A stretch of 64,000 nucleotides of DNA from positions 1 to 64,000 of IMG/VR virus record IMGVR_UViG_3300048930_000528; one strand, given 5' to 3'. The position numbers and the translations under genes were made by a program. The notes under the pieces are model-generated. The model saw nothing but the letters and a program-made list of their open reading frames with translations. It searched no databases and had not been told where the DNA came from. Source of the DNA: a virus. Positions 1-64,000 of this stretch are shown piece after piece. Within the stretch, counting starts at the first letter, position 1, and each line of letters starts with the position of its first letter.

Positions 1-535
1 AGTCTGCCGTCGCCCGCGCCGTGGACTCCACGGCGATTGCCGCGAAGATGCTGCCCGAAGGTCCGGTCAGCGCCGCTGACACGACGGAGCTGGCGATAGC
101 TGTGGCCCCAGCCGAATCCACGTAGGCCGATTCGATGGTGCCGACCCGCGCCAAAAGCCCCGTGGTGGGCGTCTGCACTTGCGTCTCCAGCGTCGTCGTC
201 CGAATCGCCAGCGCATCGTAGTCGCCCACGACCGCCTCAATCTCCAGCGTGATGCTGGCCAGCGCATTGTCGTTCTCGACCTTGTACTGGCTGAACTGCT
301 GGTTGAGCGTCCCCAGTCCGGTGATGGCGTCGTTGAGCGGGAACGCCACCTCGTCCTTGTCCACCTGGATCGACCGCACCGCCTTGCGCCAGCGGTCGCG
401 GAAGTCTGTTTCCCACCTGACCAAGTCAGGGAATCGGTCACGCACATCGCGCGGGAAGTCCGGCAGCAGGTCCGCCGGCAACGGAAGCGTGGTCGGAGTC
501 GGCTGCGGGATCTGCGTGGTGTCCCGAATGGGCAT
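1..535 (-). CDS. Partial tail/tail-fibre-associated protein (runs off left edge)
   Basis: ATG at 535 overlaps stop of 535..2442; open frame MPIRDTTQIPQP...VESTARATAD to window edge; not in ORF track. Confidence 0.7.
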   Translation of the reverse strand, partial: MPIRDTTQIPQPTPTTLPLPADLLPDFPRDVRDRFPDLVRWETDFRDRWRKAVRSIQVDKDEVAFPLNDAITGLGTLNQQFSQYKVENDNALASITLEIEAVVGDYDALAIRTTTLETQVQTPTTGLLARVGTIESAYVDSAGATAIASSVVSAALTGPSGSIFAAIAVESTARATAD

Positions 536-2442
536 CAGAGTCGGATGCGCTGGTTGGCCCGCGAGCGTACAGGCGCCACCTCAAGCGAGCGTTGGGTGAA
601 GAGGAGGTTCATGTTGTCCGTCGTCGTGACGGAGATTTCGTCCTGAAACCACGTGTTCTTGTAGAGGGCCGGGATGAAGCCCTTCCCCTTTGGGTTCTCG
701 ATCGTGCGGGTAAAGCGCAGCGTCGGCGCCTTGGCCGGGTCGCTCGTCGAGTAGAGCTTGATGGTTACGTCCGGGTCGCCGGAGCCGGAAGCGAGCTGGA
801 TCAGGTAGCCGCGGGCGTCGATCTCGCCGAGGAAGTCTCGCCGGTCCGGTGCCGGCCAGAGCGTCGAAAGGATACGCGCCGTGTAAGCAGCGCCGCGGCG
901 AAGGTAGGTGATCGCCTGATTCTCAACCCGCCCATACTGCACCAAGCTCCGCACCGAGGGGGCCGAGAGCACGGCCAGCAGCATCCACCGCGGGCCGATG
1001 ACGGCCGGGGCCGACGCGGGCTTATTCACAAAGCAGCCGGCAGTGTACGCCACGTCGATTGTGCTGACGCTGCCGAACTGGTAGTCGAAGGCGTAGACGT
1101 TGGTCGAGGTGCAGAACCACATTTCGCGCGTCGTCTGGTTGCGCAGGGCGAACGGGCGCCACGGGTCCGACTCCGAGACTGCCGAGAAGAATAGGTTCTT
1201 CGAGCGGTTCAGGATCTGCATGGGGCGCGGCTCGCCCAAGCCGTCAAAGGTGTACCACTCCGTGCCGCCAGCGAAGAGGTGGTAGTCGCCCGTCGGATTG
1301 CAGAGGGTGCGTGGGTAGCGCAGCATGCGGTCGCGCGCCTCCTTTGGCACATCGACTCGGCGGTAAACGAAGGGGGTTTCGCGGACGCCCGTGTACCGGC
1401 CGGTAAAGATGCACGTCTCCCGGTAGACGATGAGCTGTGTCCCCAGCTTCTCGGCAGCGAGGATGGCTGAGCCGTCGTCCTGGATGGCATTGCCACCGGA
1501 GAGGGAGGACAGGTCGCGGAACTGGGTGATGACGACGCGGAGCGGGTAGGTAAGCGCCGGGTCCGAGCCGGTCGTTGACCACGTGACATCGAGCCCGTCG
1601 ATGTCGGTGACGGGTGCCCCGTCCTCGATGCCGATCTGCCCGCCGATGGTTCCGCCGTTGAGGCCGGCTCCGATGATGGCGATCTTGGCGCCGACGGAAA
1701 GCGTTTCCGCGGACACGGCGTAGTCCAACGTAGCCTCCATGCCGGCGGCGGTGATCGTTGCCGGGATCTGCACGGCCCACCGGCGCGGGTCGCCGAACTC
1801 GGACCAGATATTCTTGTACGTGATCCGGTTCGTCAGGTTCGAGGCAACCAGCCCGTAAGGGGTGCCTCCGTTGAGTATGTCGGCCAACTCGTCCTCGATG
1901 ATCTCCGTGATGTCAAAGCAGTGCAGGAAGCTGTTGAACTCGTATATGAATCCGACGGAGGCTACGCCTGCCTCGCGCAGTGCGTAGATGGGTACGACGG
2001 CCGAGTCCTCGTGGCGGAAGGTGAAGGGAAGGTCCACCGCGTTGTTGAAGACAAGGTACCCGTTGAGCGAGGCCACCTGCCACGGGCGTCCAGCGGTCGA
2101 GTAGCCTGACCCAATGGTCTGCCACGTAGCCGACGAGTAGACGTAGCGGTAAACGTGGGTCTTGGTCGCAGCGATGACGCTTCGGTCTCCGTTGGGGCGG
2201 ACAACCTCAGCGATGAGCGTTATCTCCGATGCTACGTCGAGTGCCTGCGTTCCCTGCGGCAGGTCTGCATTGGGGCGGAAAAGCAGGTCGCCCTCGCGCA
2301 GGCCTTCCTGATCTTGTTCGTACCTGCGCCAGTTCTCCTTAACAATGTAGGCAGCATCACCTGCGTTCTCCAGCGAGGGAACGGTGGCTAGCTGGCCGCC
2401 GTCAGCGACCTTGAGGTCATAGGTGTTGGGTCGCTGTGGCAT
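535..2442 (-). CDS. Probable tail tubular/nozzle (head-closure) beta-propeller protein, 635 aa
   Basis: Size, beta-rich repeats, NIWSEFGDPRRW motif typical of P22 gp10/T7 gp12-like proteins, position in virion module. Confidence 0.6.
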   Translation of the reverse strand: MPQRPNTYDLKVADGGQLATVPSLENAGDAAYIVKENWRRYEQDQEGLREGDLLFRPNADLPQGTQALDVASEITLIAEVVRPNGDRSVIAATKTHVYRYVYSSATWQTIGSGYSTAGRPWQVASLNGYLVFNNAVDLPFTFRHEDSAVVPIYALREAGVASVGFIYEFNSFLHCFDITEIIEDELADILNGGTPYGLVASNLTNRITYKNIWSEFGDPRRWAVQIPATITAAGMEATLDYAVSAETLSVGAKIAIIGAGLNGGTIGGQIGIEDGAPVTDIDGLDVTWSTTGSDPALTYPLRVVITQFRDLSSLSGGNAIQDDGSAILAAEKLGTQLIVYRETCIFTGRYTGVRETPFVYRRVDVPKEARDRMLRYPRTLCNPTGDYHLFAGGTEWYTFDGLGEPRPMQILNRSKNLFFSAVSESDPWRPFALRNQTTREMWFCTSTNVYAFDYQFGSVSTIDVAYTAGCFVNKPASAPAVIGPRWMLLAVLSAPSVRSLVQYGRVENQAITYLRRGAAYTARILSTLWPAPDRRDFLGEIDARGYLIQLASGSGDPDVTIKLYSTSDPAKAPTLRFTRTIENPKGKGFIPALYKNTWFQDEISVTTTDNMNLLFTQRSLEVAPVRSRANQRIRL

Positions 2443-2458
2443 GGAGTGGTCACAGGCG

Positions 2459-2674
2459 TCAGGCCTTCGGGTCTTCCTTGCTCACTGATGCGGCAGGGTC
2501 CGGCCGCTTCAGGTCGTCGCCCTTCGCAGCCTCGATCTCCTTGCGCATGGTGGCCTGCAATTCGTCGAGCAGGGCGATGGCTCCGGCGCAGGCGTTGGCC
2601 TGGGCGAGGTGGTTGCGCTTTTCGGATTCGAGCTGGGCGCGGCGGGCGGTGATGAATTGTTCGTCGATGGGCAT
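2459..2674 (-). CDS. Small coiled-coil hypothetical protein
   Basis: ATG at 2674 preceded by GAGGT RBS; helical heptad pattern. Confidence 0.7.
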   Translation of the reverse strand: MPIDEQFITARRAQLESEKRNHLAQANACAGAIALLDELQATMRKEIEAAKGDDLKRPDPAASVSKEDPKA

Positions 2675-2711
2675 GGTAACCTCAAAGCAGGGGTGACACG
2701 CGGGGTCAAGG

Positions 2712-3005
2712 TCAGCGGGCGGTCCGCTCAATGAGCCGGTCGAGCTTGGCGCTGACCTCCGCCACGGCCTTCTCCACGCGGGTGATCTGCTGGCCCGTGT
2801 AGCCCTGCGCTGCTGCGTACTCGATGCGAGGCACGAGCGTTTCGAGGCGGGCGGCCTGCTCGCGCTTGGCCTCTTCCAGCGCGTTTACGCGCTGCTCCAT
2901 GCGGCCCTCGCGGGCGCCGAAGTGAAGGATGTTCCCGACGATAGCGATAAGCGCGACGACGGTCGGTAGCCAGCGGGACACGGATTCTTTGGAAGGTGCG
3001 GTCAT
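2712..3005 (-). CDS. Single-TM coiled-coil protein (lysis-cassette type)
   Basis: N-terminal hydrophobic helix WLPTVVALIAIVGNILHF followed by coiled coil. Confidence 0.6.
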   Translation of the reverse strand: MTAPSKESVSRWLPTVVALIAIVGNILHFGAREGRMEQRVNALEEAKREQAARLETLVPRIEYAAAQGYTGQQITRVEKAVAEVSAKLDRLIERTAR

Positions 3006-3011
3006 GGAAGG

Positions 3012-3440
3012 TCACTTCGCCACGCCCGCGCCGAAGTAGAAGCCGGCGATGGCGGAGGCCATTTGCGTGTGGATAGGGAGGAGGACGAAGCCGTCGAGGC
3101 GGACGAACTTGAGCTGGTCGAGAGACGAGCCAAAGAACCAGAAGCCGCCCTTGGCCTCGGAGTAGGCGTAGAAGATCGGCACCTCGGGGAACCAGGCCGC
3201 GAGAATGAAGGGCGCGAGGAAGACGGTGAAGAGCACGACCACCACCATGGCGCGCCGGGCAAGCGGGCCTCCGGTGCCCCCGCGCTTGTCGGCAGCGTCG
3301 GAGGAGGCATCCATGACGCCGACCTTTGCGGCGAGGAGGTCGAGTTCGTGGCGGCGGTTCTCCATCCGCGCCTTCCAGAGTTTGAGCAGGCCGCCGAGGA
3401 GCGACCCGCCGAGCATGGTGATGATTTCAGGGGTGAACAC
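3012..3440 (-). CDS. Putative holin-like membrane protein
   Basis: Three hydrophobic segments, ends AIAGFYFG as in 3TM phage holin-like proteins. Confidence 0.5.
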   Translation of the reverse strand: MFTPEIITMLGGSLLGGLLKLWKARMENRRHELDLLAAKVGVMDASSDAADKRGGTGGPLARRAMVVVVLFTVFLAPFILAAWFPEVPIFYAYSEAKGGFWFFGSSLDQLKFVRLDGFVLLPIHTQMASAIAGFYFGAGVAK

Positions 3441-4224
3441 GGCGGGCCTCCGGGCGTACGTGGATGATGGATACGGGGGATTGCTTCGGCGTCTTGGCCT
3501 CGGTCAGCTTGGCCGGGGCCGCCGGCACGTGGTAGGGCAGGTCTGGCTTGCGGAGCGACGAGCAACCGGCGGCGCCGAGCATGAGGCAAATCGGCAGGCC
3601 GATCTTCTTCAGCCACGCGTACACCGCGGCGAAGATCCTGCGCAGCGAGCCCGGCAGGTAGTGCTTGCGCTTGAACCGCTGGCCTTGGCGGAGCCGGGGC
3701 GTGGTAGCATTGAGCCGCCGCCAAGTGATGGCCGTCTGGTCGTCCGTGCGCAGGTTGATGAAGACGCCCTCGGTGCGGGCCTGCGACTGGTCGGAGTGGT
3801 TGCCGAGGTCCACGTCCACCTCGCGACCGTGGCCGACCTGGATGCCGTTGAGGGTGATGTCCTTTGCGGTCTTGATCGTCGCGAGATGCTTGCCGTTGGG
3901 CACCCAGATCGTATCCGGGTCGCCAACGGTGATGTTTTCGACGCCGTCATTGAAATCGCCGCAGTCCTCACCGCTGCCGTGGATGCGCGGCGTGTGGACG
4001 TGAAGGTTGCGGATCTTGCCGGTGATCTTGAGTGTGTCGGAAGTACCGTCGGGCGGGATGAGCGCGGGCAGATAGACGTGCCGCATCCCGTGTTCGTCGG
4101 GCGCCATCCGGGCCATCACCCCCGGCGCCACCTCAACAGGCTCCTCGCCGAGCACGAAGCCGTTGCAGACGACGAGGTCGCCGTCGGGTACGATGCTGAT
4201 GAAATTCTTGTCTGGCTTGCTCAT
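3427..4224 (-). CDS. Hypothetical protein, beta-rich with internal lipobox-like segment
   Basis: 265-aa ORF coupled to neighbours; LMLGAAGC near C-terminus. Confidence 0.6.
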   Translation of the reverse strand: MSKPDKNFISIVPDGDLVVCNGFVLGEEPVEVAPGVMARMAPDEHGMRHVYLPALIPPDGTSDTLKITGKIRNLHVHTPRIHGSGEDCGDFNDGVENITVGDPDTIWVPNGKHLATIKTAKDITLNGIQVGHGREVDVDLGNHSDQSQARTEGVFINLRTDDQTAITWRRLNATTPRLRQGQRFKRKHYLPGSLRRIFAAVYAWLKKIGLPICLMLGAAGCSSLRKPDLPYHVPAAPAKLTEAKTPKQSPVSIIHVRPEARRVHP

Positions 4225-4346
4225 CGCGTTGGGTGCGTATAGCGGCTTCCGAGCTGCGGGCTTTGCTTAAGTTTCTTCGCCAGCCGGCGGGCGGCGCGCT
4301 GCATGTTGCGCCGGTCACGGAGGGTTTGTTTCGTGTCGGCGCTCAT
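4221..4346 (-). CDS. Small basic hypothetical protein (41 aa)
   Basis: ATGA overlaps at both ends with 4343..6031 and 3427..4224. Confidence 0.5.
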   Translation of the reverse strand: MSADTKQTLRDRRNMQRAARRLAKKLKQSPQLGSRYTHPTR

Positions 4347-6031
4347 CGGATCATCGTCAGCAGTTTGGCCCCGCGCCTGCGGCGGCCGGATGGGGCTGTA
4401 GGGGGTGGCGTCGGGTCGTTGACTGTGAGCGTCGCAACGGCGCTCGTGTCGCTGCCCTCGGAGTTGGTGACAACGCAATCATAGTCCGCGGCGTCGGACT
4501 CTTGGACGCTCGGGATAGTGTAGCTCGACGACGTTGCCCCGCTGATGGGCACGCCAGCCTTGCGCCATTGGTAGGTCGGGGCCGGGTTTCCGCTCGCGGT
4601 GACGGAGAAGGTAACGGACTGGCCTACCGTGCGGGTGGCGCTCGATGGGTCGCTGATGATGGTTGGCGCGACAGGTGACCCGCGCAGAGGATGTGGGTAC
4701 GTGTAGGGCGCGTAGCCGGGCTTGGGAGTTCCGCTGATTACGTCGCGCCCCTCCTGAATCCACCCACCCCCATTATTGCCAAGCACGATGCCGGAAATCG
4801 GCACCCCATCGCGGGTGTTGTCCCACTCATAAATCGGGTCAAGTTCTTGCGCGGGTCCCGGCTGGTCCCACACCCAAAACTCGCTGTCCTTTCCACGACC
4901 GGGCATGTCGCGCAGCGGATAGCCGTTGGTGATCTTGTATGAATCACCGCTCTCCCACTGGTTCTCTGCACCGCCGGACAGCGACGCGACGGTCACTGTT
5001 GTCTCGGTGTTCGCCGTGATCCGACCGAGGCTTCCGTCGGTCAGATTATAGACCGTGAAGTTTACGAACGCGCCCGGTGTCCACGCCTTACTGGAGTCGG
5101 TAAGCACCGTTCCCGACGTCCCCGCGCTGTGCGTGCCTGTACCGTTCGGGAGGGGCTCATTGCCGTCGCCGATGTTATCACCGTAGCGCAAAAGTTCGTT
5201 ATCGATGAACACCGTCGCGGGAGTCCAGTTGGTCCACCCGCCCGTAACGGTGTTGCCCCAGATGACAGCAGCACCTCCGCGCAGGCGGATAGGCGGGTCC
5301 TGCGCATCATTCCCCTCGTAGTGCAAGGTGTTGTTGTAGGCCTCGACAAGCCGGGTTCCACGCTCCCCGTTACTGGTAATGCCGTGGTTGTAAATGCTTC
5401 CGCCCGTAATGTCGCAGTAGCGAATGACGTAACGCCCGCCAAACTCAGCGTCAGTGATGTTGCCCTTGGTTCCAGCGGTATCAAATACGCAGTCCTCAAA
5501 GAACATAGTATTTGAAAGACCGAAGCCGACCACCTCATCTAGGTCCGCCCAAATACGTCTCCCAAAGGCCTGCGTTGTGGACGATGCAAGGTCCCCCTGC
5601 ATGATAACCCTCATGCTGATAAAGGTGCAATTCCATACAACTCCGGTAGGGTGCGGGTTATTCGTACCTCCGGTGGCCCGCACGGCGACGAGCTTGCGCG
5701 ACACTCCAGTGAACTTGCAGTTTGATACTTTATTTTCCCGACCCCGAAGGGTCAGCACAAACGCGCTATTGTTGACGTGGTCCAAGAAAAACTCGAATCC
5801 GTCAATCGAGGTCGTGATGTTATTCGACCACGCAAGAATTCCGGTGCCGGTGTGTCGAATGATCGTCTGACCTACCCCGGCCCCTTGAATGTGGATAGGT
5901 TTGCTGATTGTTACCCCGGATGACCACGTAGAGTCCCCAGCCGGCACGGACAAAGTATCGCCGTCTGCGCACGCATTGAGCGCTGCGACGAAGTCGTCTC
6001 GGTCTGTCGAATCTGCAACGATGGTGGGCAT
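4343..6031 (-). CDS. Parallel beta-helix (pectin-lyase-like) protein with C-terminal Ig-like domain; candidate depolymerase/tailspike
   Basis: GDTLSVPAG..ISKPIHIQGAG start typical of beta-helices; Ig I-set motif SVTFSVTASG..TYQWRK..DAADYDCVVTN. Confidence 0.7.
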   Translation of the reverse strand: MPTIVADSTDRDDFVAALNACADGDTLSVPAGDSTWSSGVTISKPIHIQGAGVGQTIIRHTGTGILAWSNNITTSIDGFEFFLDHVNNSAFVLTLRGRENKVSNCKFTGVSRKLVAVRATGGTNNPHPTGVVWNCTFISMRVIMQGDLASSTTQAFGRRIWADLDEVVGFGLSNTMFFEDCVFDTAGTKGNITDAEFGGRYVIRYCDITGGSIYNHGITSNGERGTRLVEAYNNTLHYEGNDAQDPPIRLRGGAAVIWGNTVTGGWTNWTPATVFIDNELLRYGDNIGDGNEPLPNGTGTHSAGTSGTVLTDSSKAWTPGAFVNFTVYNLTDGSLGRITANTETTVTVASLSGGAENQWESGDSYKITNGYPLRDMPGRGKDSEFWVWDQPGPAQELDPIYEWDNTRDGVPISGIVLGNNGGGWIQEGRDVISGTPKPGYAPYTYPHPLRGSPVAPTIISDPSSATRTVGQSVTFSVTASGNPAPTYQWRKAGVPISGATSSSYTIPSVQESDAADYDCVVTNSEGSDTSAVATLTVNDPTPPPTAPSGRRRRGAKLLTMIR

Positions 6032-7923
6032 TACGTGCCGTATGTATTGAATGCCCCCTTGTAGGCAGCGCCGCTAATCGTCCACGTTGAACCGTCGCTG
6101 GATCGGGAAACCCCCTGTCCGTTTGCCCACTCGCCGCGCCATTGGACGTAGTTCCCGCCGTTGATGATGCCCTCTTTATACACAGACAGGTGATACTTCA
6201 CCCCGATTGTAAGTGCATACCCAGCAAACTCGAATTGGTAGTAAGCGTTGGAGCTTGCCAGTGTCGCGCTATCTAGCGACGTGGTGGATGTAGCGAGCAC
6301 GGTTCCGGGCTTGCCCGTGCCATCATCTGCGTGCAGCCGCAAAGTGATAAGGCCGGTATTGAGATTGTTTCGTCTCAGGAAGAGATCGGCCCGCGTAAGC
6401 GTGTACGACGAACCCGCGATCCATGCCGTCGAGATGTATTCGCGACCCGACGCATTAAAGCATTGGTTGTCGTTAACGTCTCCGGTGATGGTGTCCTTGA
6501 GCGTTGCCCCATCCGCCTGCTCAGAGCTGTTCGTAACAGCCCCACCAGTGAAGGTCGCGAGCGCGAGTGAGTTGTCGACTGCCGCTGCATCACCAACCCC
6601 TGAGTCGTATGCAAGCGTTGCCGTCTCGACCTCGGTGATTACGCGCCCAATGCTGAAGGTCCACGTAGAGGTCTCGTCACCCGACACGTAGGTCAGCCCC
6701 GCAGCCCCGCCGCTCGGCGTAAGCGTGAACCCGCTTCCGTCGCCTGTGACGGCCTTGCTAAACACGACCTCCAGCGTCTCGCCGTCCGCGAGGATTTCCG
6801 CACTCACTACCGTTGGCGCAAGACCCGCCGTGCGCTTGACCCACGTCAGGCCGGTCGGCGCTTCTGCGGACAGATCTTCCGTGCCCTCGGTGCCGTCGGC
6901 GACGTAGAAGCTGGCGGGAAGGCTTCCGAGGTTCGCGGTCTCCCAGAGAATGTAAGAACCATCCGGAACCGCCGCAGCGTTCGCGTGCGTCTCCGCCGCC
7001 AGCTTGAGCTGCGCGGGCGTCGGCACCTTGGGCGTTGTACTCGTGCCCGCAGTGACCTCGCCGTCGGTCATGTTCTCCGGGTTCGGAGTCTCATGCGTCT
7101 CGACGGCCAGCTTAAGCTGGGCTGCTGAAGGCGTCTTGTGGGTCGTGCTGGTCCCGGTCGTTACGTCGGAATCCTCCATCTCGGGAGGCGCGTCGCTCAC
7201 CGGATCGCCAAGCACCGCCCAACGGCTCGCCTCGCGACGAAAGCCAAGCGTAAGCGAATCACCCGCCGGCACCACGTACTGGGTGATGTTGCCGCCGCGC
7301 GCCTCGCTGTACGCGCTCGGCAGCGTGACGGTGTGGTCCTCGCTGTCGGTGTTGCGTAGGACCAGAACGAACTCGATGCCAGTAGTCGTCGCGCTGAAAG
7401 TGAGTGTCGCGGGCGCGCTGATCGACTTCGCGGAACGTGGCTGCGTGACATCGACTTCCGTGCCGGACACGACGGTCTCGGCGATCACGGGGGCGCCTGT
7501 GTGGTTCGCGCGTTGCACCGCTGCTGCTTGCGCCGCGTCCGCCTTGGCCTGCGCACCCGTGGGCGTTTCCTTCGCTGCAAGGTCCGCCACCAGGTTCGCC
7601 ACCTTCGACTGCGCGATGGCGGCGTCGGCGGCGACTTTGGCATTCGTCACGCTTCCGTCGTCGGGGGTCCCGCCGTCCAGCGACTCGCCAATGATTGCCT
7701 CGATCTTGGCCTTGGTGTCGATGTCGGAAAGTTCGAGCTTGGCAGCCAGCGCAGCCACCAGCCCCGACACGTCGCTCTGAGAAAGGCCCTCCTTCACGAA
7801 AGCCTTGAGCACCGACAACACCAGCCGGCGCTCGGCGCCAATCTGGTCGCCGCGCACGAGGACCACCTCGTCCGTATCGACCGGCGTGGTCTCAGCATTC
7901 AGTTCCGGGAATGTCTTGGCCAT
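6031..7923 (-). CDS. Tail fibre protein, 630 aa
   Basis: Fibre repeats (SDVSGLVAALAAK / SKVANLVADLAAK; DGSVTNAK; RANHTG) and a tandem ~35-aa repeat (VTTGTSTT..P..AQLKLA.ETH). Confidence 0.7.
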   Translation of the reverse strand: MAKTFPELNAETTPVDTDEVVLVRGDQIGAERRLVLSVLKAFVKEGLSQSDVSGLVAALAAKLELSDIDTKAKIEAIIGESLDGGTPDDGSVTNAKVAADAAIAQSKVANLVADLAAKETPTGAQAKADAAQAAAVQRANHTGAPVIAETVVSGTEVDVTQPRSAKSISAPATLTFSATTTGIEFVLVLRNTDSEDHTVTLPSAYSEARGGNITQYVVPAGDSLTLGFRREASRWAVLGDPVSDAPPEMEDSDVTTGTSTTHKTPSAAQLKLAVETHETPNPENMTDGEVTAGTSTTPKVPTPAQLKLAAETHANAAAVPDGSYILWETANLGSLPASFYVADGTEGTEDLSAEAPTGLTWVKRTAGLAPTVVSAEILADGETLEVVFSKAVTGDGSGFTLTPSGGAAGLTYVSGDETSTWTFSIGRVITEVETATLAYDSGVGDAAAVDNSLALATFTGGAVTNSSEQADGATLKDTITGDVNDNQCFNASGREYISTAWIAGSSYTLTRADLFLRRNNLNTGLITLRLHADDGTGKPGTVLATSTTSLDSATLASSNAYYQFEFAGYALTIGVKYHLSVYKEGIINGGNYVQWRGEWANGQGVSRSSDGSTWTISGAAYKGAFNTYGT

Positions 7924-8168
7924 CAGTAGATCGGGGTGTAGGGCGTGGTCTCAATCGGCTCCCCGCCGACGAGGGTCAGTGACTCGCCACCGACAAGCGT
8001 GAATGCCTCGGGCGCAGGGATAACCTGGCCCACTGTTCCAAAGATCACCTTGGGCTTGCGCCACGAGATCTCCGCCCTCAGCGGACTCCACGAAAGGCGC
8101 ACAGTCAGCCGCGGCGCCGCCATGACGGACGGGGCGATGAACTGCGGTTCTCCGAGGACGACGCTCAT
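7923..8168 (-). CDS. Small virion-module hypothetical protein
   Basis: RBS GAGGT, stop overlaps start of tail fibre gene. Confidence 0.6.
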   Translation of the reverse strand: MSVVLGEPQFIAPSVMAAPRLTVRLSWSPLRAEISWRKPKVIFGTVGQVIPAPEAFTLVGGESLTLVGGEPIETTPYTPIY

Positions 8169-8181
8169 GGTGTAACCTCAA

Positions 8182-8598
8182 TTACGGGGTGACCTCCGGG
8201 ATGACAACGAAGAATCCGCGGTAGATCGTCTGGATGTAGCCGGTCGGCCGCTGGACTTGGATGTCGAAGAAGTAGCGCCGGCCGGGCTCGAGCTTCCGGG
8301 TGTCGGCCTCCTCAAGCAGGATGTGGCCGATGCCGATGGCAGGCGCGGTCAACTCGATGCCGTTCGCCGTGGAGAGTCGCTTCGCAATCAGCGCACCGCC
8401 GGAAAGGATTTCCTTCACTGTGAACCACACGTCATAGCCGGTGATGTCCACGGGATCACTGGCGTCGTCGAGGATCTGGAAAATGATTGGCTCGGTGTCG
8501 CCCATGCCCCACTCGATGGTGGGACCGAAGCCGCCGCCGTTGGCCGGGAACGTGGTGGCCCCAATGGGATTGCTGGTTGGTGCGGTGGGTGTGCTCAT
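8182..8598 (-). CDS. BppU-N-like fibre/baseplate adaptor domain protein
   Basis: GDT..FQI...PVDITG..WFTVK..YFFDIQV pattern; ATGA overlap with upstream gene. Confidence 0.6.
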   Translation of the reverse strand: MSTPTAPTSNPIGATTFPANGGGFGPTIEWGMGDTEPIIFQILDDASDPVDITGYDVWFTVKEILSGGALIAKRLSTANGIELTAPAIGIGHILLEEADTRKLEPGRRYFFDIQVQRPTGYIQTIYRGFFVVIPEVTP

Positions 8599-9227
8599 CG
8601 GGTTACCTCCGTCATTTCCTTTGCGCCCAGGTACAGGCCTTGGCGCTTGGTGAGCCAGTCGCGCTCGTACGTCTGCCACGACTGGAGATCGTTGTCAGAG
8701 CGGCGGGCCAACTCCGATTTCACGTACAGGGCGATCGCCTCGGCCTCGCGCAGGCCAAACTTCGGCAAGCCGTCGCCGTCGGCGAAGGTGCTTTTGATTC
8801 CGTCCCACACGATGACCAAGCGGCGGTCGGCCTGCACGTAGGGCGACACGTAGAAGATCCCGCCCCATCCTGCGATGGCAATGGCGCCGTTCTCCCGCCC
8901 CCCGCGGATCAGGGAGTAGCGGTCGGCAAAAGACACTGAGGCGAGATCCGTCCGTCCGGTCTCGTTTCCATCGGCGTCGAGCGAAGCGATGTAGGCCTCG
9001 CGCGGACGGGCGCGGTCGGGAAGCGTGCCGCGGGATGCCAGCCCTTCAACCACGAGGTCGCTCTGCTGGTAGATCGCCTCCAGTCCCTCGCGGTAGTACG
9101 GCACAAGCTCCTGAATGCTCGTGAGCGCCGCCTCGATCAGCCGGTCGATAAACGTCTGCGCGCCCTCCCGCTCCGCATCGACGGGCAGGAACTCACGGAC
9201 GAGTGCCTTGAATTGGGACCAGGTCAT
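8595..9227 (-). CDS. Probable head-tail adaptor protein, 210 aa
   Basis: Size, helical N- and C-termini, position after capsid genes. Confidence 0.5.
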   Translation of the reverse strand: MTWSQFKALVREFLPVDAEREGAQTFIDRLIEAALTSIQELVPYYREGLEAIYQQSDLVVEGLASRGTLPDRARPREAYIASLDADGNETGRTDLASVSFADRYSLIRGGRENGAIAIAGWGGIFYVSPYVQADRRLVIVWDGIKSTFADGDGLPKFGLREAEAIALYVKSELARRSDNDLQSWQTYERDWLTKRQGLYLGAKEMTEVTR

Positions 9228-9653
9228 CTGCGCTTCGGTGATTCTTCGGCCAGTTCAACAGGCGGAGCCTGTCGTGTGGTGCGGATTGCTACGGATTCAG
9301 GTGCCGCGGGCTCGGCCGGCTTCTTAGCGTCGGCGACTTGTTGCGGAGTAAGGGTGCGTCCCGCACGATCGGCAATTGCTGCCCGGGGCGGAGGAGACGG
9401 CTGGCTGTTGCGCGGCGAGGGTGCGAAGGAACTGACTTCCTTCCTCGGATTTTTTTTTTGCCTCCTCGTACTCGGAGGAGGTGATCTCGCTGACCTGCGG
9501 GATGCCGGCCGCAGCCAGGGTGCTCGCAGCAGGTTCCCCCACTGCGAGCACCCCAAGCCACGAGCCACCGACGTTAGCAACGGGCTCGAAAGTAAACACC
9601 AGCCCGCCAGTCTTGTACTGGCGGCTGGCGTTGGTGGTCTTGAAGTACCTCAT
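9224..9653 (-). CDS. Capsid-adjacent protein (MRYFKTTNA...), split by an A10 run; frame 0 stops at 9324, +1 frame stops at 9224
   Basis: T10 at 9450-9459 on plus strand; +1 frame ends in ATGA overlap with the next gene. Confidence 0.6.
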
Positions 9654-9680
9654 CACGTCGGGATCAGGTAGCCCTCAAGC

Positions 9681-11396
9681 TTAGCTGGCCGGGTTCGGGA
9701 CAGTGCAGCCCAGCGCGCTGATGTTCGGGCACTCGCCCGAGAAGTTGTAGATGATCAGGTGGCGGTGCGGCCGGTCGAGCATCGGCGTCCACTTCGTCGA
9801 GCGCAGGTTGTACTCCTGCACGTTCGGCGTGATGACGCACTTGTACTCGCTGCGGGTCTTGGCGTCCGGGTCCGTGCGCTTCACCGACTTCGTACCGGCC
9901 ACGCCGATCTTCATGTCGGAGAAGTCGAGGAACCACAGCATGCGACCGCGGGAGCGGAAGTCTTCGCCGCCGACGGTCGTGTTGAATGCCGACACGTGAT
10001 CGTCGAAGAACGAGTCGTGGAAGACCGCCCACTGCACGCCCGCATCCGGGATGTCGTACATGTTGTAGTTGAAGAGCACCACGCCGTCGTGGGTGATCTT
10101 CTCGCCGATCTTGGCGTAGCGGATGGTGTCCCAGCCCTTCCGATCCTTGTAGTACTTCGCCATGACGTCGTCGATCTTGCCGGCCGTCCAGCGGTCGGTC
10201 AGGGAGTCGATGACGGAGATCTTGTCGCCGTCGGCCTCGCGGTACCGCTTGAGGTAGTACAGCTGCTCGAAGATGTAGTCGAGGTCGAGCGGCGCACCGT
10301 TCATGTCGATGACGCGCTGGCAATCCGACAGGATGGTGAAGAAGCCGAGGGCGTTCGCCTTGTACTCGAGCGGGCAGTTCGGGGCGAGGACGTCGCCGAT
10401 GGCGTCGAGGTCTTGGTAGCCTTCGACGGTCTGCTTGTCCGAGATCCGCTGGCCGTAGAACACCGAGTTCATCCAGGCGTTCTCCTCAAACATCGTCATT
10501 TGCTTGTTCTGCTCGGCGATGTTGTTGTACTGGAAGCCCTGCATGAACGCGTTGATCTTGCCGGTCATGATCGCGTCCAGGATCTTCTTGTACTGCTCGT
10601 CGATGCAGCGGGAGAACCGGGTCGTCTGGAGCCAGTTCACGATGATCTTCTTGCTCAGGTTGACCGGCGGGTTGTAGCACCACGACTCGCGGTCGGAGAC
10701 TGAGTTGGCACCGGTCTGGGCCACGCCGAAGGTCGGCTGGTAGGCAGCCTTCTCGCCGGAGTTATAGCCGGCCCACGTGCTGGGCGCGACGTTGGGCTCG
10801 ACGGTGACGATCGCCTTGGAGACGCCGCCGGAATCCGCGTTGATGGCAGTGACGATCTTGAAGACGAGGGTCTTCGCGTTCTTGGCGGAGCTGTCGTCCC
10901 ACGTGAGGACGATCAGGGTGTTGCCCGGCAGGAAGTGCCGCTCGATGTTTTCGAGGTCTGTCTTCAGCCACGAGTTGCCTAGGTTGAGCGTCAGATCCCA
11001 CGCGGACGCCGGGTAGGCGATGCCGCCGTTGGTCGTGCCCGCATAGGGATTGACCGTGCCGGCCTCGATGCCGAAGTAGTTCGCATTCACGTGCGAACGC
11101 TGCGGACGCTGGATGTACGGCAGGATGATCGACTGCTCGCCGATCTTCTGCGTGCCGAGCGCGGACTTGATGTTGGTGATGTTCGAGCGGAGGAAAGTCG
11201 CGAAGCCGGATTCCTGAACGCCGAGCACCTTGGCTTCGGCAGCATTCATGATGACGCGGGCCAGATCGATTTCCTTGTTGGAAAGCGCCTCCATCTCCCC
11301 AGGGGTAAGCCCCTTGATCGACGTGGCGGTGAGGGTGCATCCGCAGGACGAGTCAACTTTGACTACGCGCGGGAGACAGTTAACAACGAGTGCCAT
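9681..11396 (-). CDS. Probable major capsid protein, 571 aa
   Basis: Position after portal/scaffold, strongest C-ending codon bias, own upstream non-coding leader; fold not confirmed. Confidence 0.7.
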   Translation of the reverse strand: MALVVNCLPRVVKVDSSCGCTLTATSIKGLTPGEMEALSNKEIDLARVIMNAAEAKVLGVQESGFATFLRSNITNIKSALGTQKIGEQSIILPYIQRPQRSHVNANYFGIEAGTVNPYAGTTNGGIAYPASAWDLTLNLGNSWLKTDLENIERHFLPGNTLIVLTWDDSSAKNAKTLVFKIVTAINADSGGVSKAIVTVEPNVAPSTWAGYNSGEKAAYQPTFGVAQTGANSVSDRESWCYNPPVNLSKKIIVNWLQTTRFSRCIDEQYKKILDAIMTGKINAFMQGFQYNNIAEQNKQMTMFEENAWMNSVFYGQRISDKQTVEGYQDLDAIGDVLAPNCPLEYKANALGFFTILSDCQRVIDMNGAPLDLDYIFEQLYYLKRYREADGDKISVIDSLTDRWTAGKIDDVMAKYYKDRKGWDTIRYAKIGEKITHDGVVLFNYNMYDIPDAGVQWAVFHDSFFDDHVSAFNTTVGGEDFRSRGRMLWFLDFSDMKIGVAGTKSVKRTDPDAKTRSEYKCVITPNVQEYNLRSTKWTPMLDRPHRHLIIYNFSGECPNISALGCTVPNPAS

Positions 11397-11527
11397 GGGT
11401 GTATTGGGTTGCAGTTACTTGCAACCCGAGGTTACACACCCGGCTCCGCGCATTTCTCGCCAACCCCGAAAATGCCTAGGTTTTTTTCAAAATCGCCAAA
11501 AACGGCTTTGTTTTGACATTCCTCAAA

Positions 11528-12217
11528 TCACTTTCGCGCCGCTTCGGGCCGCTTGGCCACCACGAAAAGATCCTCGCCGCGCAGCGTAGTGGGGTAGCCT
11601 GATGCCTCAAGGAATCGCACGATGCGGGAGTGCTGGGTATCCGTGATGGCATTGCGCCACACGTCGAGCGTCTCGCGCCTATCGATCACGAATCCGGCCG
11701 AGCGCAGCAGGTCGTCCAGTTCGTACGGCGCATATTCCCGGACGTGCGGCCGGTAGAGCATGGGTGGGACAAGCCGCATGGCATGGTGCATGACGGTGAT
11801 ACTCACTGCATTCGGCGTCGTCAGGAACAGCTTCCCGCCGGGGCGGAGGAGATTGATCGTGGCCCGTAGCATGGAGTCCGCGCCCGTACCTCGCCACTCG
11901 GTGGCGATGAGGCCATTTGGCGGATCGACGTCATTGACGTGCTCCAGCACCTCCATGCAGAGAACCAAGTCGAAGTGTTGCAGCCGACCCGCCTCGAACA
12001 TGATCGCCTCGCCCCTGCGCAGGTCGCACGTCGTGGCATGCAGCTCGTCCTCCGGAAACCGGCTGCGGTAGAGCGGGGTGAATGCGCCGTGCCCGCCAAG
12101 CTCCAGCACGCGCAGCGGCTTGCTGCGGTCCAGCGTGGCCAGCCATTCGAGGCTGACGCGGAACCGCTCCATGTGGTCGCGGGTGTAGGAGTCAGCCGAG
12201 TAGTCGCAGGTACTCAT
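11528..12217 (-). CDS. Class I SAM-dependent methyltransferase (small molecule/glycan type)
   Basis: VLELGG motif I, FDLVLCMEVLEHV, LRPGGKLFLTTPN, HVREY. Confidence 0.85.
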   Translation of the reverse strand: MSTCDYSADSYTRDHMERFRVSLEWLATLDRSKPLRVLELGGHGAFTPLYRSRFPEDELHATTCDLRRGEAIMFEAGRLQHFDLVLCMEVLEHVNDVDPPNGLIATEWRGTGADSMLRATINLLRPGGKLFLTTPNAVSITVMHHAMRLVPPMLYRPHVREYAPYELDDLLRSAGFVIDRRETLDVWRNAITDTQHSRIVRFLEASGYPTTLRGEDLFVVAKRPEAARK

Positions 12218-13328
12218 CCTTGTGGATCTCCGTTACGCCAGGCCGGCTGGCGACAAGTTCAACGGTGGCCGGGTCCGTCACTTCGACGACGCCCGGAAGA
12301 TTGCCCAGCAAGATCGATCGCGGGCCTTTGGTGTGCTGCCACTCAAGATACCTGCCGACACCCGTGCGGATAGGCCGCGTGGCGTTGGTTGTCTTGAAGT
12401 AGCGGGCGCGCGGCGTGGTGAACGCAGCCACGCCCTTGAACTCAAGCTCGCTGTCCTTGATGCGAACCAAGGCATCGTAGCTGTCGTTGATGCCCACGGT
12501 GACAAGGTGCGTGCCATCAAGCAGGACGTGGCCAACGGGGAACACCACGTAGGGCATCCAGTGTGGCACCGACGGGTTCGGCTGCTCCGGGTCGTTGCCG
12601 CTGGCTCGCGCGATCGGTTCGGTGATGCCCACTATGTCGAACGGCGGCTCGAGTGCGAAGGAGTAGGCCCCGAAGTTGTACCGGCGGATGCGCTCAGGGT
12701 GGGGAACGTGCGAGTGGAAGAAGCTGATGAAGGCATCGCTCATGGCCATGGGCGGTGTGCCGCCACGCATCTCGCCCTCCGGCCAGTGAATTTGCTGCTT
12801 GCCCTTCCACTCATTCACCACGTTGCCATCGTCGTCGATCTCAACCACGACATGCGGCGAGATGCGGTACACGAAGAACAGGCGGCCGTCCTTCGAGAAG
12901 AACTGCCAGTTCTTCTCGGACTTGTCGAAGTTGCGGCCGTAGCGGATGTCGATGACACGCTCCACGTCGAGTTCTTCGTCGAGTTGCACGAGCTTCTGCA
13001 CGGAAACATAGGGCTGCCGGGTGTAGTGGCCTTCGGTGTAGGCCATCATCACCTTGTCGCCGTGCATGAAGAGTCGTGCGTCCTCAAACTGCTCATGACC
13101 GAGTGGCGCAGGCAGGTTCATCACCTTGATCCGCTTCGAGTCGCGCCCGTTCAAGACACACAGGACGATCTCGCACCGGCCCTTTGTGGGGTTGAAGTGC
13201 CGGGTCGTTAGGATGGTGGATTCACCAAGGCGAATCATCCCGCTGTTGTAGGCCCTGCCCTTGGCCCACGAATGCCGGATGAAGTCCGCCCGCACCTGCT
13301 GGGTGATGGAGGGGATGCGGTCCATCAC
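12192..13328 (-). CDS. Five-bladed beta-propeller glycosidase/phosphorylase-like protein (GH43/GH130-like) with extra C-terminal domain
   Basis: YNSG, EDARLF, EKNWQFF, RGGTPP, VVFPVG, VGIND motifs. Confidence 0.75.
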   Translation of the reverse strand: MMDRIPSITQQVRADFIRHSWAKGRAYNSGMIRLGESTILTTRHFNPTKGRCEIVLCVLNGRDSKRIKVMNLPAPLGHEQFEDARLFMHGDKVMMAYTEGHYTRQPYVSVQKLVQLDEELDVERVIDIRYGRNFDKSEKNWQFFSKDGRLFFVYRISPHVVVEIDDDGNVVNEWKGKQQIHWPEGEMRGGTPPMAMSDAFISFFHSHVPHPERIRRYNFGAYSFALEPPFDIVGITEPIARASGNDPEQPNPSVPHWMPYVVFPVGHVLLDGTHLVTVGINDSYDALVRIKDSELEFKGVAAFTTPRARYFKTTNATRPIRTGVGRYLEWQHTKGPRSILLGNLPGVVEVTDPATVELVASRPGVTEIHKDEYLRLLG

Positions 13329-14761
13329 TCTTCGCCTAGGAGGAGCCGACGTGCAAGGGACGGGCGCTCGGCGCCCTCGCTACCGCCGGAGGCCGGGATC
13401 GGCGACGGGCGGGGCGCGGGCGGAGCCGATGCGGCCGGCGGGGTCACGGGAGCCGCAGCCGGCGGGGTGGCCGCGGGAGTGACGGCTGGCGCCTTCGGCG
13501 TGCGCTTAAAGCCGGCCTTCTCCAGCCGGGCCTGCTCCTGCGCGATGTAGTCGCGGGTCGCCTTCACGGCAGTTTCCTTTGCCCGCTCGATGATCTCCTG
13601 ATTCGTGAAGGTCCAGTACTTCGACCGCTCTGCAACCGGAAGGCGGAAGTACACGCTGCGAGTGGCGAACCGCTTCCCCTCCTTCATGCGAGCCGCGCCC
13701 CCGGACTGCTCGAACTCGTCGCAGGTCTGGTTGATGAACTGGCTGATCCGGCTGTGCGTCGGATTCTTCTCGTCGAAGGCGGCGATGGCCCGGCCGGTCT
13801 TGGGGTTGATGGTCGTCAGCCGCATGAACTCCTCCATGTCGTTTGCCGCCGTAGCGAACACCTTCTGCGACACCTCGACCTCGAAGGCGTAGTCCTCGCG
13901 GAGCTTCGCCATGCCGCTGCCGGGCTTGGCTTTCTCGGCCTCCGCGAAGGCAGCCTTCATGTCGTCGCTCAGGCCGGCATGCAGGAGTTCGCCAAAGAGC
14001 TTGTCGGCCTTCTGCTTGATGACGGGCTCCTCTTTGATGCGGTAGATCTCGTCGTGCGCTGACTTGATCTGCTCGTCGGTCTCGCGGCGAATCTCCTCGC
14101 GGATCTTGGCGGTCTTGAGTTCGTCGGCTTCGAGGGGGTTGAACCGCACCGCGTTGGCCGCGAGCCAGTCCTGGTACTCCTCGTTCGTGTCGTCGAAGCG
14201 GACGTTCGGGTCTTTGCGCTTCGCCGCGGCGAGGTAGTCGTTGTGCTCCTTGAAGAACTTCAGGAGCTTGGCAGAGCGGCCGGCGTACTTCTCGGGGTTG
14301 GTGCGCTCGCCAATGCGGGCGAGTTCGAGCTGGGCCTTCTCCTCGGGGAGAAGCTCCGACTCGTCGATGGGCGCAGGGGGCGGCGTCGCAGCAGGTGCCG
14401 GGGCCGGCTTGGGCTCCTCCGCGGTTGGCGCGGGAGGGATCTCCTTCTTCTTCGCACGGATCGGCTTCACCGGCTCCGGTTCGGGAGTGGGCGCGGCCGG
14501 CGCGGGTGCCGGCTTCTCCTCGGTCGGCTTGGCCCCCTCGGCGGGCGGCGTGGCGGCGGGCTCCTCGGGCGCGTCGAGTGCCTCGTGGATCGACCGCGGG
14601 CGGTCGTTCTCGTCCACGGGCGGCGGAGTGTCCTCCGCGGGCGCGCCTTCTTCGACAATGCCGAAGAGGAGCTTGAGGCTGGGATCGAGCGCCGCGTCGC
14701 CCGTGGGCGGCGTGGCAGGAGTTGCCGGCGCGGCCGGCGGCGTGTCGGTGGGAGTACTCAT
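13325..14761 (-). CDS. Probable scaffolding protein, 478 aa
   Basis: Pro/Ala/Glu-rich termini with helical core; lies between portal and capsid. Confidence 0.55.
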   Translation of the reverse strand: MSTPTDTPPAAPATPATPPTGDAALDPSLKLLFGIVEEGAPAEDTPPPVDENDRPRSIHEALDAPEEPAATPPAEGAKPTEEKPAPAPAAPTPEPEPVKPIRAKKKEIPPAPTAEEPKPAPAPAATPPPAPIDESELLPEEKAQLELARIGERTNPEKYAGRSAKLLKFFKEHNDYLAAAKRKDPNVRFDDTNEEYQDWLAANAVRFNPLEADELKTAKIREEIRRETDEQIKSAHDEIYRIKEEPVIKQKADKLFGELLHAGLSDDMKAAFAEAEKAKPGSGMAKLREDYAFEVEVSQKVFATAANDMEEFMRLTTINPKTGRAIAAFDEKNPTHSRISQFINQTCDEFEQSGGAARMKEGKRFATRSVYFRLPVAERSKYWTFTNQEIIERAKETAVKATRDYIAQEQARLEKAGFKRTPKAPAVTPAATPPAAAPVTPPAASAPPAPRPSPIPASGGSEGAERPSLARRLLLGEE

Positions 14762-14770
14762 GTCGAAAGG

Positions 14771-17083
14771 TTACGCGGCTTGCGGCTCGCCAAGTTCGGG
14801 CGGCGCAGCGCCAACGGGAAGTGCGGCCGGCGGCGGGCCGGGAGGCAGGGCCTCGCCTGGAACCGGGGGAGGCGGCTGGGCCTGACCCATCATCTGCGAA
14901 AGCGCGGCCTCGATCTGGGCAAGGCGCTGTTCCACGTCGCCCGCTCCCCCGATGGACTCCTCCTCGCCGTCCTCCAGTTCGAGATTCAGGTCCGTCGCAC
15001 CGGCCATGCGGGCCAGTTCGTTGACCATGTCGAACAGGCGGCGGGCTCCGAGCTTCTTGGCCACCGGCTCGATTTGCAGGATCATGCCGAGCAGCTTCGA
15101 TAGGGCCTCGGCGCCCTGCACGTTGGTCGCACGCTCCGAACCGTCGCGCGACTCAAAGGTGTAGTCGTACTGGAGCTGAGATACATCGCCAATGACGGTC
15201 GTCTTGATCGGGATGATGTCGCTGTCAGGCCGGTCGCGGTAGGCCTCCTCGTCGAGGAACTTGAAGCCAGCCTTGCGGATCGTGCCCTTCGTGTAGCGGT
15301 GGGTGACAGGTACGCGGAAGGCCTGAGTCGAACAGCAAATAAGCGACTCGTAGAGCAGTCGGCGCACCGCGGCGCGCTGTTCGTCGATGCCGTCGGAGAC
15401 GAAGGACTGGATCGCATTGGTCGTCGTCGCAATCTCGGCCACCTCGCGGGCGGCGACGGTCTTCTCGATCGGCTGGCCCGCTTCGTTGGGGCTCATCGCA
15501 ACGATGCGGTCGGCGAAGGAGACCACGCGCGCCATGGCATCGTAGATCTCCATGAGCTTCGCCCGCATGTCGGCCTGGATGAAAGTGATGACGGCGTTTG
15601 CCCCTTGGTTCGGCGAGTTCAGCCCAAGCTGGCGCATCTTGGCGCCTGAGTAGAGGAGCACCATGGGGTCGGTGTAGATGCTGCCGCGCTCCGCAGCCTT
15701 CTTGATCTCCGCCTGCATGCTCGGCTCAAGGGCATCCTTGTCCACTGCCCAAATCTGCATGAGGCCCGCCTTGAGGACCATCATCAACTGGGTCATGAGA
15801 TTCGAGAGCTGGTCTTGGAACGGCATCAGCTCCATCGCCATCGAGGCGCTGACCTCGCGATCGTCGTTCTCGTTGTACCCACCGTAGCAGGCCGGCAGCG
15901 AAGGCATCACCTCGGCGCCAATGATTGTGTGGTCGCCGGCAATCGTGAGGCGGACCCACACGTCTTGATTCAACTCCGAGACCCCGAGCTTCTTGAAGTT
16001 GATCTTCTTGAAGACCTGACCCACCACACAGCCGTTGCTCCGGTTGCGTTCGTTGTAGATGCCGATCTGGTTGCGACGGTCGTTCTCGCCGGCCGGATTC
16101 TGAGAAAGCTCAGGCCAGCTGAGGATCTTCGGGTCGAAGTAGTAGTTGAAGTACGAGCCGTACTGCTCGAACAGACCGTGCATGCTGTCCCCCATGGAGA
16201 CGGCATCGAGGTTGTAGTAGTCACCATCAAGGAGGTCGCCAAAGCGGACGATGTCCCAGTAACCAATCCAGCGCGGGCCGGTGTCGGTGTTGATGTTGGG
16301 TAGGGGGGCGGAGTTATCCCAGAAGGTCCGGGTGGGGTGGGGCGCAACGAAGTCGATACCCTCGCGCACGATGTAGCTCTCGGTCTCGATCTCCTCGGAT
16401 TCGAGGTTCACGCTCTTCGGGCGCCAGCCGGTCTGAACATCCCATCCGCACCGCGGGAACACGATGCTCCGCGAGTACATGAACTGGTGCCGGTAGGTCT
16501 GCGCAAAGAAGTGCCGGTGGTTGTACTGGTTGGCCATCACGTCCACGCGCTGGGAGAGCGCATCGCCGCGGAGCTTTGCCACGTCGTCCGTACCGCGGGG
16601 GGCGTAGGAGAGGAACGGCCACAGGTTGGAGAATCGGGCGGTCTGCGCCGCCACGCGCCGCGTGACGTTGGCGCGAATCAGATTGATCGGCGTGTCTTGG
16701 AGCTTCGGCAGGTTGACCGACAGCCGGTTGTCGTCTCCAGGCTTTTCGCCCGGCTTTTGGACGACGTACTTCTCCAGTGCCTCCTTACCCATCCCGGTGA
16801 GCTGCTGGCAAAGCCCCTCGATCTTCAGCTTCCCCTCCGCCCACATCAAAAGCGGAATCGTCTCCGGCTGGATCGGTCGCCCATCCATCGCCATGTCCAC
16901 CGCCTGATACTTCGCTGCGTGGCGCAGGCTGCGACGCATCCCGTCCTCCACCAGGTCCATCACGCTGCACTGAATCGCCTTCCTCGCCTTCCCCTTCGGG
17001 TCGGTCTCGTCCTTGCACGTGAAGATCGCCCGGAGATCCTGGGGCTCGAGCTTGTACTTCTTGAGGAGAAGGCGATGGACCAT
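14771..17083 (-). CDS. Probable portal protein, 770 aa
   Basis: Size, position downstream of terminase, Pro/Gln-rich tail typical of podoviral portals. Confidence 0.7.
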   Translation of the reverse strand: MVHRLLLKKYKLEPQDLRAIFTCKDETDPKGKARKAIQCSVMDLVEDGMRRSLRHAAKYQAVDMAMDGRPIQPETIPLLMWAEGKLKIEGLCQQLTGMGKEALEKYVVQKPGEKPGDDNRLSVNLPKLQDTPINLIRANVTRRVAAQTARFSNLWPFLSYAPRGTDDVAKLRGDALSQRVDVMANQYNHRHFFAQTYRHQFMYSRSIVFPRCGWDVQTGWRPKSVNLESEEIETESYIVREGIDFVAPHPTRTFWDNSAPLPNINTDTGPRWIGYWDIVRFGDLLDGDYYNLDAVSMGDSMHGLFEQYGSYFNYYFDPKILSWPELSQNPAGENDRRNQIGIYNERNRSNGCVVGQVFKKINFKKLGVSELNQDVWVRLTIAGDHTIIGAEVMPSLPACYGGYNENDDREVSASMAMELMPFQDQLSNLMTQLMMVLKAGLMQIWAVDKDALEPSMQAEIKKAAERGSIYTDPMVLLYSGAKMRQLGLNSPNQGANAVITFIQADMRAKLMEIYDAMARVVSFADRIVAMSPNEAGQPIEKTVAAREVAEIATTTNAIQSFVSDGIDEQRAAVRRLLYESLICCSTQAFRVPVTHRYTKGTIRKAGFKFLDEEAYRDRPDSDIIPIKTTVIGDVSQLQYDYTFESRDGSERATNVQGAEALSKLLGMILQIEPVAKKLGARRLFDMVNELARMAGATDLNLELEDGEEESIGGAGDVEQRLAQIEAALSQMMGQAQPPPPVPGEALPPGPPPAALPVGAAPPELGEPQAA

Positions 17084-17417
17084 GTTTGGGGATCGGGTTC
17101 GGAATGATGTCGTTCGTGAAGGGCCGCATTACCTCGGCCTCAAGGAGCGTCAGAAGCAGGCAGGCCGGTCCGGGGAGCCGGTTCGTCGTAGGGAATGACG
17201 ACTGGTTGAGGTACGAGTGCGGCAGGCAGATGAGCGACGCCAACTCGGAGGACGTGAGATTGAGGAAGCGAGCGAGCCGGCAGTATCGGTCGTAGTCCCA
17301 GCGAGCGATGATACCGAGCTTCGCATAGTGTAGGTCGAACAGGACGGAAGCGGGCGTCTTGAACTTCGATGGCCTGTTCTGGAAGACCGGTTTCCAAACC
17401 TTATTCTTCGTCGTCAT
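16785..17417 (-). CDS. Hypothetical protein with HTH-like segment; 3' end overlaps portal by ~300 bp
   Basis: RLARFLNLTSSELASLI helix-turn-helix-like pattern; ATG at 17417. Confidence 0.5.
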   Translation of the reverse strand: MTTKNKVWKPVFQNRPSKFKTPASVLFDLHYAKLGIIARWDYDRYCRLARFLNLTSSELASLICLPHSYLNQSSFPTTNRLPGPACLLLTLLEAEVMRPFTNDIIPNPIPKHGPSPSPQEVQARAPGSPGDLHVQGRDRPEGEGEEGDSVQRDGPGGGRDASQPAPRSEVSGGGHGDGWATDPAGDDSAFDVGGGEAEDRGALPAAHRDG

Positions 17418-17643
17418 CGCCGCCGAGATTGGGCATCCCGTCGTCAGCGTTGTCGTCGTTCGATTCGAGGTCATCGGCGGCTTCGGTGCCGGCCTCGGCC
17501 TCTTCGAGTTCAAGGACCAGCGTCTGCTCGTCCTTCGAGTAGATCGCCGTCGTGAGGTTGACCTTGGCGCCGGGCTCCATGTCGGAGATCAGTTCGGCCA
17601 CCTCGGGGTTTTTCTTCAGGTCGATGGAGAGTCGTTGGGACAT
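17401..17643 (-). CDS. Small acidic hypothetical protein
   Basis: ATG at 17643, good codon usage, D/E-rich tail. Confidence 0.7.
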   Translation of the reverse strand: MSQRLSIDLKKNPEVAELISDMEPGAKVNLTTAIYSKDEQTLVLELEEAEAGTEAADDLESNDDNADDGMPNLGGDDDEE

Positions 17644-17689
17644 TGGTGGGAAGCGTGTAAGCTCTGTTTTGAGGTAACAAAATAGAGTG

Positions 17690-19300
17690 TCAACCTCGGA
17701 TGCGGATGAGTTCCTGCGTCCCCTCTTCAATGGGCGCGAGCAGGTGGGGCATCATCGCATTGGTGATGATCGGGTAGGTGAGCGCGTCGAAAACGTGCAG
17801 GTGGTCGCTGCGCACGGGAGTCAGCGCGAGGTCCGGGTCGAATGCCTCGCCGGGCTTTTGCTCCTTCGATTCGAGGAGGTTCAGCATCGCCTGGATCTTC
17901 GTGCATCCCGCCGACACCCAAAAGTCGCCGGCACTGATGGCATCCATGAGGAGCCGCGTGCGAAGCGGCACGGAGCCGGCAAACTTTGGCGCAGGCCTTA
18001 CTTCAATGCGCGGGAGGCTCAGCGCGTCCACTACGGCGTTGCCAGCGGCCTCAAGCTCCGTCACGTCGAAGGAACCCGAGCCCGCCTTGAACTGGTTGAA
18101 CGCCGAGTTGTCCGAGATCCATACGTTCTGAAAACGTCCGCCAACCTGCTGCTGCCACCACGCCAGCCGGCGGAGCACGACGGGCATGAGCACCTCGTAC
18201 TTGATCCGGCGGCGGTTGATGACGACTTCGTCGAAGGCGACCCACTTCATGCGCTGCTCGATGGGCAATCGCTGGAGCATGACGAAGGCGTTGTAGACGG
18301 CGCCAGGGTCCATCCCGATGATGATGGGGTAGCCCACGGTCGGCAGAATCCATTCCGGGCTGTCGAGCGCCGGCTTCACGTAGCGCATCGCAATCCACAC
18401 GTCCTTGAAGATCGACGTGCCGCTGGGCCTGTCCACCCACTCGCCGCGGAGCATGCGCGCCGCTTCGACGGGGTCATGCTTGTAGAGCTTCTCCAAGCCC
18501 TCGATGTAGCCCTTGGGCAAGTTGTGCCTGTTGCTGGAAACCGGAACGTGGACCCGGTGATAGTCGGGGTCCCATCGGTCAGCCTTCTCGTCGTAGGCCT
18601 CTACCATCCATACCTGATGAACCCAGTGCTTCGGGCTGTCTGGGTTGCACGCGGCGGTGTACTGCTGAGGGCCTTCGATGCCGGGCCGGCGACCGACCTG
18701 AATGGCGACGGCGTTGAGATACTCGCGGCTGTCGCAGGAGGTCAGTTCGTCCCAAAGCACAAAAGACGGCTCGAAGCCGCGCATACGGTCGCGTAGCTGT
18801 GTCGCATGCGGGCAGGAAATTAGAACGACAAGCGACCAGCCGCCGTGCCTGTTGCCTATCCAGAGGTACTCGTTGTGCTGCGAGTCGTACTTCACGTCGG
18901 TGTACTCAAGGCCCATTCCATCATCGAGTAGGTTGCCGTCGGGGTCGCGATTGCCATCCCTCCACGTCGGGAGGATTTGGTTCACGAGCTTGTCCCAAAC
19001 ACCGCCCTTCGTGGCCATTGATCGAACACGAACGCCGATCAAGCAAAGCGCGTTCGCATTCTCGTAAGCATGCCTAACTAGCTTATGGCCAAGGCTATGG
19101 GTTTTCCCGCTTCCCTTCTCGCCGTCTGCAAGAATGAATTTTGCAGGCGAATCGAATATCTCCTGCTGCTCAGGCCCCAGCATCGGGCTCCACCCGCCAT
19201 CGTCGGACGTCTTGCGTGGTTTCTTCGGTGGCGGCGGCGGAGGTTCGATGACCTCGTGAAGCGCATCCAGCGCCTCGGCGTCGATGGGTAGGCGCGGCAT
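17690..19300 (-). CDS. terL: Terminase large subunit
   Basis: Walker A GEKGSGKT, Walker B VLWDE, AACNP coupling motif, nuclease GMDPG and DHLHVFDA; start by TAATG overlap at 19300. Confidence 0.9.
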   Translation of the reverse strand: MPRLPIDAEALDALHEVIEPPPPPPKKPRKTSDDGGWSPMLGPEQQEIFDSPAKFILADGEKGSGKTHSLGHKLVRHAYENANALCLIGVRVRSMATKGGVWDKLVNQILPTWRDGNRDPDGNLLDDGMGLEYTDVKYDSQHNEYLWIGNRHGGWSLVVLISCPHATQLRDRMRGFEPSFVLWDELTSCDSREYLNAVAIQVGRRPGIEGPQQYTAACNPDSPKHWVHQVWMVEAYDEKADRWDPDYHRVHVPVSSNRHNLPKGYIEGLEKLYKHDPVEAARMLRGEWVDRPSGTSIFKDVWIAMRYVKPALDSPEWILPTVGYPIIIGMDPGAVYNAFVMLQRLPIEQRMKWVAFDEVVINRRRIKYEVLMPVVLRRLAWWQQQVGGRFQNVWISDNSAFNQFKAGSGSFDVTELEAAGNAVVDALSLPRIEVRPAPKFAGSVPLRTRLLMDAISAGDFWVSAGCTKIQAMLNLLESKEQKPGEAFDPDLALTPVRSDHLHVFDALTYPIITNAMMPHLLAPIEEGTQELIRIRG

Positions 19301-20253
19301 TATTTGGTGAGGGGCGTGAACCCGACCTTCTTCACTTCCTTGCCAGGCGCCGCCTTGGCCCTGGCCGCGGTGATCTTGGCCAGCATGCCGGCGCCGGACA
19401 CAGTGCGATCGTAGCCCTTGCCTATGATCTCGACGATGTCGGTGTAGCACTTCTGCCACTCGATGCGCAGCTCGTGGTCAAGCGTCTCGTCGCGCAGGTA
19501 CACGGTGCGGATGTGCTCGGCCTCCTCCATCAGCGAGACGTTGAGGAGAACCATCATCTTGTGGCTCATGTCCAGCGAGGCGGCAAGGAACCGGCCGGCA
19601 TTGGGTGCGAACTCATCGAAGGCGCGGAGCCGCTCCGTAGTGGCCTTGCTGATACCGGCTTTCTCCAGCCCGCCCCGGATCAGCTCAACGTCCTGCTTGC
19701 GGATCTGGTCGGCGAGGGCGCGGTCTTCAGTCTCGTCCCCAACAGAGGCGAGCGGGCGGCGGGTGATGACCTCCGTCAATCCGGGCGGGCCTACGTCCAC
19801 GCCGCGGGTCCACACGGCGCGCAGCTGGTCGTCCCTCGCAATGCGCATCCGCACGTGAGCGACGGTCGTGCCGAGCACTTCGGCTGTCAGTTTCAGGTCT
19901 CCGTCAGAGGCCTTCAGGGCTCGAATGAGATCGTTTCGGGTGATGGGCGGGAGCGTGGCTTCCGGCCCGGCCCGCCGACCGCGAGGCTTGGGTCCACCTG
20001 CCACTTCGCCCCCAGCTGCCTCCTGATCTCGTGAATCCTTCTCGCCCTCGCCATCCTCTCCACTTCCACCGCCCTCCGCTTCAACTGGCTCTGGAGCATC
20101 TCCAGCTTGAGGTCTCGGTGTACCCGCTGGTTGGCCATCGCCAAATAGCGCGCATAGCTCTTCGATGCCGCCTGAAACGCTTTCTTCACTTCCTCCGGTG
20201 TCGGCAGCTTCCTCGTCTCGGCCTCGGTGATTTCCCTTTGGATTCTCTTCCAT
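19300..20253 (-). CDS. Putative terminase small subunit-like HTH protein (true start uncertain)
   Basis: Directly upstream of terL; LIRALKASDGDLKLTAEVLG Fis-like HTH. Confidence 0.5.
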   Translation of the reverse strand: MEENPKGNHRGRDEEAADTGGSEESVSGGIEELCALFGDGQPAGTPRPQAGDAPEPVEAEGGGSGEDGEGEKDSRDQEAAGGEVAGGPKPRGRRAGPEATLPPITRNDLIRALKASDGDLKLTAEVLGTTVAHVRMRIARDDQLRAVWTRGVDVGPPGLTEVITRRPLASVGDETEDRALADQIRKQDVELIRGGLEKAGISKATTERLRAFDEFAPNAGRFLAASLDMSHKMMVLLNVSLMEEAEHIRTVYLRDETLDHELRIEWQKCYTDIVEIIGKGYDRTVSGAGMLAKITAARAKAAPGKEVKKVGFTPLTK

Positions 20254-20429
20254 GTGCGATCGGTTTCGAGCAGGGCGGCAAGCTCCGCCTTGGTGATGGT
20301 GATGGGCCGCAGCCGCTCTAGGACGCTTTTGGCAAGGTTAGGAGTCGGATCAGGGGGAGAAACTCCTTCTCCCACCACGGGCTCTTGCGCAGGTACATGA
20401 ACCGTTTCTCCGGAGGTCTCTTCTGACAT
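19914..20429 (-). CDS. Hypothetical helical protein
   Basis: 171-aa ORF with amphipathic helices; overlaps both neighbours. Confidence 0.45.
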   Translation of the reverse strand: MSEETSGETVHVPAQEPVVGEGVSPPDPTPNLAKSVLERLRPITITKAELAALLETDRTWKRIQREITEAETRKLPTPEEVKKAFQAASKSYARYLAMANQRVHRDLKLEMLQSQLKRRAVEVERMARARRIHEIRRQLGAKWQVDPSLAVGGPGRKPRSRPSPETISFEP

Positions 20430-20743
20430 ATCAGTTCGTAGGATTTCTTGCGGTTTCGGTCTTGTGGGTTGAGCGGGTCGAAGCCGCAGGCCGCAATGAA
20501 TCGCTCAGCCTCCGGGATCGTGATGCCGTCCCAACTCGTGGACATGATGATCTCGCGCAGGCGCGGCGGCGCGATGCCGCTGGCAATGGCAAGCTCCTCA
20601 AAGGAGACGGCACGCACGTGCTTCCCGCGGATGCGGCGGCGCGCCATCAGGCGAATCATCGCCGGGGGCGTGGACGCAAGAATGCGCCACGCACTTGGCG
20701 CAGTCGAAGGCGGGCGGGGCTGCTTGGGTTTCTTGGCGCGCAT
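20318..20743 (-). CDS. Hypothetical HTH-like protein
   Basis: SFEELAIASGIAPPRLREI; TGATG overlap with upstream gene. Confidence 0.55.
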   Translation of the reverse strand: MRAKKPKQPRPPSTAPSAWRILASTPPAMIRLMARRRIRGKHVRAVSFEELAIASGIAPPRLREIIMSTSWDGITIPEAERFIAACGFDPLNPQDRNRKKSYELICQKRPPEKRFMYLRKSPWWEKEFLPLIRLLTLPKAS

Positions 20744-20967
20744 CAGAGGTTGCCCGAGGCCCATACCTTGCTGACGGTCGCCATCTTCTTCATGTCAGCG
20801 AGCTTGGCCTCGTCTTGGCAGGACGTGTCGAACAGCACCTGCCGCGTGACCTCTCCGGTCTGTGGGTTGGTGGCGAGTCCGACGATGATGTAGGTGTCGA
20901 ACACCTCCTGTAGGCGAGGGGCGACGGTCTTGGCGATCTGGATTGCTCCGGGGGATAGCTGGGACAT
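20743..20967 (-). CDS. Hypothetical protein, first gene of leftward operon
   Basis: AAGGA RBS before ATG at 20967. Confidence 0.65.
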   Translation of the reverse strand: MSQLSPGAIQIAKTVAPRLQEVFDTYIIVGLATNPQTGEVTRQVLFDTSCQDEAKLADMKKMATVSKVWASGNL

Positions 20968-21208
20968 GGTCCTTGTTTTTACCTAATCAAATGCGCCGTC
21001 AAGGTTAACTGCTCTTTACTGTTCCTCGTTTTGCCTCGCCTCTCAAATTATCCACAGGCGGGGTGTTACAGTCTTTTGCTCTAGTTCTTTCCTAAATCGC
21101 TGCTGCTACGAGGCTAGCTTAATAAGCGTGTCCTTCTTAGGTTGACAGATTTGTACCATTTTGCACCCTTTTGCTTGTTCCTTCCTGTGCAGGGAACAGT
21201 TCCCGACG
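20968..21208. promoter_or_regulatory. AT-rich divergent intergenic region, candidate attP/promoters
   Basis: Adjacent to integrase; 10-bp-phased repeats ttgtacc/ttgcacc at 21151-21167; TTATCCACA at 21048-21056; TTGACA at 21142. Confidence 0.4.
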
Positions 21209-22282
21209 ATGCCTCGCCAGCTGACACTCAAGCCGAAGTTCACTCCGTCCCACCCGTCGGCGCCGTGGCGCGTGTACTTCCGCGGCAAGAGCTACTGGTT
21301 CAAGAACGAGGCCGACGCTGTGGCGAAGGCGAAGGATCTGCGTGGCGGCAAGTCGGACCTGACGCTGCGCGAGAGCGACGAGTATCGCTACGCGCGCCAG
21401 CTCCTCGGCCGGGTGCCACTGCTTGAGGCGGTCCGGTTCTACCTCGAGCGGAACCCTACCACCGATCCTACCATGACCGTCGGTGAGGCGATCACGGCGC
21501 ACCTGGCGCGGGCGACCGGCAGGCCGGACTACATGGAGAAAAAGCGATACTTCCTCGGGATTGTCTCTGAGCGGCTGGGCAACGAGAAGCTGGCCGTTGT
21601 CGGACCGGCAAGCGTGCAGGCGCTGATCGACTCGATGACGTCGAAGTGGGGGGCCAACGACGTGCTGAGGCACGCGCGCATTTTCTTCCGCGACTGCATT
21701 CGCCTCAAACTCCTCCGCGAAGATCCGACCGCGGCGTTTCAGGAGCAGAAGGTTCTGCCGAGCAAAGTCATTCTCACCGTCGAAGACACGGCGCACATCC
21801 TGAAGGTCTGCAAGGCACAGTTCCCGGAGATCCTGCCGGCAGTGGCGCTGCAACTCTTCACAGGAATCCGCACGAGTGAAGTGACCCGGTTGGAGTGGAA
21901 GGACGTGCGACTCGGCTCGCTGGTGAACATCGAGCCCCAGGTGGCGAAGACGAGCGAGCGGCGCGTGATAGACTGGTGGCCGGAGGCGCTGACGCACTGG
22001 ATGCCGGCCAAGGCAGGCGAGGGGCCTGTGACGGTTCAGCCCAAGAGCTACGAGGCGCACAAGTGGCAGCTCATCATGGTCTGCAAGGCGTCGAAGTCCG
22101 ACTTCAAGTTTGGGCAGAACGCCTTCCGCCACAGCTTCGCCAGCTTCGGGTGTGCCTACTTCCAGAACGCCGGCAAGGTCGCGCTCCTCATGGGGCACCG
22201 CGACGTGAACATGCTGTTCCGCCACTACCGCGACTACCGCACGAAGGAAGAGGCCGACCGGTACTTTGGCCTACGGCCGTAG
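21209..22282 (+). CDS. int: Tyrosine integrase
   Basis: TGIRTSE (R), AKT (K), NAFRHSF, MGH, HY catalytic motifs; N-terminal arm-binding-like domain. Confidence 0.9.
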   Translation: MPRQLTLKPKFTPSHPSAPWRVYFRGKSYWFKNEADAVAKAKDLRGGKSDLTLRESDEYRYARQLLGRVPLLEAVRFYLERNPTTDPTMTVGEAITAHLARATGRPDYMEKKRYFLGIVSERLGNEKLAVVGPASVQALIDSMTSKWGANDVLRHARIFFRDCIRLKLLREDPTAAFQEQKVLPSKVILTVEDTAHILKVCKAQFPEILPAVALQLFTGIRTSEVTRLEWKDVRLGSLVNIEPQVAKTSERRVIDWWPEALTHWMPAKAGEGPVTVQPKSYEAHKWQLIMVCKASKSDFKFGQNAFRHSFASFGCAYFQNAGKVALLMGHRDVNMLFRHYRDYRTKEEADRYFGLRP

Positions 22283-22285
22283 ATT

Positions 22286-22495
22286 TTAGCGCGCTGAGTT
22301 ACGCCCACCGTCGTAGCCGCCGTCGCCCCAGCCGCCTGACTCGCCCATGAAAAGGGTGACAACCAAGGCGAGTGCCATTCCGCCGACTACTGCGTAGCCA
22401 ACAGCCCGCCCTATGCGACTACCAATAGATGGCGCATCGAGTGCAAGGCCAACGATAGCAGGAATGATAACGAAGAGGATGATTAGGATCTTCAC
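22286..22495 (-). CDS. Small two-TM membrane protein (lysogenic conversion/exclusion candidate)
   Basis: Two hydrophobic helices, lower GC, co-oriented with repressor-like gene. Confidence 0.55.
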   Translation of the reverse strand: MKILIILFVIIPAIVGLALDAPSIGSRIGRAVGYAVVGGMALALVVTLFMGESGGWGDGGYDGGRNSAR

Positions 22496-22639
22496 GGTTT
22501 TGTCTTAATTAGTCTGCTTTTGTGACGCAATACCGTGCGTGGATTCCGGCAAGGTAATTGACTTTCGGATACATCGGCGCGCGACAAAGTGCAATTCAGA
22601 CGTGCTACGAATCGCGTTGGCGTGCATGTGCGACAAGTG

Positions 22640-22873
22640 CTACGCCGGCTTTTTACGCGAGCTCGTGCCGCTTCGACGCGAGTCCTCCTCCGAAAGAATC
22701 TGCTCTAGGTCTGAATCTGAAGACTCTTCGGCAAGGATAAGCCTTTCGACCAAGTCGGAGAGGCTATCGTAGCCGCGGCGACGCGCCAATGCGCGGCCCA
22801 TCGATTTGACCTCTGGATCGAGTGTCAGCGTGATTTTTTCACGGAGGTTTTCACCTTTTCTTGGGCGCCCCAT
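22640..22873 (-). CDS. Ribbon-helix-helix regulator (repressor candidate)
   Basis: EKITLTLD strand, helix, SLSDLVERLI helix. Confidence 0.75.
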   Translation of the reverse strand: MGRPRKGENLREKITLTLDPEVKSMGRALARRRGYDSLSDLVERLILAEESSDSDLEQILSEEDSRRSGTSSRKKPA

Positions 22874-22954
22874 CAGAGGTATTTTGTACGTACATAACCG
22901 AACGGGCTCAAGTTTTTTCTTTACGCCTTATTTTATCCGTGCGTAATTCCGCCC
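22874..22954. promoter_or_regulatory. Divergent promoter/operator region
   Basis: Palindrome TGTACGTACA 22885-22894; inverted TTACGC..GCGTAA 22921-22946. Confidence 0.55.
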
Positions 22955-23176
22955 ATGTCACGACCCCGTGTAAAAAAGGACGGCCGGAAGGTTACTTTGT
23001 ACATGGCCTCTGGGATTATCGCCATGGGCCGAAACACTGCCAAGAAGCGAGGCACCATGTCTTTGTCGAACTTGGTCGAACGCCTGATCATTGACGCCGA
23101 CGCAAAAGACAGGGCGAAGGCCGCCCGACGAATGGCAGCAGTAAGTAAGCCCGTTCAGGCCGTACATTCCGCCTAA
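22955..23176 (+). CDS. Ribbon-helix-helix regulator (Cro-position paralog)
   Basis: RKVTLYMA strand, SLSNLVERLI helix; similar to 22640..22873. Confidence 0.7.
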   Translation: MSRPRVKKDGRKVTLYMASGIIAMGRNTAKKRGTMSLSNLVERLIIDADAKDRAKAARRMAAVSKPVQAVHSA

Positions 23177-23179
23177 GCC

Positions 23180-23401
23180 ATGACCCCCCGCGGCTACATC
23201 CACGGCGACACCGCCGCCGCGAAGTACCTCGGTCTTAAGGACCGCAAGGGCCTCCGCCGCTGGCAGGACGACCCGACGCTCCCTCTGCGCGAGCTGCTCA
23301 CGCCCCGCATCATCAACGGCCACCGCTACTACAAGGTGGCCAACCTCGACCGCTTTATGGACCCGGCGCTCAACACCCCGGCGTCCGCCACCCGCAACTA
23401 A
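23180..23401 (+). CDS. Excisionase-like winged HTH protein
   Basis: AAAKYLG..LRRW..RYYKVANLDRF MerR/Xis-like pattern. Confidence 0.6.
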   Translation: MTPRGYIHGDTAAAKYLGLKDRKGLRRWQDDPTLPLRELLTPRIINGHRYYKVANLDRFMDPALNTPASATRN

Positions 23402-23410
23402 ACCACCGAC

Positions 23411-24628
23411 ATGAGTACAGCCATAGTTCCCGTAGACGAAAATTCCGGCTCCTACTTCTCCAACCCGAGCAAGTTCGAGCTGATCCAGCGCGTCGCGAAG
23501 GTCTTCGCCGAAAGCCAGCTGGTTCCCGCCGCGTTCCAAAAGAACGTCCCCAACTGCATCATCGCCGTGGAGATGGCCGAGCGCATGAGCGCCAGCCCGC
23601 TCATGGTGATCCAGAACCTCAACATCATTCACGGAAAGCCATCCTTCGGCGCAGCGTTCCTGATCGGCTCGATCAATTCGTGCGGCCGGTTCACGCCCCT
23701 TCGCTTCGACGTGTCGGGCGAGGGCGACGACAAGACGTGCGTCGCGTGGGCGTTCCAGAAGTCCGCCGCCAATCGCTCCGAGGAAATCGCCGCCTGCGCC
23801 ACCCTGGCCGAGGCGCGCAAGAAAAACCTTCCGGTGCTGGAGTCCGCTCCGGTCTCGATCAAGATCGCCAAGGACGAGGGCTGGTTCGGCAAGGCTGGCT
23901 CGAAGTGGAAGACCATGCCCGACCTGATGCTGCGCTACCGCGCGGCCACGTGGTTCTCGCGCATGTACGCGCCGGACGTCGCGATGGGCATGCCGACGCA
24001 GGAAGAGGTCATCGACGTGGAGGCGCCGCCGGAGGTCATGCCGGATCCGGTTGTCCGCCAGCCGCCGACCAAGGGCATCGCAGCGGCCATCGCTGCCGCG
24101 AAGGACCCCGTCGTCGACGCCGAGCCGCCCGCACCTCCGGCAGAGGAAGCCAAGGCCGAGCCGCCGAAGGCCGAGGAGAAGCCCAGGCGCACACGCAGCA
24201 AGGCGGCAGAAAGCACGCCTGCGCCCGCACCCGAGAAGCCGGCTGAACCGACGCCAGCGAGTAACCCCGATTTGGAGGCTGCAACGCCCCCGCCCGCGCA
24301 GCCCCCGGCTGCTACGCCCGCCCCCGGCGAAAACCCCGCACCGGCGGCACCCGCCAAGCCGGCGGCGGAGCCTGCGACGGACCTCGGCCTGGATGATCCG
24401 CCCGAATTGCCAACAAAGCGCGACGAGCTGATCGAAGTGCTTGAGCGGCCCACCGCCAACGGCGTGGTCTTTGAGATGACGTTCCAGTCGGGCTTCGTGG
24501 CGTTCTGGAACGGCAAGAAGACCGACATTCCCAGCACCGGGTCGCTGGTCGACGTCGCATACGAGGAGCGCGTCAGCCCCAAGGGCCGGAAGCTCAACCT
24601 CGCCACCAAGCTCACCGTCGTCGCCTGA
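23411..24628 (+). CDS. RecT/Red-beta-like single-strand annealing protein
   Basis: SQLVPAAFQ..NCIIAVEMA..VIQNLNIIHGKPS; SKWKTMPDLMLRYRAA; Pro-rich linker and C-terminal domain. Confidence 0.8.
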   Translation: MSTAIVPVDENSGSYFSNPSKFELIQRVAKVFAESQLVPAAFQKNVPNCIIAVEMAERMSASPLMVIQNLNIIHGKPSFGAAFLIGSINSCGRFTPLRFDVSGEGDDKTCVAWAFQKSAANRSEEIAACATLAEARKKNLPVLESAPVSIKIAKDEGWFGKAGSKWKTMPDLMLRYRAATWFSRMYAPDVAMGMPTQEEVIDVEAPPEVMPDPVVRQPPTKGIAAAIAAAKDPVVDAEPPAPPAEEAKAEPPKAEEKPRRTRSKAAESTPAPAPEKPAEPTPASNPDLEAATPPPAQPPAATPAPGENPAPAAPAKPAAEPATDLGLDDPPELPTKRDELIEVLERPTANGVVFEMTFQSGFVAFWNGKKTDIPSTGSLVDVAYEERVSPKGRKLNLATKLTVVA

Positions 24629-24633
24629 GCCCC

Positions 24634-24906
24634 ATGCCATTGCGACTTCCTATCGCGGCGGCCAAGAATGTGGCCACGAAGTATTCATGCCGTCAGGTCA
24701 TACTGATGGCATGGGATGGCGAGCGAACGCACTGCGTCACCTACGGTAAGACCGCCGAAGACTGCGACCAAGCCGCGCAGGGCGGTAATCGGATCAAGGC
24801 CGCGCTTGGATGGCCAGAGTCGCTGATGGCCGAACCGAGCCGCGTAAAGAAGCTCAAGGCACGTATCGCTGAACTGGAGGCGTCTATCAAAATAGCCCAT
24901 GAATAA
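24634..24906 (+). CDS. Hypothetical protein
   Basis: 90-aa ORF filling gap in operon. Confidence 0.6.
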   Translation: MPLRLPIAAAKNVATKYSCRQVILMAWDGERTHCVTYGKTAEDCDQAAQGGNRIKAALGWPESLMAEPSRVKKLKARIAELEASIKIAHE

Positions 24907-26065
24907 GCCCCGTATCCGCTGCAGTGGCCTCGACCGGTTCCTGAACTGCCCAGGGTCGTACGCGTTGTCTGAACTTGTCGCCGAACGAGTGATCGATTTC
25001 GGCGACGAGGGCGGCGACGATATGACGTGGTCGGGAAACTGGATTCACTACCAGTCGGCCAAGGCCAAGGTGGAGCGATACGGGGCTTTCGCACCGGAGG
25101 GCGGGCTCGAGCCGCCCGTCCTCCCGCGCGGATGGAAGCCGGCGAAGTGGGACGAGTCCCGCCTGCGGTGGTTCGTGTTCACGTCGGCGGAAATGACGCC
25201 ACCGGATCACGTGATCTTCGTCGAGCATGCGTTCGAGTGGGAGTTTGACCGCTTCATCCTGACCGGACACATCGACGAGTTCACGCTGAACCCGGCCGTC
25301 ACCGAGTTCATCATCAACGACCAAAAGACCGGCCCCAACGAGGTCGATCCTGCCGACCAAAACTGGCAGCTGGCCGGGTACGCCACGCTTCTGTGGAAGA
25401 AGTACCCGTCTCTCAGGCGCGGCCTCGTGCGTATCTTCCAGAAGCTGTCTTCCAACCCCGTCACGGAGGGCGAAGTCGAAGACATCCCCGTCGTCGCGGA
25501 CTATTTGGAGAAGAAGATCAACGAGGCGCTCGACCAACCCTATACCTTCGTCACGGGATACAAGCAGTGCCGCCTCTGCGAGCACGTGACGTACGCATGC
25601 CCGGCGTTCCGGGCGGAGATCCAACGCATGAAGATGGAATTGACCAAGGAAAAGCTGGAAGCCCTCAATGTCACGCCCTCGCTCAAGGAATTTGGCGAGT
25701 TCGCTGCGCAGTGCCGTGCCGTGCGCGGGCCTATCGACCGGATCATCGACCTTCTGCGCTCCAGAATCGAGAAGGAGGGCACCGTGCAGCTGGCGGATGG
25801 CACGCTGATCGCCCTCGTTGACGCACTCGGCAACCGCGAGGTCACCAACGTCCGCCTGGCCATCGAACTTCTGCGCGACGACCTCGGCGATGAGGTTTGG
25901 GAGACGCTCAAGATGAGCCTGAGTGAGGTGGAGGACCGCTTGCACGCAGCCGGTATGCAGAAAACCACGAAGAAGCCCGACGTCATGTCGGTGGAAAAGT
26001 ACGTGAAGACAAAACTCGGCCACATCATTGACCGCCCTGTCCAGAAGCGCCTCAAATGGTCCTGA
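24899..26065 (+). CDS. PD-(D/E)XK exonuclease, Cas4/DUF2800-like
   Basis: GHID, DQKTG, QLAGYA; cysteines NCPGS and CRLC..ACP; partner of SSAP. Confidence 0.8.
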   Translation: MNKPRIRCSGLDRFLNCPGSYALSELVAERVIDFGDEGGDDMTWSGNWIHYQSAKAKVERYGAFAPEGGLEPPVLPRGWKPAKWDESRLRWFVFTSAEMTPPDHVIFVEHAFEWEFDRFILTGHIDEFTLNPAVTEFIINDQKTGPNEVDPADQNWQLAGYATLLWKKYPSLRRGLVRIFQKLSSNPVTEGEVEDIPVVADYLEKKINEALDQPYTFVTGYKQCRLCEHVTYACPAFRAEIQRMKMELTKEKLEALNVTPSLKEFGEFAAQCRAVRGPIDRIIDLLRSRIEKEGTVQLADGTLIALVDALGNREVTNVRLAIELLRDDLGDEVWETLKMSLSEVEDRLHAAGMQKTTKKPDVMSVEKYVKTKLGHIIDRPVQKRLKWS

Positions 26066-26066
26066 A

Positions 26067-26504
26067 ATGTCACCCCAAACCGTAGCTTTCACGATCCCAG
26101 GGGCGCCGGCAACGATCACAGCCCAGCAGAAGGGGGTGAACTTCAAGAGCCGGGCCTTCTACACGAAGGCAGACGTCAAGCGAGAGGCTCGAAGGCTGCG
26201 CGGCTACGCTCGGCCGCACCGCCCCAGTCAGCCAATGAGTGGTCCGGTGTATTGCCTGATTCGCTACGTGTACCCGATGACCCAAAATCTCGCCAAGAAG
26301 CACGCCGACAAGCTCTCAGTCGAAAATTTCACCCTTTTACACACTCAGAAACCCGATGCTGACAACTCTTCCAAGCTCCTCCTCGACGTCCTCACCGAAT
26401 GCGGGTTCTGGATCGACGACAAGCAGGTCTGCGACCTCTGCCTACAGAAGCGTTACGGCTCCGAACCTCGGATCGACGTCATCATCACCGAGTTCGAGTC
26501 GTGA
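26067..26504 (+). CDS. rusA: RusA-family Holliday junction resolvase
   Basis: KPDADN..K...D and DDKQV motifs. Confidence 0.85.
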   Translation: MSPQTVAFTIPGAPATITAQQKGVNFKSRAFYTKADVKREARRLRGYARPHRPSQPMSGPVYCLIRYVYPMTQNLAKKHADKLSVENFTLLHTQKPDADNSSKLLLDVLTECGFWIDDKQVCDLCLQKRYGSEPRIDVIITEFES

Positions 26505-26636
26505 ACCAAGCGATGTGACCACGGTTTGGGCTGATGGCACCGTGTTCCGGCGCATGTACGGCCGCAATTTCGACCGCCAGCTTGCCAGTATCCCGTCGAT
26601 TCCCCCTGAACTGCTCGATCTTTCGGAGTTTGGCCT

Positions 26637-29393
26637 GTGAAACTGTGCGATTTCGAGCTCCTCGACGACGTCACTGAGCCAGTGAAGGCGGCTACGGTGT
26701 CTCCATCCCGTGCATACGGGCTTCGTCCGTACCAAGCGGAGGCCTTCGACGCGATTTACCGCGGCTGGGAAGACCCGGAGGTGCGCGTGCAGATGATTGT
26801 GAAAGCCACGGGATGCTTTCGGAAGGGAACGCCCGTGTTGATGTTTGATGGAAGCGTTAAAGCTATCGAGGACGTCTCCGTAGGGGAGCGGTTGATGGGT
26901 CCAGACAGCCGTCCGCGGTGCGTGATCAGCTTGGCCCAAGGCCACGAGCAAATGTACGAGATTCGTCCGACCAAGGGGGCTTCTCATGTGGTCAACCGTA
27001 GCCATGTCCTGACACTTCTGCGCATCCCTCGCCGGCCTAGTGAGCAATCTAAGGTAGTCGACATGCCACTTGTTGAGTACCTAAACCAGAGCCGTACACA
27101 AAAGCACCTTCTAAAACTTTTCAGGCCCCAATGTGTAGAGTTTGAGGGCACCAATCAGGCGCTTCCCGTGGATCCGTATTTCATGGGGGTTTATCTTGGC
27201 GACGGATCTTGCCTGCATCGCCATTACGGGCGCTGGTCATCCCTCAAAGCTGTCGCCATTACGACCGCAGACCCGGAGATTGTAGCCTCGATCAACGAGA
27301 CTGCATCGAAGCATGGGCTCAATGTGCGTGCTGAGTCTCAAGAGGGCAACAAATCCAAGACCTATCACCTATTCGGAAAGCAGGGGCGCGGCCAGCGGAA
27401 CACGCTGTCACGCATCATGGATTCGCTGGGTGTGTGTTTGGATTCTGGAGCAAAATTCATTCCTCGCGAATACAAGACTGCCAGCATTGCTGAGCGCGCA
27501 GAACTTCTCGCTGGCCTGATTGATACTGATGGAAGTCTCCATGGGTGTGCGGGCTTTGATTTCGTATCCAAGTCGAAGCAGTTAGCCGAGGACGTCGCGT
27601 TCGTTTCTCGTTCCTTGGGGCTGGCTGCTTACGTTAGTCCATGCCGTAAGGGCTGTCAGACGGGTGCAGTTGGTGATTACTACCGGGTATCTATCTCTGG
27701 CGACTGCTCAATTGTTCCATGCCGGCTACCAAGGAAGAAAGCACCGGCAAGAAGGCAGCGGAAGAGCGTCTTGCGGACGGGCTTTTCCGTTCTACCACTT
27801 GGGGTTGAGGAATACTTTGGGTTTTCGCTCGCTGGGGAAGACGGAAGATTCCTGCTAGGCGACTTCACCGTTACCCACAACACCGGCAAGACGGTGCTGT
27901 TCAGCGCAATCGCCAAACACGAGTCCGGACTCGGCCACAAGGTGCTGATTCTGGCCCACACGGACGAGTTGGTTGACCAAGCGATCGACAAATACGCGAA
28001 GCTGATGGGCATGCGGGCCGAAAAAGAGAAGGCCGGCAGCTACGCGAGCCGCTTTGCGAAGACCGTTGTCGGCTCCGTGCAGACCATGGCCGGAAACATG
28101 CGCCTCTCAAGCTGGCCGAAGGGTCATTTTCACACGATCATCGTAGACGAGGCCCACCGTGTCCTGGCCGAGTCCTACCAAAAGGTGCTGAAGCACTTCA
28201 TGGCGGGCGGCGCCCGCGTGATTTGCGTCACTGCAACCCCTGACCGAGGCGATAACCGGCCACTCGGGGAGTTTGTGGACCGTATTTCCTACGAGTACGG
28301 ACTGCTTCATGCCGTCCGGGACGGCTGGCTGATTCGCCCTATCGTGAAAACTATGCCCGTCACGATCGACCTGAACGGCGTTCGCACGAAAAGCCACGAC
28401 TTTGACCAGTCTGAGGTCAGTCATCGACTCGTTCCGTTCATGGCTGCCATCGCCGACGCCATCAAGAAGGCCGCTCCGAACGGCAAGATCATGATTTTCC
28501 TACCGTCGGTTGAGACCGCGCAGATCATGAGTCGCCACATGAACGAGGTCGGCATCACGTGCGACTGGGTGGCCGGCATTTCCGAAGACCGGAAGGCGAA
28601 GATTCAGGCCTACAAGGCGGGGAAAATCCAAGCCATCTGCAACATGGCTCTGCTGACCGAAGGATTCGACCACGACGCCATCGACACGATGGTCATTCTG
28701 CGCCCGACGAAGGTGCGTAGTCTCTACAGCCAAATGGTCGGCCGCGGTACTCGTCCGCTGAATACGATTATCGGAGCCCTGTCGAAGGCGTCGAATGCAC
28801 TGGAGCGCCACGCCATCATCAAGGCATCGGCCAAACCGGTGCTGACCATCTTGGATTTCCTCTGGCTCTACAAGAAGCATGACCTCTGCAAGCCGGCGTC
28901 GCTCGTGTCTGACCGCGAGGACGTCGCCGAGCAGGTCGAAAAGAACATCGAGGCCACGGACGGCGACCTGATTGCAGCCGAGGAGCGCGCCGAGGTGGAC
29001 CTGCTGGCCAAGCTGGAGGAGGCGGTGCGCAAAAACTCCGACCGGAAGGCCGAGGTTGTGGACCCGCTCGCCCTGGCCGCGGAGCTGGGCGACCTTGAAA
29101 TTGCCAACTACACGCCGGACACCAAGCGCGACGCACAGATCCCGACCGTCGAGCAGCTGCGGCAGATCGCAGCCAATGGGGTCAGTGTGGCCAACATCAA
29201 GCACCGGGGACACGCCCGTCTGATTCTTGAGCGGTTGGTCAAGCGGCACGAGCAAGGCCTTTGCCCTGCGCGCCAACTCAACTTCCTACGGACCCTCGGG
29301 ATCGATGCAGCCCACATGAGCTTTCAGGAGGCCAACGACGCCATCAACAAGTGGACCGCCGAGCAGGGCGGAAGGAAGGACGTGATCGCATGA
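26637..29393 (+). CDS. SF2 (ResIII/DEAH) helicase with intein
   Basis: LRPYQ, ATG|TGKT split by intein, DEAH, TATP, LTEGFD, QMVGRGTR. Confidence 0.9.
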   Translation: MKLCDFELLDDVTEPVKAATVSPSRAYGLRPYQAEAFDAIYRGWEDPEVRVQMIVKATGCFRKGTPVLMFDGSVKAIEDVSVGERLMGPDSRPRCVISLAQGHEQMYEIRPTKGASHVVNRSHVLTLLRIPRRPSEQSKVVDMPLVEYLNQSRTQKHLLKLFRPQCVEFEGTNQALPVDPYFMGVYLGDGSCLHRHYGRWSSLKAVAITTADPEIVASINETASKHGLNVRAESQEGNKSKTYHLFGKQGRGQRNTLSRIMDSLGVCLDSGAKFIPREYKTASIAERAELLAGLIDTDGSLHGCAGFDFVSKSKQLAEDVAFVSRSLGLAAYVSPCRKGCQTGAVGDYYRVSISGDCSIVPCRLPRKKAPARRQRKSVLRTGFSVLPLGVEEYFGFSLAGEDGRFLLGDFTVTHNTGKTVLFSAIAKHESGLGHKVLILAHTDELVDQAIDKYAKLMGMRAEKEKAGSYASRFAKTVVGSVQTMAGNMRLSSWPKGHFHTIIVDEAHRVLAESYQKVLKHFMAGGARVICVTATPDRGDNRPLGEFVDRISYEYGLLHAVRDGWLIRPIVKTMPVTIDLNGVRTKSHDFDQSEVSHRLVPFMAAIADAIKKAAPNGKIMIFLPSVETAQIMSRHMNEVGITCDWVAGISEDRKAKIQAYKAGKIQAICNMALLTEGFDHDAIDTMVILRPTKVRSLYSQMVGRGTRPLNTIIGALSKASNALERHAIIKASAKPVLTILDFLWLYKKHDLCKPASLVSDREDVAEQVEKNIEATDGDLIAAEERAEVDLLAKLEEAVRKNSDRKAEVVDPLALAAELGDLEIANYTPDTKRDAQIPTVEQLRQIAANGVSVANIKHRGHARLILERLVKRHEQGLCPARQLNFLRTLGIDAAHMSFQEANDAINKWTAEQGGRKDVIA
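26814..27881 (+). mobile_element. Intein with LAGLIDADG homing endonuclease (356 aa)
   Basis: Starts CFRKGT, LAGLIDTDG, ends VTHN followed by Thr; lower GC. Confidence 0.92.
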
Positions 29394-31042
29394 GCGCAGA
29401 AGCCCAGGCCTTTGCCGGCCGCACGATGCCGTTCAGCGCGGAGGCCGAGGAGTACCTGCTGTCCTGCTGCCTCATCGATGGAGCGGCCACGATCGCGCAG
29501 TGCGTTCGCATGGAGGTCGAGCCGTCGGACTTCTACGTCCCGGCCAACTTCATCCTGTTCGGCAAGATTCTGGAGGTGTACCAGTCCAAGCCCCCGGTCA
29601 CGATCGAGGTGGTTGCGCAGGAATTGCAGGCCTCGCGGATGCTGGATGAGGTCGGCGGGTTCAACTACCTCATGCAGGTCACGAACCGCGTGCCAACGAC
29701 GGCGAACGCGGACTACTTCATCGCAAAGGTGAAGGAGCTTTCCACCCTGCGTAAGGCGATCCGCAATTTCACGGCTGTCGTGGAGCGCGCCTACCAGTAC
29801 GACGGCGACCTCGACGGCTTCCTAGACTTTGCCGGCGCGGCCACGAGTAAGATTGGCAATGCCGCATGGTCCAAGGACGAGATCCGCCGCGCCGCTGACA
29901 TCACCGTCCCGCCCGATGGAGACGAGGACACGCTGATCGGCGACCGCTACATTTGCCGAGGAGGCCAGTGCATCACGGTGTCAGGCGCCGGCATGGGCAA
30001 GAGCTCTTTTGCGATTCAGGAGGCATTCTCCTACGCGCTTGGGATGCCGCATCTTGGCATGCTGCCAAAGCGCCCGCTGACCTCGCTAATCATCCAGGCC
30101 GAGGACGACGATGGTGACATTGGCGAGGTCGTTGAGTCTGTGAAGCAGTCGCTCAAGCCGGACGGCCAGCCGCTGACAGAGGAGCACATCGAGCAGATCC
30201 GGCAGCGGGTGTTCATCGTCTCCGACAACCGCTCATGCGGCGATTCGTTCCTGCGCAAGCTGGCCGCACTCGTGGACCGAGTGAAGCCGGATCTCGTATT
30301 CATCAACCCACTTCACGCCTACATTGATGGCGACGTGAAGGAGTCCGATGCGGTCAAGCAGTTCTGCCGGCGGGGCCTCAACTCGGTGAACAAGGACAAC
30401 AAGTTCGCCTACATGGTCACGCATCACACGACCAAGCCACCGTCGGAGAAGGTGAAGGAGAAGGCGTGGAACGAGATGATGTACGACATGGCGGGATCGG
30501 CCGACCTGATCAACTGGGCGCGTGCCGTCCGTATCATCAAGGCCGAGCCTTCGCAGGAGGGGAGCTTTACGCTGTACCTCGCCAAGCGCGGGAAGCGAGC
30601 CGGCGTACTCACGGAATCGGAAAGCGGCGCGAGCTTCGAGGTAACCACCAAGGTTCCCATCAAGCACGCGACCGGGACCATCAAGGTCAAGGGCCGGCGG
30701 AAGCCGATTCAGCGAATCTACTGGGAACCACGGGAGCCGACGGAGGAGGAGCAGCGGAAGTCATCTTCGCCTGGCCGATCACGCGGCGACATGGGGCGCC
30801 CGAAGAAATCGAACCATGGCGAGCTGTGCTATTGCTTCCCGGCTTCTTCGGCTGAGCCAGAAGCACTAGCGGCGATTGGTCGCCAAGCCAAGAGCCTGAC
30901 CGGAATTTCTGACCGCACGTTCTATCGTGTCCGCGAAGAACTCATGGACGCCGGCCTCGTCACCGTCACCGACGACGGCGGCTACCGGAGGACGGCCCGC
31001 GGCGATGCCGCTGCCAACGACTATCTCAAATCTCGCCCATGA
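29390..31042 (+). CDS. Replicative helicase: DnaB N-terminal domain + RepA/AAA_25-type ATPase + C-terminal HTH
   Basis: PFSAEAEEYLLSCCL DnaB-N; GAGMGKS Walker A; QAED; HHTTK; MAGS. Confidence 0.8.
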   Translation: MSAEAQAFAGRTMPFSAEAEEYLLSCCLIDGAATIAQCVRMEVEPSDFYVPANFILFGKILEVYQSKPPVTIEVVAQELQASRMLDEVGGFNYLMQVTNRVPTTANADYFIAKVKELSTLRKAIRNFTAVVERAYQYDGDLDGFLDFAGAATSKIGNAAWSKDEIRRAADITVPPDGDEDTLIGDRYICRGGQCITVSGAGMGKSSFAIQEAFSYALGMPHLGMLPKRPLTSLIIQAEDDDGDIGEVVESVKQSLKPDGQPLTEEHIEQIRQRVFIVSDNRSCGDSFLRKLAALVDRVKPDLVFINPLHAYIDGDVKESDAVKQFCRRGLNSVNKDNKFAYMVTHHTTKPPSEKVKEKAWNEMMYDMAGSADLINWARAVRIIKAEPSQEGSFTLYLAKRGKRAGVLTESESGASFEVTTKVPIKHATGTIKVKGRRKPIQRIYWEPREPTEEEQRKSSSPGRSRGDMGRPKKSNHGELCYCFPASSAEPEALAAIGRQAKSLTGISDRTFYRVREELMDAGLVTVTDDGGYRRTARGDAAANDYLKSRP

Positions 31043-31263
31043 CCAACGCACGCATCAACAAACTCCTCAACGACGGACGGCACCAGGCCATCGTCAAGGA
31101 AATCGGTGGCAACCGCTACCTGTTCGGATTCGAGCGGATCAGCAGAAACAGCCGCAAGCGCAAGGTGAAGTACATGCTGCCCGCTCCGCTCAACCTCAGC
31201 CAGCTGACCTCCAAGAAGAAGGCCAATCCATGCACCGATACCGAGTCACCCACTACCGAGTGA
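31039..31263 (+). CDS. Hypothetical protein
   Basis: ATGA-coupled ORF. Confidence 0.55.
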   Translation: MTNARINKLLNDGRHQAIVKEIGGNRYLFGFERISRNSRKRKVKYMLPAPLNLSQLTSKKKANPCTDTESPTTE

Positions 31264-31559
31264 CGTTGAAGGGCAAGCCGTGCACCGTAATCAAGCACTT
31301 CGACGTGCGCGGAGTGCTCATGCCTGAAGGCGAAGGCGCCCTATTCGAGGTTAAGCGGGGACGAAGCACGCGTCCTCTTACTGCGACATACCTGACCCGC
31401 CTTTCCATTCGCAGAATGATCAACCGCACGGTCAAGCTCGGCGACTTCCTCTACCAGTGCCGCGGCATGACGAACGGCTGGAAGTACGCCTGCCTTATCG
31501 GCGTTGGATACAACGACTTCAAGATCGAGCCTCTCAATCTCCAAGCCACCACCACATGA
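31230..31559 (+). CDS. Hypothetical protein
   Basis: ATG at 31230; stop overlaps MazG-like start. Confidence 0.5.
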   Translation: MHRYRVTHYRVTLKGKPCTVIKHFDVRGVLMPEGEGALFEVKRGRSTRPLTATYLTRLSIRRMINRTVKLGDFLYQCRGMTNGWKYACLIGVGYNDFKIEPLNLQATTT

Positions 31560-31939
31560 AAATGAACGACTACCAGATCGCGGCGCTGCGCACGGCGCCG
31601 GAGATCCAAATCAGCGAGTTCAACGAGAACGGACGTGTCCGTTCGACGCGTGACCTCCTCCACGGGGCCGCGGGCCTCTGCACCGAAGCCGGCGAACTGA
31701 TGGACGTCTTCAAGAAGTACGAGTTCTACGACAAGCCCATCGACTGGACCAACGTCGTTGAGGAGGCGGGGGATGCGCTGTGGTACATCGCGCAGATCGC
31801 CAGGGCCGCGGGCGTCACCATGGACGAGATCGCCCAGCGCAACATTGACAAGCTTCGCGTCCGCTACCCCGAAAAGTTCGACCGCGAACTGGCCGTATCC
31901 CGCCGCCTCGACCGCGAGAGGAAGGCCCTTGAGGGATGA
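31556..31939 (+). CDS. MazG-like NTP pyrophosphohydrolase
   Basis: GLCTEAGE..D..KK, EEAGDALWY, NIDKLRVRYP. Confidence 0.85.
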   Translation: MKMNDYQIAALRTAPEIQISEFNENGRVRSTRDLLHGAAGLCTEAGELMDVFKKYEFYDKPIDWTNVVEEAGDALWYIAQIARAAGVTMDEIAQRNIDKLRVRYPEKFDRELAVSRRLDRERKALEG

Positions 31940-32114
31940 AGCCGCCCACCTGCCACCGATGCGGCGTGCCGCTCGATAACGGAGTCAAGGCCTGCACGTG
32001 CCGCGTCTTCCGAACCATCACGGGTGAAGACTGGCGGGCATCACTGGTGCACGCGCGCAGGTGGCGGGAAAAGACTGCCGAGCGTATCGGAAAACAACTC
32101 AACCCACAAAAGCC

Positions 32115-32753
32115 ATGATCAACGTCACCATCGTCAAGAAGGGCGCGGCCGAGACCTGCCCTGCCTGCAATGCCACAAAGGCCAGCATCCACCGCAACAC
32201 GTACCGCGGCGTGGAAATCAACGGCGTGCGCGCCAGCCCGGTCTATACCTGCATGAACTGCAACTCGGTCTACGTGGAGGATCCGGCCCCGGCCGTCGCA
32301 ATCCCCATTGTCCGGCAGGCCGTGGCGCCCGATGCGCCGGCACTGAAGCTGCCGGGGCGTGAGGAGCCGCTTGCGCCTGCGCAGGAACCCACTACGCCCT
32401 CGCTTTCCATCAAGGGGCCGGTGGTTACCGTGAAGGAGCCGGAGCCCGAGCCTGAGGCCCGCGCTTCTCGCCCAAAGGATGATATGAACGCCACCGCGCT
32501 CAGGCTCCGGGTTGCGCTCGAAGACCTCGAGCAGATCGCGGCCGAGTTGGGGCTGACCTGCGACAAGACCAGCATGGCCGCGGACATCATCGCCGAGATC
32601 CGCCACATCCGCAACGCCACGGGCCTGCGCGCCACGTACGCTACGGCCCGCGCCCTTGGTCTTCACCTGGCCAAGCATCAGACGCTCATCAATACAGACA
32701 AGCGCGGTCACAAGCTGATCGACAACCTGCGCGAAGCGCTCCGCCTCAAGTGA
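32115..32753 (+). CDS. Zinc-ribbon hypothetical protein
   Basis: CPAC..CMNC; preceded by small Cys-rich ORF 31936..32118. Confidence 0.6.
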   Translation: MINVTIVKKGAAETCPACNATKASIHRNTYRGVEINGVRASPVYTCMNCNSVYVEDPAPAVAIPIVRQAVAPDAPALKLPGREEPLAPAQEPTTPSLSIKGPVVTVKEPEPEPEARASRPKDDMNATALRLRVALEDLEQIAAELGLTCDKTSMAADIIAEIRHIRNATGLRATYATARALGLHLAKHQTLINTDKRGHKLIDNLREALRLK

Positions 32754-32931
32754 AGATCGTCGCCGCCAGCGTCTGGCCCAAGGCCACCTTCAAGCCGCCC
32801 GAGGCACACCTGCCCGGCGGCTACACCCTGCCCGAAACCCGACCCGAGCCGCGCATCACGCTCGAGTTCGACAACGGAGAGAAGACCACCACCAAGCTCA
32901 GCCAGATGCTCAACTACCAACCACCCAAGCC

Positions 32932-33300
32932 ATGATCTCCGACGAACCCGAAGGCGGCGTGCCGCCTGACTTCAATGAAATGATAAAAGAGTTCGAGGCC
33001 CACATGTCTCAACTCAATGCGGCGGCCAACGCCAAAGTCGAAGCCGCCATGGCTGCCATGATCCAGCGCGTTGATGGTGCCGTGCCAAACCGCGAGGAGA
33101 TCGCCGCCAAGGGCGCCATCGTCCAGATCGAGGGCTGGCCCCGCGTGCGCTTCTTCGTCTGGAAGCGCAACCACGTCCTGGCGTGGGTCATTGACCTGAC
33201 GCAGAACGGCGATGCGGCGGTCGTAATAAAAGAAGTGCCGAGGGAACAATGGCCCTCGGCACTGGTGAAGTCAGAGTTCGTCGATCCTAGCGACGGCTGA
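32932..33300 (+). CDS. Hypothetical protein, last of rightward operon
   Basis: ATGA-coupled to 32750..32935; converges on 33287..33499. Confidence 0.6.
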   Translation: MISDEPEGGVPPDFNEMIKEFEAHMSQLNAAANAKVEAAMAAMIQRVDGAVPNREEIAAKGAIVQIEGWPRVRFFVWKRNHVLAWVIDLTQNGDAAVVIKEVPREQWPSALVKSEFVDPSDG

Positions 33301-33499
33301 CAGGTTCGCTCACCTCGTCCGTGTAGTCCTCAATCGGGGGAAGTGACTCAATCTCTTCCTCGTACTGCTCCCATAGTTCGGGCCAGTTCTTCTTGATATC
33401 CTCAAGGACGTGCTTTGGCGCCCGGACTTTGTATATAGACCCGCCCGTTCGCTCGTTCTTAACGAACATGAACGGCAGTGTTATGCTTTGTGTGCTCAT
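33287..33499 (-). CDS. Hypothetical protein
   Basis: 70-aa ORF, acidic tail. Confidence 0.5.
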   Translation of the reverse strand: MSTQSITLPFMFVKNERTGGSIYKVRAPKHVLEDIKKNWPELWEQYEEEIESLPPIEDYTDEVSEPVSRR

Positions 33500-33553
33500 G
33501 GGCTTTTGACGCGCTCGCGCACCACAAGGTGCGGAAACCGCTTGCCGTAGGCC

Positions 33554-33874
33554 TCAGTGACGAATCTGCCCGTCACTGAGCTGCGGTAGCGGTGGGTTGG
33601 TTTGGGTTTCTTCATGGGTGGAAAGTCTCCGCGCGAGATCCTGCGCAAGCCGCGCCTCCTGCTCGTGAAGGCCGGCTAAGTCGGCAGGCGTCAGGCCGCG
33701 GATCGTGGCATGCGTCAGCGTGTTCTCGGACTTAGCCGACCAGATGCCCTTGATGATCTCATCTACATCGGCGGGAATGGGCGGCGCAGGCGCAACCCTC
33801 CCCGCCGCCACGGCTTTGACGGCGGCGGGCAGCGCAAACAGGCTGGCAAGGAATCCGCGGCGTGTGGGCTTCAT
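33554..33874 (-). CDS. Twin-arginine-signal small protein with capsid-N-terminus-like segment
   Basis: TRRGFL + hydrophobic stretch; TLTHATIRGLTP similar to capsid TLTATSIKGLTP. Confidence 0.6.
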   Translation of the reverse strand: MKPTRRGFLASLFALPAAVKAVAAGRVAPAPPIPADVDEIIKGIWSAKSENTLTHATIRGLTPADLAGLHEQEARLAQDLARRLSTHEETQTNPPLPQLSDGQIRH

Positions 33875-35071
33875 GCCTTCACCCCTTCCCGCGTCAGCCA
33901 GTTCGCCGCGTACCCAGACAGCCGATACAGATCCTTGGGCCTCAATACCACGGTCGCCAGACCCGGTATCGCACGGTCCCGCTCCGTCACCGTCAGGCTG
34001 AATGTGCCGTCGCCGACGGGCGTCAGCCGCGCCTCAGCCGATCCACGGTCGATAACAAGAGAGTCTTTCGCGCTCATGGCTTTTGGCGCCTCCAGTTCGC
34101 CCGGCGCGGCCGGATCACGACCCAGCTCCCCACACGCGCCCCAGTCGAAAGATCAACCCGCATCCACTGAAGCTCAGGCTCCCCCCCGCCAAACGGAGAG
34201 ACCGACAGCACACGATCACCAGGCTGGCGAATCTCGTGCTTTGCCAGCCGGCGCCAGTTGGCGGGGATCCTCACGGAGGCGTTCACTCATCCACCTCCGT
34301 TCCGCAGGGCGCCCACGTCTTCCCGCCGTCGAGGGAGTACTCGAACTCCTTTTGAAGCCGGTCCCAATTCACGAACTTCCCCCCGTCTGAACATCCGCTT
34401 GGAACACTGACGCCCATGCTGGTCCACAACAGAATCATCCATACAGTAGATACGTGCCTCCAGTGGCCGTCGCGCAGCAGCACGCACCCCTTCGGTGCCG
34501 TCTCGAGCGTCCACGGAATCAGCTTCTTCTTCGGCGCGGGGCGGCTTGCGGGGTCGATGCGGTAGTCATAAAGCGCCCAGTTCCACGCCGGTGCACCAAG
34601 TGAGGGATAGTACCAACCTTTAACAAATCCACGAATCGAACCCCCCTTCTCGCCCTGCTGCACGGGCTTGCCCTCCAGCGCCGCCTGCATCACCGCGATC
34701 TTGTATTCAAGCGGTGGATTCGCCGGGCAGGTGTAGATGTCGATGGGGGCTGGGTCGGTAGGCATCTGATTCGGTTACCTCAAATCAGAACTGACATTGC
34801 AAGCAGAAACTGGACACCCAGGCGGCGACACCCGGCTTCCCTTCTCGTCCACCCACCACACCGCGCCGGCGGCGACGGCCTCAGCCAGCCCGGCACCCGA
34901 AAACATGATCGTGCCGGATGGGTCGAAGTAGAACGGCACCCCGCTCTTCACCAGCGTGTCCACGTCGACGTAGGCCCGCGGCCACCCCGGGGACTCATCC
35001 ACCTCGGCCTGCATCCGACGCAGATCGGCCAACTGCTGCTGCAGCCACTCCGGCGTGATGGGATCGGTCAT
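33871..35071 (-). CDS. Run of four coupled hypothetical genes (33871..34077, 34074..34286, 34283..34765, 34775..35071)
   Basis: ATGA overlaps and phage-like small ORFs. Confidence 0.55.
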
Positions 35072-35409
35072 GTTGCCTCCTTGGTCAGGTCCAAGAGCGG
35101 GACCGTCTTCCCGCGCAGATCGTGCGAGCAGTCGTCGAGGAACTGCGCCTGCCCATCGTTGATCCACGAGTGACAGCGCCACGTCTCCTCACTCCCGCCG
35201 ATCGTGAGCACACTCGGCCGCAGGGTAGGCCGCTCGGTGTCGGCATTCCATGTCCATGCGTTCTTCCCCTCGCGCGCTCCCTTGATGATCACGGGCAGCA
35301 CCAGCTCGCCGCTCGGGCCGGGAAGATTGATCCGCAGGTGCGTAGCTTCGAACACGGTGCAGGGCTCGTAGCCCTGGCCATGGATCAGCTTCAGGGGCTG
35401 GGCCTTCAC
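35068..35409 (-). CDS. DUF6527-like protein
   Basis: WTWN..PTLRPSVL..CHSWINDG..FLDDCSH motif. Confidence 0.7.
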   Translation of the reverse strand: MKAQPLKLIHGQGYEPCTVFEATHLRINLPGPSGELVLPVIIKGAREGKNAWTWNADTERPTLRPSVLTIGGSEETWRCHSWINDGQAQFLDDCSHDLRGKTVPLLDLTKEAT

Positions 35410-36965
35410 TGCTCATCCTCCACGGCTTTGATCGTCCGGGCGACGGTTTGGGCCTGATCCCGCTCCACGAACTCCTGACACGCCGCCTTCCGCGCGTACC
35501 AGTCCCCCATCCCCGCGGCATGCCACCCCGTGCCTCCCTCAGGCAGCAGAAGCGTGCCGACAATCTGGATGCTCGAAAAGTGCTCGGACAGCTGTGCCGC
35601 GTGCCGCTCGAGAAGCTCCTGTGCCTCGTTGCGGGTCATGACCCCACCTCCCCCTCCAGCGCCTTCTCCGCCCGCTTCCTCAGCCGCCACGCGTACATCC
35701 GGCAGGTGGCAGAGCAGTACTTCGGCTTCCGGGCCATCTTCACGGACAGCGACCACGGGAACAGCGACCCGCAGTGCAGGCACGTGAACTTTGGCGCCGT
35801 CAAAGGCTGGCAGTGATGGTTCACCAACTGCCTCGCAGGCACAGAGATCGCCGTCGGCTTCCAGTCCGTCACCATCCCTTTCTGGACTTTCTGGACTTGG
35901 ACCACCTCGTCCGCTCCCACTGCCAACGTCTCCCGCGCCACTGCCAAAGCCTCCTCCTTACTTTCGGCAGTGACCTCGAGGTCGATCAGGACTGGCACCC
36001 GCGCGTACCCTGCCACCCGCCATCTCGGCAGGTCCACCCTCACTCCCCGCGCCAAGCGCGCCGCTAAAGATTCGCCAGAAGGCATAAGCCTTCTGTCACG
36101 CCAGCGGCGCCATGTGTCAATTCAAAACAGGGGTGACTTCCTGCGCAGCGACCAACTCGGCGTACTTCGCGTGCGCCTTCTCCAGCTGGGCCGGCGTGTA
36201 GTACCAGCCGGCAGTGCCAAACTGGCTGGCACCTGGATACTTCTCGCGCCATGGAGCATCTTCGCCATTCGGGTATTTCGATGGCGCGGCAACGCTCAGA
36301 ATCATCACCTCAACCCCGGCCTTCTCTGTCTGGCCAAGTGCCACCATAACTACTCGCCCTTCGCGCTTAATCTGACGGCAGCGCATGCCATCGCGGGTAA
36401 ATTCGGCAGGAACTGGTCTCGGGCTCTCTTTGGTGTAGGCGTGCTCAAGAACCACTGGGCTGATTTCTGGCGTTTGATTGCTCATAGGTATGTCGGTATA
36501 CCCTTTTTGATTTACGGCCAAAGGTTGGCCGTCAACCACAAATCGAGGTGACCATCAAATCACGGGGCCTCCGTATTCGCGTTTTAAGGCCTGCCGGGCG
36601 GCCAGCCTATACCCACGTACCAACCCACGCCAGATCTCGCGAAATCGGGCAGGTTCCCGGCGGCTGGCGGGCCATCCAATTCCGCGCATCCAACCCCAAC
36701 ACCCACCCGGGTACGGTTCGGCCGTCAGCGCCGTAAAGGGCGTGTAGCACCCGCAGCCCAGAACCGCAGTGCCAATTCTCGCCTGGCACCGCCACATCTC
36801 CCGATCGTGCACCGGACACCGCAGGCACACCCGCATCCGCCTCCGCCACGTCCGACGATCCACCCCCCCACTCGCCATCGCCCTCACCATCCCCCACCAC
36901 GACACCTCCCGCCCTGCCTCTGCCACCACCGCCTGCCACTCCGCCATTCGCTTCGGCATGTTCAT
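35406..36965 (-). CDS. Run of four hypothetical genes (35406..35639, 35636..36085, 36117..36485, 36555..36965), two Cys-rich
   Basis: Coupled ORFs; CLHC..YCSATC and CLRC..CGC motifs. Confidence 0.55.
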
Positions 36966-36990
36966 GTCGGTCAGGCTATCATCACCGTCA

Positions 36991-37212
36991 AGTCACTGCC
37001 ATAAGTCACTGCCACGTCTCGCGGAGCGCACCGCCCGGAAAGACGGCACTGCCAAAATCCCTATATATAAAAATACGTAGTATTTTTATAGGGAGTTTTG
37101 GCAGTACTGTCTTTCGGGTGCGCGGGTTGCACTTTTGGCAGTACCTTTTGGCAGTTTTGGCAGTATTGGCAGTAACCACCCAAAACCTCACCAAAACCAA
37201 ACCCCAAAACCC
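36991..37212. repeat. Iteron cluster around a long imperfect palindrome; candidate replication origin
   Basis: ACTGCCA at 36995, 37008, 37048 and TGGCAGT at 37099, 37136, 37149, 37158, 37167; inverted repeat 37026-37123 with AT-rich centre; CCAAAACC repeats after. Confidence 0.75.
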
Positions 37213-37364
37213 CGCGTACGGGAAACGCCAAAAAGTTTAGAGGGGGGAGATATATAGATACGGGGGGCCTGGCTTGGAATTTTGAAAGGGGGGAGGGGCC
37301 TTTGCCTTGCAATAGCGATGTTACATAAGGGGCATTAACTACCGAAAACCAGTAACTTGCTAAG

Positions 37365-37868
37365 GTGTCGGCGGTTGCGGAAACTGCCGATGCGAAGAGA
37401 GCGCCGAAAGCGCCGGTCGCCCTAGTCCGAGAGCCGATCGGGCAGGTTAGATTTTTGAAAAATCTAACAGTTAGAAGTTAGTTAACCAAAGATCGGCGAT
37501 GCTTAACAACTCTGAACAAGAGTTCGCAAGCCCTAGATCTTTAACAATTTACGTCATGGTTGGTCGGCGGGTTTACACCCTGCTTCCCAAATCCCAGTAG
37601 TGACACGAGCGAAAGCTGGCCAAGCGAATGAGGCGGAGTGTGCGTCTGGGTAACATGGGTGCCCGGGCTTAAGTGTACTGCGCACAGCACGTTGCGAGAA
37701 AAGCGCAGGGGTTGACCCTGTGGCGACGGAAGCCTCTGGACACGAGCGAACAGTGAGTCGGCATTACGGTGCCGGAACAGCGCCCCTCCGATGCTTGGAA
37801 AATGGGTCCTAATGCGGCCACGTGCCTACAGTTGTGTGCGTGCCGGTTCCAAGCCCGGAAGACGACGC
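37365..37868 (+). ncRNA. Candidate large structured RNA / structured leader
   Basis: Many stems with G-U pairs on plus strand, GAAA and UACG loops, long-range 37663-37670/37851-37858 helix; no credible ORF. Confidence 0.6.
37536..37550 (+). promoter_or_regulatory. boxA-like antitermination element
   Basis: GATCTTTAACAATTT vs rrn boxA GCTCTTTAACAATTT, preceded by hairpin 37501-37531. Confidence 0.55.
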
Positions 37869-37886
37869 AGAGGAGACCCAAAGACC

Positions 37887-38279
37887 ATGAGTGAGAAGAT
37901 GTTGGTTGCATACGAAGTCAGCATTGCTGACCGGATTAAGGCTGCGCAGGCGCAGCTCAAGGCGCTCAAGGACGAGCGTTACGGCACTCTGCCGCGCATC
38001 AGTGCGGAGGAGTTGTCTGTCGTGGTGGCGAACGAGAAGCTGGTGTCCACGACGCACGAGGTGGCGAAGCTGGCCGCGGAGTTGCGGTCGGAGCGCCGGT
38101 TCACGGAGGAGGACAAGGATCAGGTGGCGGCGGCGAAGATCGCGCACCGGATCGAGGTGAACACGGAGGCGGTGAAGGCTGAGGCCGTGCGCAGCGTGCG
38201 TGATGCGCGTCTGACGGGCTTCAAGCTGACCCTCCGGAAGGACGGTCGGACCGCCGTGCGTGTGTCGGGAGTGATCTGA
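37887..38279 (+). CDS. Hypothetical protein, first gene after structured RNA
   Basis: AGGAG upstream, followed by terminator. Confidence 0.7.
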   Translation: MSEKMLVAYEVSIADRIKAAQAQLKALKDERYGTLPRISAEELSVVVANEKLVSTTHEVAKLAAELRSERRFTEEDKDQVAAAKIAHRIEVNTEAVKAEAVRSVRDARLTGFKLTLRKDGRTAVRVSGVI

Positions 38280-38293
38280 TTCGTCGGCAAATC

Positions 38294-38331
38294 GGCCCCA
38301 AGCTGCAACGGTGTGGCGTGGGGCCTTTTTT
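38294..38331 (+). terminator. Intrinsic terminator
   Basis: GGCCCCA...TGGGGCC stem followed by T6. Confidence 0.8.
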
Positions 38332-38335
38332 GCTT

Positions 38336-40800
38336 ATGAAACTCGTGAAGATGGGGCAGCGCGTGCGTTCCGCGAAGCGCGGGGCGCATGGACCTACACC
38401 GGCCCGGAAGAATCGGCTGTGGGACAGTGCGGCGGCCCGGAAGGGGCGCCTGGTGGTGACAATCCCCGCGATGGGGGTGACGGTGAGCACGGACGCTGGC
38501 GAAAGCCAGGAGGCGCTTGGCCACTACGCGGACATTCGGCAGATTCAGGCCGAGGAGCGTGCGCGGGAGTTCGGGATCGACCTTGGCACGTCCCGCGGCC
38601 GGCGGTGGCTGGCGCGGTACCGTGCGGGAGTGCACGAGAAATGGGTGAAGGCAATGACGCCGGAGGTGCGTTGAGGAATTTTCCCTATGAAGAAAATGAA
38701 GCTTGCGCTGGCGATCATCAGCGCGATTGACGAGATCTTGGTGGAGCCCTTGAGGGATTCCGCCGCGGCGGCCGAGTTGGTGTGCCTGAAGGTGGAGGTG
38801 ATGACCCGGTGGCCTGGGGCTGCGGAGTCTGCGCTGGAACTGATGCTGGAGCACGTGTGCTCGCTGGAGGTGGCGTGATGAAAGCGGACGACGAGATCGA
38901 GGTTCCGCCCATGGGGGCGGCGTCGCTGATCATCACGGCCGGCTTTGCCCTTGGGGGTGTGCTGGCCCTTGTGGTGTGCGCTGTGGTGGGGGTGGTGTCA
39001 TGAGTGCCGCGCACACGCCCGGCCCGTGGCGAGTGATGCCATGCCCGCAGCACGCTGAGAAGCACCCGTTCCACGATCATCGCTGGATCGCTACGCAAGA
39101 CGCGGAGGTTGAGTTTGGTCACGATCCGAGATCATGGGGCCTGAGCAGTGGCTCGCTGATTTGCGAGATGCGTGACGGGCCGCCGGCCAACGCGCACCTC
39201 ATCGCGAGTGCGCCTGCGCTGCTGGCTATTCTTGAGGAGCAGACGCGGCTGATCGAGGAGTACCTGAGTGGAGCGCTGGTGGTGTATCCGTCCGCGATCC
39301 GTGGGCAGGCTGTGGCAGTGATCAAGCAGGCGAGAGGAGAACAATCATGAGTGCCTTCGACGATTTGCATGCGGCGCACCTGAAAGAGGTGGCGGGTCTA
39401 CACAAGGACATCAGCCGCTTGCAGGGCGAGCGGGACACGCTGCTGGCCCAGCTGCGTGAAGCGGCCCGGACGCTGCGGCTGTGCTCAGTGTCGCTTGATG
39501 CGTATGGTGCGCATGCGGAGTCCGGGCTTGCCGTTGCGGAGTACGCCGATGCGGCGCGAGTGATTGGTGCCGTGACGGGCGAGGTCTGTGCGACGCCGAG
39601 CGCCAAAGAGAAGGCCGAGGCCGATCTGCGTGCGGCGTACCGTGCGCTGGACGAGAAGTGACCGGCGAATTTCCAACGTCAGAGAACCAAACCAAGGAGT
39701 GACCATGAGCTATCGCAATTCAGGCAGGGGCCGCGATCCGTACTGGACGACGGCAAAGTTCCCGGGTGTGTGTGCGAAGACGGGCGAGCCCATCAAGGTG
39801 GGGGAGCGGATCTTTTACTATCCGCGGACCCGGAAGGTGTTCGCTGGCGAGGCGGCGGAGGCAGCGGCTCGCGACTTCGAGGCGTGCCGCTTTGACGAGG
39901 CCCAGGCCGGGGGAGGGTGGTGATATGAGCGTCACTCCCTACTTCTTTCACTGCGAAGGTGTGTCCGCCATCGCAGCGATCCCCCGCAGCCTCACATGGC
40001 AGCAGTGGGCGTCGATTGAAAATGGCTTCCTGCACCTAGCCGTGCGCCGCGTGAAAGCGCGCAAGTGGGCCTACGTTTACAAGTTCCCGCTGTACCCAAG
40101 CCAGCAGCATGCCGGAGTATTCTGGCACGAAGAACTGGCTGGCCCAGGCGGCATGGGGTTCGTGCTCCTGCCTGGCGAAGCAAGCACTGCGGACGACATC
40201 GAGGCTTGCCAGCGAAAGCTGATGCGGGACCGCGATGTCGTCAGGCTTACAGTGGTGCACACCAAGAAGTGGCGAGGTGCAGCCTTGGCAAAGTTGATTT
40301 CATCGGCGAGCGCGGCGGGACCGCGTGGATGATAGCCCATCAGGGTTCGAGCCCCTGGCCGCCGGCAATTCCCCATCAATCCCAACCAATCCAAAATTAG
40401 GATACCAATACCCATGATCTCAGCACTGATCTTCGTGGCCGGCTTCGCAGCCGGCGTGGTGTTCACGGTGGCGGCGGCGCTGTGCTTTTTGCACTACGCG
40501 TCGGACCTGCCCGACAACAATGAAGTGGACCGCGTGACGGCGGCGAGCGCGGAGTGGGAGGCCACCCGCAAGTAGAACCGGCACCCACAAGGTCCGGGGC
40601 TTTTTCATGCCATGAGAACGTGCAGCCAGTGGCCGACGATGAGCTGGCGCCAGAAGGCGCAGTACTTGGTGAACACGAGGCAGGCGCGCGACTGGTCGGA
40701 GGCCTGCCGGATGCTGGGTGCGTGCAGTCATCGCCGGCCGGTGAAGTCACCTCAAAATGGAGGTTGCATCGCCGTCCGGCTTCCGTACAAAGACGACTGA
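38336..40800 (+). CDS. Run of small hypothetical early genes (38336..38674, 38687..38878, 38878..39003, 39000..39350, 39347..39661, 39705..39923, 39925..40332, 40414..40575, 40612..40800)
   Basis: Tightly packed coupled ORFs; 39000 has HTPGPW..ANAHLIASAP common phage motif. Confidence 0.55.
40304..40367 (+). other. Degenerate tRNA-like cloverleaf
   Basis: Perfect T-arm CAGGG-TTCGAGC-CCCTG at 40341-40357, acceptor-like CGGCG/CGCCG, two short inner hairpins; non-canonical. Confidence 0.35.
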
Positions 40801-40926
40801 TTTGCCAATGCAAAATGTAACAATGGGCCACAAGTTGGCGCTGATGCTGGCGATCCAGCGGGCGCGAGAGAGCGGGTACCAGCACCTTGCGGCGGCGCTG
40901 TGCGAGCTGCTGCGGAGGGAGGCAGC

Positions 40927-41655
40927 ATGACCGAGCGCCCCATACTATTCTCCGCCCCGATGGTGCTGGCCCTGCTGGCCGACACGAAGATGCAAACCCG
41001 GCGGATTGTGAAGCCCCAGAGGCACCCCTATGGGGAGATGCTGACGTCGGACCAAGTTGCAGCCGAGTTCCTCGGTGAGACGTGCGCAATTCGCTGCCCC
41101 TACGGCGTGCCCGGCGACCGCCTCTGGGTCAAAGAGACCTGGTCCGCTGCCCGAGGCTGGGACCACGAGAAGCCGGTGCGCATCCCCGTAGGCGCGGCGA
41201 TCCGGTACGTGGCGGACGGTGCGATGGCCGGCGACCTTGGCGACGAGAAGCTTGGCGCTGTGCAGTTTGGCCGCAATCGCCCGTCGATCTTCATGCGCCG
41301 GTGGATGAGCCGCATCACGCTTGAGATCACCGACGTTCGGGTCGAGCGGTTGCAGGACATCAGCGAGGCGGACGCCTTGGCCGAGGGCGTGAAGCCCTTG
41401 GATTCCTACGCCCACTACAACATCTCTTCCGACGACGGCACGTGCGTGGCCGTCTCCGAGGACTACATCCACGGCATACCCAAGGTCGGCGACACGTGGC
41501 ACGGACGCAAGGTGGCGCACGTTCAGCACGTGCCGCAGCGAATGCTGCTCAGTGCCCGCGAGCAATACCGTGCGCTGTGGAACAGCATCAACGGGGCCGG
41601 ATCGTGGAACGAGAATCCCTGGGTTTGGGCGATCACCTTCCGCAAACTGTCATGA
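40927..41655 (+). CDS. ASCH/PUA-like conserved phage protein
   Basis: ERPILFSAPMV..TRR, CPYG.PGDRLWVKE, PSIFM, VERLQDISE, NPWVW. Confidence 0.75.
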   Translation: MTERPILFSAPMVLALLADTKMQTRRIVKPQRHPYGEMLTSDQVAAEFLGETCAIRCPYGVPGDRLWVKETWSAARGWDHEKPVRIPVGAAIRYVADGAMAGDLGDEKLGAVQFGRNRPSIFMRRWMSRITLEITDVRVERLQDISEADALAEGVKPLDSYAHYNISSDDGTCVAVSEDYIHGIPKVGDTWHGRKVAHVQHVPQRMLLSAREQYRALWNSINGAGSWNENPWVWAITFRKLS

Positions 41656-42575
41656 GCATCCGCACCAACAGCTACTTCAGCGGCGCCGGCCTGATGGACC
41701 TCGGCCTGCAACGTGGCGGGCTGCATGTCCAGGAGAGCTACGAGATCGATGAGACCTGCTGCGAAACGTTGCGTCAGAACTTCGACCACAAGGTGGTGCA
41801 GATGGACGTATCCAAGAAGCTGGTCTTCGATGAATCCGAATGCGACGCCATGGTGGCAACGTTCCCGTGCACCAAGTACTCGACCGCGGCCGACATCAAC
41901 GGCGCGAGGACGGGTGACGAACTCTTCCTGCACTTCTTCCGGCATGTGGCTATCCGCCGGCCGGAAGTGTACGCCGTGGAGAACGTGCCCGGCATGCGAA
42001 AGTTTCCCGTGGTGATGGAGGCGCTGACCAGGCTGCCCGACTACTACGTCAACGTCTTCTGTCCGGTTAGCAGCACCAACTGGCTGCCGCAGAAGCGTGA
42101 CCGACTGATCATCATCGGATCACGCAAGCGGTTCGGCTGGCGACCGCCCGAGGCGGGGCGCGTGCTGACGCTGGCTGAGATAATCGAAGAGAATCCGCAG
42201 GTCGAGATACCGGACTACGTGTACGCCAGGATCAACGGCAAGTACCGGGACCAGCCGATCGTGAGCGACCCTGCCAAGGGTGACGTGGCGCCGACGTGTG
42301 TTGCACACTACGCCAAGGATCTCGGGACACGCCTCGTGGTGGATCGCCGGTATCCGCATGGCGTGCGTCCGTATTCGGTGAGGGAGTACGCCCGGCTGCA
42401 AGGCCTGCCAGACACGTTCACTTTCGCTGGCACGAGTCGAGACGCTTACCGCATGATCGGCAACGGCGTATCCGTGCCCGTGGGTGAGTGGCTGGGCCGT
42501 GAGATTGTCCGCTACTTTGGGCGAGGCGCGAGGCCTCAGCCGCTCAGGCCGTTCCAGTTGGATCTTCTGTCATGA
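41652..42575 (+). CDS. C5 cytosine DNA methyltransferase
   Basis: FSGAG, FPC, ENV, Q.R.R, EYARLQG, IGNGV motifs. Confidence 0.9.
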   Translation: MSIRTNSYFSGAGLMDLGLQRGGLHVQESYEIDETCCETLRQNFDHKVVQMDVSKKLVFDESECDAMVATFPCTKYSTAADINGARTGDELFLHFFRHVAIRRPEVYAVENVPGMRKFPVVMEALTRLPDYYVNVFCPVSSTNWLPQKRDRLIIIGSRKRFGWRPPEAGRVLTLAEIIEENPQVEIPDYVYARINGKYRDQPIVSDPAKGDVAPTCVAHYAKDLGTRLVVDRRYPHGVRPYSVREYARLQGLPDTFTFAGTSRDAYRMIGNGVSVPVGEWLGREIVRYFGRGARPQPLRPFQLDLLS

Positions 42576-42872
42576 CCTTCCTCAAAATCAACATCCTGCC
42601 CGAGATGAACTGCGGCGAGCGCGTCTTCCGCTGGGAGGTGCACGGCCATCGCCGGGGCAACGTCCTGGGCGGCGGCTACTGCGCCAAGGTGGAAGACGCG
42701 TGTGCGGACGCCATCGCGTGGGTGAAAAACCAGCCGTGGCACGTGCTGCTGGACCAGAACAAGAACCAATGAAAACCATCCTGCTTCGCGCCGTGCTGCA
42801 CGGCCTGTTCTACATCGGCTTCGGCCTGTTCGCCACGCTCGTCTTCGGCGGGTGGTGGCTGGGGTTTTGACC

Positions 42873-43399
42873 ATGAAATACATCATCGAATACGTCCGGC
42901 CCTCTTGCATGGAGGGCTACGAGAACTACGACCAAGCCCCATGTGTATTCTTCCGGCACTACGAAGCCGTGGACGAGGAGGACGCAGTGTCTAAGGCCAA
43001 AGCCTTTGCCGAGAAGGATGGCGACGTGGTCATCTCGCATGTCAGCACCTACAATTCCTACAAGCAATTCCTCAGCACCGTCCTCGACGACCCGGACTGC
43101 GCGCTGGATCAGGTCAAGTAACCAAAGCCGCCATGAAATACTTAATCGAATACGTCTACATCGAAGACGTCATCAAGCACGGCGACTGCTCTGTGCATGT
43201 CCGCCACCACGAGGCCGAGTCAGAAGTCGATGCACGTGAGCGCGCCATCCAAGTGCTCGGCGACGACGTGTGCATCTGCTCCGTCACTACCGAGGAGCAG
43301 TACCGGCGGTTTACCGAAGAGTCACTGTCCAACCCAATGAACTCACTCGATGCGCTCGCTGCCGAACGCGGCATTGACGAGGGGGAGGACGACCAATGA
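42873..43399 (+). CDS. Tandem paralogous small genes (42873..43121, 43133..43399)
   Basis: MKYIIEYV..RHYEA..DA vs MKYLIEYV..RHHEA..DA. Confidence 0.7.
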
Positions 43400-44004
43400 A
43401 ACCCACCACCCTCATCGGCCCAGCCGGCAAGCTCCAGCGCACGCTGTCCCTTGGCGCCGGCCCCATCAAGCTGCTCTTCCACGGCCCGCCCGGCGTCGGC
43501 AAGAGCGAGCTGGCCAAGTCTCTCGCCGGCCGGCTCGTCGCCTCCGCCCTCGAGATCGACCGCATCAACGGATGCGACCTCGGCGTTGATCGCATCCGCG
43601 AACTGGCCGGCACGCTGCGCCACCGCTCCATGTTCTCGGAGTGGAACGTCGTCATAATCGAGGAGATCGACAAGGTTCCCGCCGTTGCTCAGGCCCTCAT
43701 CCTTACCATGCTGGACGAGGTGATGCCGCACGTTGCGGTGATCGCCACGACCAACGAGGGGCAGGGCAAGATCCCGCCCCGCCTGTGGTCCCGCTTCGAG
43801 CGGTACGAGGTGGGCGCGCCGACGGAGAAGGAGATTCGCCAGCTCGTCATGGATACCGGCGTGCCGGATGCGCAGGTTGACATGATCGTGGCGTCAGCCT
43901 CCGGCAACGTCAGGGCGGCCGTGCTCGATGCGCAGTCGTGGTTCCGCGTGAACAAGCCGGACCCTGCGGCGGCGACGCAGCAGCTCGCCATGCTCTTTGC
44001 CTGA
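43396..44004 (+). CDS. AAA+ ATPase, clamp-loader-like
   Basis: GPPGVGKS, IIEEID, ATTN, SRF, GNVRAA. Confidence 0.8.
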   Translation: MKPTTLIGPAGKLQRTLSLGAGPIKLLFHGPPGVGKSELAKSLAGRLVASALEIDRINGCDLGVDRIRELAGTLRHRSMFSEWNVVIIEEIDKVPAVAQALILTMLDEVMPHVAVIATTNEGQGKIPPRLWSRFERYEVGAPTEKEIRQLVMDTGVPDAQVDMIVASASGNVRAAVLDAQSWFRVNKPDPAAATQQLAMLFA

Positions 44005-44017
44005 ACCCATCAATCCT

Positions 44018-44671
44018 ATGGAAACTAAACGATACGAATCCATGCCCGGAAATCACATCTCGACCGCCTGCAAAGAGGCCGTGGAGATGGCTCGTCGCGA
44101 CTCCTGCAATGTGGAGTTCGACTTCAACGAGATCACACTCACCGCCAAGCCCGACACCGATCCCGCCGCGCTCGCGCAATCCTACTCCGACGAGTGCGAG
44201 CGCCGCCACCGCGCCTACACCGCATCGCCTGAATACAAGGCGCGGCAGGAGGAAGCCGAGCGGAAGGAGCGCGAACGCAAGGCCAAGGTGGATGCCGTGC
44301 TCGCCGACGCCCCCGCAAACATGACGCTGCGCGATCCCGAAGGATGGAAGAAGGCGTGCGACGCAAACCAAGACCCATACGGCGGCGCGGTGATGACCTA
44401 CGCCGAACGCTGGGCGCGAATGATGGAAGCTCGCATGGCGAAGGGCGAACGCATCGCGGACATCGCGGAGGAGTGCTCACACCTCGCCAATGAAGAGGGC
44501 ATCACCGGCTTCATGTATGGCGCCGCCGTCATGACCCTGTCCTCAGTCTGGATCCACGGTGAGGCGCTGCGCTTGTGGCACAACCTCAAGTACCAACTCC
44601 GCGACGAAGGTAAGCGCGCCAACGACAACGGCGGCGTGCTCAATCCGGCTGTCCTGCGGATGGGTGAATAG
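44018..44671 (+). CDS. Conserved hypothetical phage protein
   Basis: Good ORF, GITGFMYGAAV motif; followed by 44681..44890. Confidence 0.65.
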   Translation: METKRYESMPGNHISTACKEAVEMARRDSCNVEFDFNEITLTAKPDTDPAALAQSYSDECERRHRAYTASPEYKARQEEAERKERERKAKVDAVLADAPANMTLRDPEGWKKACDANQDPYGGAVMTYAERWARMMEARMAKGERIADIAEECSHLANEEGITGFMYGAAVMTLSSVWIHGEALRLWHNLKYQLRDEGKRANDNGGVLNPAVLRMGE

Positions 44672-44973
44672 GCACCGGCCATGCACCCAACCCTCGCCGA
44701 CTACACCCGAGTGCGGGCGCACCTGCGCCGCCTCGTCGAAGCCAGCCAGTCGGTCAACGCCGTCGTCTCGCTGGACAAGAACGCCAACCCCGCCGTCATG
44801 GATGAGTTCGTTGAATCCATCGACGGCGGCGCTGACATCCTCAAGGACACACCCGAGCCGCCGCCCGGCCCCGTGCCAGCCAGCTCATGAAGCGCATGCG
44901 CCGTTGGGCGAGCCGAGCGCAACGAGGTATTACCCGCGGCGTTCGCCGCAACGTTTGGAAGGAACCACTGCCT

Positions 44974-45480
44974 ATGACCAACCCAACCAAGGCCCTCGCC
45001 GATCTGTTCGACGGCGTCGGCCTACCGTGGGACGAGGTGCAGAAGAACAAGGACGGACGGCTTGAACCGCCGGCCCCGGCCAGCACGGAAGAGGATCCCG
45101 TGGCCGGCGCACCTGTCCCGATCAATCAGAACGGCGTGAAGCCTGGCCCGCAGAAGCTGGCGCAGTTCATCAAGGCGATGGAGCTGGTCAACATGCCGAC
45201 CCGCTCGCAGGGCGCCGACGACCCCGTCGTCCACATCAAACTCTTCAATCCCCAAGGCGAAGCGACGTGGCTGCTCACCGACTGGCAGCCCGAAGACAAG
45301 ACCGCCTTCGGCTGGTGCCATCTGCTCGGCCGCGACTGTGCCGAACTCGGCTACGTCAGCCTCGAAGAACTCGCTTACTCGCCGGGCGGACGCCTCGGCA
45401 TCGGCATCGAAATCGACAACTGGTTCACGCCCAAGCTGCTCAGTCAGGCAAAGGCGGAACTCTACGGAGACGAAGAATGA
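44974..45480 (+). CDS. DUF2958-like protein
   Basis: KLFNP.GEATWLLT, AFGWC, ELGYVSLEEL, IEID.WF. Confidence 0.75.
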   Translation: MTNPTKALADLFDGVGLPWDEVQKNKDGRLEPPAPASTEEDPVAGAPVPINQNGVKPGPQKLAQFIKAMELVNMPTRSQGADDPVVHIKLFNPQGEATWLLTDWQPEDKTAFGWCHLLGRDCAELGYVSLEELAYSPGGRLGIGIEIDNWFTPKLLSQAKAELYGDEE

Positions 45481-46478
45481 ACACCACCACCCAACCACCC
45501 AAGACCAAGCCGACCCGCATGGATGCACAGGAGGTCATGGACAGCATCGCCACCCAGCTTCCCGAGATCCTTGGCCACATCCACGCCGACGGCGACTGGC
45601 TGTGGTACACAGGCCCGTCGCTCCAGTCCTCGCCAGCCACCCGTCTGGTGCTCAAGGACATCGGCTTCCGGTTCGCGCCCCGCGGCCACGTCATGCCTGA
45701 AGGCAACGGCATCGGATCGTGGGGCCACTCGTGCCTCCGGCCCACGCCGCGCCGCCGCAAAGGCGACCGCCGTGCGGCCACTGCCGACACGCCCGAAGCC
45801 CATGCCGTCGATCCCACGGCGGCACTCGCTGCCCTCTTTGCGTAACCCACGAAACGAACTGACAGCCTCAACCTTTCCATCATCATGAGTACCATGCCCG
45901 CACCCGACATTGCCGCGGTCTTTACCGCCGCCCAAGCCAAGCTCCTCCACCTCGCCGTCGGCCTGCGTGACCGCGAGCCGCTCGCCATGCAGCGTATAAA
46001 CGCTTTCGTCCTCAACAAGACCGGCGCCAAGTTCAACGAGTACCTCACCGGCCCGACGCCCGTCGTCGAGAAGCTCGCCGTCGTGCAGGAAATCACCGCC
46101 ATCGTTGAGTCCGGCGACCTAAGCAAGCTGCCCTCGGCGCCCAACGGCCAAGCCTCGGCCCCGCCGACTGCGCCTCGCACCACCCCGCCGCCGGCCCCGC
46201 CCAAGGTCGAGCAGCCCAAGCAGCCCGAGGTCAAGCAGCCCGAGCCGCCTCCGGCCCCGCCCGCCCCGCCTGCCGTCGACGTGGACGACCTCGCTGACGA
46301 CGACATCGACGCCGACGAACTGGCCGGCGCCATCCAGACCATCGTCAAGGTGGCGGCCAAGCGCAAGGAACCCGCCGCCCCGCCGGCCCCGGCCTTCACC
46401 GAAGCTGACGTGCGCCGCATCATCCGGCACGAACTGGCCGATGCCATGGAGAAGATCGCCAAGGCGCTGCGTGCGTAA
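45477..46478 (+). CDS. Two hypothetical genes (45477..45845, 45885..46478)
   Basis: Coupled ORFs with phage codon usage. Confidence 0.6.
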
Positions 46479-46541
46479 CACCGGCAGTCTGCCACCGGAG
46501 GGGCGAAGCCCCGCAGGTTGGCAGTGATGCCTTGGTTCGAC
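46473..46541 (-). mobile_element. attC-like site A
   Basis: Minus strand GTCGAAC-caag..ctgccaacc..ggtggcag..-GTTACGC with central GGGGC/GCCCC hairpin. Confidence 0.75.
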
Positions 46542-46550
46542 CTTCTTTTT

Positions 46551-47068
46551 ATGAGCTTCGAATACCTGACAACATCCCTCGAAAAAACTCACGCGGCAGC
46601 CCGTGACATGGTCTATCGCGCGACCTTCTTACTCGCGAAACGCGATGACGGAGTGACGGCCTGCGCTCGCCTGCCGCGCCGAAACTCCCGCAAGCTGGAA
46701 ATAGGCTACTGCCTCGGCACGGGTCGAATGACTCATTGGGTCGAAACCGGCATCCTACCGACCGAACATCCCGGCGCGCTCGAATACTGGGTGAAGAAGG
46801 CGTTCTTCTACGCGGACGGACACATAGCGTGTGAGAAAAGGAAAAGCGCATGAGCTACGAAAACACTCAGTGCGTCTGCGGTGGGCGAAAGCTGACCGAC
46901 ACCATGCTGTGCGCCGACTGCGAGAAAGCAGTCGAAGGTACCTTCGACCGCCGCGAGATGGAAAATCCCGCAGCGACATGGGAGCAGCGGCGCAATGCGG
47001 CGATTCGCTGCCTCGCGGTCGCCCGCCGTCGCAACCCAAGCCTACCGCTTACCTATGCGTGCCGATAG
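46551..47068 (+). CDS. Two cassette-borne hypothetical genes (46551..46853, 46850..47068 zinc finger)
   Basis: Bounded by GTTCGACCT (46535) and AGGTCGAAC (47067). Confidence 0.6.
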
Positions 47069-47167
47069 GTCGAACGCACAAGCTGACCTATGACCACCGC
47101 GCCCATGACTACCGAATCCACAACAGACGCCGACGCGGTGGGCATTAAGTCCAGCGCCTTGTTCGGC
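47069..47167 (-). mobile_element. attC-like site B
   Basis: Minus strand GCCGAAC-aaggc-gctggac..ccaccgcg/cgcggtgg..gtcagc-ttgtgc-GTTCGAC. Confidence 0.85.
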
Positions 47168-47725
47168 GTGATTTACGCGGACCCGCCGTGGCGGTATGGC
47201 TTCTCTCAATCGGACTCACGCGCCATCGAGTCGCAATATCCGACAATGACCGACGAGGAAATCTGTGCTATCAAGGTGCCTGCTGCCAAGGATGCCGTGC
47301 TCTACCTGTGGGCGGTGGCTCCACGGCTCGCCGCAGGGCTGCGCGTCATGGAAGCGTGGGGATTCGACTACAAGACTTGTGCTGTGTGGGACAAAGAAAA
47401 GGTGGGCATGGGCTACTGGTGGCGCGGACAGCATGAAATCCTCATGGTCGGAACTCGCGGGAAGTTCTCGCCGCCTCCGCAAGCACTCCGCAAGTCGAGC
47501 GTGATTCGCTGCCCGCGTGGACGGCACAGCGCGAAGCCTGACCAAGTGCGCGACTGGATCGGGGAATGGTATCCCGACGTGCCCAAGCTGGAAATGTTCT
47601 CTCGGCTAAAACGACCGGGCTGGGAGGTCTTTGGAAATCAGGTCGAGTATGACCTGCTAAGCGGGGATTTTTCTTCGCCGAACGTCGCGGGTCAGACACG
47701 ACCCGCCGAAAACTCCAACCTGTAA
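47090..47725 (+). CDS. MT-A70 family N6-adenine methyltransferase (cassette)
   Basis: IYADPPW, YLWA, WGFDYKT, HSAKP, LEMFSR. Confidence 0.9.
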   Translation: MTTAPMTTESTTDADAVGIKSSALFGVIYADPPWRYGFSQSDSRAIESQYPTMTDEEICAIKVPAAKDAVLYLWAVAPRLAAGLRVMEAWGFDYKTCAVWDKEKVGMGYWWRGQHEILMVGTRGKFSPPPQALRKSSVIRCPRGRHSAKPDQVRDWIGEWYPDVPKLEMFSRLKRPGWEVFGNQVEYDLLSGDFSSPNVAGQTRPAENSNL

Positions 47726-47807
47726 CTCCCATGAAAAACCAAAATCCAACTGTAGTCTCTAGCCCGCAGGATCAGTGCGGGTCGTTGTCTGGGAACGCTG
47801 GTTCGGC
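47677..47807 (-). mobile_element. attC-like site C
   Basis: Plus-strand arms cagacacgacccgc / gcgggtcgt[t]gtctg between GCCGAAC and GTTCGGC. Confidence 0.85.
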
Positions 47808-48015
47808 TGCCTTTGCTTTTCCAGTGGGCTCCCGCGTGAAGATCATAGCCGCCGACCCAGAGTGCCCCGCCGACTTTATCGGCTCCGAAGGGACAGTGGT
47901 GAGAATCGCCCCAGCGGATGAAAACTGCTCAGACGATATGTATTCGGTGCGCACGGATAGCGGTAAGCAAGACGGATTCTTTTCAGATGAGCTGATTTCT
48001 TTGCCGAACCAGTGA
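47731..48015 (+). CDS. Small SH3-like hypothetical protein (cassette)
   Basis: FPVGSRVKI..GSEGTVV..YSV; starts inside attC C. Confidence 0.65.
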   Translation: MKNQNPTVVSSPQDQCGSLSGNAGSAAFAFPVGSRVKIIAADPECPADFIGSEGTVVRIAPADENCSDDMYSVRTDSGKQDGFFSDELISLPNQ

Positions 48016-48028
48016 TTGTGCCACGTGC
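48003..48028 (-). mobile_element. attI-like terminal site of array 1
   Basis: Minus strand GCACGTGGCACAATCACTG-GTTCGGC; core present, no partner arm. Confidence 0.5.
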
Positions 48029-48088
48029 GTCCGCATGGACTTGCGTAACTCAATATAAACCAACTCAAACCCAAACCACCCGTGCGAC

Positions 48089-51000
48089 ATGATTAAAGAC
48101 CAACGATCCGGCATCTCTGCGGAGAACCTCCAAGAGATCATCGAGGCCGGCGTCAGCGCAGCGCACTCGCTCCAGGGCGGAGCGCAGCAGTACAGCACGC
48201 CTCAGTGGCTGGCCAACGCCTGCCGCCAGCTGATCACGGACGCCCGGCCTTCGTGCGTCCTTGATCCCCAAGGTGCGGCAGGCAACCTCGTCAATGCCCT
48301 GCCCGATGGCGTCACCCGCTACGTCACGGACATCGACAACCGCATGGGCGAGGACGATGCCTCGCACCTCATCAAGCGCATCAAGGGCAACTGCGTCTAC
48401 ATCTTCGAGCTGTTCGATGAACTGTACCCGCACGTTCAGTTCCCGTGCATCGTCGCCAATCCACCCTTCGGCATCCGCTGGAAGCAGGCCGACGGCACCA
48501 CAATCGACAGCACTCAGTGGACGTGGGACCTCATCAAGAAACGCCTGACCATTGGCGGCTGCGGTTTCCTGATCTCCAACGCCAACACTCTTGAGCGCCT
48601 CGGCATCACCGCGGACCCGTGGGTCTACATCGTGCAGCGCTTCCCGGCCGGCGGCATCTGGCCCGACTGCAACGTTGAGCTTGGCATCGTGCACTTTGCC
48701 AACAGCGCGTCCAATATCCTGCCGCGAAAGCAGGTTGTGACCTGGGACCGTGTACCCACGGCGAGCGACATCATCCGCCGCCTGTCTGGCGACGTTGCCA
48801 ATGCGCCGTACCGTCGGGCGACGTACGCCAACCCATTCACCGAGTTTGAGGTGGTGTCCAAAATCATTTCCGAGGAGGCGAAGAACCGGCCCCAGTTCAA
48901 CATCTACCTCGACAAGAATGGCATGCTGCGGACCTACCTCAGCCTGCGCCATCACCACAAGTTCAAGGAGGACGACGTCAAGAAGCTGTTCCGCGTGAAC
49001 AACTGCCACCCACTATCCCTCACCACGGAGCGCGACACGCGGAAGCTCATGTTCGAGCTGGCCAACGCCGGCATCTACACTATCCAGCCCGAGGCCAAGG
49101 CCGCCATCGAGCAGGCGCTTGCCGAAGTCGCCAGCCTTGCCTGCCCAATCCGCCCGGTCACCGACTTCGAACTGGTCGCCTACGCCGACGAAGAGGACAC
49201 GCTTGTCGCCATCTCCGGCACGGTTGACGGCATCCACCTCACGCCCGGCAAGCGGTACGAAGTTGGCACTGGCACGTACACCTTCACGGATCGCTTCACC
49301 CGCAAGAAGATCCACTTCAACGAGGAGACCGAGGAGACCACGATCGACGAGCACGACTGCGAACTCTCCGGGCAAGATCGCTACGTGCAGATCACGGACG
49401 ACCGAGGCATGCAGCACCGCTTCATGGAGCGACCCGAGACCGGCATCAAATGGATGCACCCGGAGTCCATGCTTTGGACTTTGTTCAAGCGTCCCTTCGT
49501 TCCCACCGTTGGCGAAGTCATGGCTGATTGCGTGGCGACCAACCTCCAGAAGATGGCGTTCTCTGAGCTAGTCGCTGGCTTCACCTATTTCCCCGGCCAG
49601 CGTGACTACTATTCCCGCATGGCGTGCAAGGATTATGGGCTGGTGGCTGCGAGTACCGGATGCCATGCGAAAGGGACGCTAATCATGATGAGCGATGGCC
49701 GAAATAAAATCGTGGAAGACATCATTGTTGGTGATTGCGTGATGGGTTGGGACTCGACGCCGAGGCGGGTCACTCGCTTGGCTCAAGGGCGTCAGCAGAT
49801 GGCCAAGATAATCCCCACTAAAGGAGATCCGTTCGTCGTCAACTTGGACCATATTTTAACGCTGGTTAAGACCGGAACAAGTTCGTCGGTCGGCGGGGAC
49901 GTAATTGACGTGAAGGTCAGAGATTACCTCGGATGGAAGCCATCGCAAAAGCATATTTATAAACTCTTCCGCAAGGAGATTAGCCTACAAGCAAAACCAA
50001 TCGACTCCCTTTCGCCGTACTTCATGGGGGTTTACATTGGCGACGGGACATCGACGTCGTGGCAGGTTGCAATTACAAAGCCCGACAAGGAGGTTGAGGA
50101 TGCTGTTGCCGATGAGTGCTCAAAGTGGGGATGGCGATACAGGACCGCGTTGCGGTCTGGGTCGGAAACGAATAAGACACACTTCATCCCAGGTCACGGC
50201 ATAAAGCGAGAGCTTTATCAACATGGGCTTCTTGGAATACACTCAAGCAATAGGTTTATTCCAGACGCTTACAAGTACAACAGCCGTGATGTGAGGCTTG
50301 AGGTTCTTGCTGGCATCATTGATAGCGACGGCCACCTTTGTGATGCCGGAACATTTGACTACATAAGCCAATCGCAATCTCTTGCCGATGATGTTGTGTG
50401 GTTGGCTAGATCAGTCGGGCTTGCCGCTTACGTGAAGCCATGCCAGAAGTATTGCCAGACCGGAGGCGGAGGCACGTATCATAGGGTTTCCATATCAGGC
50501 GAACTCTCTATCATTCCAACAAGAATCAAGCGCAAGCAAGCCGCGCAACGCAGGCAGAAGAAAAGCGTCCTGCGAACAGGATTCAAAGTTGAGCTTCTGC
50601 CAGAGGATGACTACTACGGGTTCAGTATTGAAGGCGACGGGCGGTTCTTGCTTGGCGACTTTACAGTGACCCACAACACCGGCAAAACCCTGGGGGCTTT
50701 GACACTCATCAGCCTCAAGGCGCCGCGCCGTTCGCTCATCATCGCTCCGCAGGGAACGATGCGCTCGTCCGGCTCGGAGGAGGAGGTTGATTATCAGGCA
50801 TCGCAGTGGGTGCAGGAGATCACGCGCTTCGCCCCGCTCGAGCCCGTGTTCCAGTTGTTCAGCATGCAGGATTACCTGTCCGTCCTGCACGCCAACGGCG
50901 GCGTGCTTCCGCCCGGCATCTACGTCACCTACCCGCAGGCTTACTTCTCCAACAGCGCCTTCGAGTCCTTGCCTGCCACATGGGAAAACCTCGACGCCTT

Positions 51001-52420
51001 CGAGACAGAGGAAAAGTTCTGCCGGCGCATGGGCCTGCCGTTCAGCAAGGATACTCCCGTGGAGCGCCACTACCACACTGGCGTTGGCTCGGCCAAGAAC
51101 GGTATCCGGTGCGTGGCGACGCCGTCGCTGTCCACCGTCATCGCAACCAACCATGGCGAGTGGGACATGGTTGTCTTGGACGAGGCGCACCTTTACCAGA
51201 GCCTTGAATCTTGCATCACGAACAACATGATCCGGCTTCAACCGCGGTTCAGGTTCGCACTCACTGCCACACCAATCAGCAACATCATCACGAACATATT
51301 CAGCCTCATGGGTTGGCTGTGCGTGAAGGACTGGTACAGGGGTGGGATGCGTAACGCCGCATGGCCCTATGCCGTGGACGAGGGGCATCGGTTTTCGACG
51401 ACATTCCTTGCCACCGAGATCGACCGCACGGCGCAGCTCAAAGCCAAGATGAAAGGCAAGAAGGGGTGGGGCAAGATCGGCATCAGGCCGTCGCCCGTCA
51501 TCAGTTCCCCGGCTCGCCTGCTCAAGCTCCTCAAGCCGACGATGGCGTACATCTCCAAAGAGGACTGCAACCCCAACCTCCAGCCGTGCACCGTGTCCGA
51601 TGTCCGCGTGCCAATGGGTCGCGAGCAGGCCAAGCTCTATGCGTACTGGCTGGAGCGGGCCAACTACGTTCCCGAGTTCAAGAACCCGCTGACGATCGCC
51701 CAGGTTCAGATGTCCCGGCTGCGTGGCGTCTGTGCCTCGCCGGCCAGCCTCGACTACACCCGCGGCATGGCCCGGTCCAACTTCAACCCGAAGACCGTCA
51801 CCATCCTTCAACTCATCCGTGACTGCCTCCGCAAGGGCGAGCAGGTGGTTGTCGTCTCGGCTCGTGTTGGCCAGTCAAACGAGTTGGCGCGTCGCCTTTC
51901 CGAGGCCGGAGTCCAGATCGCACGCATCGACTCGACCGTGCCGGCGGAGATGCACACGGCTGAGGCCAACAGGTTCAAGCGTGGCGACGCCCGCGTCATG
52001 CTCATGGGCATCAAGTGCGCACAGGGTCACTCGTTTGACCGATGCCCCAACCTCATCGTTGGCTCGCTCGAGTGGTCCTACGGCACGCTCGACCAGGCGA
52101 AGGGCCGGGTGTGGCGCCTGACCTCGCCTCAGCCCGTCAAGGTGTGGATCGTCCTTCACCAGAACACGATTGAGGAGCTCCTGTTCGACCGGGTTGCGCT
52201 CAAGCAGGACGCCGCCACGCTGTGCCTTCACGGCAAGCGGGTGCCGCGTGACTTCAAGACGCTTGACCCGAGCGAGGTGCTGGCCGAGCACATCGTTGAC
52301 TTCGACCACGAAGGCGAGACGCGGTCCGAATCCGAGTGCGAAACGCAGTGGCCCGACCTGCGCAAGCAGCTCGTCCTCGCCAACAACAGCGGCATCCCGG
52401 CCGGCTTCGCCGCGGCCTGA
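48089..52420 (+). CDS. DarB-like N6-methyltransferase + SNF2-type helicase fusion with intein
   Basis: QYSTP, VLDP..AAG, NPPF; STG|TGKT split by intein, LDEAH, TATP, QAKGRVWR. Confidence 0.85.
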   Translation: MIKDQRSGISAENLQEIIEAGVSAAHSLQGGAQQYSTPQWLANACRQLITDARPSCVLDPQGAAGNLVNALPDGVTRYVTDIDNRMGEDDASHLIKRIKGNCVYIFELFDELYPHVQFPCIVANPPFGIRWKQADGTTIDSTQWTWDLIKKRLTIGGCGFLISNANTLERLGITADPWVYIVQRFPAGGIWPDCNVELGIVHFANSASNILPRKQVVTWDRVPTASDIIRRLSGDVANAPYRRATYANPFTEFEVVSKIISEEAKNRPQFNIYLDKNGMLRTYLSLRHHHKFKEDDVKKLFRVNNCHPLSLTTERDTRKLMFELANAGIYTIQPEAKAAIEQALAEVASLACPIRPVTDFELVAYADEEDTLVAISGTVDGIHLTPGKRYEVGTGTYTFTDRFTRKKIHFNEETEETTIDEHDCELSGQDRYVQITDDRGMQHRFMERPETGIKWMHPESMLWTLFKRPFVPTVGEVMADCVATNLQKMAFSELVAGFTYFPGQRDYYSRMACKDYGLVAASTGCHAKGTLIMMSDGRNKIVEDIIVGDCVMGWDSTPRRVTRLAQGRQQMAKIIPTKGDPFVVNLDHILTLVKTGTSSSVGGDVIDVKVRDYLGWKPSQKHIYKLFRKEISLQAKPIDSLSPYFMGVYIGDGTSTSWQVAITKPDKEVEDAVADECSKWGWRYRTALRSGSETNKTHFIPGHGIKRELYQHGLLGIHSSNRFIPDAYKYNSRDVRLEVLAGIIDSDGHLCDAGTFDYISQSQSLADDVVWLARSVGLAAYVKPCQKYCQTGGGGTYHRVSISGELSIIPTRIKRKQAAQRRQKKSVLRTGFKVELLPEDDYYGFSIEGDGRFLLGDFTVTHNTGKTLGALTLISLKAPRRSLIIAPQGTMRSSGSEEEVDYQASQWVQEITRFAPLEPVFQLFSMQDYLSVLHANGGVLPPGIYVTYPQAYFSNSAFESLPATWENLDAFETEEKFCRRMGLPFSKDTPVERHYHTGVGSAKNGIRCVATPSLSTVIATNHGEWDMVVLDEAHLYQSLESCITNNMIRLQPRFRFALTATPISNIITNIFSLMGWLCVKDWYRGGMRNAAWPYAVDEGHRFSTTFLATEIDRTAQLKAKMKGKKGWGKIGIRPSPVISSPARLLKLLKPTMAYISKEDCNPNLQPCTVSDVRVPMGREQAKLYAYWLERANYVPEFKNPLTIAQVQMSRLRGVCASPASLDYTRGMARSNFNPKTVTILQLIRDCLRKGEQVVVVSARVGQSNELARRLSEAGVQIARIDSTVPAEMHTAEANRFKRGDARVMLMGIKCAQGHSFDRCPNLIVGSLEWSYGTLDQAKGRVWRLTSPQPVKVWIVLHQNTIEELLFDRVALKQDAATLCLHGKRVPRDFKTLDPSEVLAEHIVDFDHEGETRSESECETQWPDLRKQLVLANNSGIPAGFAAA
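49661..50677 (+). mobile_element. Intein with LAGLIDADG homing endonuclease (339 aa)
   Basis: Starts CHAKGT, LAGIIDSDG, ends VTHN followed by Thr; lower GC. Confidence 0.92.
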
Positions 52421-52424
52421 CACC

Positions 52425-52625
52425 ATGAGCAACGACTTCGAGAAGGTGGAGCTTCACGGCGGTCCGCTTGACGGGCTTGAGTTGTTTGCCAGCGAATCGT
52501 TCAAGCTGGAGGAACTCGATCCCGAGACTGGGCTCATCCACGTCTACGTGAGACGCGGCAGTGGCGTCTTCCAGTACGCCGGCCACCAGCCATCCGGCCT
52601 GCCTCCGGCGCTGGGCGGAAGCTGA
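52425..52625 (+). CDS. Hypothetical protein
   Basis: LHGGPLDG motif common in small phage proteins. Confidence 0.55.
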   Translation: MSNDFEKVELHGGPLDGLELFASESFKLEELDPETGLIHVYVRRGSGVFQYAGHQPSGLPPALGGS

Positions 52626-52626
52626 T

Positions 52627-52656
52627 TTGACATTGCCAAATCGCCGGATGTAACCT
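52627..52656 (+). promoter_or_regulatory. Sigma70-like promoter upstream of second recombinase
   Basis: TTGACA-18 nt-TAACCT, 11 nt before ATG. Confidence 0.55.
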
Positions 52657-52667
52657 CGGATTCCAGC

Positions 52668-53669
52668 ATGCCCACGACAAAGAAAGCCGCAGGACTCAAG
52701 ATCAAGGCGATGGACTCCACCAAGGTGACGCCGGCGGCGATCCGCGCAGCCAAGAAGATCCTTCGGGCCGCCGAAGAGTCGGGCATGCAGGATGCAATCC
52801 TCGCTGCGCTCATGCAGCGGAAGACCGTACCCGTGAAGCAGGCCTTGGCCGAGTGGCACCTATGGCGGAAGGCGAACTCGTCAGCGTCCACGCTCCGCAC
52901 CAACCGGCTGGCACTAGATCAGTTCTTCGATGGGCTCGAGGCCGCAAACTGGCCGGTGTCAAAAATCACGATCCAGCACATTGACGCATGGGTTAACAAA
53001 GACGACGCCTGCAAGCGGGCCACCCGCGAGGCAAAGCTCGCCGCCATCCGATCGTTCTACAAGTTCGTCACCGCGAATGCCTATTGCCAGACCAACCCGG
53101 CGCAGCTGGTGCATGTTCGCATTCGCGACATGACGCACGCTCAGCTGGAGCGCACCGTGCGCGAGCCCATCACCGAGCACGAGTACCGGCATATCATGGC
53201 CAACACCGAAGGCTTTTGGAAATGGGCAACGGCGATCAGCTACTGGGCGGGGCTGCGCATGAGCGACGTGTTCGCACTCCAGTGGGCTCAGATCATGCCC
53301 ACCGAGATCGTAGCCTGGGCGAAAAAAGACGGCGACCGGCTAGTGCTTCCACTCAACCACCCGCTCATCGGCGGAGGGGAGTTGGTGCCTGTGCTGTTCG
53401 AGGTATTGAGTAATCGCCAAGACGATACATACTGCTTCCCCGATCAGCATCGCGAGATGGCCGACATCGAGAAGCGTTCCAAGTTCTCGGTCTACTATAC
53501 ACGCCTGCTTGCCGGGCTAGGCATTGAAGGCAAGAGCTTCCATTCGCTGCGGCATGCGTTTGCCACCCGGCTCGCCAACGCAGGGGTGACACCTGAGCAG
53601 ATCGGGCGGTGGATGGGGCACAGTTCGACGCGCATCACCGAGGGGTACATCCACCGCGGCAAGCGATGA
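52668..53669 (+). CDS. Tyrosine recombinase (Xer/Int-like, no IntI insertion visible)
   Basis: GLRMSD, AKKDG, FHSLRH, MGHSS, GY. Confidence 0.9.
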   Translation: MPTTKKAAGLKIKAMDSTKVTPAAIRAAKKILRAAEESGMQDAILAALMQRKTVPVKQALAEWHLWRKANSSASTLRTNRLALDQFFDGLEAANWPVSKITIQHIDAWVNKDDACKRATREAKLAAIRSFYKFVTANAYCQTNPAQLVHVRIRDMTHAQLERTVREPITEHEYRHIMANTEGFWKWATAISYWAGLRMSDVFALQWAQIMPTEIVAWAKKDGDRLVLPLNHPLIGGGELVPVLFEVLSNRQDDTYCFPDQHREMADIEKRSKFSVYYTRLLAGLGIEGKSFHSLRHAFATRLANAGVTPEQIGRWMGHSSTRITEGYIHRGKR

Positions 53670-53709
53670 TCGGTAAACCATCATCAATCATCGAATCCCT
53701 GATCGTCCA

Positions 53710-54188
53710 ATGAGTAACCCACAGAACGAACTGACGCCGTCCGCTGGCCCGAATTGCGCTGTGGCGTCTGGTTCGCCTCCGGGGCTCTACAACCTATACG
53801 TCCGCCACACCGATGGGCGCACAAAGAAACTGACGGGCTACGCGATGACACATCACGAGTGCTGCGTGATGAAGAGCAAACTAAGCGAATGGACGCAGGC
53901 TCGCACACTGCTCGTAAAGGAGACGAAATGAAACACGACCCAGACCACTACCTCACGCAGCCGATGGACAATCAGGAGGCGGCGCACAATCGCCGCGTGG
54001 CCGTGACGGCCGAGAACGTCGCCGCGTGTGCGCAAGCCATCCGCGACCTCGACCGCATCACGCCGCGCCCGCTCACCGCCGAAGACCAAGCGCGTGCCGT
54101 GCTCACGTTCTTGGCGAACACCAAGGTGACCGATGCGCAGCCCAAGGCGAACGACGCCGGACCGGGTAGCAATGCGCATTCGGTCTAG
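53710..54188 (+). CDS. Two cassette-borne hypothetical genes (53710..53931, 53928..54188)
   Basis: Between GTTCGCC (53771) and GGCGAAC (54113); ATGA overlap. Confidence 0.6.
53727..53777 (-). mobile_element. Truncated attC-like site E
   Basis: Minus strand GGCGAAC-cagac-gccacagcgcaa arm (same as site I arm); partner arm degenerate. Confidence 0.6.
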
Positions 54189-54201
54189 CGAATGGTTCAG
54201 C
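54113..54201 (-). mobile_element. attC-like site F
   Basis: Arms gaccgatgcgca / tgcgcat[t]cggtc between GGCGAAC and GTTCAGC. Confidence 0.88.
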
Positions 54202-54209
54202 CCTCTTTT

Positions 54210-54482
54210 ATGCCCTCACCAATCGAAAGAATGATCGACGCCGCGACCGGCTACACGCCGCCGCCAGCGCCGAAGAAACGCACGCTCCCGACTGCCGAAG
54301 AAAAGCAGATAGCGACCGATGCCGGAAACGACGTCATCTGGTATATCGACGCGCAGTATCCCGCGATGTGGGACGGCGTGCCGAAGTCAGCGCGGACCAG
54401 CGTGAAAAACGCCGTCTACAACCGCGTGATCTTAATCTTGCTGAACGCCAAGATCAGCAACGCGGGGACGAAAACAGAATGA
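54210..54482 (+). CDS. Hypothetical protein (cassette)
   Basis: Between GTTCAGC and GCTGAAC; stop lies in attC G. Confidence 0.65.
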   Translation: MPSPIERMIDAATGYTPPPAPKKRTLPTAEEKQIATDAGNDVIWYIDAQYPAMWDGVPKSARTSVKNAVYNRVILILLNAKISNAGTKTE

Positions 54483-54569
54483 CTCTATGAGCACGAAAAT
54501 CGAAGACAAACCCATAGCGAGCGCCGGAGCGGACAGCTCCCCGCGTTGCGCTGTATCGCCTGGTTCGAC
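54440..54569 (-). mobile_element. attC-like site G
   Basis: Arms gatcagcaacgcgggga / tccccgcgtt[gc]gctg[t]atc between GCTGAAC and GTTCGAC. Confidence 0.88.
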
Positions 54570-54771
54570 GATTGAAACGACCGAACGCAAGGTGATGGTC
54601 GCGCTCTGCGGACTGTGCATCGCCGTCTTCTGCGCGGCTCTTCTCGGCATCGCTTTCTACGTGCATGTCGTCGCCGGGCTATTCGCTCTCGCGCTCATCG
54701 CGTGGTGGCTCGGCTCATCGATGGCCGAAGTGCTCAAGGAAACTCGCGAGCGTGATTCGTCGAACGACTAG
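54487..54771 (+). CDS. Two-TM membrane protein (cassette)
   Basis: Starts inside attC G loop; long hydrophobic segment. Confidence 0.7.
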   Translation: MSTKIEDKPIASAGADSSPRCAVSPGSTIETTERKVMVALCGLCIAVFCAALLGIAFYVHVVAGLFALALIAWWLGSSMAEVLKETRERDSSND

Positions 54772-54854
54772 GTATGCCAGCCCTACCCGCCATCGATGTT
54801 GATTCGCCAGTAACTGCCCGCCGGGTAGGGATTGGCATGACCGACTTGTTCGGG
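54759..54854 (-). mobile_element. attC-like site H
   Basis: Arms ggtatgcca.ccctacccg / cgggtaggg..tggcat[g]acc between GTCGAAC and GTTCGGG. Confidence 0.88.
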
Positions 54855-55331
54855 GTTGTGGACGTGGTGCCGAGTGACATCGTGCTGACCCCGGAACCAA
54901 TCGCGCAAGCCGTGGTGGAACGCTTCAAACCATCTGGCCGCGTGCTCGATCCGTGCAAGGGAGATGGTGCCTTCCTGAAGTTCATGCCTGGTGCTGAGTG
55001 GTGCGAGATTCGCGAAGGCCGATGCTTCTACGACTGGAAAGAGCCGGTGGACTGGATCGTCTCGAATCCACCTTACAGCGTCTTCTCGGACTTCCTTCGG
55101 CACAGCTTCACGGTGGCGGAAAACATCGTCTATCTGATCCCCGTCAACAAGGCGTTCAACTCTGACAAGATGATGCGCGAAATCTGGTCATGGGGAGGCG
55201 TGAAAACCATCTTCGTGATTGGCTCCGGTGGATCGCTGAACTTCCCAATCGGCTTCTGCATAGGAGCTGTTCACTTCGTGCGCGGCTATCGGGGCGGCGC
55301 GAATGTGGAATTTTATACCCCGAACACCTAG
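54774..55331 (+). CDS. Small N6-adenine DNA methyltransferase (cassette)
   Basis: TP..IA, VLDPCKGDGAF, WIVSNPPYS. Confidence 0.85.
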   Translation: MPALPAIDVDSPVTARRVGIGMTDLFGVVDVVPSDIVLTPEPIAQAVVERFKPSGRVLDPCKGDGAFLKFMPGAEWCEIREGRCFYDWKEPVDWIVSNPPYSVFSDFLRHSFTVAENIVYLIPVNKAFNSDKMMREIWSWGGVKTIFVIGSGGSLNFPIGFCIGAVHFVRGYRGGANVEFYTPNT

Positions 55332-55412
55332 CTCAGACATGGCTGGCTCTCCCTCAACTCTCGAACACTTGGCGGCCCCGCGCCAGCCATTGTCTGTGGC
55401 GTCTGGTTCGCT
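55319..55412 (-). mobile_element. attC-like site I
   Basis: Arms cagacatggctggc / gccagccat[t]gtctg between CCCGAAC and GTTCGCT. Confidence 0.88.
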
Positions 55413-56130
55413 GCTTCTTTGGAACGCGGACTGCATAGAAGTGCTGCCACAAATCACGGCGGCGGCGGTTATCACCGATCCGCCCTATGGCATCAACGAT
55501 GCAGCTTTCGATTCGGGGCCACGCGAAGGAAAACGCAAGGGAGGCGATAATACTTGGCATCCGGCAAGCGATTGGGATGCGGAGATAAAGCCGGAATGGT
55601 GCGCTGCGGTATGCGCTGCCGCGCCGGTGGTCGCATGGATGGGCCACTGGAGAAAACGCGGCATGGTAGAGGCAGCGATGCCCCACAAACTGCGCGCGGA
55701 AATAGTGTGGGCAAAAGACTGCCATGTAGGCCCGCCATGTCCGGTGGCAATGCAGGATGAGCGCGTGTGGCTATTCTCGCGCGAAGGCATCACGGCTAAG
55801 CGATTTGACACGACCGTGTGGAGCGTTCCGATAATCCCGACGTGGGCACATAAGCACCACAAAAACGAGAAGCCGGTCGCGCTGATGGCGCGAGCGATCT
55901 ACCTGCTGACATCCGAAGGTGATACCGTGCTCGATCCATTCATGGGGAGCGGCACGACGGCAATCGCGTGCATCCGGACGGGCCGCAAATTCATCGGGGT
56001 GGAGCGCGACCCCGCGCACTTCCAAACGGCAGTCGAGCGCATCCGCCGAGAACTGGCACAGGGCGACCTGTTTTTGCCAGCGAACACTGAGGTCAGAGAA
56101 TCGCGCCCTGACCCGACCAAACAACCCTGA
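55339..56130 (+). CDS. N4/N6 beta-class DNA methyltransferase (cassette)
   Basis: ITDPPYG, H..EKP, VLDPFMGSGTT, FIGVE. Confidence 0.9.
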   Translation: MAGSPSTLEHLAAPRQPLSVASGSLLLWNADCIEVLPQITAAAVITDPPYGINDAAFDSGPREGKRKGGDNTWHPASDWDAEIKPEWCAAVCAAAPVVAWMGHWRKRGMVEAAMPHKLRAEIVWAKDCHVGPPCPVAMQDERVWLFSREGITAKRFDTTVWSVPIIPTWAHKHHKNEKPVALMARAIYLLTSEGDTVLDPFMGSGTTAIACIRTGRKFIGVERDPAHFQTAVERIRRELAQGDLFLPANTEVRESRPDPTKQP

Positions 56131-56187
56131 ACCTTCAACGAACAATCAGAGCGGCTGCACGCGATTCTCTGCACCGTCTGGTTGGGA
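56079..56187 (-). mobile_element. attC-like site J
   Basis: Arms ggtcagagaatcgcg / cgcgattctctg[c]acc between AGCGAAC and GTTGGGA. Confidence 0.88.
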
Positions 56188-56196
56188 ATTTCCATC

Positions 56197-56457
56197 ATGG
56201 ACCAAATACTAAAAGCACGATCTGCAATCGTCGCGGAACTCAAACGCCGCGCTCTGGAAAAAGACCCGAACGTAAGGCCACTGAATCCGGATGCCGCCCT
56301 TCGCTGGCACAAGCCGCAGGACAACTACTATTCGGGCGCTGGCGAAATGGCGTGCCCGATCTGCGAGGCAGGGAAACTGCGCTACAGCCGAAGCGGCTAC
56401 AATGGGCATGTCCACGCGGGCTGCACAACGGAAGGGTGTGTGTCATGGATGGAGTGA
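56197..56457 (+). CDS. Zinc-ribbon hypothetical protein (cassette)
   Basis: CPIC..YNGHVHAGC..C..WME. Confidence 0.7.
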   Translation: MDQILKARSAIVAELKRRALEKDPNVRPLNPDAALRWHKPQDNYYSGAGEMACPICEAGKLRYSRSGYNGHVHAGCTTEGCVSWME

Positions 56458-56467
56458 CCGCGACACT

Positions 56468-56580
56468 TCCCAACGAAAAAGGTGAGCCGCGCTCGCCGAA
56501 GAAAGGACAATGACATGAGCGGAGAAAAGACATCCGAAGACGTGACGGCTGCGAGCGTTGGCTCTACCGACGGGTTCGGC
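56468..56580 (-). mobile_element. attC-like site K
   Basis: Minus strand GCCGAAC-ccgtc-ggt[a]gagcc[a]acgctcgc..gcgagcgcggctcacc-tttttc-GTTGGGA. Confidence 0.9.
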
Positions 56581-56838
56581 GATGGCTGCGACCACTGTGA
56601 CACCTTCGGAGGGCAGAAGACCTACGCGAACCAAGCGTGCCTGCCGCTCAACGGTCGCGTCGTGTGCGTGGACTGGTGCATCCATCAAATCGTGGCGGCG
56701 CTCAACGCCGGCGGCGTGCGCACGACTGCGTGCTGCTGCGGTCATGGGCGAATGCCGGGCCGCATCGACCTTGAGGACGGCCGCATACTCACGATCTCTT
56801 CGCCGAACAAGGCGGATATGCCGACGTGCAGCAAATAA
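56515..56838 (+). CDS. Cys-rich hypothetical protein (cassette)
   Basis: VDWCI..LN..G..T..CCCGHG motif; starts in attC K. Confidence 0.7.
   Translation: MSGEKTSEDVTAASVGSTDGFGDGCDHCDTFGGQKTYANQACLPLNGRVVCVDWCIHQIVAALNAGGVRTTACCCGHGRMPGRIDLEDGRILTISSPNKADMPTCSK
56802..56829 (-). mobile_element. attI-like terminal site of array 2
   Basis: Minus strand GCACGTCGGCATATCCGCCTT-GTTCGGC; core present, no partner arm; resembles 48003-48028. Confidence 0.5.
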
Positions 56839-56847
56839 GCGGAACTC

Positions 56848-57210
56848 ATGCAGGCCTTACTTCGTTACCCCAAACGTCAGCGCAGCGCCAAAGCCAGGGA
56901 GTGGGGTGCTCGTGGCAATGCGTCCCAAGCCGTCGCCAGGCTCACGCGAGACCTGCCATGGGAGACCATCGTAGCTCGCGCACGCGACGACGAACGCGGA
57001 AAGCTGACTCGCCATGGATGCACCTACTTCGGCGACGGCCGCATTGTGCATTGGGAAATTCGCCGATCCATCGCCGGCCGCCACAACCAGTTCGATGTGA
57101 TTGCCGACGGCATTCTCGTCCGAACCTATGGCCAGCGTCGTCTTCAGTCGTGGCTTAGGATGGTGCCACCTATCAAAGCCCCATCGCCTGCAGCGCAGCG
57201 CGCCGCCTGA
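56848..57210 (+). CDS. Basic hypothetical protein
   Basis: 120-aa ORF converging on the giant gene. Confidence 0.5.
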   Translation: MQALLRYPKRQRSAKAREWGARGNASQAVARLTRDLPWETIVARARDDERGKLTRHGCTYFGDGRIVHWEIRRSIAGRHNQFDVIADGILVRTYGQRRLQSWLRMVPPIKAPSPAAQRAA

Positions 57211-60200
57211 CGTCTTCGAGGTTGGGCACGCGTGAAGCCCGCGGGCGCATGGCCGATCCCATCCGGCGAGCGATGGCCTCCTGCAAATCGCTCGGCGCGA
57301 TCATGTCCGTGTAGCGGTCGAAGAGACTCAGCGCCTCGTTGACGGCCATGCGCCCGTCTTCACCTAAGGCTGACATCAGCCGCCCCATCTCAGCCTCGCT
57401 TGGCTTGGTGCGGAACGTGGTCGTCAGTGGGTTGCGCGACTTCCAGTTGGTAAGGACGTACGACTCTGGCGACTCTTCGCCGCGTGCACGCGCGGCCGAG
57501 ACCGCGTTCCGGTACGCCTCAAGGAATCCGATCCTGTCATTCGACAGGGCCTTCAGTTGCATCTGGCGAATCCAGACCGACACTGGCGTTGGTGAACTGC
57601 GGCCGGCGCCCATGCGAAGTTCAAGCCCCGCCTCGCGTCCGGCGGCGCGCAGGTAGTTGTTGACGTTGATCCGGTTCGTGACCTGCGCCTCGGAGTTTGA
57701 GAGGCCAAAGGCGTTATTTAAGATCTGCGTTGCCTGAATTTGCCCGCCAAATCCAAAGGCATTAAGCGCCGGCCGGATGGTGGACGCATAGGTCACAGCG
57801 CCCTCGGTGTGGATCAGGTCGCGCACGATGTCGCGCATGTTGGCAAACTGGGAGAAGATCAGAATGCGCGAGTTTAGGTCGAAGTCGCGCTGGCCTGCCT
57901 GCGGATCGACGATGTTGAATACCGACGACACGGCATCGCCCGCTAGGCCGAACGTGCCGGCACGAGCAGCGCGCTCGAGGATTGCCAGTGCGCCTACCCG
58001 GTCGCCCTGCAAGGACTCAGCCGCAGCATTCGCTACACCAACCACTGGTACCATGTCGATCGGGCGCAGCTTCCGCAGATTAGGCTCCTTGGCCAGCAAC
58101 TCGCGGTCGTACGCGTCCATGAGTAGGGAGTATGCGAGGCCAGCAGGCAGAGACCAAAGTGCCATGATGCCGATGCCCTTAACAATGGACGCCACTTGGA
58201 ATCGGCCGTCCGTCGTCTTGAGCGCCTCGTTGATCTGGTTCACTTTGGAGATTGGCCAGCCGAGAAGCAGGCCGCCGAATCGCCACACCGGATTATTGAA
58301 CCACTCCACCGGGCGGGTGTTGATCGACGACTCCAGCGACACCTCGTTGACGGCCATCATTGCAACGCCAAGTGCTTGGTCCCGGGTGAGAAGCGTTTCG
58401 CCCTTTGCCGCGCGCCGCATGGCGCCGCGCACGACGTCCTCAAGGTTGCCGATCTGGTACTCGCCAAGCCTGTCTCGGTAAAACCGGAACGCACCTTCAT
58501 CAGAGAAGTATGCACCTCCCTTCATGCCCAGCATATCCGGCGTAAACCGGAACGCGGGGTCCGCCTCTGCGTTGGGATTGCGGCGGAAGTAATCGATCCC
58601 GCGGGCAACCATCTGGTCGAAGACCTGCACGTTGGCCGTGGCGATCGAGGTGATACTCTTTTCGGACAGGTAGCGGAAGGGTGCCCACAATGCGTTGAAC
58701 ACACCAAACCTACCAGTGGGCTTCGGCAGCGATTCAAGCGCCTTGCTTAGTGCTGGAACATTCTTGACCACCGGAGCCCTTGATAACGCAGACAGGTCTA
58801 GGCCGCCGCGCATCGCTTGGTTTACACCTCGGACAATCTGGACTACACGGTTTGATCCGCCTTCCTGGAAGCTGGCATTCCTACCAATGTCAGCCATGCG
58901 CTGCCCCATCTGGAGGCTGCTGGTTGCGCGCCCCTCAAATGCTTCGCCGATCCATATCTGGTAGTCCGAAGCCTGGAGGAAATTAAGGCCGAAGTTGTCG
59001 AGTGCGCTTCCGAGAACCTCAGTCCCGAACGTCTTCCACGCCTTGCCCGTAACCACAAGCCCGGTGGGACCAAGGCCCTTGTATGCCAGCGGGAAATCGA
59101 ACAGCGACATCAAGTTCCACAGACCCGACTTTGGCTGGTTGAGAACCATCATCACGTTGAGTTGGGCAAGCTCAAGCGCCCAGCGTGCATCCCCCACGGC
59201 GCCAGTCGTGTTACCGTAGGAGAAGTACTCGTTCATCTGGTTCTCCCAGCGCTCGACGTTTGCCATGTCCTTTGCCGCGCGCTCAAGGTCGTCGAAGTTC
59301 CATCCGCGGTCAGTGGCCGCGCGTCGCTTCACGGAGGCTGGCCCCGGTGGCAGCTGCTGGTAGAGGCGATACCGGCCGGCGAGATCCGCACGAAGGTCAG
59401 TCAGGTCTTGCTGCACGCCTGAACCGTCACGCCCGAACGCAGCATGAAACGCAATCTCGGCGAGGAAGTTCTGTGCCGACTTGGCCTCGAACACTTCGTA
59501 CTGTAACCACTCAGGCGGAATGAGATCGTTGGTTCGACCATCCATCAGCCGGTGCTGCTTCGACGTGCGCCCGCCATTCAGGTTTGGCGCCTTGTCCACC
59601 TTGGCGACCAGCTTGGAGCCCATCTTGTAGAGCCCGGCAAATCGCTTGAGCATAGCCGCTCGGTACGCCGGAAGGTCGGCGTCGGTGTCGAGCTCGTTCG
59701 TTCGCGCGAAGAGGTTGTCGATCCACGCCGCGACGTCGCCACCAGATTCTTCCCATGCCTCAAGCGCAATCTCCTGCGGAACGTAGGCCCGCTCGCCGGG
59801 CGTGTTCGACGCGCCCATGAATACCGACCGCCCAGGCTTGCGGACGAATGGAGCAACGAAGTCACGCACTATCTCCGGCGTGAAGTAGGTCCCAATCGCT
59901 TCCGCAAAGGCCGCATCTTCGTAGGCCTCCTCGGCAAACAAGTCATCCTTCCAGCCTGCCTTGGCCATGGTGTCGGTGACAGCCTCGATCGCAGAGGCAC
60001 GCAGGCGCCGCGGCATGGTGAGCCAGCCGTACTTGATCGCATGGCGGAGCATGTTCTGGTCCGAGGTGAGCGGGTCCTTGATACGCGGGTCTTCCACGTA
60101 CACGCCGTGCTTCTCTGCGACCGCCTTCATGTGCTCGGACATCTCTTTGCTTGCGCGAAGGAAGGCGATGAACCGCTCGCCAAAGTTGTCAGCCACCTTC

Positions 60201-63200
60201 TGGCCGGCGGGGATGCGTGCCTTGGCGGAGCGCACGGCATCACGCAGCGCGGCACCTTCGTCGCGCCCAGGCTCGGACTCGATCTTGAACACGACCTGAT
60301 CGTAAACCTGTGTGAAGAAGTCGCGGTAGTAGGCGAAGCCTGCCGCATCGGAGGCGTCCTGCATGGCCTTGGTCCACACACGCGCGCGCCGCTCAACGCC
60401 GTCCTGCTCTGTCTTTGTGATGATCTGCCACCGGGTCAGGCGGCTGCGAATGCGTTGGCCTGCCGGCGTACCCGTTGAAGCGAAGTTCTTTCCAAGCGGA
60501 GAGAGGAGCTTGTCCACCAGCCACCGGCTTGCGGCGTGGTACTTCTTCTCGAAGTCCACCTTTCCAAGCTCCGTCGTAACTCGGTCGATCTCGTTGTAGA
60601 GTCGGCTGCGCGGCTGCCCGGAGTTGGCCTCAAGCCACAGCTGATTCATGCGCACGTCCTCGCGCACTTGCTGCGCTTGGTCGCCAAAGTCTTCACCTAC
60701 CATGCGGAGCGTGCGGGTGATTGCGTACCAAGTGCCGTCCGGCTTCTGGCGCATAGTTTGGTACTGCGCTCCGTTGCCAACCTCGAATCGGGAGAACGCA
60801 CCGACCGCGCCTTCCAGTCGCTTCGCCTCGTCCTCAAGACGGCGGGCAACTTCTTCAAGCATGAGCGCCTTCTGCTCACGCTTGGTCACGGTCTGGCGGC
60901 GGTTGCGCAGCTGGCGGCGGACGGACAGGTACTCGCGCTTGAGCCTTTCCTCCAGCCGGGCGGCCGGACCCTGCTCCTTCTGCACCTCAATCATGGCGTC
61001 AATCGTGGCGTCGTCGGCAGTGCGGATGGCTTCGAGCTCGGCGCGGATCGCGAGGTAGCGCGTCGTGTCCTGCATCGCGCGGAGCTGGATCATGTCCATC
61101 TCCTTCGCGCTCGATTTGGCGAGCGAGGTCAACGCGACCAGCATCGGCCGGTTGCGCACGAGGGCCTCAAGGCGGGCGTCCTTCGGTGCGTTGTCGCGCA
61201 CGGCCTGCATGATCTCGGACTGAGTCATCTTTGCCAAGGGCAGGTCGAGTGCCGCAATGGCCGAGAGCTTGTCGAACAGGCTGACTTGTCCGTCTGCATC
61301 CAGTGCCTGCTTGAAGACGCGCGTGTACGCATCCGGGATCGGGTCGCCCTCCGCCAGTCCCTCGGCTTCCTTGATGGCCTGGTACAGCCTGCCGCCGGCA
61401 AACGCCGTGTCCTGGCCTCGGTCAATGTCGCGGGCCAGCGTCTTGATGAGGCTGCGGAACTTGGTGTTCAGTTCGGCATTCATCGCCGAGGCATCACGCA
61501 GCTTCGCCTCAAGCGAGGCCTCGCGCTGGGTCACGCTCAGGATGTCCTCCGCCGCCTTGTCTGCCTGCTCGATTGCCGTGGCTGCGCGCTTGCGTGCAGT
61601 CCCCGCCATGCCGCGCATGATGGAAAGCGCGTCACGCTGCGCACGCTGGTTCATGGCATCCGTCATCTGCTCTCCGCCCACGCGCGCGGTGATGGCGTTC
61701 GGGAACTTGCCGTCGATCCATGCCATGATCTTCGAGGGCATGTCGCCCTTGCCGATCACGGACCAGAATTGTTCGTCCTTGGCCTGCGGCGCCAGCCGCT
61801 GCTTGAGGTCAGCCAGCACCGGGATGATCTCGTTCCACGTGGCCGCCGTCGTTCGGGCAACAGCTGTCTCGCGGTCTAGGTCGATCTCTTGGCCTGGGTT
61901 GGCTGACTGCTTGCTGAAGCGGATGTTCGAGTCCACCGCGCCCACGGTATCGGGCATGTTATCCGGCTGGCGGATCGCCCGGATCAGCGGGTCGAAGTAG
62001 TCAGCCACGGGTGCGCCGCCTACGCGGTCAAACCGCTGCTGGTACTTCGGCATCGGGCGCGGCAAGAGCGAGTCGAACGCATCGATGAAGCGGTAGTCGA
62101 AGTCTCCGCCGAGCATGCGGCGCAGGTTGTTCTCGTACCACGCAAGCGAGATCTGATCGGCGCGGTCCTGGAATCCGAGCGCCCGCACCATAGCCTTCGC
62201 CACGGTCAGGTACATATCCTTGACCGTCCGCCAAATCGCAGCGGCCATGCTTGGAGCCTCGGAACCAAAACCTTCGGCGGCCAACTTCTGTGCCGTGGAT
62301 TCGACGAGCCGCTCCTCGGCGTTGGCGTTGGCGTTGATCGCCGTGGACTGCACCTCGCGCACGGCTGCGTTGATCGCGCGCGTGATCTGCTGCTGGGCCA
62401 CCGGATCGGCCACGGCGTAGAGCGCATGGCCTGCCTCGTGGATCAGAGCCGTCAGGTTGCGCGTGTTGGCGTTCGCCAAGTCCTGCATCACGAGAACGAC
62501 CTGCCCCGTCTTGATGTTGATCGCGGCCGATTCGATGTCGCCCTGAATGAGCTTCACGTTGAAGCCACGGGCCTTGAGGCGATCCAAGATTCGGTCGAAT
62601 GCCTGCTGCTCCTGCGCCTGCGTCGCCGTGCGCTCGGCGCGTGCGGCCTCCATGCGGGTGCGGATCTGGTCGGTGTTGATGCCGGCCAGCACGTCCCGGA
62701 AGATTGATGCGTCTCCGTAGGTCGAGTCGAACGCGCCTTGCACGTAGGCCTGCACCGCCTCAAACGGCACGCCGGCCCGCTCGATCAGGCCGTCAAAGAA
62801 CTCCAGCCACGACTCGGGCAGCGTGTCGTACAGGTTGCGGTCGAAGATTCCGGCGCCATCCACGTCGATCGTCTTGTAGAGACGTGCGGCCAACTTCGGC
62901 GTCAGCTTTGAGAAAAGGTCAGGGAGGGGCGTCTGCTTCTTGGCCTTGGGCTTCGCAGCCTTCTTGGCTGCTGGCTTCTTGGCGAGAGGTGTTGCAGCTG
63001 TTGGCGCAGGTGCCGGAGGCGCAGCGAGGGCAGGCGCCGTGGCGGGAGCGGAGGGCAATGCCTCGGCGGCGGGCGTGGGCGGCGCACTGGCTGGCATGCG
63101 GCCGGCAGCCAGTTCGGCAAAGGCATCCTCCGATCCGTTGGCAGCGGCGTAGGCTTCGGCCAAGACGCGCCGGCCGTCTTCGGGCGAAACGTCATTGTCC

Positions 63201-64000
63201 GCGAACGCTGCTTCGATCCAGCCCTTGGCCGTGCGCGGGAGCGAAGCGACAGCGGCTGCGACGTTGCCTTCGTTCTTGGCGATGCGCTTGAACAGCGCGC
63301 GCACGTTGGCCGGTTCCGCACCGAACTCGACGGCCAGCTTCTGCGCAGGCGTCTGCTCAGGCGGGGCGGTCTGCGCGGCCAGCGCGGCGTTGTTCGCCTC
63401 CGCTGTCTCGATGGCGTCGCGGACCGTGCCGTCCTCGGCGGTAGACGTGCCGGCCACGTACTGATTCTCCCCGCCGGCAGTGCGGACACTCGTGCCTTGC
63501 ATGCGAGGCGTAGCATCACGCGCTGCGTAGTAGGCAGCCCGGTTTGGAAACTCCTGATACGGCCGCCCCGGCTCGCCGTCGAAGCGGATCGTGTCGATGG
63601 GAAATGCGCCCGACTTGAGCACGTCGGAAAGCAAAGCCGGCTGGCTTTCGCCTGGGCGAACAACCTTCCCATCCTTCCTATTGTTCTTCGCCATGCGTAG
63701 AAGGGCAGGCCCGGTCTTTACCTTGCCCGATGTTCCTGCGACCTGCGTACTCTTTGCAGGCAGGAGCCCTGTCTGAACCACCCTGCCGTCGGGCATCTCA
63801 AGCGCCACAGCTACGCGCGTCGTGCTCTTGTTACCCGTGTCGCTGAAGAAGTCGCCCCGCTTGCCACCTGTCCTTAGCTTTGCCAGTGCGTTGATAGCCG
63901 CGTCCCAGTCGAAGTTGCGCAGGGCGGTACGGTCGGCTTCGGTCGCGGTGCCATCTTTAAGCCGGTCTGTGATTCCTACTGCGAGGCTCTCGAAGTCGAT
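57173..64000 (-). CDS. Giant virion-type (DNA ejection/polyvalent) protein, >2270 aa, 5' end outside window
   Basis: Frame stays open from 64000 to 57173; LIHEAGH zincin-like motif; helical C-terminus with hydrophobic segments. Confidence 0.75.
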   Translation of the reverse strand: MDFESLAVGITDRLKDGTATEADRTALRNFDWDAAINALAKLRTGGKRGDFFSDTGNKSTTRVAVALEMPDGRVVQTGLLPAKSTQVAGTSGKVKTGPALLRMAKNNRKDGKVVRPGESQPALLSDVLKSGAFPIDTIRFDGEPGRPYQEFPNRAAYYAARDATPRMQGTSVRTAGGENQYVAGTSTAEDGTVRDAIETAEANNAALAAQTAPPEQTPAQKLAVEFGAEPANVRALFKRIAKNEGNVAAAVASLPRTAKGWIEAAFADNDVSPEDGRRVLAEAYAAANGSEDAFAELAAGRMPASAPPTPAAEALPSAPATAPALAAPPAPAPTAATPLAKKPAAKKAAKPKAKKQTPLPDLFSKLTPKLAARLYKTIDVDGAGIFDRNLYDTLPESWLEFFDGLIERAGVPFEAVQAYVQGAFDSTYGDASIFRDVLAGINTDQIRTRMEAARAERTATQAQEQQAFDRILDRLKARGFNVKLIQGDIESAAINIKTGQVVLVMQDLANANTRNLTALIHEAGHALYAVADPVAQQQITRAINAAVREVQSTAINANANAEERLVESTAQKLAAEGFGSEAPSMAAAIWRTVKDMYLTVAKAMVRALGFQDRADQISLAWYENNLRRMLGGDFDYRFIDAFDSLLPRPMPKYQQRFDRVGGAPVADYFDPLIRAIRQPDNMPDTVGAVDSNIRFSKQSANPGQEIDLDRETAVARTTAATWNEIIPVLADLKQRLAPQAKDEQFWSVIGKGDMPSKIMAWIDGKFPNAITARVGGEQMTDAMNQRAQRDALSIMRGMAGTARKRAATAIEQADKAAEDILSVTQREASLEAKLRDASAMNAELNTKFRSLIKTLARDIDRGQDTAFAGGRLYQAIKEAEGLAEGDPIPDAYTRVFKQALDADGQVSLFDKLSAIAALDLPLAKMTQSEIMQAVRDNAPKDARLEALVRNRPMLVALTSLAKSSAKEMDMIQLRAMQDTTRYLAIRAELEAIRTADDATIDAMIEVQKEQGPAARLEERLKREYLSVRRQLRNRRQTVTKREQKALMLEEVARRLEDEAKRLEGAVGAFSRFEVGNGAQYQTMRQKPDGTWYAITRTLRMVGEDFGDQAQQVREDVRMNQLWLEANSGQPRSRLYNEIDRVTTELGKVDFEKKYHAASRWLVDKLLSPLGKNFASTGTPAGQRIRSRLTRWQIITKTEQDGVERRARVWTKAMQDASDAAGFAYYRDFFTQVYDQVVFKIESEPGRDEGAALRDAVRSAKARIPAGQKVADNFGERFIAFLRASKEMSEHMKAVAEKHGVYVEDPRIKDPLTSDQNMLRHAIKYGWLTMPRRLRASAIEAVTDTMAKAGWKDDLFAEEAYEDAAFAEAIGTYFTPEIVRDFVAPFVRKPGRSVFMGASNTPGERAYVPQEIALEAWEESGGDVAAWIDNLFARTNELDTDADLPAYRAAMLKRFAGLYKMGSKLVAKVDKAPNLNGGRTSKQHRLMDGRTNDLIPPEWLQYEVFEAKSAQNFLAEIAFHAAFGRDGSGVQQDLTDLRADLAGRYRLYQQLPPGPASVKRRAATDRGWNFDDLERAAKDMANVERWENQMNEYFSYGNTTGAVGDARWALELAQLNVMMVLNQPKSGLWNLMSLFDFPLAYKGLGPTGLVVTGKAWKTFGTEVLGSALDNFGLNFLQASDYQIWIGEAFEGRATSSLQMGQRMADIGRNASFQEGGSNRVVQIVRGVNQAMRGGLDLSALSRAPVVKNVPALSKALESLPKPTGRFGVFNALWAPFRYLSEKSITSIATANVQVFDQMVARGIDYFRRNPNAEADPAFRFTPDMLGMKGGAYFSDEGAFRFYRDRLGEYQIGNLEDVVRGAMRRAAKGETLLTRDQALGVAMMAVNEVSLESSINTRPVEWFNNPVWRFGGLLLGWPISKVNQINEALKTTDGRFQVASIVKGIGIMALWSLPAGLAYSLLMDAYDRELLAKEPNLRKLRPIDMVPVVGVANAAAESLQGDRVGALAILERAARAGTFGLAGDAVSSVFNIVDPQAGQRDFDLNSRILIFSQFANMRDIVRDLIHTEGAVTYASTIRPALNAFGFGGQIQATQILNNAFGLSNSEAQVTNRINVNNYLRAAGREAGLELRMGAGRSSPTPVSVWIRQMQLKALSNDRIGFLEAYRNAVSAARARGEESPESYVLTNWKSRNPLTTTFRTKPSEAEMGRLMSALGEDGRMAVNEALSLFDRYTDMIAPSDLQEAIARRMGSAMRPRASRVPNLEDVRRRAALQAMGL

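What the first reader, a model, noticed from the sequence alone, without database searches (positions are those of the whole stretch)
53727..56838. Phage-borne integron-like cassette array (7 cassettes) directly downstream of a tyrosine recombinase
Seen: six complete 89-130 bp imperfect inverted repeats (54113-54201, 54440-54569, 54759-54854, 55319-55412, 56079-56187, 56468-56580) plus a truncated one (53727-53777) separate the genes. They differ in sequence but share attC architecture on the minus strand: NNNNAAC core, 5-nt spacer, L-box with an extrahelical base, usually a second bulge, variable loop, GTTNNNN core. The two cores of one site usually do not match, but the cores bounding one cassette match exactly: GTTCGCC/GGCGAAC, GTTCAGC/GCTGAAC, GTTCGACGA/TCGTCGAAC, GTTCGGGGT/ACCCCGAAC, GTTCGCTG/CAGCGAAC, GTTGGGAA/TTCCCAAC, GTTCGGCGA/TCGCCGAAC. 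Established: this is the footprint left when circular cassettes are inserted by IntI-type recombination at G|TT. Inference: the phage builds its accessory region from shuffleable cassettes.
Basis: partly seen in the sequence, partly recalled or inferred. Interest (0 to 1): 0.95.

Follow-up and report, generated by a model that had tools for sequence, protein, structure and literature searches.

The report
Reversed integron gene cassettes in phage
This 72-kb phage keeps about ten small accessory genes, three of them DNA methylases, in genuine integron-type swappable cassettes that are built back to front, and it has no integron integrase of its own.

Summary
Six complete hairpins, one truncated one and a lone end box lie at the stated places. 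The cores bounding each cassette match over 7, 7, 9, 9, 8, 8 and 9 nt, against 3-5 nt within a hairpin; only 1 of 5040 permutations reaches this. A second array lies at 46473-48010.

The sites are true attC sites. Their geometry fits the published attC bottom strand, and sites of the same family lie beside bona fide IntI genes in Verrucomicrobiota (Opitutae-type) genomes.

Single cassettes recur elsewhere. One is 97.5% identical in a Mu-like phage contig. Breakpoints fall exactly at the AAC cores, with seven different right-hand neighbours.

This is an integrase-less attC cluster (a CALIN, known in phages: Qi et al. 2023), not a self-contained integron. The neighbouring recombinase is Xer-like, lacks the IntI insertion, and is a core gene in 11 of 11 relatives, 9 of them without sites. 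Three other phage records (two complete) carry such arrays with no tyrosine recombinase.

The unusual part is that all genes lie on the attC bottom strand, starting in one hairpin and ending in the next. Earlier notes of this scan report the same reversed design on other DNA. I found it in none of my four literature searches for phage-borne or reversed cassettes.

The parts
52668..53669 (+). Xer-like tyrosine recombinase (rec2). It is a neighbour of the array, not an integron integrase.
   Evidence: Pfam Phage_integrase 71.5 bits plus the SAM-like N-terminal domain. XerC/XerD models about 60 bits; IntI model TIGR02249 31.9 bits against a cut-off of 265. It lacks the IntI-specific segment. Orthologs occur in 11 of 11 related loci.
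53722..53777 (+). S0: truncated attC. Only the 3' half is kept, and it ends in GTTCGCC.
   Evidence: nt 53739-53775 match the 3' half of site 2 of L035 at 36 of 37 nt. Identity with the same cassette in L184/L185 starts at 53754. The model gives only 11.5 bits.
53754..54118 (+). Cassette 1, with two small ORFs (53710-53931 and 53928-54188). The same cassette occurs in other phage and metagenome contigs.
   Evidence: 97.5% nt identity to L184 and 92.9% to L185 over 53754-54119/54120. At least 99% identity in Logan contigs of 3 runs from 3 studies, ending at 54119/54120. No Pfam or PHROG family.
54113..54201 (+). S1: attC site (the + strand is the bottom strand). AAC at 54117-54119, GTT at 54195-54197.
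   Evidence: (69.9 bits)
54192..54482 (+). Cassette 2 gene (96 aa, unknown function). Its ATG lies directly before the GTT of S1, and its stop lies in the loop of S2.
   Evidence: no family
54440..54569 (+). S2: attC site.
   Evidence: (71 bits)
54487..54771 (+). Cassette 3 gene (94 aa; its second half is hydrophobic). It starts in the loop of S2 and stops in the spacer of S3 (AAC GAC TAG).
54757..54857 (+). S3: attC site. AAC at 54763-54765, GTT at 54848-54850.
   Evidence: (69.8 bits). A contig of run X2 is identical from 54763 onward.
54774..55331 (+). Cassette 4 gene: DNA methyltransferase-like protein (185 aa; the true start may be the ATG at 54836).
   Evidence: PHROG 799 DNA methyltransferase, E 5e-22. 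Pfam N6_Mtase is below its cut-off. A homolog in run X8 ends 2 nt after the AAC of S4.
55319..55413 (+). S4: attC site. AAC at 55323-55325.
   Evidence: 81.2 bits. Its minus strand matches the top strand of the first attC of a complete integron (L080) at 20 of 21 nt in the AAC arm.
55339..56130 (+). Cassette 5 gene: N4/N6 DNA methyltransferase. Its ATG lies in the stem of S4.
   Evidence: Pfam N6_N4_Mtase 88.9 bits; PHROG 67. A 4356-nt contig of run X2 matches 55323-56086, which is S4 plus the gene up to the AAC of S5.
56078..56188 (+). S5: attC site. AAC at 56083-56085.
   Evidence: (71.4 bits)
56197..56457 (+). Cassette 6 gene (86 aa, Cys-rich).
   Evidence: PHROG 31210, unknown function, E 1e-13
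56468..56582 (+). S6: attC site.
   Evidence: (68.4 bits)
56515..56838 (+). Cassette 7 gene (107 aa, Cys-rich). It starts in the loop of S6 after AAGGA.
   Evidence: PHROG 12958 is a weak hit
56797..56830 (+). S7: right end of array 2. It is a lone 5' box (TCTTCGCCGAAC) with no hairpin behind it.
   Evidence: The 9-nt match to the 3' box of S6. No fold.
46473..46542 (+). A1: first attC of array 1. The TAA stop of the core gene 45885-46478 overlaps its AAC.
   Evidence: Its 3' box matches the 5' box of A2 over 9 nt. The model gives only 11.4 bits.
46551..47068 (+). Array 1, cassette 1: two small ORFs (46551-46853 and 46850-47068).
47068..47169 (+). A2: attC site.
   Evidence: (87.5 bits)
47090..47725 (+). 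Array 1, cassette 2: MT-A70-type DNA methyltransferase (DPPW motif).
   Evidence: PHROG 359 DNA methyltransferase, E 8e-56
47676..47809 (+). A3: attC site.
   Evidence: (65.4 bits)
47731..48015 (+). Array 1, cassette 3 gene (94 aa). It ends ...CCG AAC CAG TGA at the array's end box.
48002..48031 (+). A4: right end of array 1. It is a lone 5' box (TTGCCGAAC) followed by CAGTGATTGTGCCACGTG.
   Evidence: The 7-nt match to the 3' box of A3. 15 of the first 18 nt after AAC are shared with the end of the array in phage record G001.

Best explanation
The region is one of two clusters of genuine integron attC sites (CALINs) in a complete 72-kb tailed phage. It holds seven mobile cassettes; the other array holds three.

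Shown by the sequences:
- The sites belong to the attC family of the chromosomal integrons of Verrucomicrobiota (Opitutae-type bacteria).
- A cassette therefore runs from the C of one AAC, through its hairpin and the gene behind it, to the AA of the next AAC.
- The polarity is reversed relative to classical cassettes. The hairpin lies in front of its gene and often holds the ribosome site, the start codon and the first codons.
- The gene usually has no stop of its own. It reads AAC as Asn and ends a few codons into the neighbour's hairpin.

Inferred:
- The cassettes are cut out and inserted in trans by the integron integrase of the host during infection, or in a lysogen.
- This lets unrelated phages of the same hosts share a pool of accessory genes. 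In this phage that pool includes three DNA methyltransferases that probably protect phage DNA from restriction.
- The Xer-like recombinase next to the array is a core gene of the phage lineage and is not needed for the cassettes.
For: Site anatomy.
- The geometry fits the published bottom strand: AAC on one arm, extrahelical bases on the opposite arm (the first at position 16), a 6-bp stem up to the last extrahelical base, and 5-6 nt unpaired spacers. These features come from passages of Nivina et al. 2016, PMC5027507. They are seen.
- Every listed + strand call of the scanner has its extra bases on the 3' arm of the + strand.
- The cassette-bounding cores match as described above.
- On 63 sites from 14 sources, 91.6% of cells pair, against 72.2% in shuffles (0 of 500 as high) and 30-38% when the partner is slid. 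All 14 stem pairs show changes on both sides. The fourth R-box pair is broken in 29 of 63, as expected for hybrid boxes in arrays. That alignment was fitted to the model.

Same site family beside real IntI.
- The model hits arrays in a Nibricoccus genome (9 sites in 8 kb), a Verrucomicrobiota contig and an Opitutae contig. That is 3 of the 80 loci searched, out of 120 listed loci from a capped scan.
- These genomes encode IntI at 301-420 bits against a cut-off of 265.
- In 3 of 3 complete integrons (L080/L175, L173, L177) the model's strand is the coding strand of intI and the sites lie on the 5' side of intI. The cassette ORFs lie on the other strand in L080.

Mobility at the core.
- Cassette 1 recurs at 97.5% and 92.9% identity in L184 and L185 over 53754-54119/54120. 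It recurs at 99% or more in contigs of three runs.
- Directly after GGCGAAC there are seven different neighbours: this phage, L184, L185, L186, L187, and runs X1 and X3.
- L184 and L185 become identical exactly at the C of the upstream core.
- A contig of run X2 holds 55323-56086, from the AAC of S4 to the AAC of S5. The hairpin therefore travels with the gene behind it.

Cassette content in relatives. None of the 12 cassette ORFs tested has a tblastn hit in the 11 related loci, although the flanking helicase and recombinase are kept.

No enzyme of its own.
- IntI over its cut-off is found in 0 of 5 phage records.
- No PF00589 match is found in 3 of 5 array-bearing phage records, two of them complete.

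Reversed polarity.
- In 23 of 26 inter-site gaps of 5 phage records the best frame open across the whole gap (by GC3) lies on the bottom strand.
- In the bacterial arrays 8 of 9 gaps have the longest ORF on the top strand.
- AAC is in frame at 36 of 47 sites (p 1.6e-9).
Against: - No recombination product of this phage itself was seen. No public run holds the stretch (best share 0.08), so activity in this genome is inferred from other contexts.
- The host is not identified. The link to Opitutae-type integrons rests on site similarity alone.
- IntegronFinder's attC model could not be run.
- In the two closest relatives (L004, L005) the sites lie on the 5' side of the rec2 ortholog and on its coding strand. 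That is the geometry of intI-attI-cassettes, so a role for rec2 is not excluded.
- In L004 two of the cassette-bounding core pairs match over only 5 and 3 nt (read by eye).
- S0 and A1 are at noise level for the model.
- The frame and strand counts use simple ORF heuristics in GC-rich DNA and misassign some sites, for example S2.
- It is not known whether IntI would insert cassettes of this polarity at the array ends seen here.
Confidence: 0.7

Rival explanations
1. The adjacent Xer-like recombinase (rec2) is the cassette recombinase. This phage lineage would then have its own integron-like platform, run by a non-IntI tyrosine recombinase acting on folded attC-type sites.
For: Arrays touch the rec2 gene in three related phages: this one, L004 and L005. 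In L004 and L005 the sites lie on the 5' side of rec2 and on its coding strand, as cassettes do relative to intI. The site nearest the gene is a short 52-53-nt hairpin followed by the gene's promoter-like region. Xer recombinases are the closest NCBIfam matches of rec2. That Xer recombinases are the nearest relatives of IntI, and can act on folded single strands, is recalled knowledge.
Against: rec2 orthologs follow the helicase gene in 11 of 11 related loci, but 9 of those have no attC-like site by the model or by a structure-only scan. Arrays of the same site family occur in 3 phage records without any PF00589 match, two of them complete. They also occur beside true IntI in bacteria. rec2 lacks the IntI-specific segment. 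In this phage array 2 lies on the 3' side of the gene, and array 1 lies 4.6 kb away beyond the helicase gene. Short hairpins of 52-67 nt also occur inside arrays far from any rec2.
Confidence: 0.12
2. The arrays are frozen relics. They were acquired en bloc from an integron or from another phage by ordinary (homologous or illegitimate) recombination, and the cassettes no longer move in phages.
For: The left end of array 2 is a truncated, chimeric site (S0). Both right ends are lone boxes without a hairpin. No excision product of this phage was seen. Qi et al. 2023 (section 3.4) also consider off-target homologous and illegitimate recombination as routes into phage genomes.
Against: The same cassette, at 93-100% identity, has seven different right neighbours, with the junction always at the AAC. 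It sits in unrelated phage types: this 72-kb phage, and a contig with a Mu-type transposition protein. Close relatives of this phage hold entirely different cassettes at conserved flanks. The reversed, in-frame design is kept across at least 5 phage records, which points to continuing selection on exchangeable units.
Confidence: 0.1
3. The hairpins are mainly regulatory elements of the phage (terminators, RNA structures for translational coupling, or binding sites), and they resemble attC only by convergence.
For: On the mRNA strand the loops carry ribosome sites and start codons, and the arms carry stops. They therefore surely affect translation. Rfam has no family for them.
Against: There is sequence-level homology to attC sites next to IntI. 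The cores are chain-complementary. Breakpoints fall at AAC in other contexts. The extrahelical-base geometry is that of attC.
Confidence: 0.03

Closest known systems
CALINs (clusters of attC sites lacking an integron integrase) in phage genomes; Qi, Rajabal, Ghaly, Tetu and Gillings 2023, Front Microbiol, PMC9892861 (abstract and section 3.4 read, text searched; supplements not seen)
   Same: These are attC arrays without IntI in temperate and virulent phages. DNA methyltransferases are among the cassette genes. The authors propose that phages draw on the cassette pool to counter host defence, and they show experimentally that phage attC sites are recombined by IntI1.
   Different: That paper does not mention genes lying on the attC bottom strand: a text search found no occurrence of 'opposite', 'reverse' or 'antisense'. 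It does not describe genes reading through the recombination point, or the same cassette shared between unrelated phages. This phage has two arrays with ten cassettes. Its sites can be tied to one bacterial attC family (Verrucomicrobiota).
Classical integron cassettes and attC sites (class 1 and Vibrio integrons); Nivina et al. 2016, PMC5027507 (passages read)
   Same: The shared features are AAC/GTT cores, an R box and an L box, 5-6-nt unpaired spacers, and extrahelical bases on the arm opposite AAC. The first of these is at position 16, followed by a stem of about 6 bp and a variable loop. [quoted passage not shown]
   Different: In classical cassettes the gene lies on the top strand, upstream of its attC, with its own start and stop, and depends on promoter Pc. 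Here the gene lies on the bottom strand, downstream of its attC. It starts inside that attC and mostly ends inside the next one.
Chromosomal integrons of Verrucomicrobiota/Opitutae genomes
   Same: They hold the same attC sequence family. Model scores are 30-54 bits, and 20 of 21 nt in one arm are shared between S4 and the first attC of L080.
   Different: They have IntI (301-420 bits) and a junction next to intI. Their cassette genes lie on the top strand, with non-coding spacers.
Xer-type and phage tyrosine recombinases (XerC/XerD; PHROG 1 integrases), for the neighbouring gene
   Same: rec2 has the SAM-like N-terminal domain and the catalytic domain, with R, H-x-x-R, H and Y kept in the alignment.
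   Different: It is below every curated NCBIfam cut-off (60 bits against 330). Unlike its orthologs, it lacks their N-terminal segment of about 40 residues. Its target site is unknown.

Membership tests
integron attC recombination site | Conserved AAC and GTT triplets at the two ends, pairing as an R box. | tested here: met
   All 9 complete sites of the window have them. The three core pairs are kept in 61-63 of 63 sites of the family.
integron attC recombination site | Imperfect hairpin with an unpaired central spacer of 5-6 nt, an L box, and a variable terminal structure (Nivina 2016). | tested here: met
   Constrained folds show 5/5-nt spacers in S1-S5 and 6/5 in S6 and A2; A1 and A3 fold with shorter ones. 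Loops span about 20-90 nt. Covariation is seen in 14 of 14 stem pairs.
integron attC recombination site | Extrahelical bases on the arm opposite AAC in the recombined strand: the first at position 16, and a stem of about 6 bp up to the last one. | tested here: met
   In S3, S4 and S6 a bulged base follows the 3-bp L box, then a 6-bp stem, then a second bulge. In S1 the stem has 5 bp, S2 has a 3-bp stem, and S5 has only one bulge. Every listed + strand call has its extra bases on the 3' arm of the + strand.
integron attC recombination site | The boxes that bound one cassette are complementary, so that they form the R box of the circular cassette. | tested here: met
   7-9 nt in 10 of 10 cassettes of the window, against 3-5 nt within a site (7 for A3). 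1 of 5040 permutations reaches this.
integron attC recombination site | [quoted passage not shown] | tested here: met
   Breakpoints of shared cassettes fall at 54119/54120, 54763, 55323, 55327 and 56086. Identity between L184 and L185 begins at the C. These are positions only; the chemistry was not tested.
integron attC recombination site | Recombined by an integron integrase. | not testable with these tools
   Sites of the same family lie next to IntI genes in 3 complete integrons. An assay is needed.
integron attC recombination site | Recognised by the IntegronFinder or HattCI attC models. | not tested
   These models are not available here. Rfam 15 gave no match.
complete integron | An intI gene (TIGR02249 over its cut-off, with the IntI-specific segment) next to the array. 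| tested here: not met
   The best match in the phage is 21-32 bits against 265. The segment is absent from rec2.
complete integron | An attI site at the integrase-proximal end of the array. | tested here: inconclusive
   The right ends A4 and S7 are lone boxes. A4 shares 15 of 18 nt with the array end in another phage. The resemblance to the junctions next to intI in L080 and L177 (AAC|AGTGTTATT) is too short to call.
[quoted passage not shown] | Two or more attC sites and no integron integrase nearby. This definition is as used in Qi 2023 section 3.4 and in the preprint 10.1101/2024.07.02.601686 (passages). | tested here: met
   There are 6 complete sites in array 2 and 3 in array 1. There is no IntI in the whole 72-kb genome.
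integron integrase IntI (for rec2) | The curated family score and the extra segment between the conserved patches. | tested here: not met

The most novel reading that the evidence does not exclude
Phages of integron-bearing hosts maintain their own pool of reverse-polarity cassettes with a standard interface. The attC bottom strand is the mRNA strand. Each hairpin serves as the translation start module of its own gene and as the stop module of the gene before it. The recombination point sits in a fixed reading frame (AA|C = Asn), so any cassette can be placed after any other and still be translated. Unrelated phages, here a 72-kb terminal-repeat phage and a Mu-like phage, would then trade anti-defence genes by borrowing the host's IntI. 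In this lineage the conserved Xer-like recombinase next to the sites might have been recruited as a helper or substitute.
Probability: 0.4. Interest if true: 0.8.

Novelty: new variant of a known kind. Interest (0 to 1): 0.7.

Why it matters
Integrons are the textbook device by which bacteria collect and reshuffle genes, and phage-borne attC clusters were reported only in 2023.

This phage shows that such clusters are not stray pieces of bacterial integrons. The cassettes have a different build. The gene lies on the recombined strand, the hairpin sits in front of the gene, and the coding sequence runs across the recombination point in a fixed frame. This build recurs in several unrelated phage genomes. 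Identical cassettes also move between those genomes at single-base precision.

If the host integrase does the work, integron-bearing bacteria would hand their phages a ready-made tool for swapping counter-defence genes such as orphan methyltransferases. That bears on the arms race between integron-encoded defence cassettes and phages. It also gives a natural test of how strand choice and cassette orientation are set, and the reversed cassettes may help with the open question of how cassettes arise.

Tried and rejected
Searches and counts that led nowhere:
- Rfam 15 on 52000-58000, both strands, E up to 1: no match.
- INPHARED phages, blastn of 52600-57300: only a 135-nt methylase match to a Rhizobium phage.
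- The recombinase as a single query in viral contigs: no relative. Relatives were then found with the helicase C-terminus.
- An energy-only hairpin scan did not separate the sites from GC-rich background. It was replaced by an arm-alignment scan. Its background is 21-33 hits per shuffled genome at score 16, and the real sites score 25-30.
- The longest-ORF strand call was noisy in GC-rich DNA. It was supplemented by a count of open frames across each gap with GC3.
- The look-up of sequencing runs: no run holds the stretch; the best share is 0.08 and all 24 rows have small shares. No habitat, host or excision product of this phage can be named.
- In read laying, 34 pieces and 51 loose ends were not shown.
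- Cassette 1 protein in viral contigs: no relative. The metagenome scan then gave 5 loci.
- The helicase C-terminus in the four Verrucomicrobiota genomes G006-G009: nothing found with this query, so no host link either way.

Readings considered and rejected or left open:
- Reading the cassettes in the classical way (gene followed by its own hairpin, cut at G|TT on the + strand) was rejected. The extrahelical bases, the strand of the same sites beside intI, and the X2 contig that carries S4 together with the downstream gene all say otherwise.
- Reading A4 and S7 as attI sites is left open. They also look like 5' arms of attC sites.

Gaps and slips:
- Three queries (c55341, a46552, o52426) were out of frame. 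Two were redone in frame; the third is not a cassette gene.
All 120 listed loci were searched with the model, but further bacterial arrays surely exist.
- The supplementary tables of Qi et al. 2023 (their list of 17 CALIN phages) could not be seen. They may bear on the novelty claim.

Full report
WHAT IS THERE

The window is the first 64 kb of a 72,049-bp virus record with direct terminal repeats, rated 100% complete. It is 62.6% G+C. It encodes a large terminase, virion and tail proteins, and an integrase at 21161-22282.

Genes from about 26 kb to 57 kb run on the + strand. After a 1443-aa SNF2-type helicase gene (48089-52420) and a tyrosine recombinase gene (52668-53669) comes the stretch in question. 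It ends where a convergent giant ORF begins (57173 onward, 2940 aa over the whole record).

CHECKING THE OBSERVATION

Every hairpin is at the stated place. Folded as single-stranded DNA with the AAC and GTT triplets paired, each site shows:
- a short R box;
- unpaired spacers of about 5 nt;
- an L box of about 3 bp;
- a bulged base on the 3' arm of the + strand;
- a further stem of about 6 bp, usually a second bulge, and a variable loop.

The 3' box of site n and the 5' box of site n+1 are complementary over 7, 7, 9, 9, 8, 8 and 9 nt. The two boxes of one hairpin share only 3-5 nt in S1-S6. Only the observed order, 1 of 5040 permutations, reaches the observed total.

A structure-only scan of the whole genome puts these sites at the top, at 25-30. 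All other places score 24 or less, and shuffled genomes give 21-33 hits at the much lower score of 16. A covariance model built from eight of the sites (R1) finds nothing comparable elsewhere in the 72 kb. S0 and A1 are weak for that model, at about 11 bits.

ARE THEY attC SITES, AND WHICH STRAND IS WHICH

Passages of Nivina et al. 2016 describe the recombined bottom strand:
- AAC lies in the R' arm.
- The extrahelical bases lie on the opposite arm. The first is at position 16, inside L''.
- A 6-bp stem separates the first and last extrahelical bases.
- Spacers of 5-6 nt are unpaired on each arm.

On the + strand S3 reads CGAAC, 5 nt, GGT, ATGCCA ... TGGCAT, a bulged G, ACC, 5 nt, GTTCG. That is this geometry exactly. 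S4 and S6 fit it too. S1 has a 5-bp stem, and S2 and S5 deviate in one feature each. By this criterion the + strand is the bottom strand.

An independent test gave the same answer. A degenerate 18-mer from the 3' arms was scanned over one genome per prokaryote species (capped at 120 rows). Model R1 was then run on all 120 loci. It found arrays in three records:
- a Nibricoccus sp. genome (L081, nine sites in 8 kb);
- a Verrucomicrobiota contig (L080);
- an Opitutae contig (L131).

These genomes encode integron integrases scoring 301-420 bits on TIGR02249 (cut-off 265). None of 14 control genomes passes the cut-off.

In three complete integrons (L080/L175, L173, L177) sites of the family lie on the 5' side of intI, and the model's strand is the strand that encodes intI. 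That is the bottom strand in the classical layout; the layout itself is established knowledge.

The minus strand of S4 and the top strand of the first attC of L080 share 20 of 21 nt in the AAC arm, and 11 of 11 nt in the other arm.

Over 63 sites from 14 sources, 91.6% of the cells pair, against 72.2% in shuffles (0 of 500 as high) and 30-38% when the partner is slid. All 14 stem pairs show changes on both sides. That alignment was fitted to the model.

DO THE CASSETTES MOVE, AND WHERE ARE THE JOINTS

Eleven related viral loci keep the helicase and, right after it, an ortholog of the recombinase (tblastn, 11 of 11). None of the 12 cassette ORFs tested has a hit in them.

The two closest relatives hold other cassettes with the same kind of site between the helicase and the recombinase: L004 has three sites and L005 has one. 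In L004 the stretch corresponding to array 1 holds one long ORF instead, which I did not identify.

No public run holds this phage, but single cassettes turn up elsewhere.
- Contigs from three runs of three studies match 53754-54119/54120 with 0-2 differences. They continue with different letters after the AAC of S1.
- A 4356-nt contig matches 55323-56086 at about 90%, from the AAC of S4 to the AAC of S5.
- Another contig is identical from 54763, the AAC of S3.
- Another ends 2 nt after the AAC of S4.
- A metagenome scan with a cassette 1 protein gave five loci, all inside arrays of the same site family. In L184 the cassette is 97.5% identical and in L185 it is 92.9% identical, over 53754-54119/54120.

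Directly after ...GGCGAAC there are seven different continuations in seven contexts. L184 and L185 differ upstream of the cassette's hairpin and become identical exactly at the C of the core.

So the unit that moves runs from the C of one core, through the hairpin and the gene behind it, to the AA of the next core. That is cutting at AA|C of the + strand, as integron integrases do.

L184 carries a Mu-type transposition protein and L185 a ParB-like protein. The cassette is therefore shared between unrelated kinds of phage-like elements.

THE REVERSED BUILD

In the bacterial arrays the genes lie on the top strand, between the sites. This holds for 8 of 9 gaps by longest ORF. In 6 of 9 gaps no frame stays open across the whole gap.

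In the phage arrays the genes lie on the bottom strand and fill the gaps completely. In 23 of 26 gaps in five phage records the best frame open across the whole gap, by GC3, is on the bottom strand. The counts are 9 of 10 in this phage, 2 of 2 in L004, 4 of 4 in G001, 6 of 8 in G003 and 2 of 2 in G002.

Start codons lie in the hairpin. For the genes at 54487, 56515 and 47731 they are in the loop. For 55339 and 47090 they are in the stem. For 54192 the ATG abuts the GTT.

The upstream gene usually reads AAC as Asn and stops 2-23 codons later inside the neighbour's hairpin, for example AAC GAC TAG, AAC ACC TAG and AAC CAG TGA. By eye this holds for 8 of 11 cores in the window. By a simple longest-frame rule it holds for 36 of 47 sites of the phage and metagenome arrays (p 1.6e-9 against one third). 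That rule misassigns some sites.

As a consequence the protein's tail changes with the neighbour. The cassette 1 protein aligns with its L185 homolog only up to residue 64, the Asn.

WHO DOES THE CUTTING

The phage has no integron integrase. TIGR02249 gives at most 21-32 bits, and 0 of 5 array-bearing phage records pass the cut-off.

The neighbouring recombinase is a generic Xer-like or phage-type enzyme. In an alignment with two Nibricoccus IntI proteins, it and its orthologs have gaps where the IntIs share a segment of about 27 residues.

It is a core gene of the lineage, present in 11 of 11 loci. Nine of these, at 44-50% G+C, show no attC-like site near it. Records G001, G002 and G003 have arrays but no PF00589 match at all; G002 and G003 are rated complete.

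The simplest reading is that the host's IntI acts in trans. This is inferred, not shown, and the host is not identified.

One point favours the rival. In L004 and L005 the sites lie on the 5' side of the recombinase gene and on its coding strand, the geometry of a true integron. I give the rival 0.12.

ENDS OF THE ARRAYS

On the left, array 2 starts with a truncated site (S0). Its last 24 nt are shared with the hairpin that precedes the same cassette in L184 and L185. Its nt 53739-53775 match another phage's site at 36 of 37 nt.

On the right, both arrays end in a lone 5' box with no hairpin. A4 shares 15 of the first 18 nt after AAC with the end of the array in G001, although the flanks are unrelated.

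The junctions next to intI in L080 and L177 read AAC|AGTGTTATT in the same orientation. That resemblance is too short to call these ends attI.

WHAT IS KNOWN

Four of my five full-text searches looked for phage-borne or reversed cassettes. They turned up one paper on attC arrays in phages: Qi et al. 2023 (abstract and section 3.4 read).

That paper reports 17 CALINs in phages. It shows that five of six tested phage attC sites are recombined by IntI1, and it reports five methyltransferase cassettes. A word search of its text found no mention of reversed polarity.

The preprint 10.1101/2024.07.02.601686 (passages) treats integron cassettes as anti-phage defence banks, not as phage cassettes.

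Earlier notes of this scan report the same reversed design in other phage genomes. These are unchecked AI notes and I do not count them as evidence. They do mean the scan has seen this before on other DNA.

VERDICT

The element is a genuine, integrase-less attC cassette cluster, a known kind in phages. Its cassettes have a reversed, in-frame architecture that I did not find described. There is unusually direct evidence for cassette exchange between phages at the AA|C core.

Scores: novelty, new variant of a known kind; interest 0.7; confidence in the overall explanation 0.7. Confidence is higher, about 0.9, that these are mobile attC cassettes. It is lower, about 0.6, that a host IntI moves them.

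Noticed in passing
window 48089-52420: The 1443-aa SNF2-type helicase carries an insertion of about 280-340 residues (roughly 525-863) that relatives lack. It starts with Cys and ends ...THN before TGKT, so it looks like an intein. tblastn against L004 and L005 splits into two pieces, residues 2-524/535 and 808/864-1432. The 918-aa helicase at 26637-29393 gives similar PHROG hits in its N-terminal third.
   Followed up: partly
window 45840-45866 and 53714-53740: A motif of about 25 nt (TAACCCAC.GAACGAACTGAC.GCC) stands before the core gene 45885-46478. It stands again before the first ORF of array 2, where it replaces the lost 5' half of S0. It may be a regulatory element, or the trace of the recombination that truncated S0.
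   Followed up: no
window 21161-22282: A second tyrosine recombinase (373 aa; PHROG 1 integrase, E 4.5e-24; PF00589 30.6 bits) lies near the terminase gene. The close relative G004 has only the rec2-type gene.
   Followed up: partly
window 52668-52800 against L004 12289-12500 and L005 5380-5560: The orthologs of rec2 have an N-terminal segment (..SG.Y.V.F....G.S..RST..) that rec2 of this phage lacks. It resembles an arm-type DNA-binding domain; that resemblance is recalled, not tested.
   Followed up: no
window 41442-42575, 47090-47725, 54774-55331, 55339-56130: The window holds at least four DNA methyltransferase genes: PHROG 116, 359, 799 and 67. Three of them lie on cassettes.
   Followed up: partly
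L185 7719-7726: The box upstream of the shared cassette reads GAGC instead of AAC. This is either a degenerate core or a junction made with a non-canonical partner.
   Followed up: no
L175 (= L080) 176-1882, minus strand: The IntI reading frame of this low-coverage contig departs from the family after ...ADIRTVQ. The HMM match is split (602-1414 and 466-561). This is probably a frameshift or an assembly error.
   Followed up: no
L081 (Nibricoccus chromosome 296-304 kb): This array of nine or more sites lies far from both IntI genes of that genome (at 919 kb and 5147 kb). It is therefore itself an integrase-distant cluster.
   Followed up: no
window 57173-64000 and beyond (to 65995): A giant ORF of 2940 aa lies on the minus strand, convergent with the cassette array. 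In L004 its homologous position follows the recombinase gene directly.
   Followed up: no
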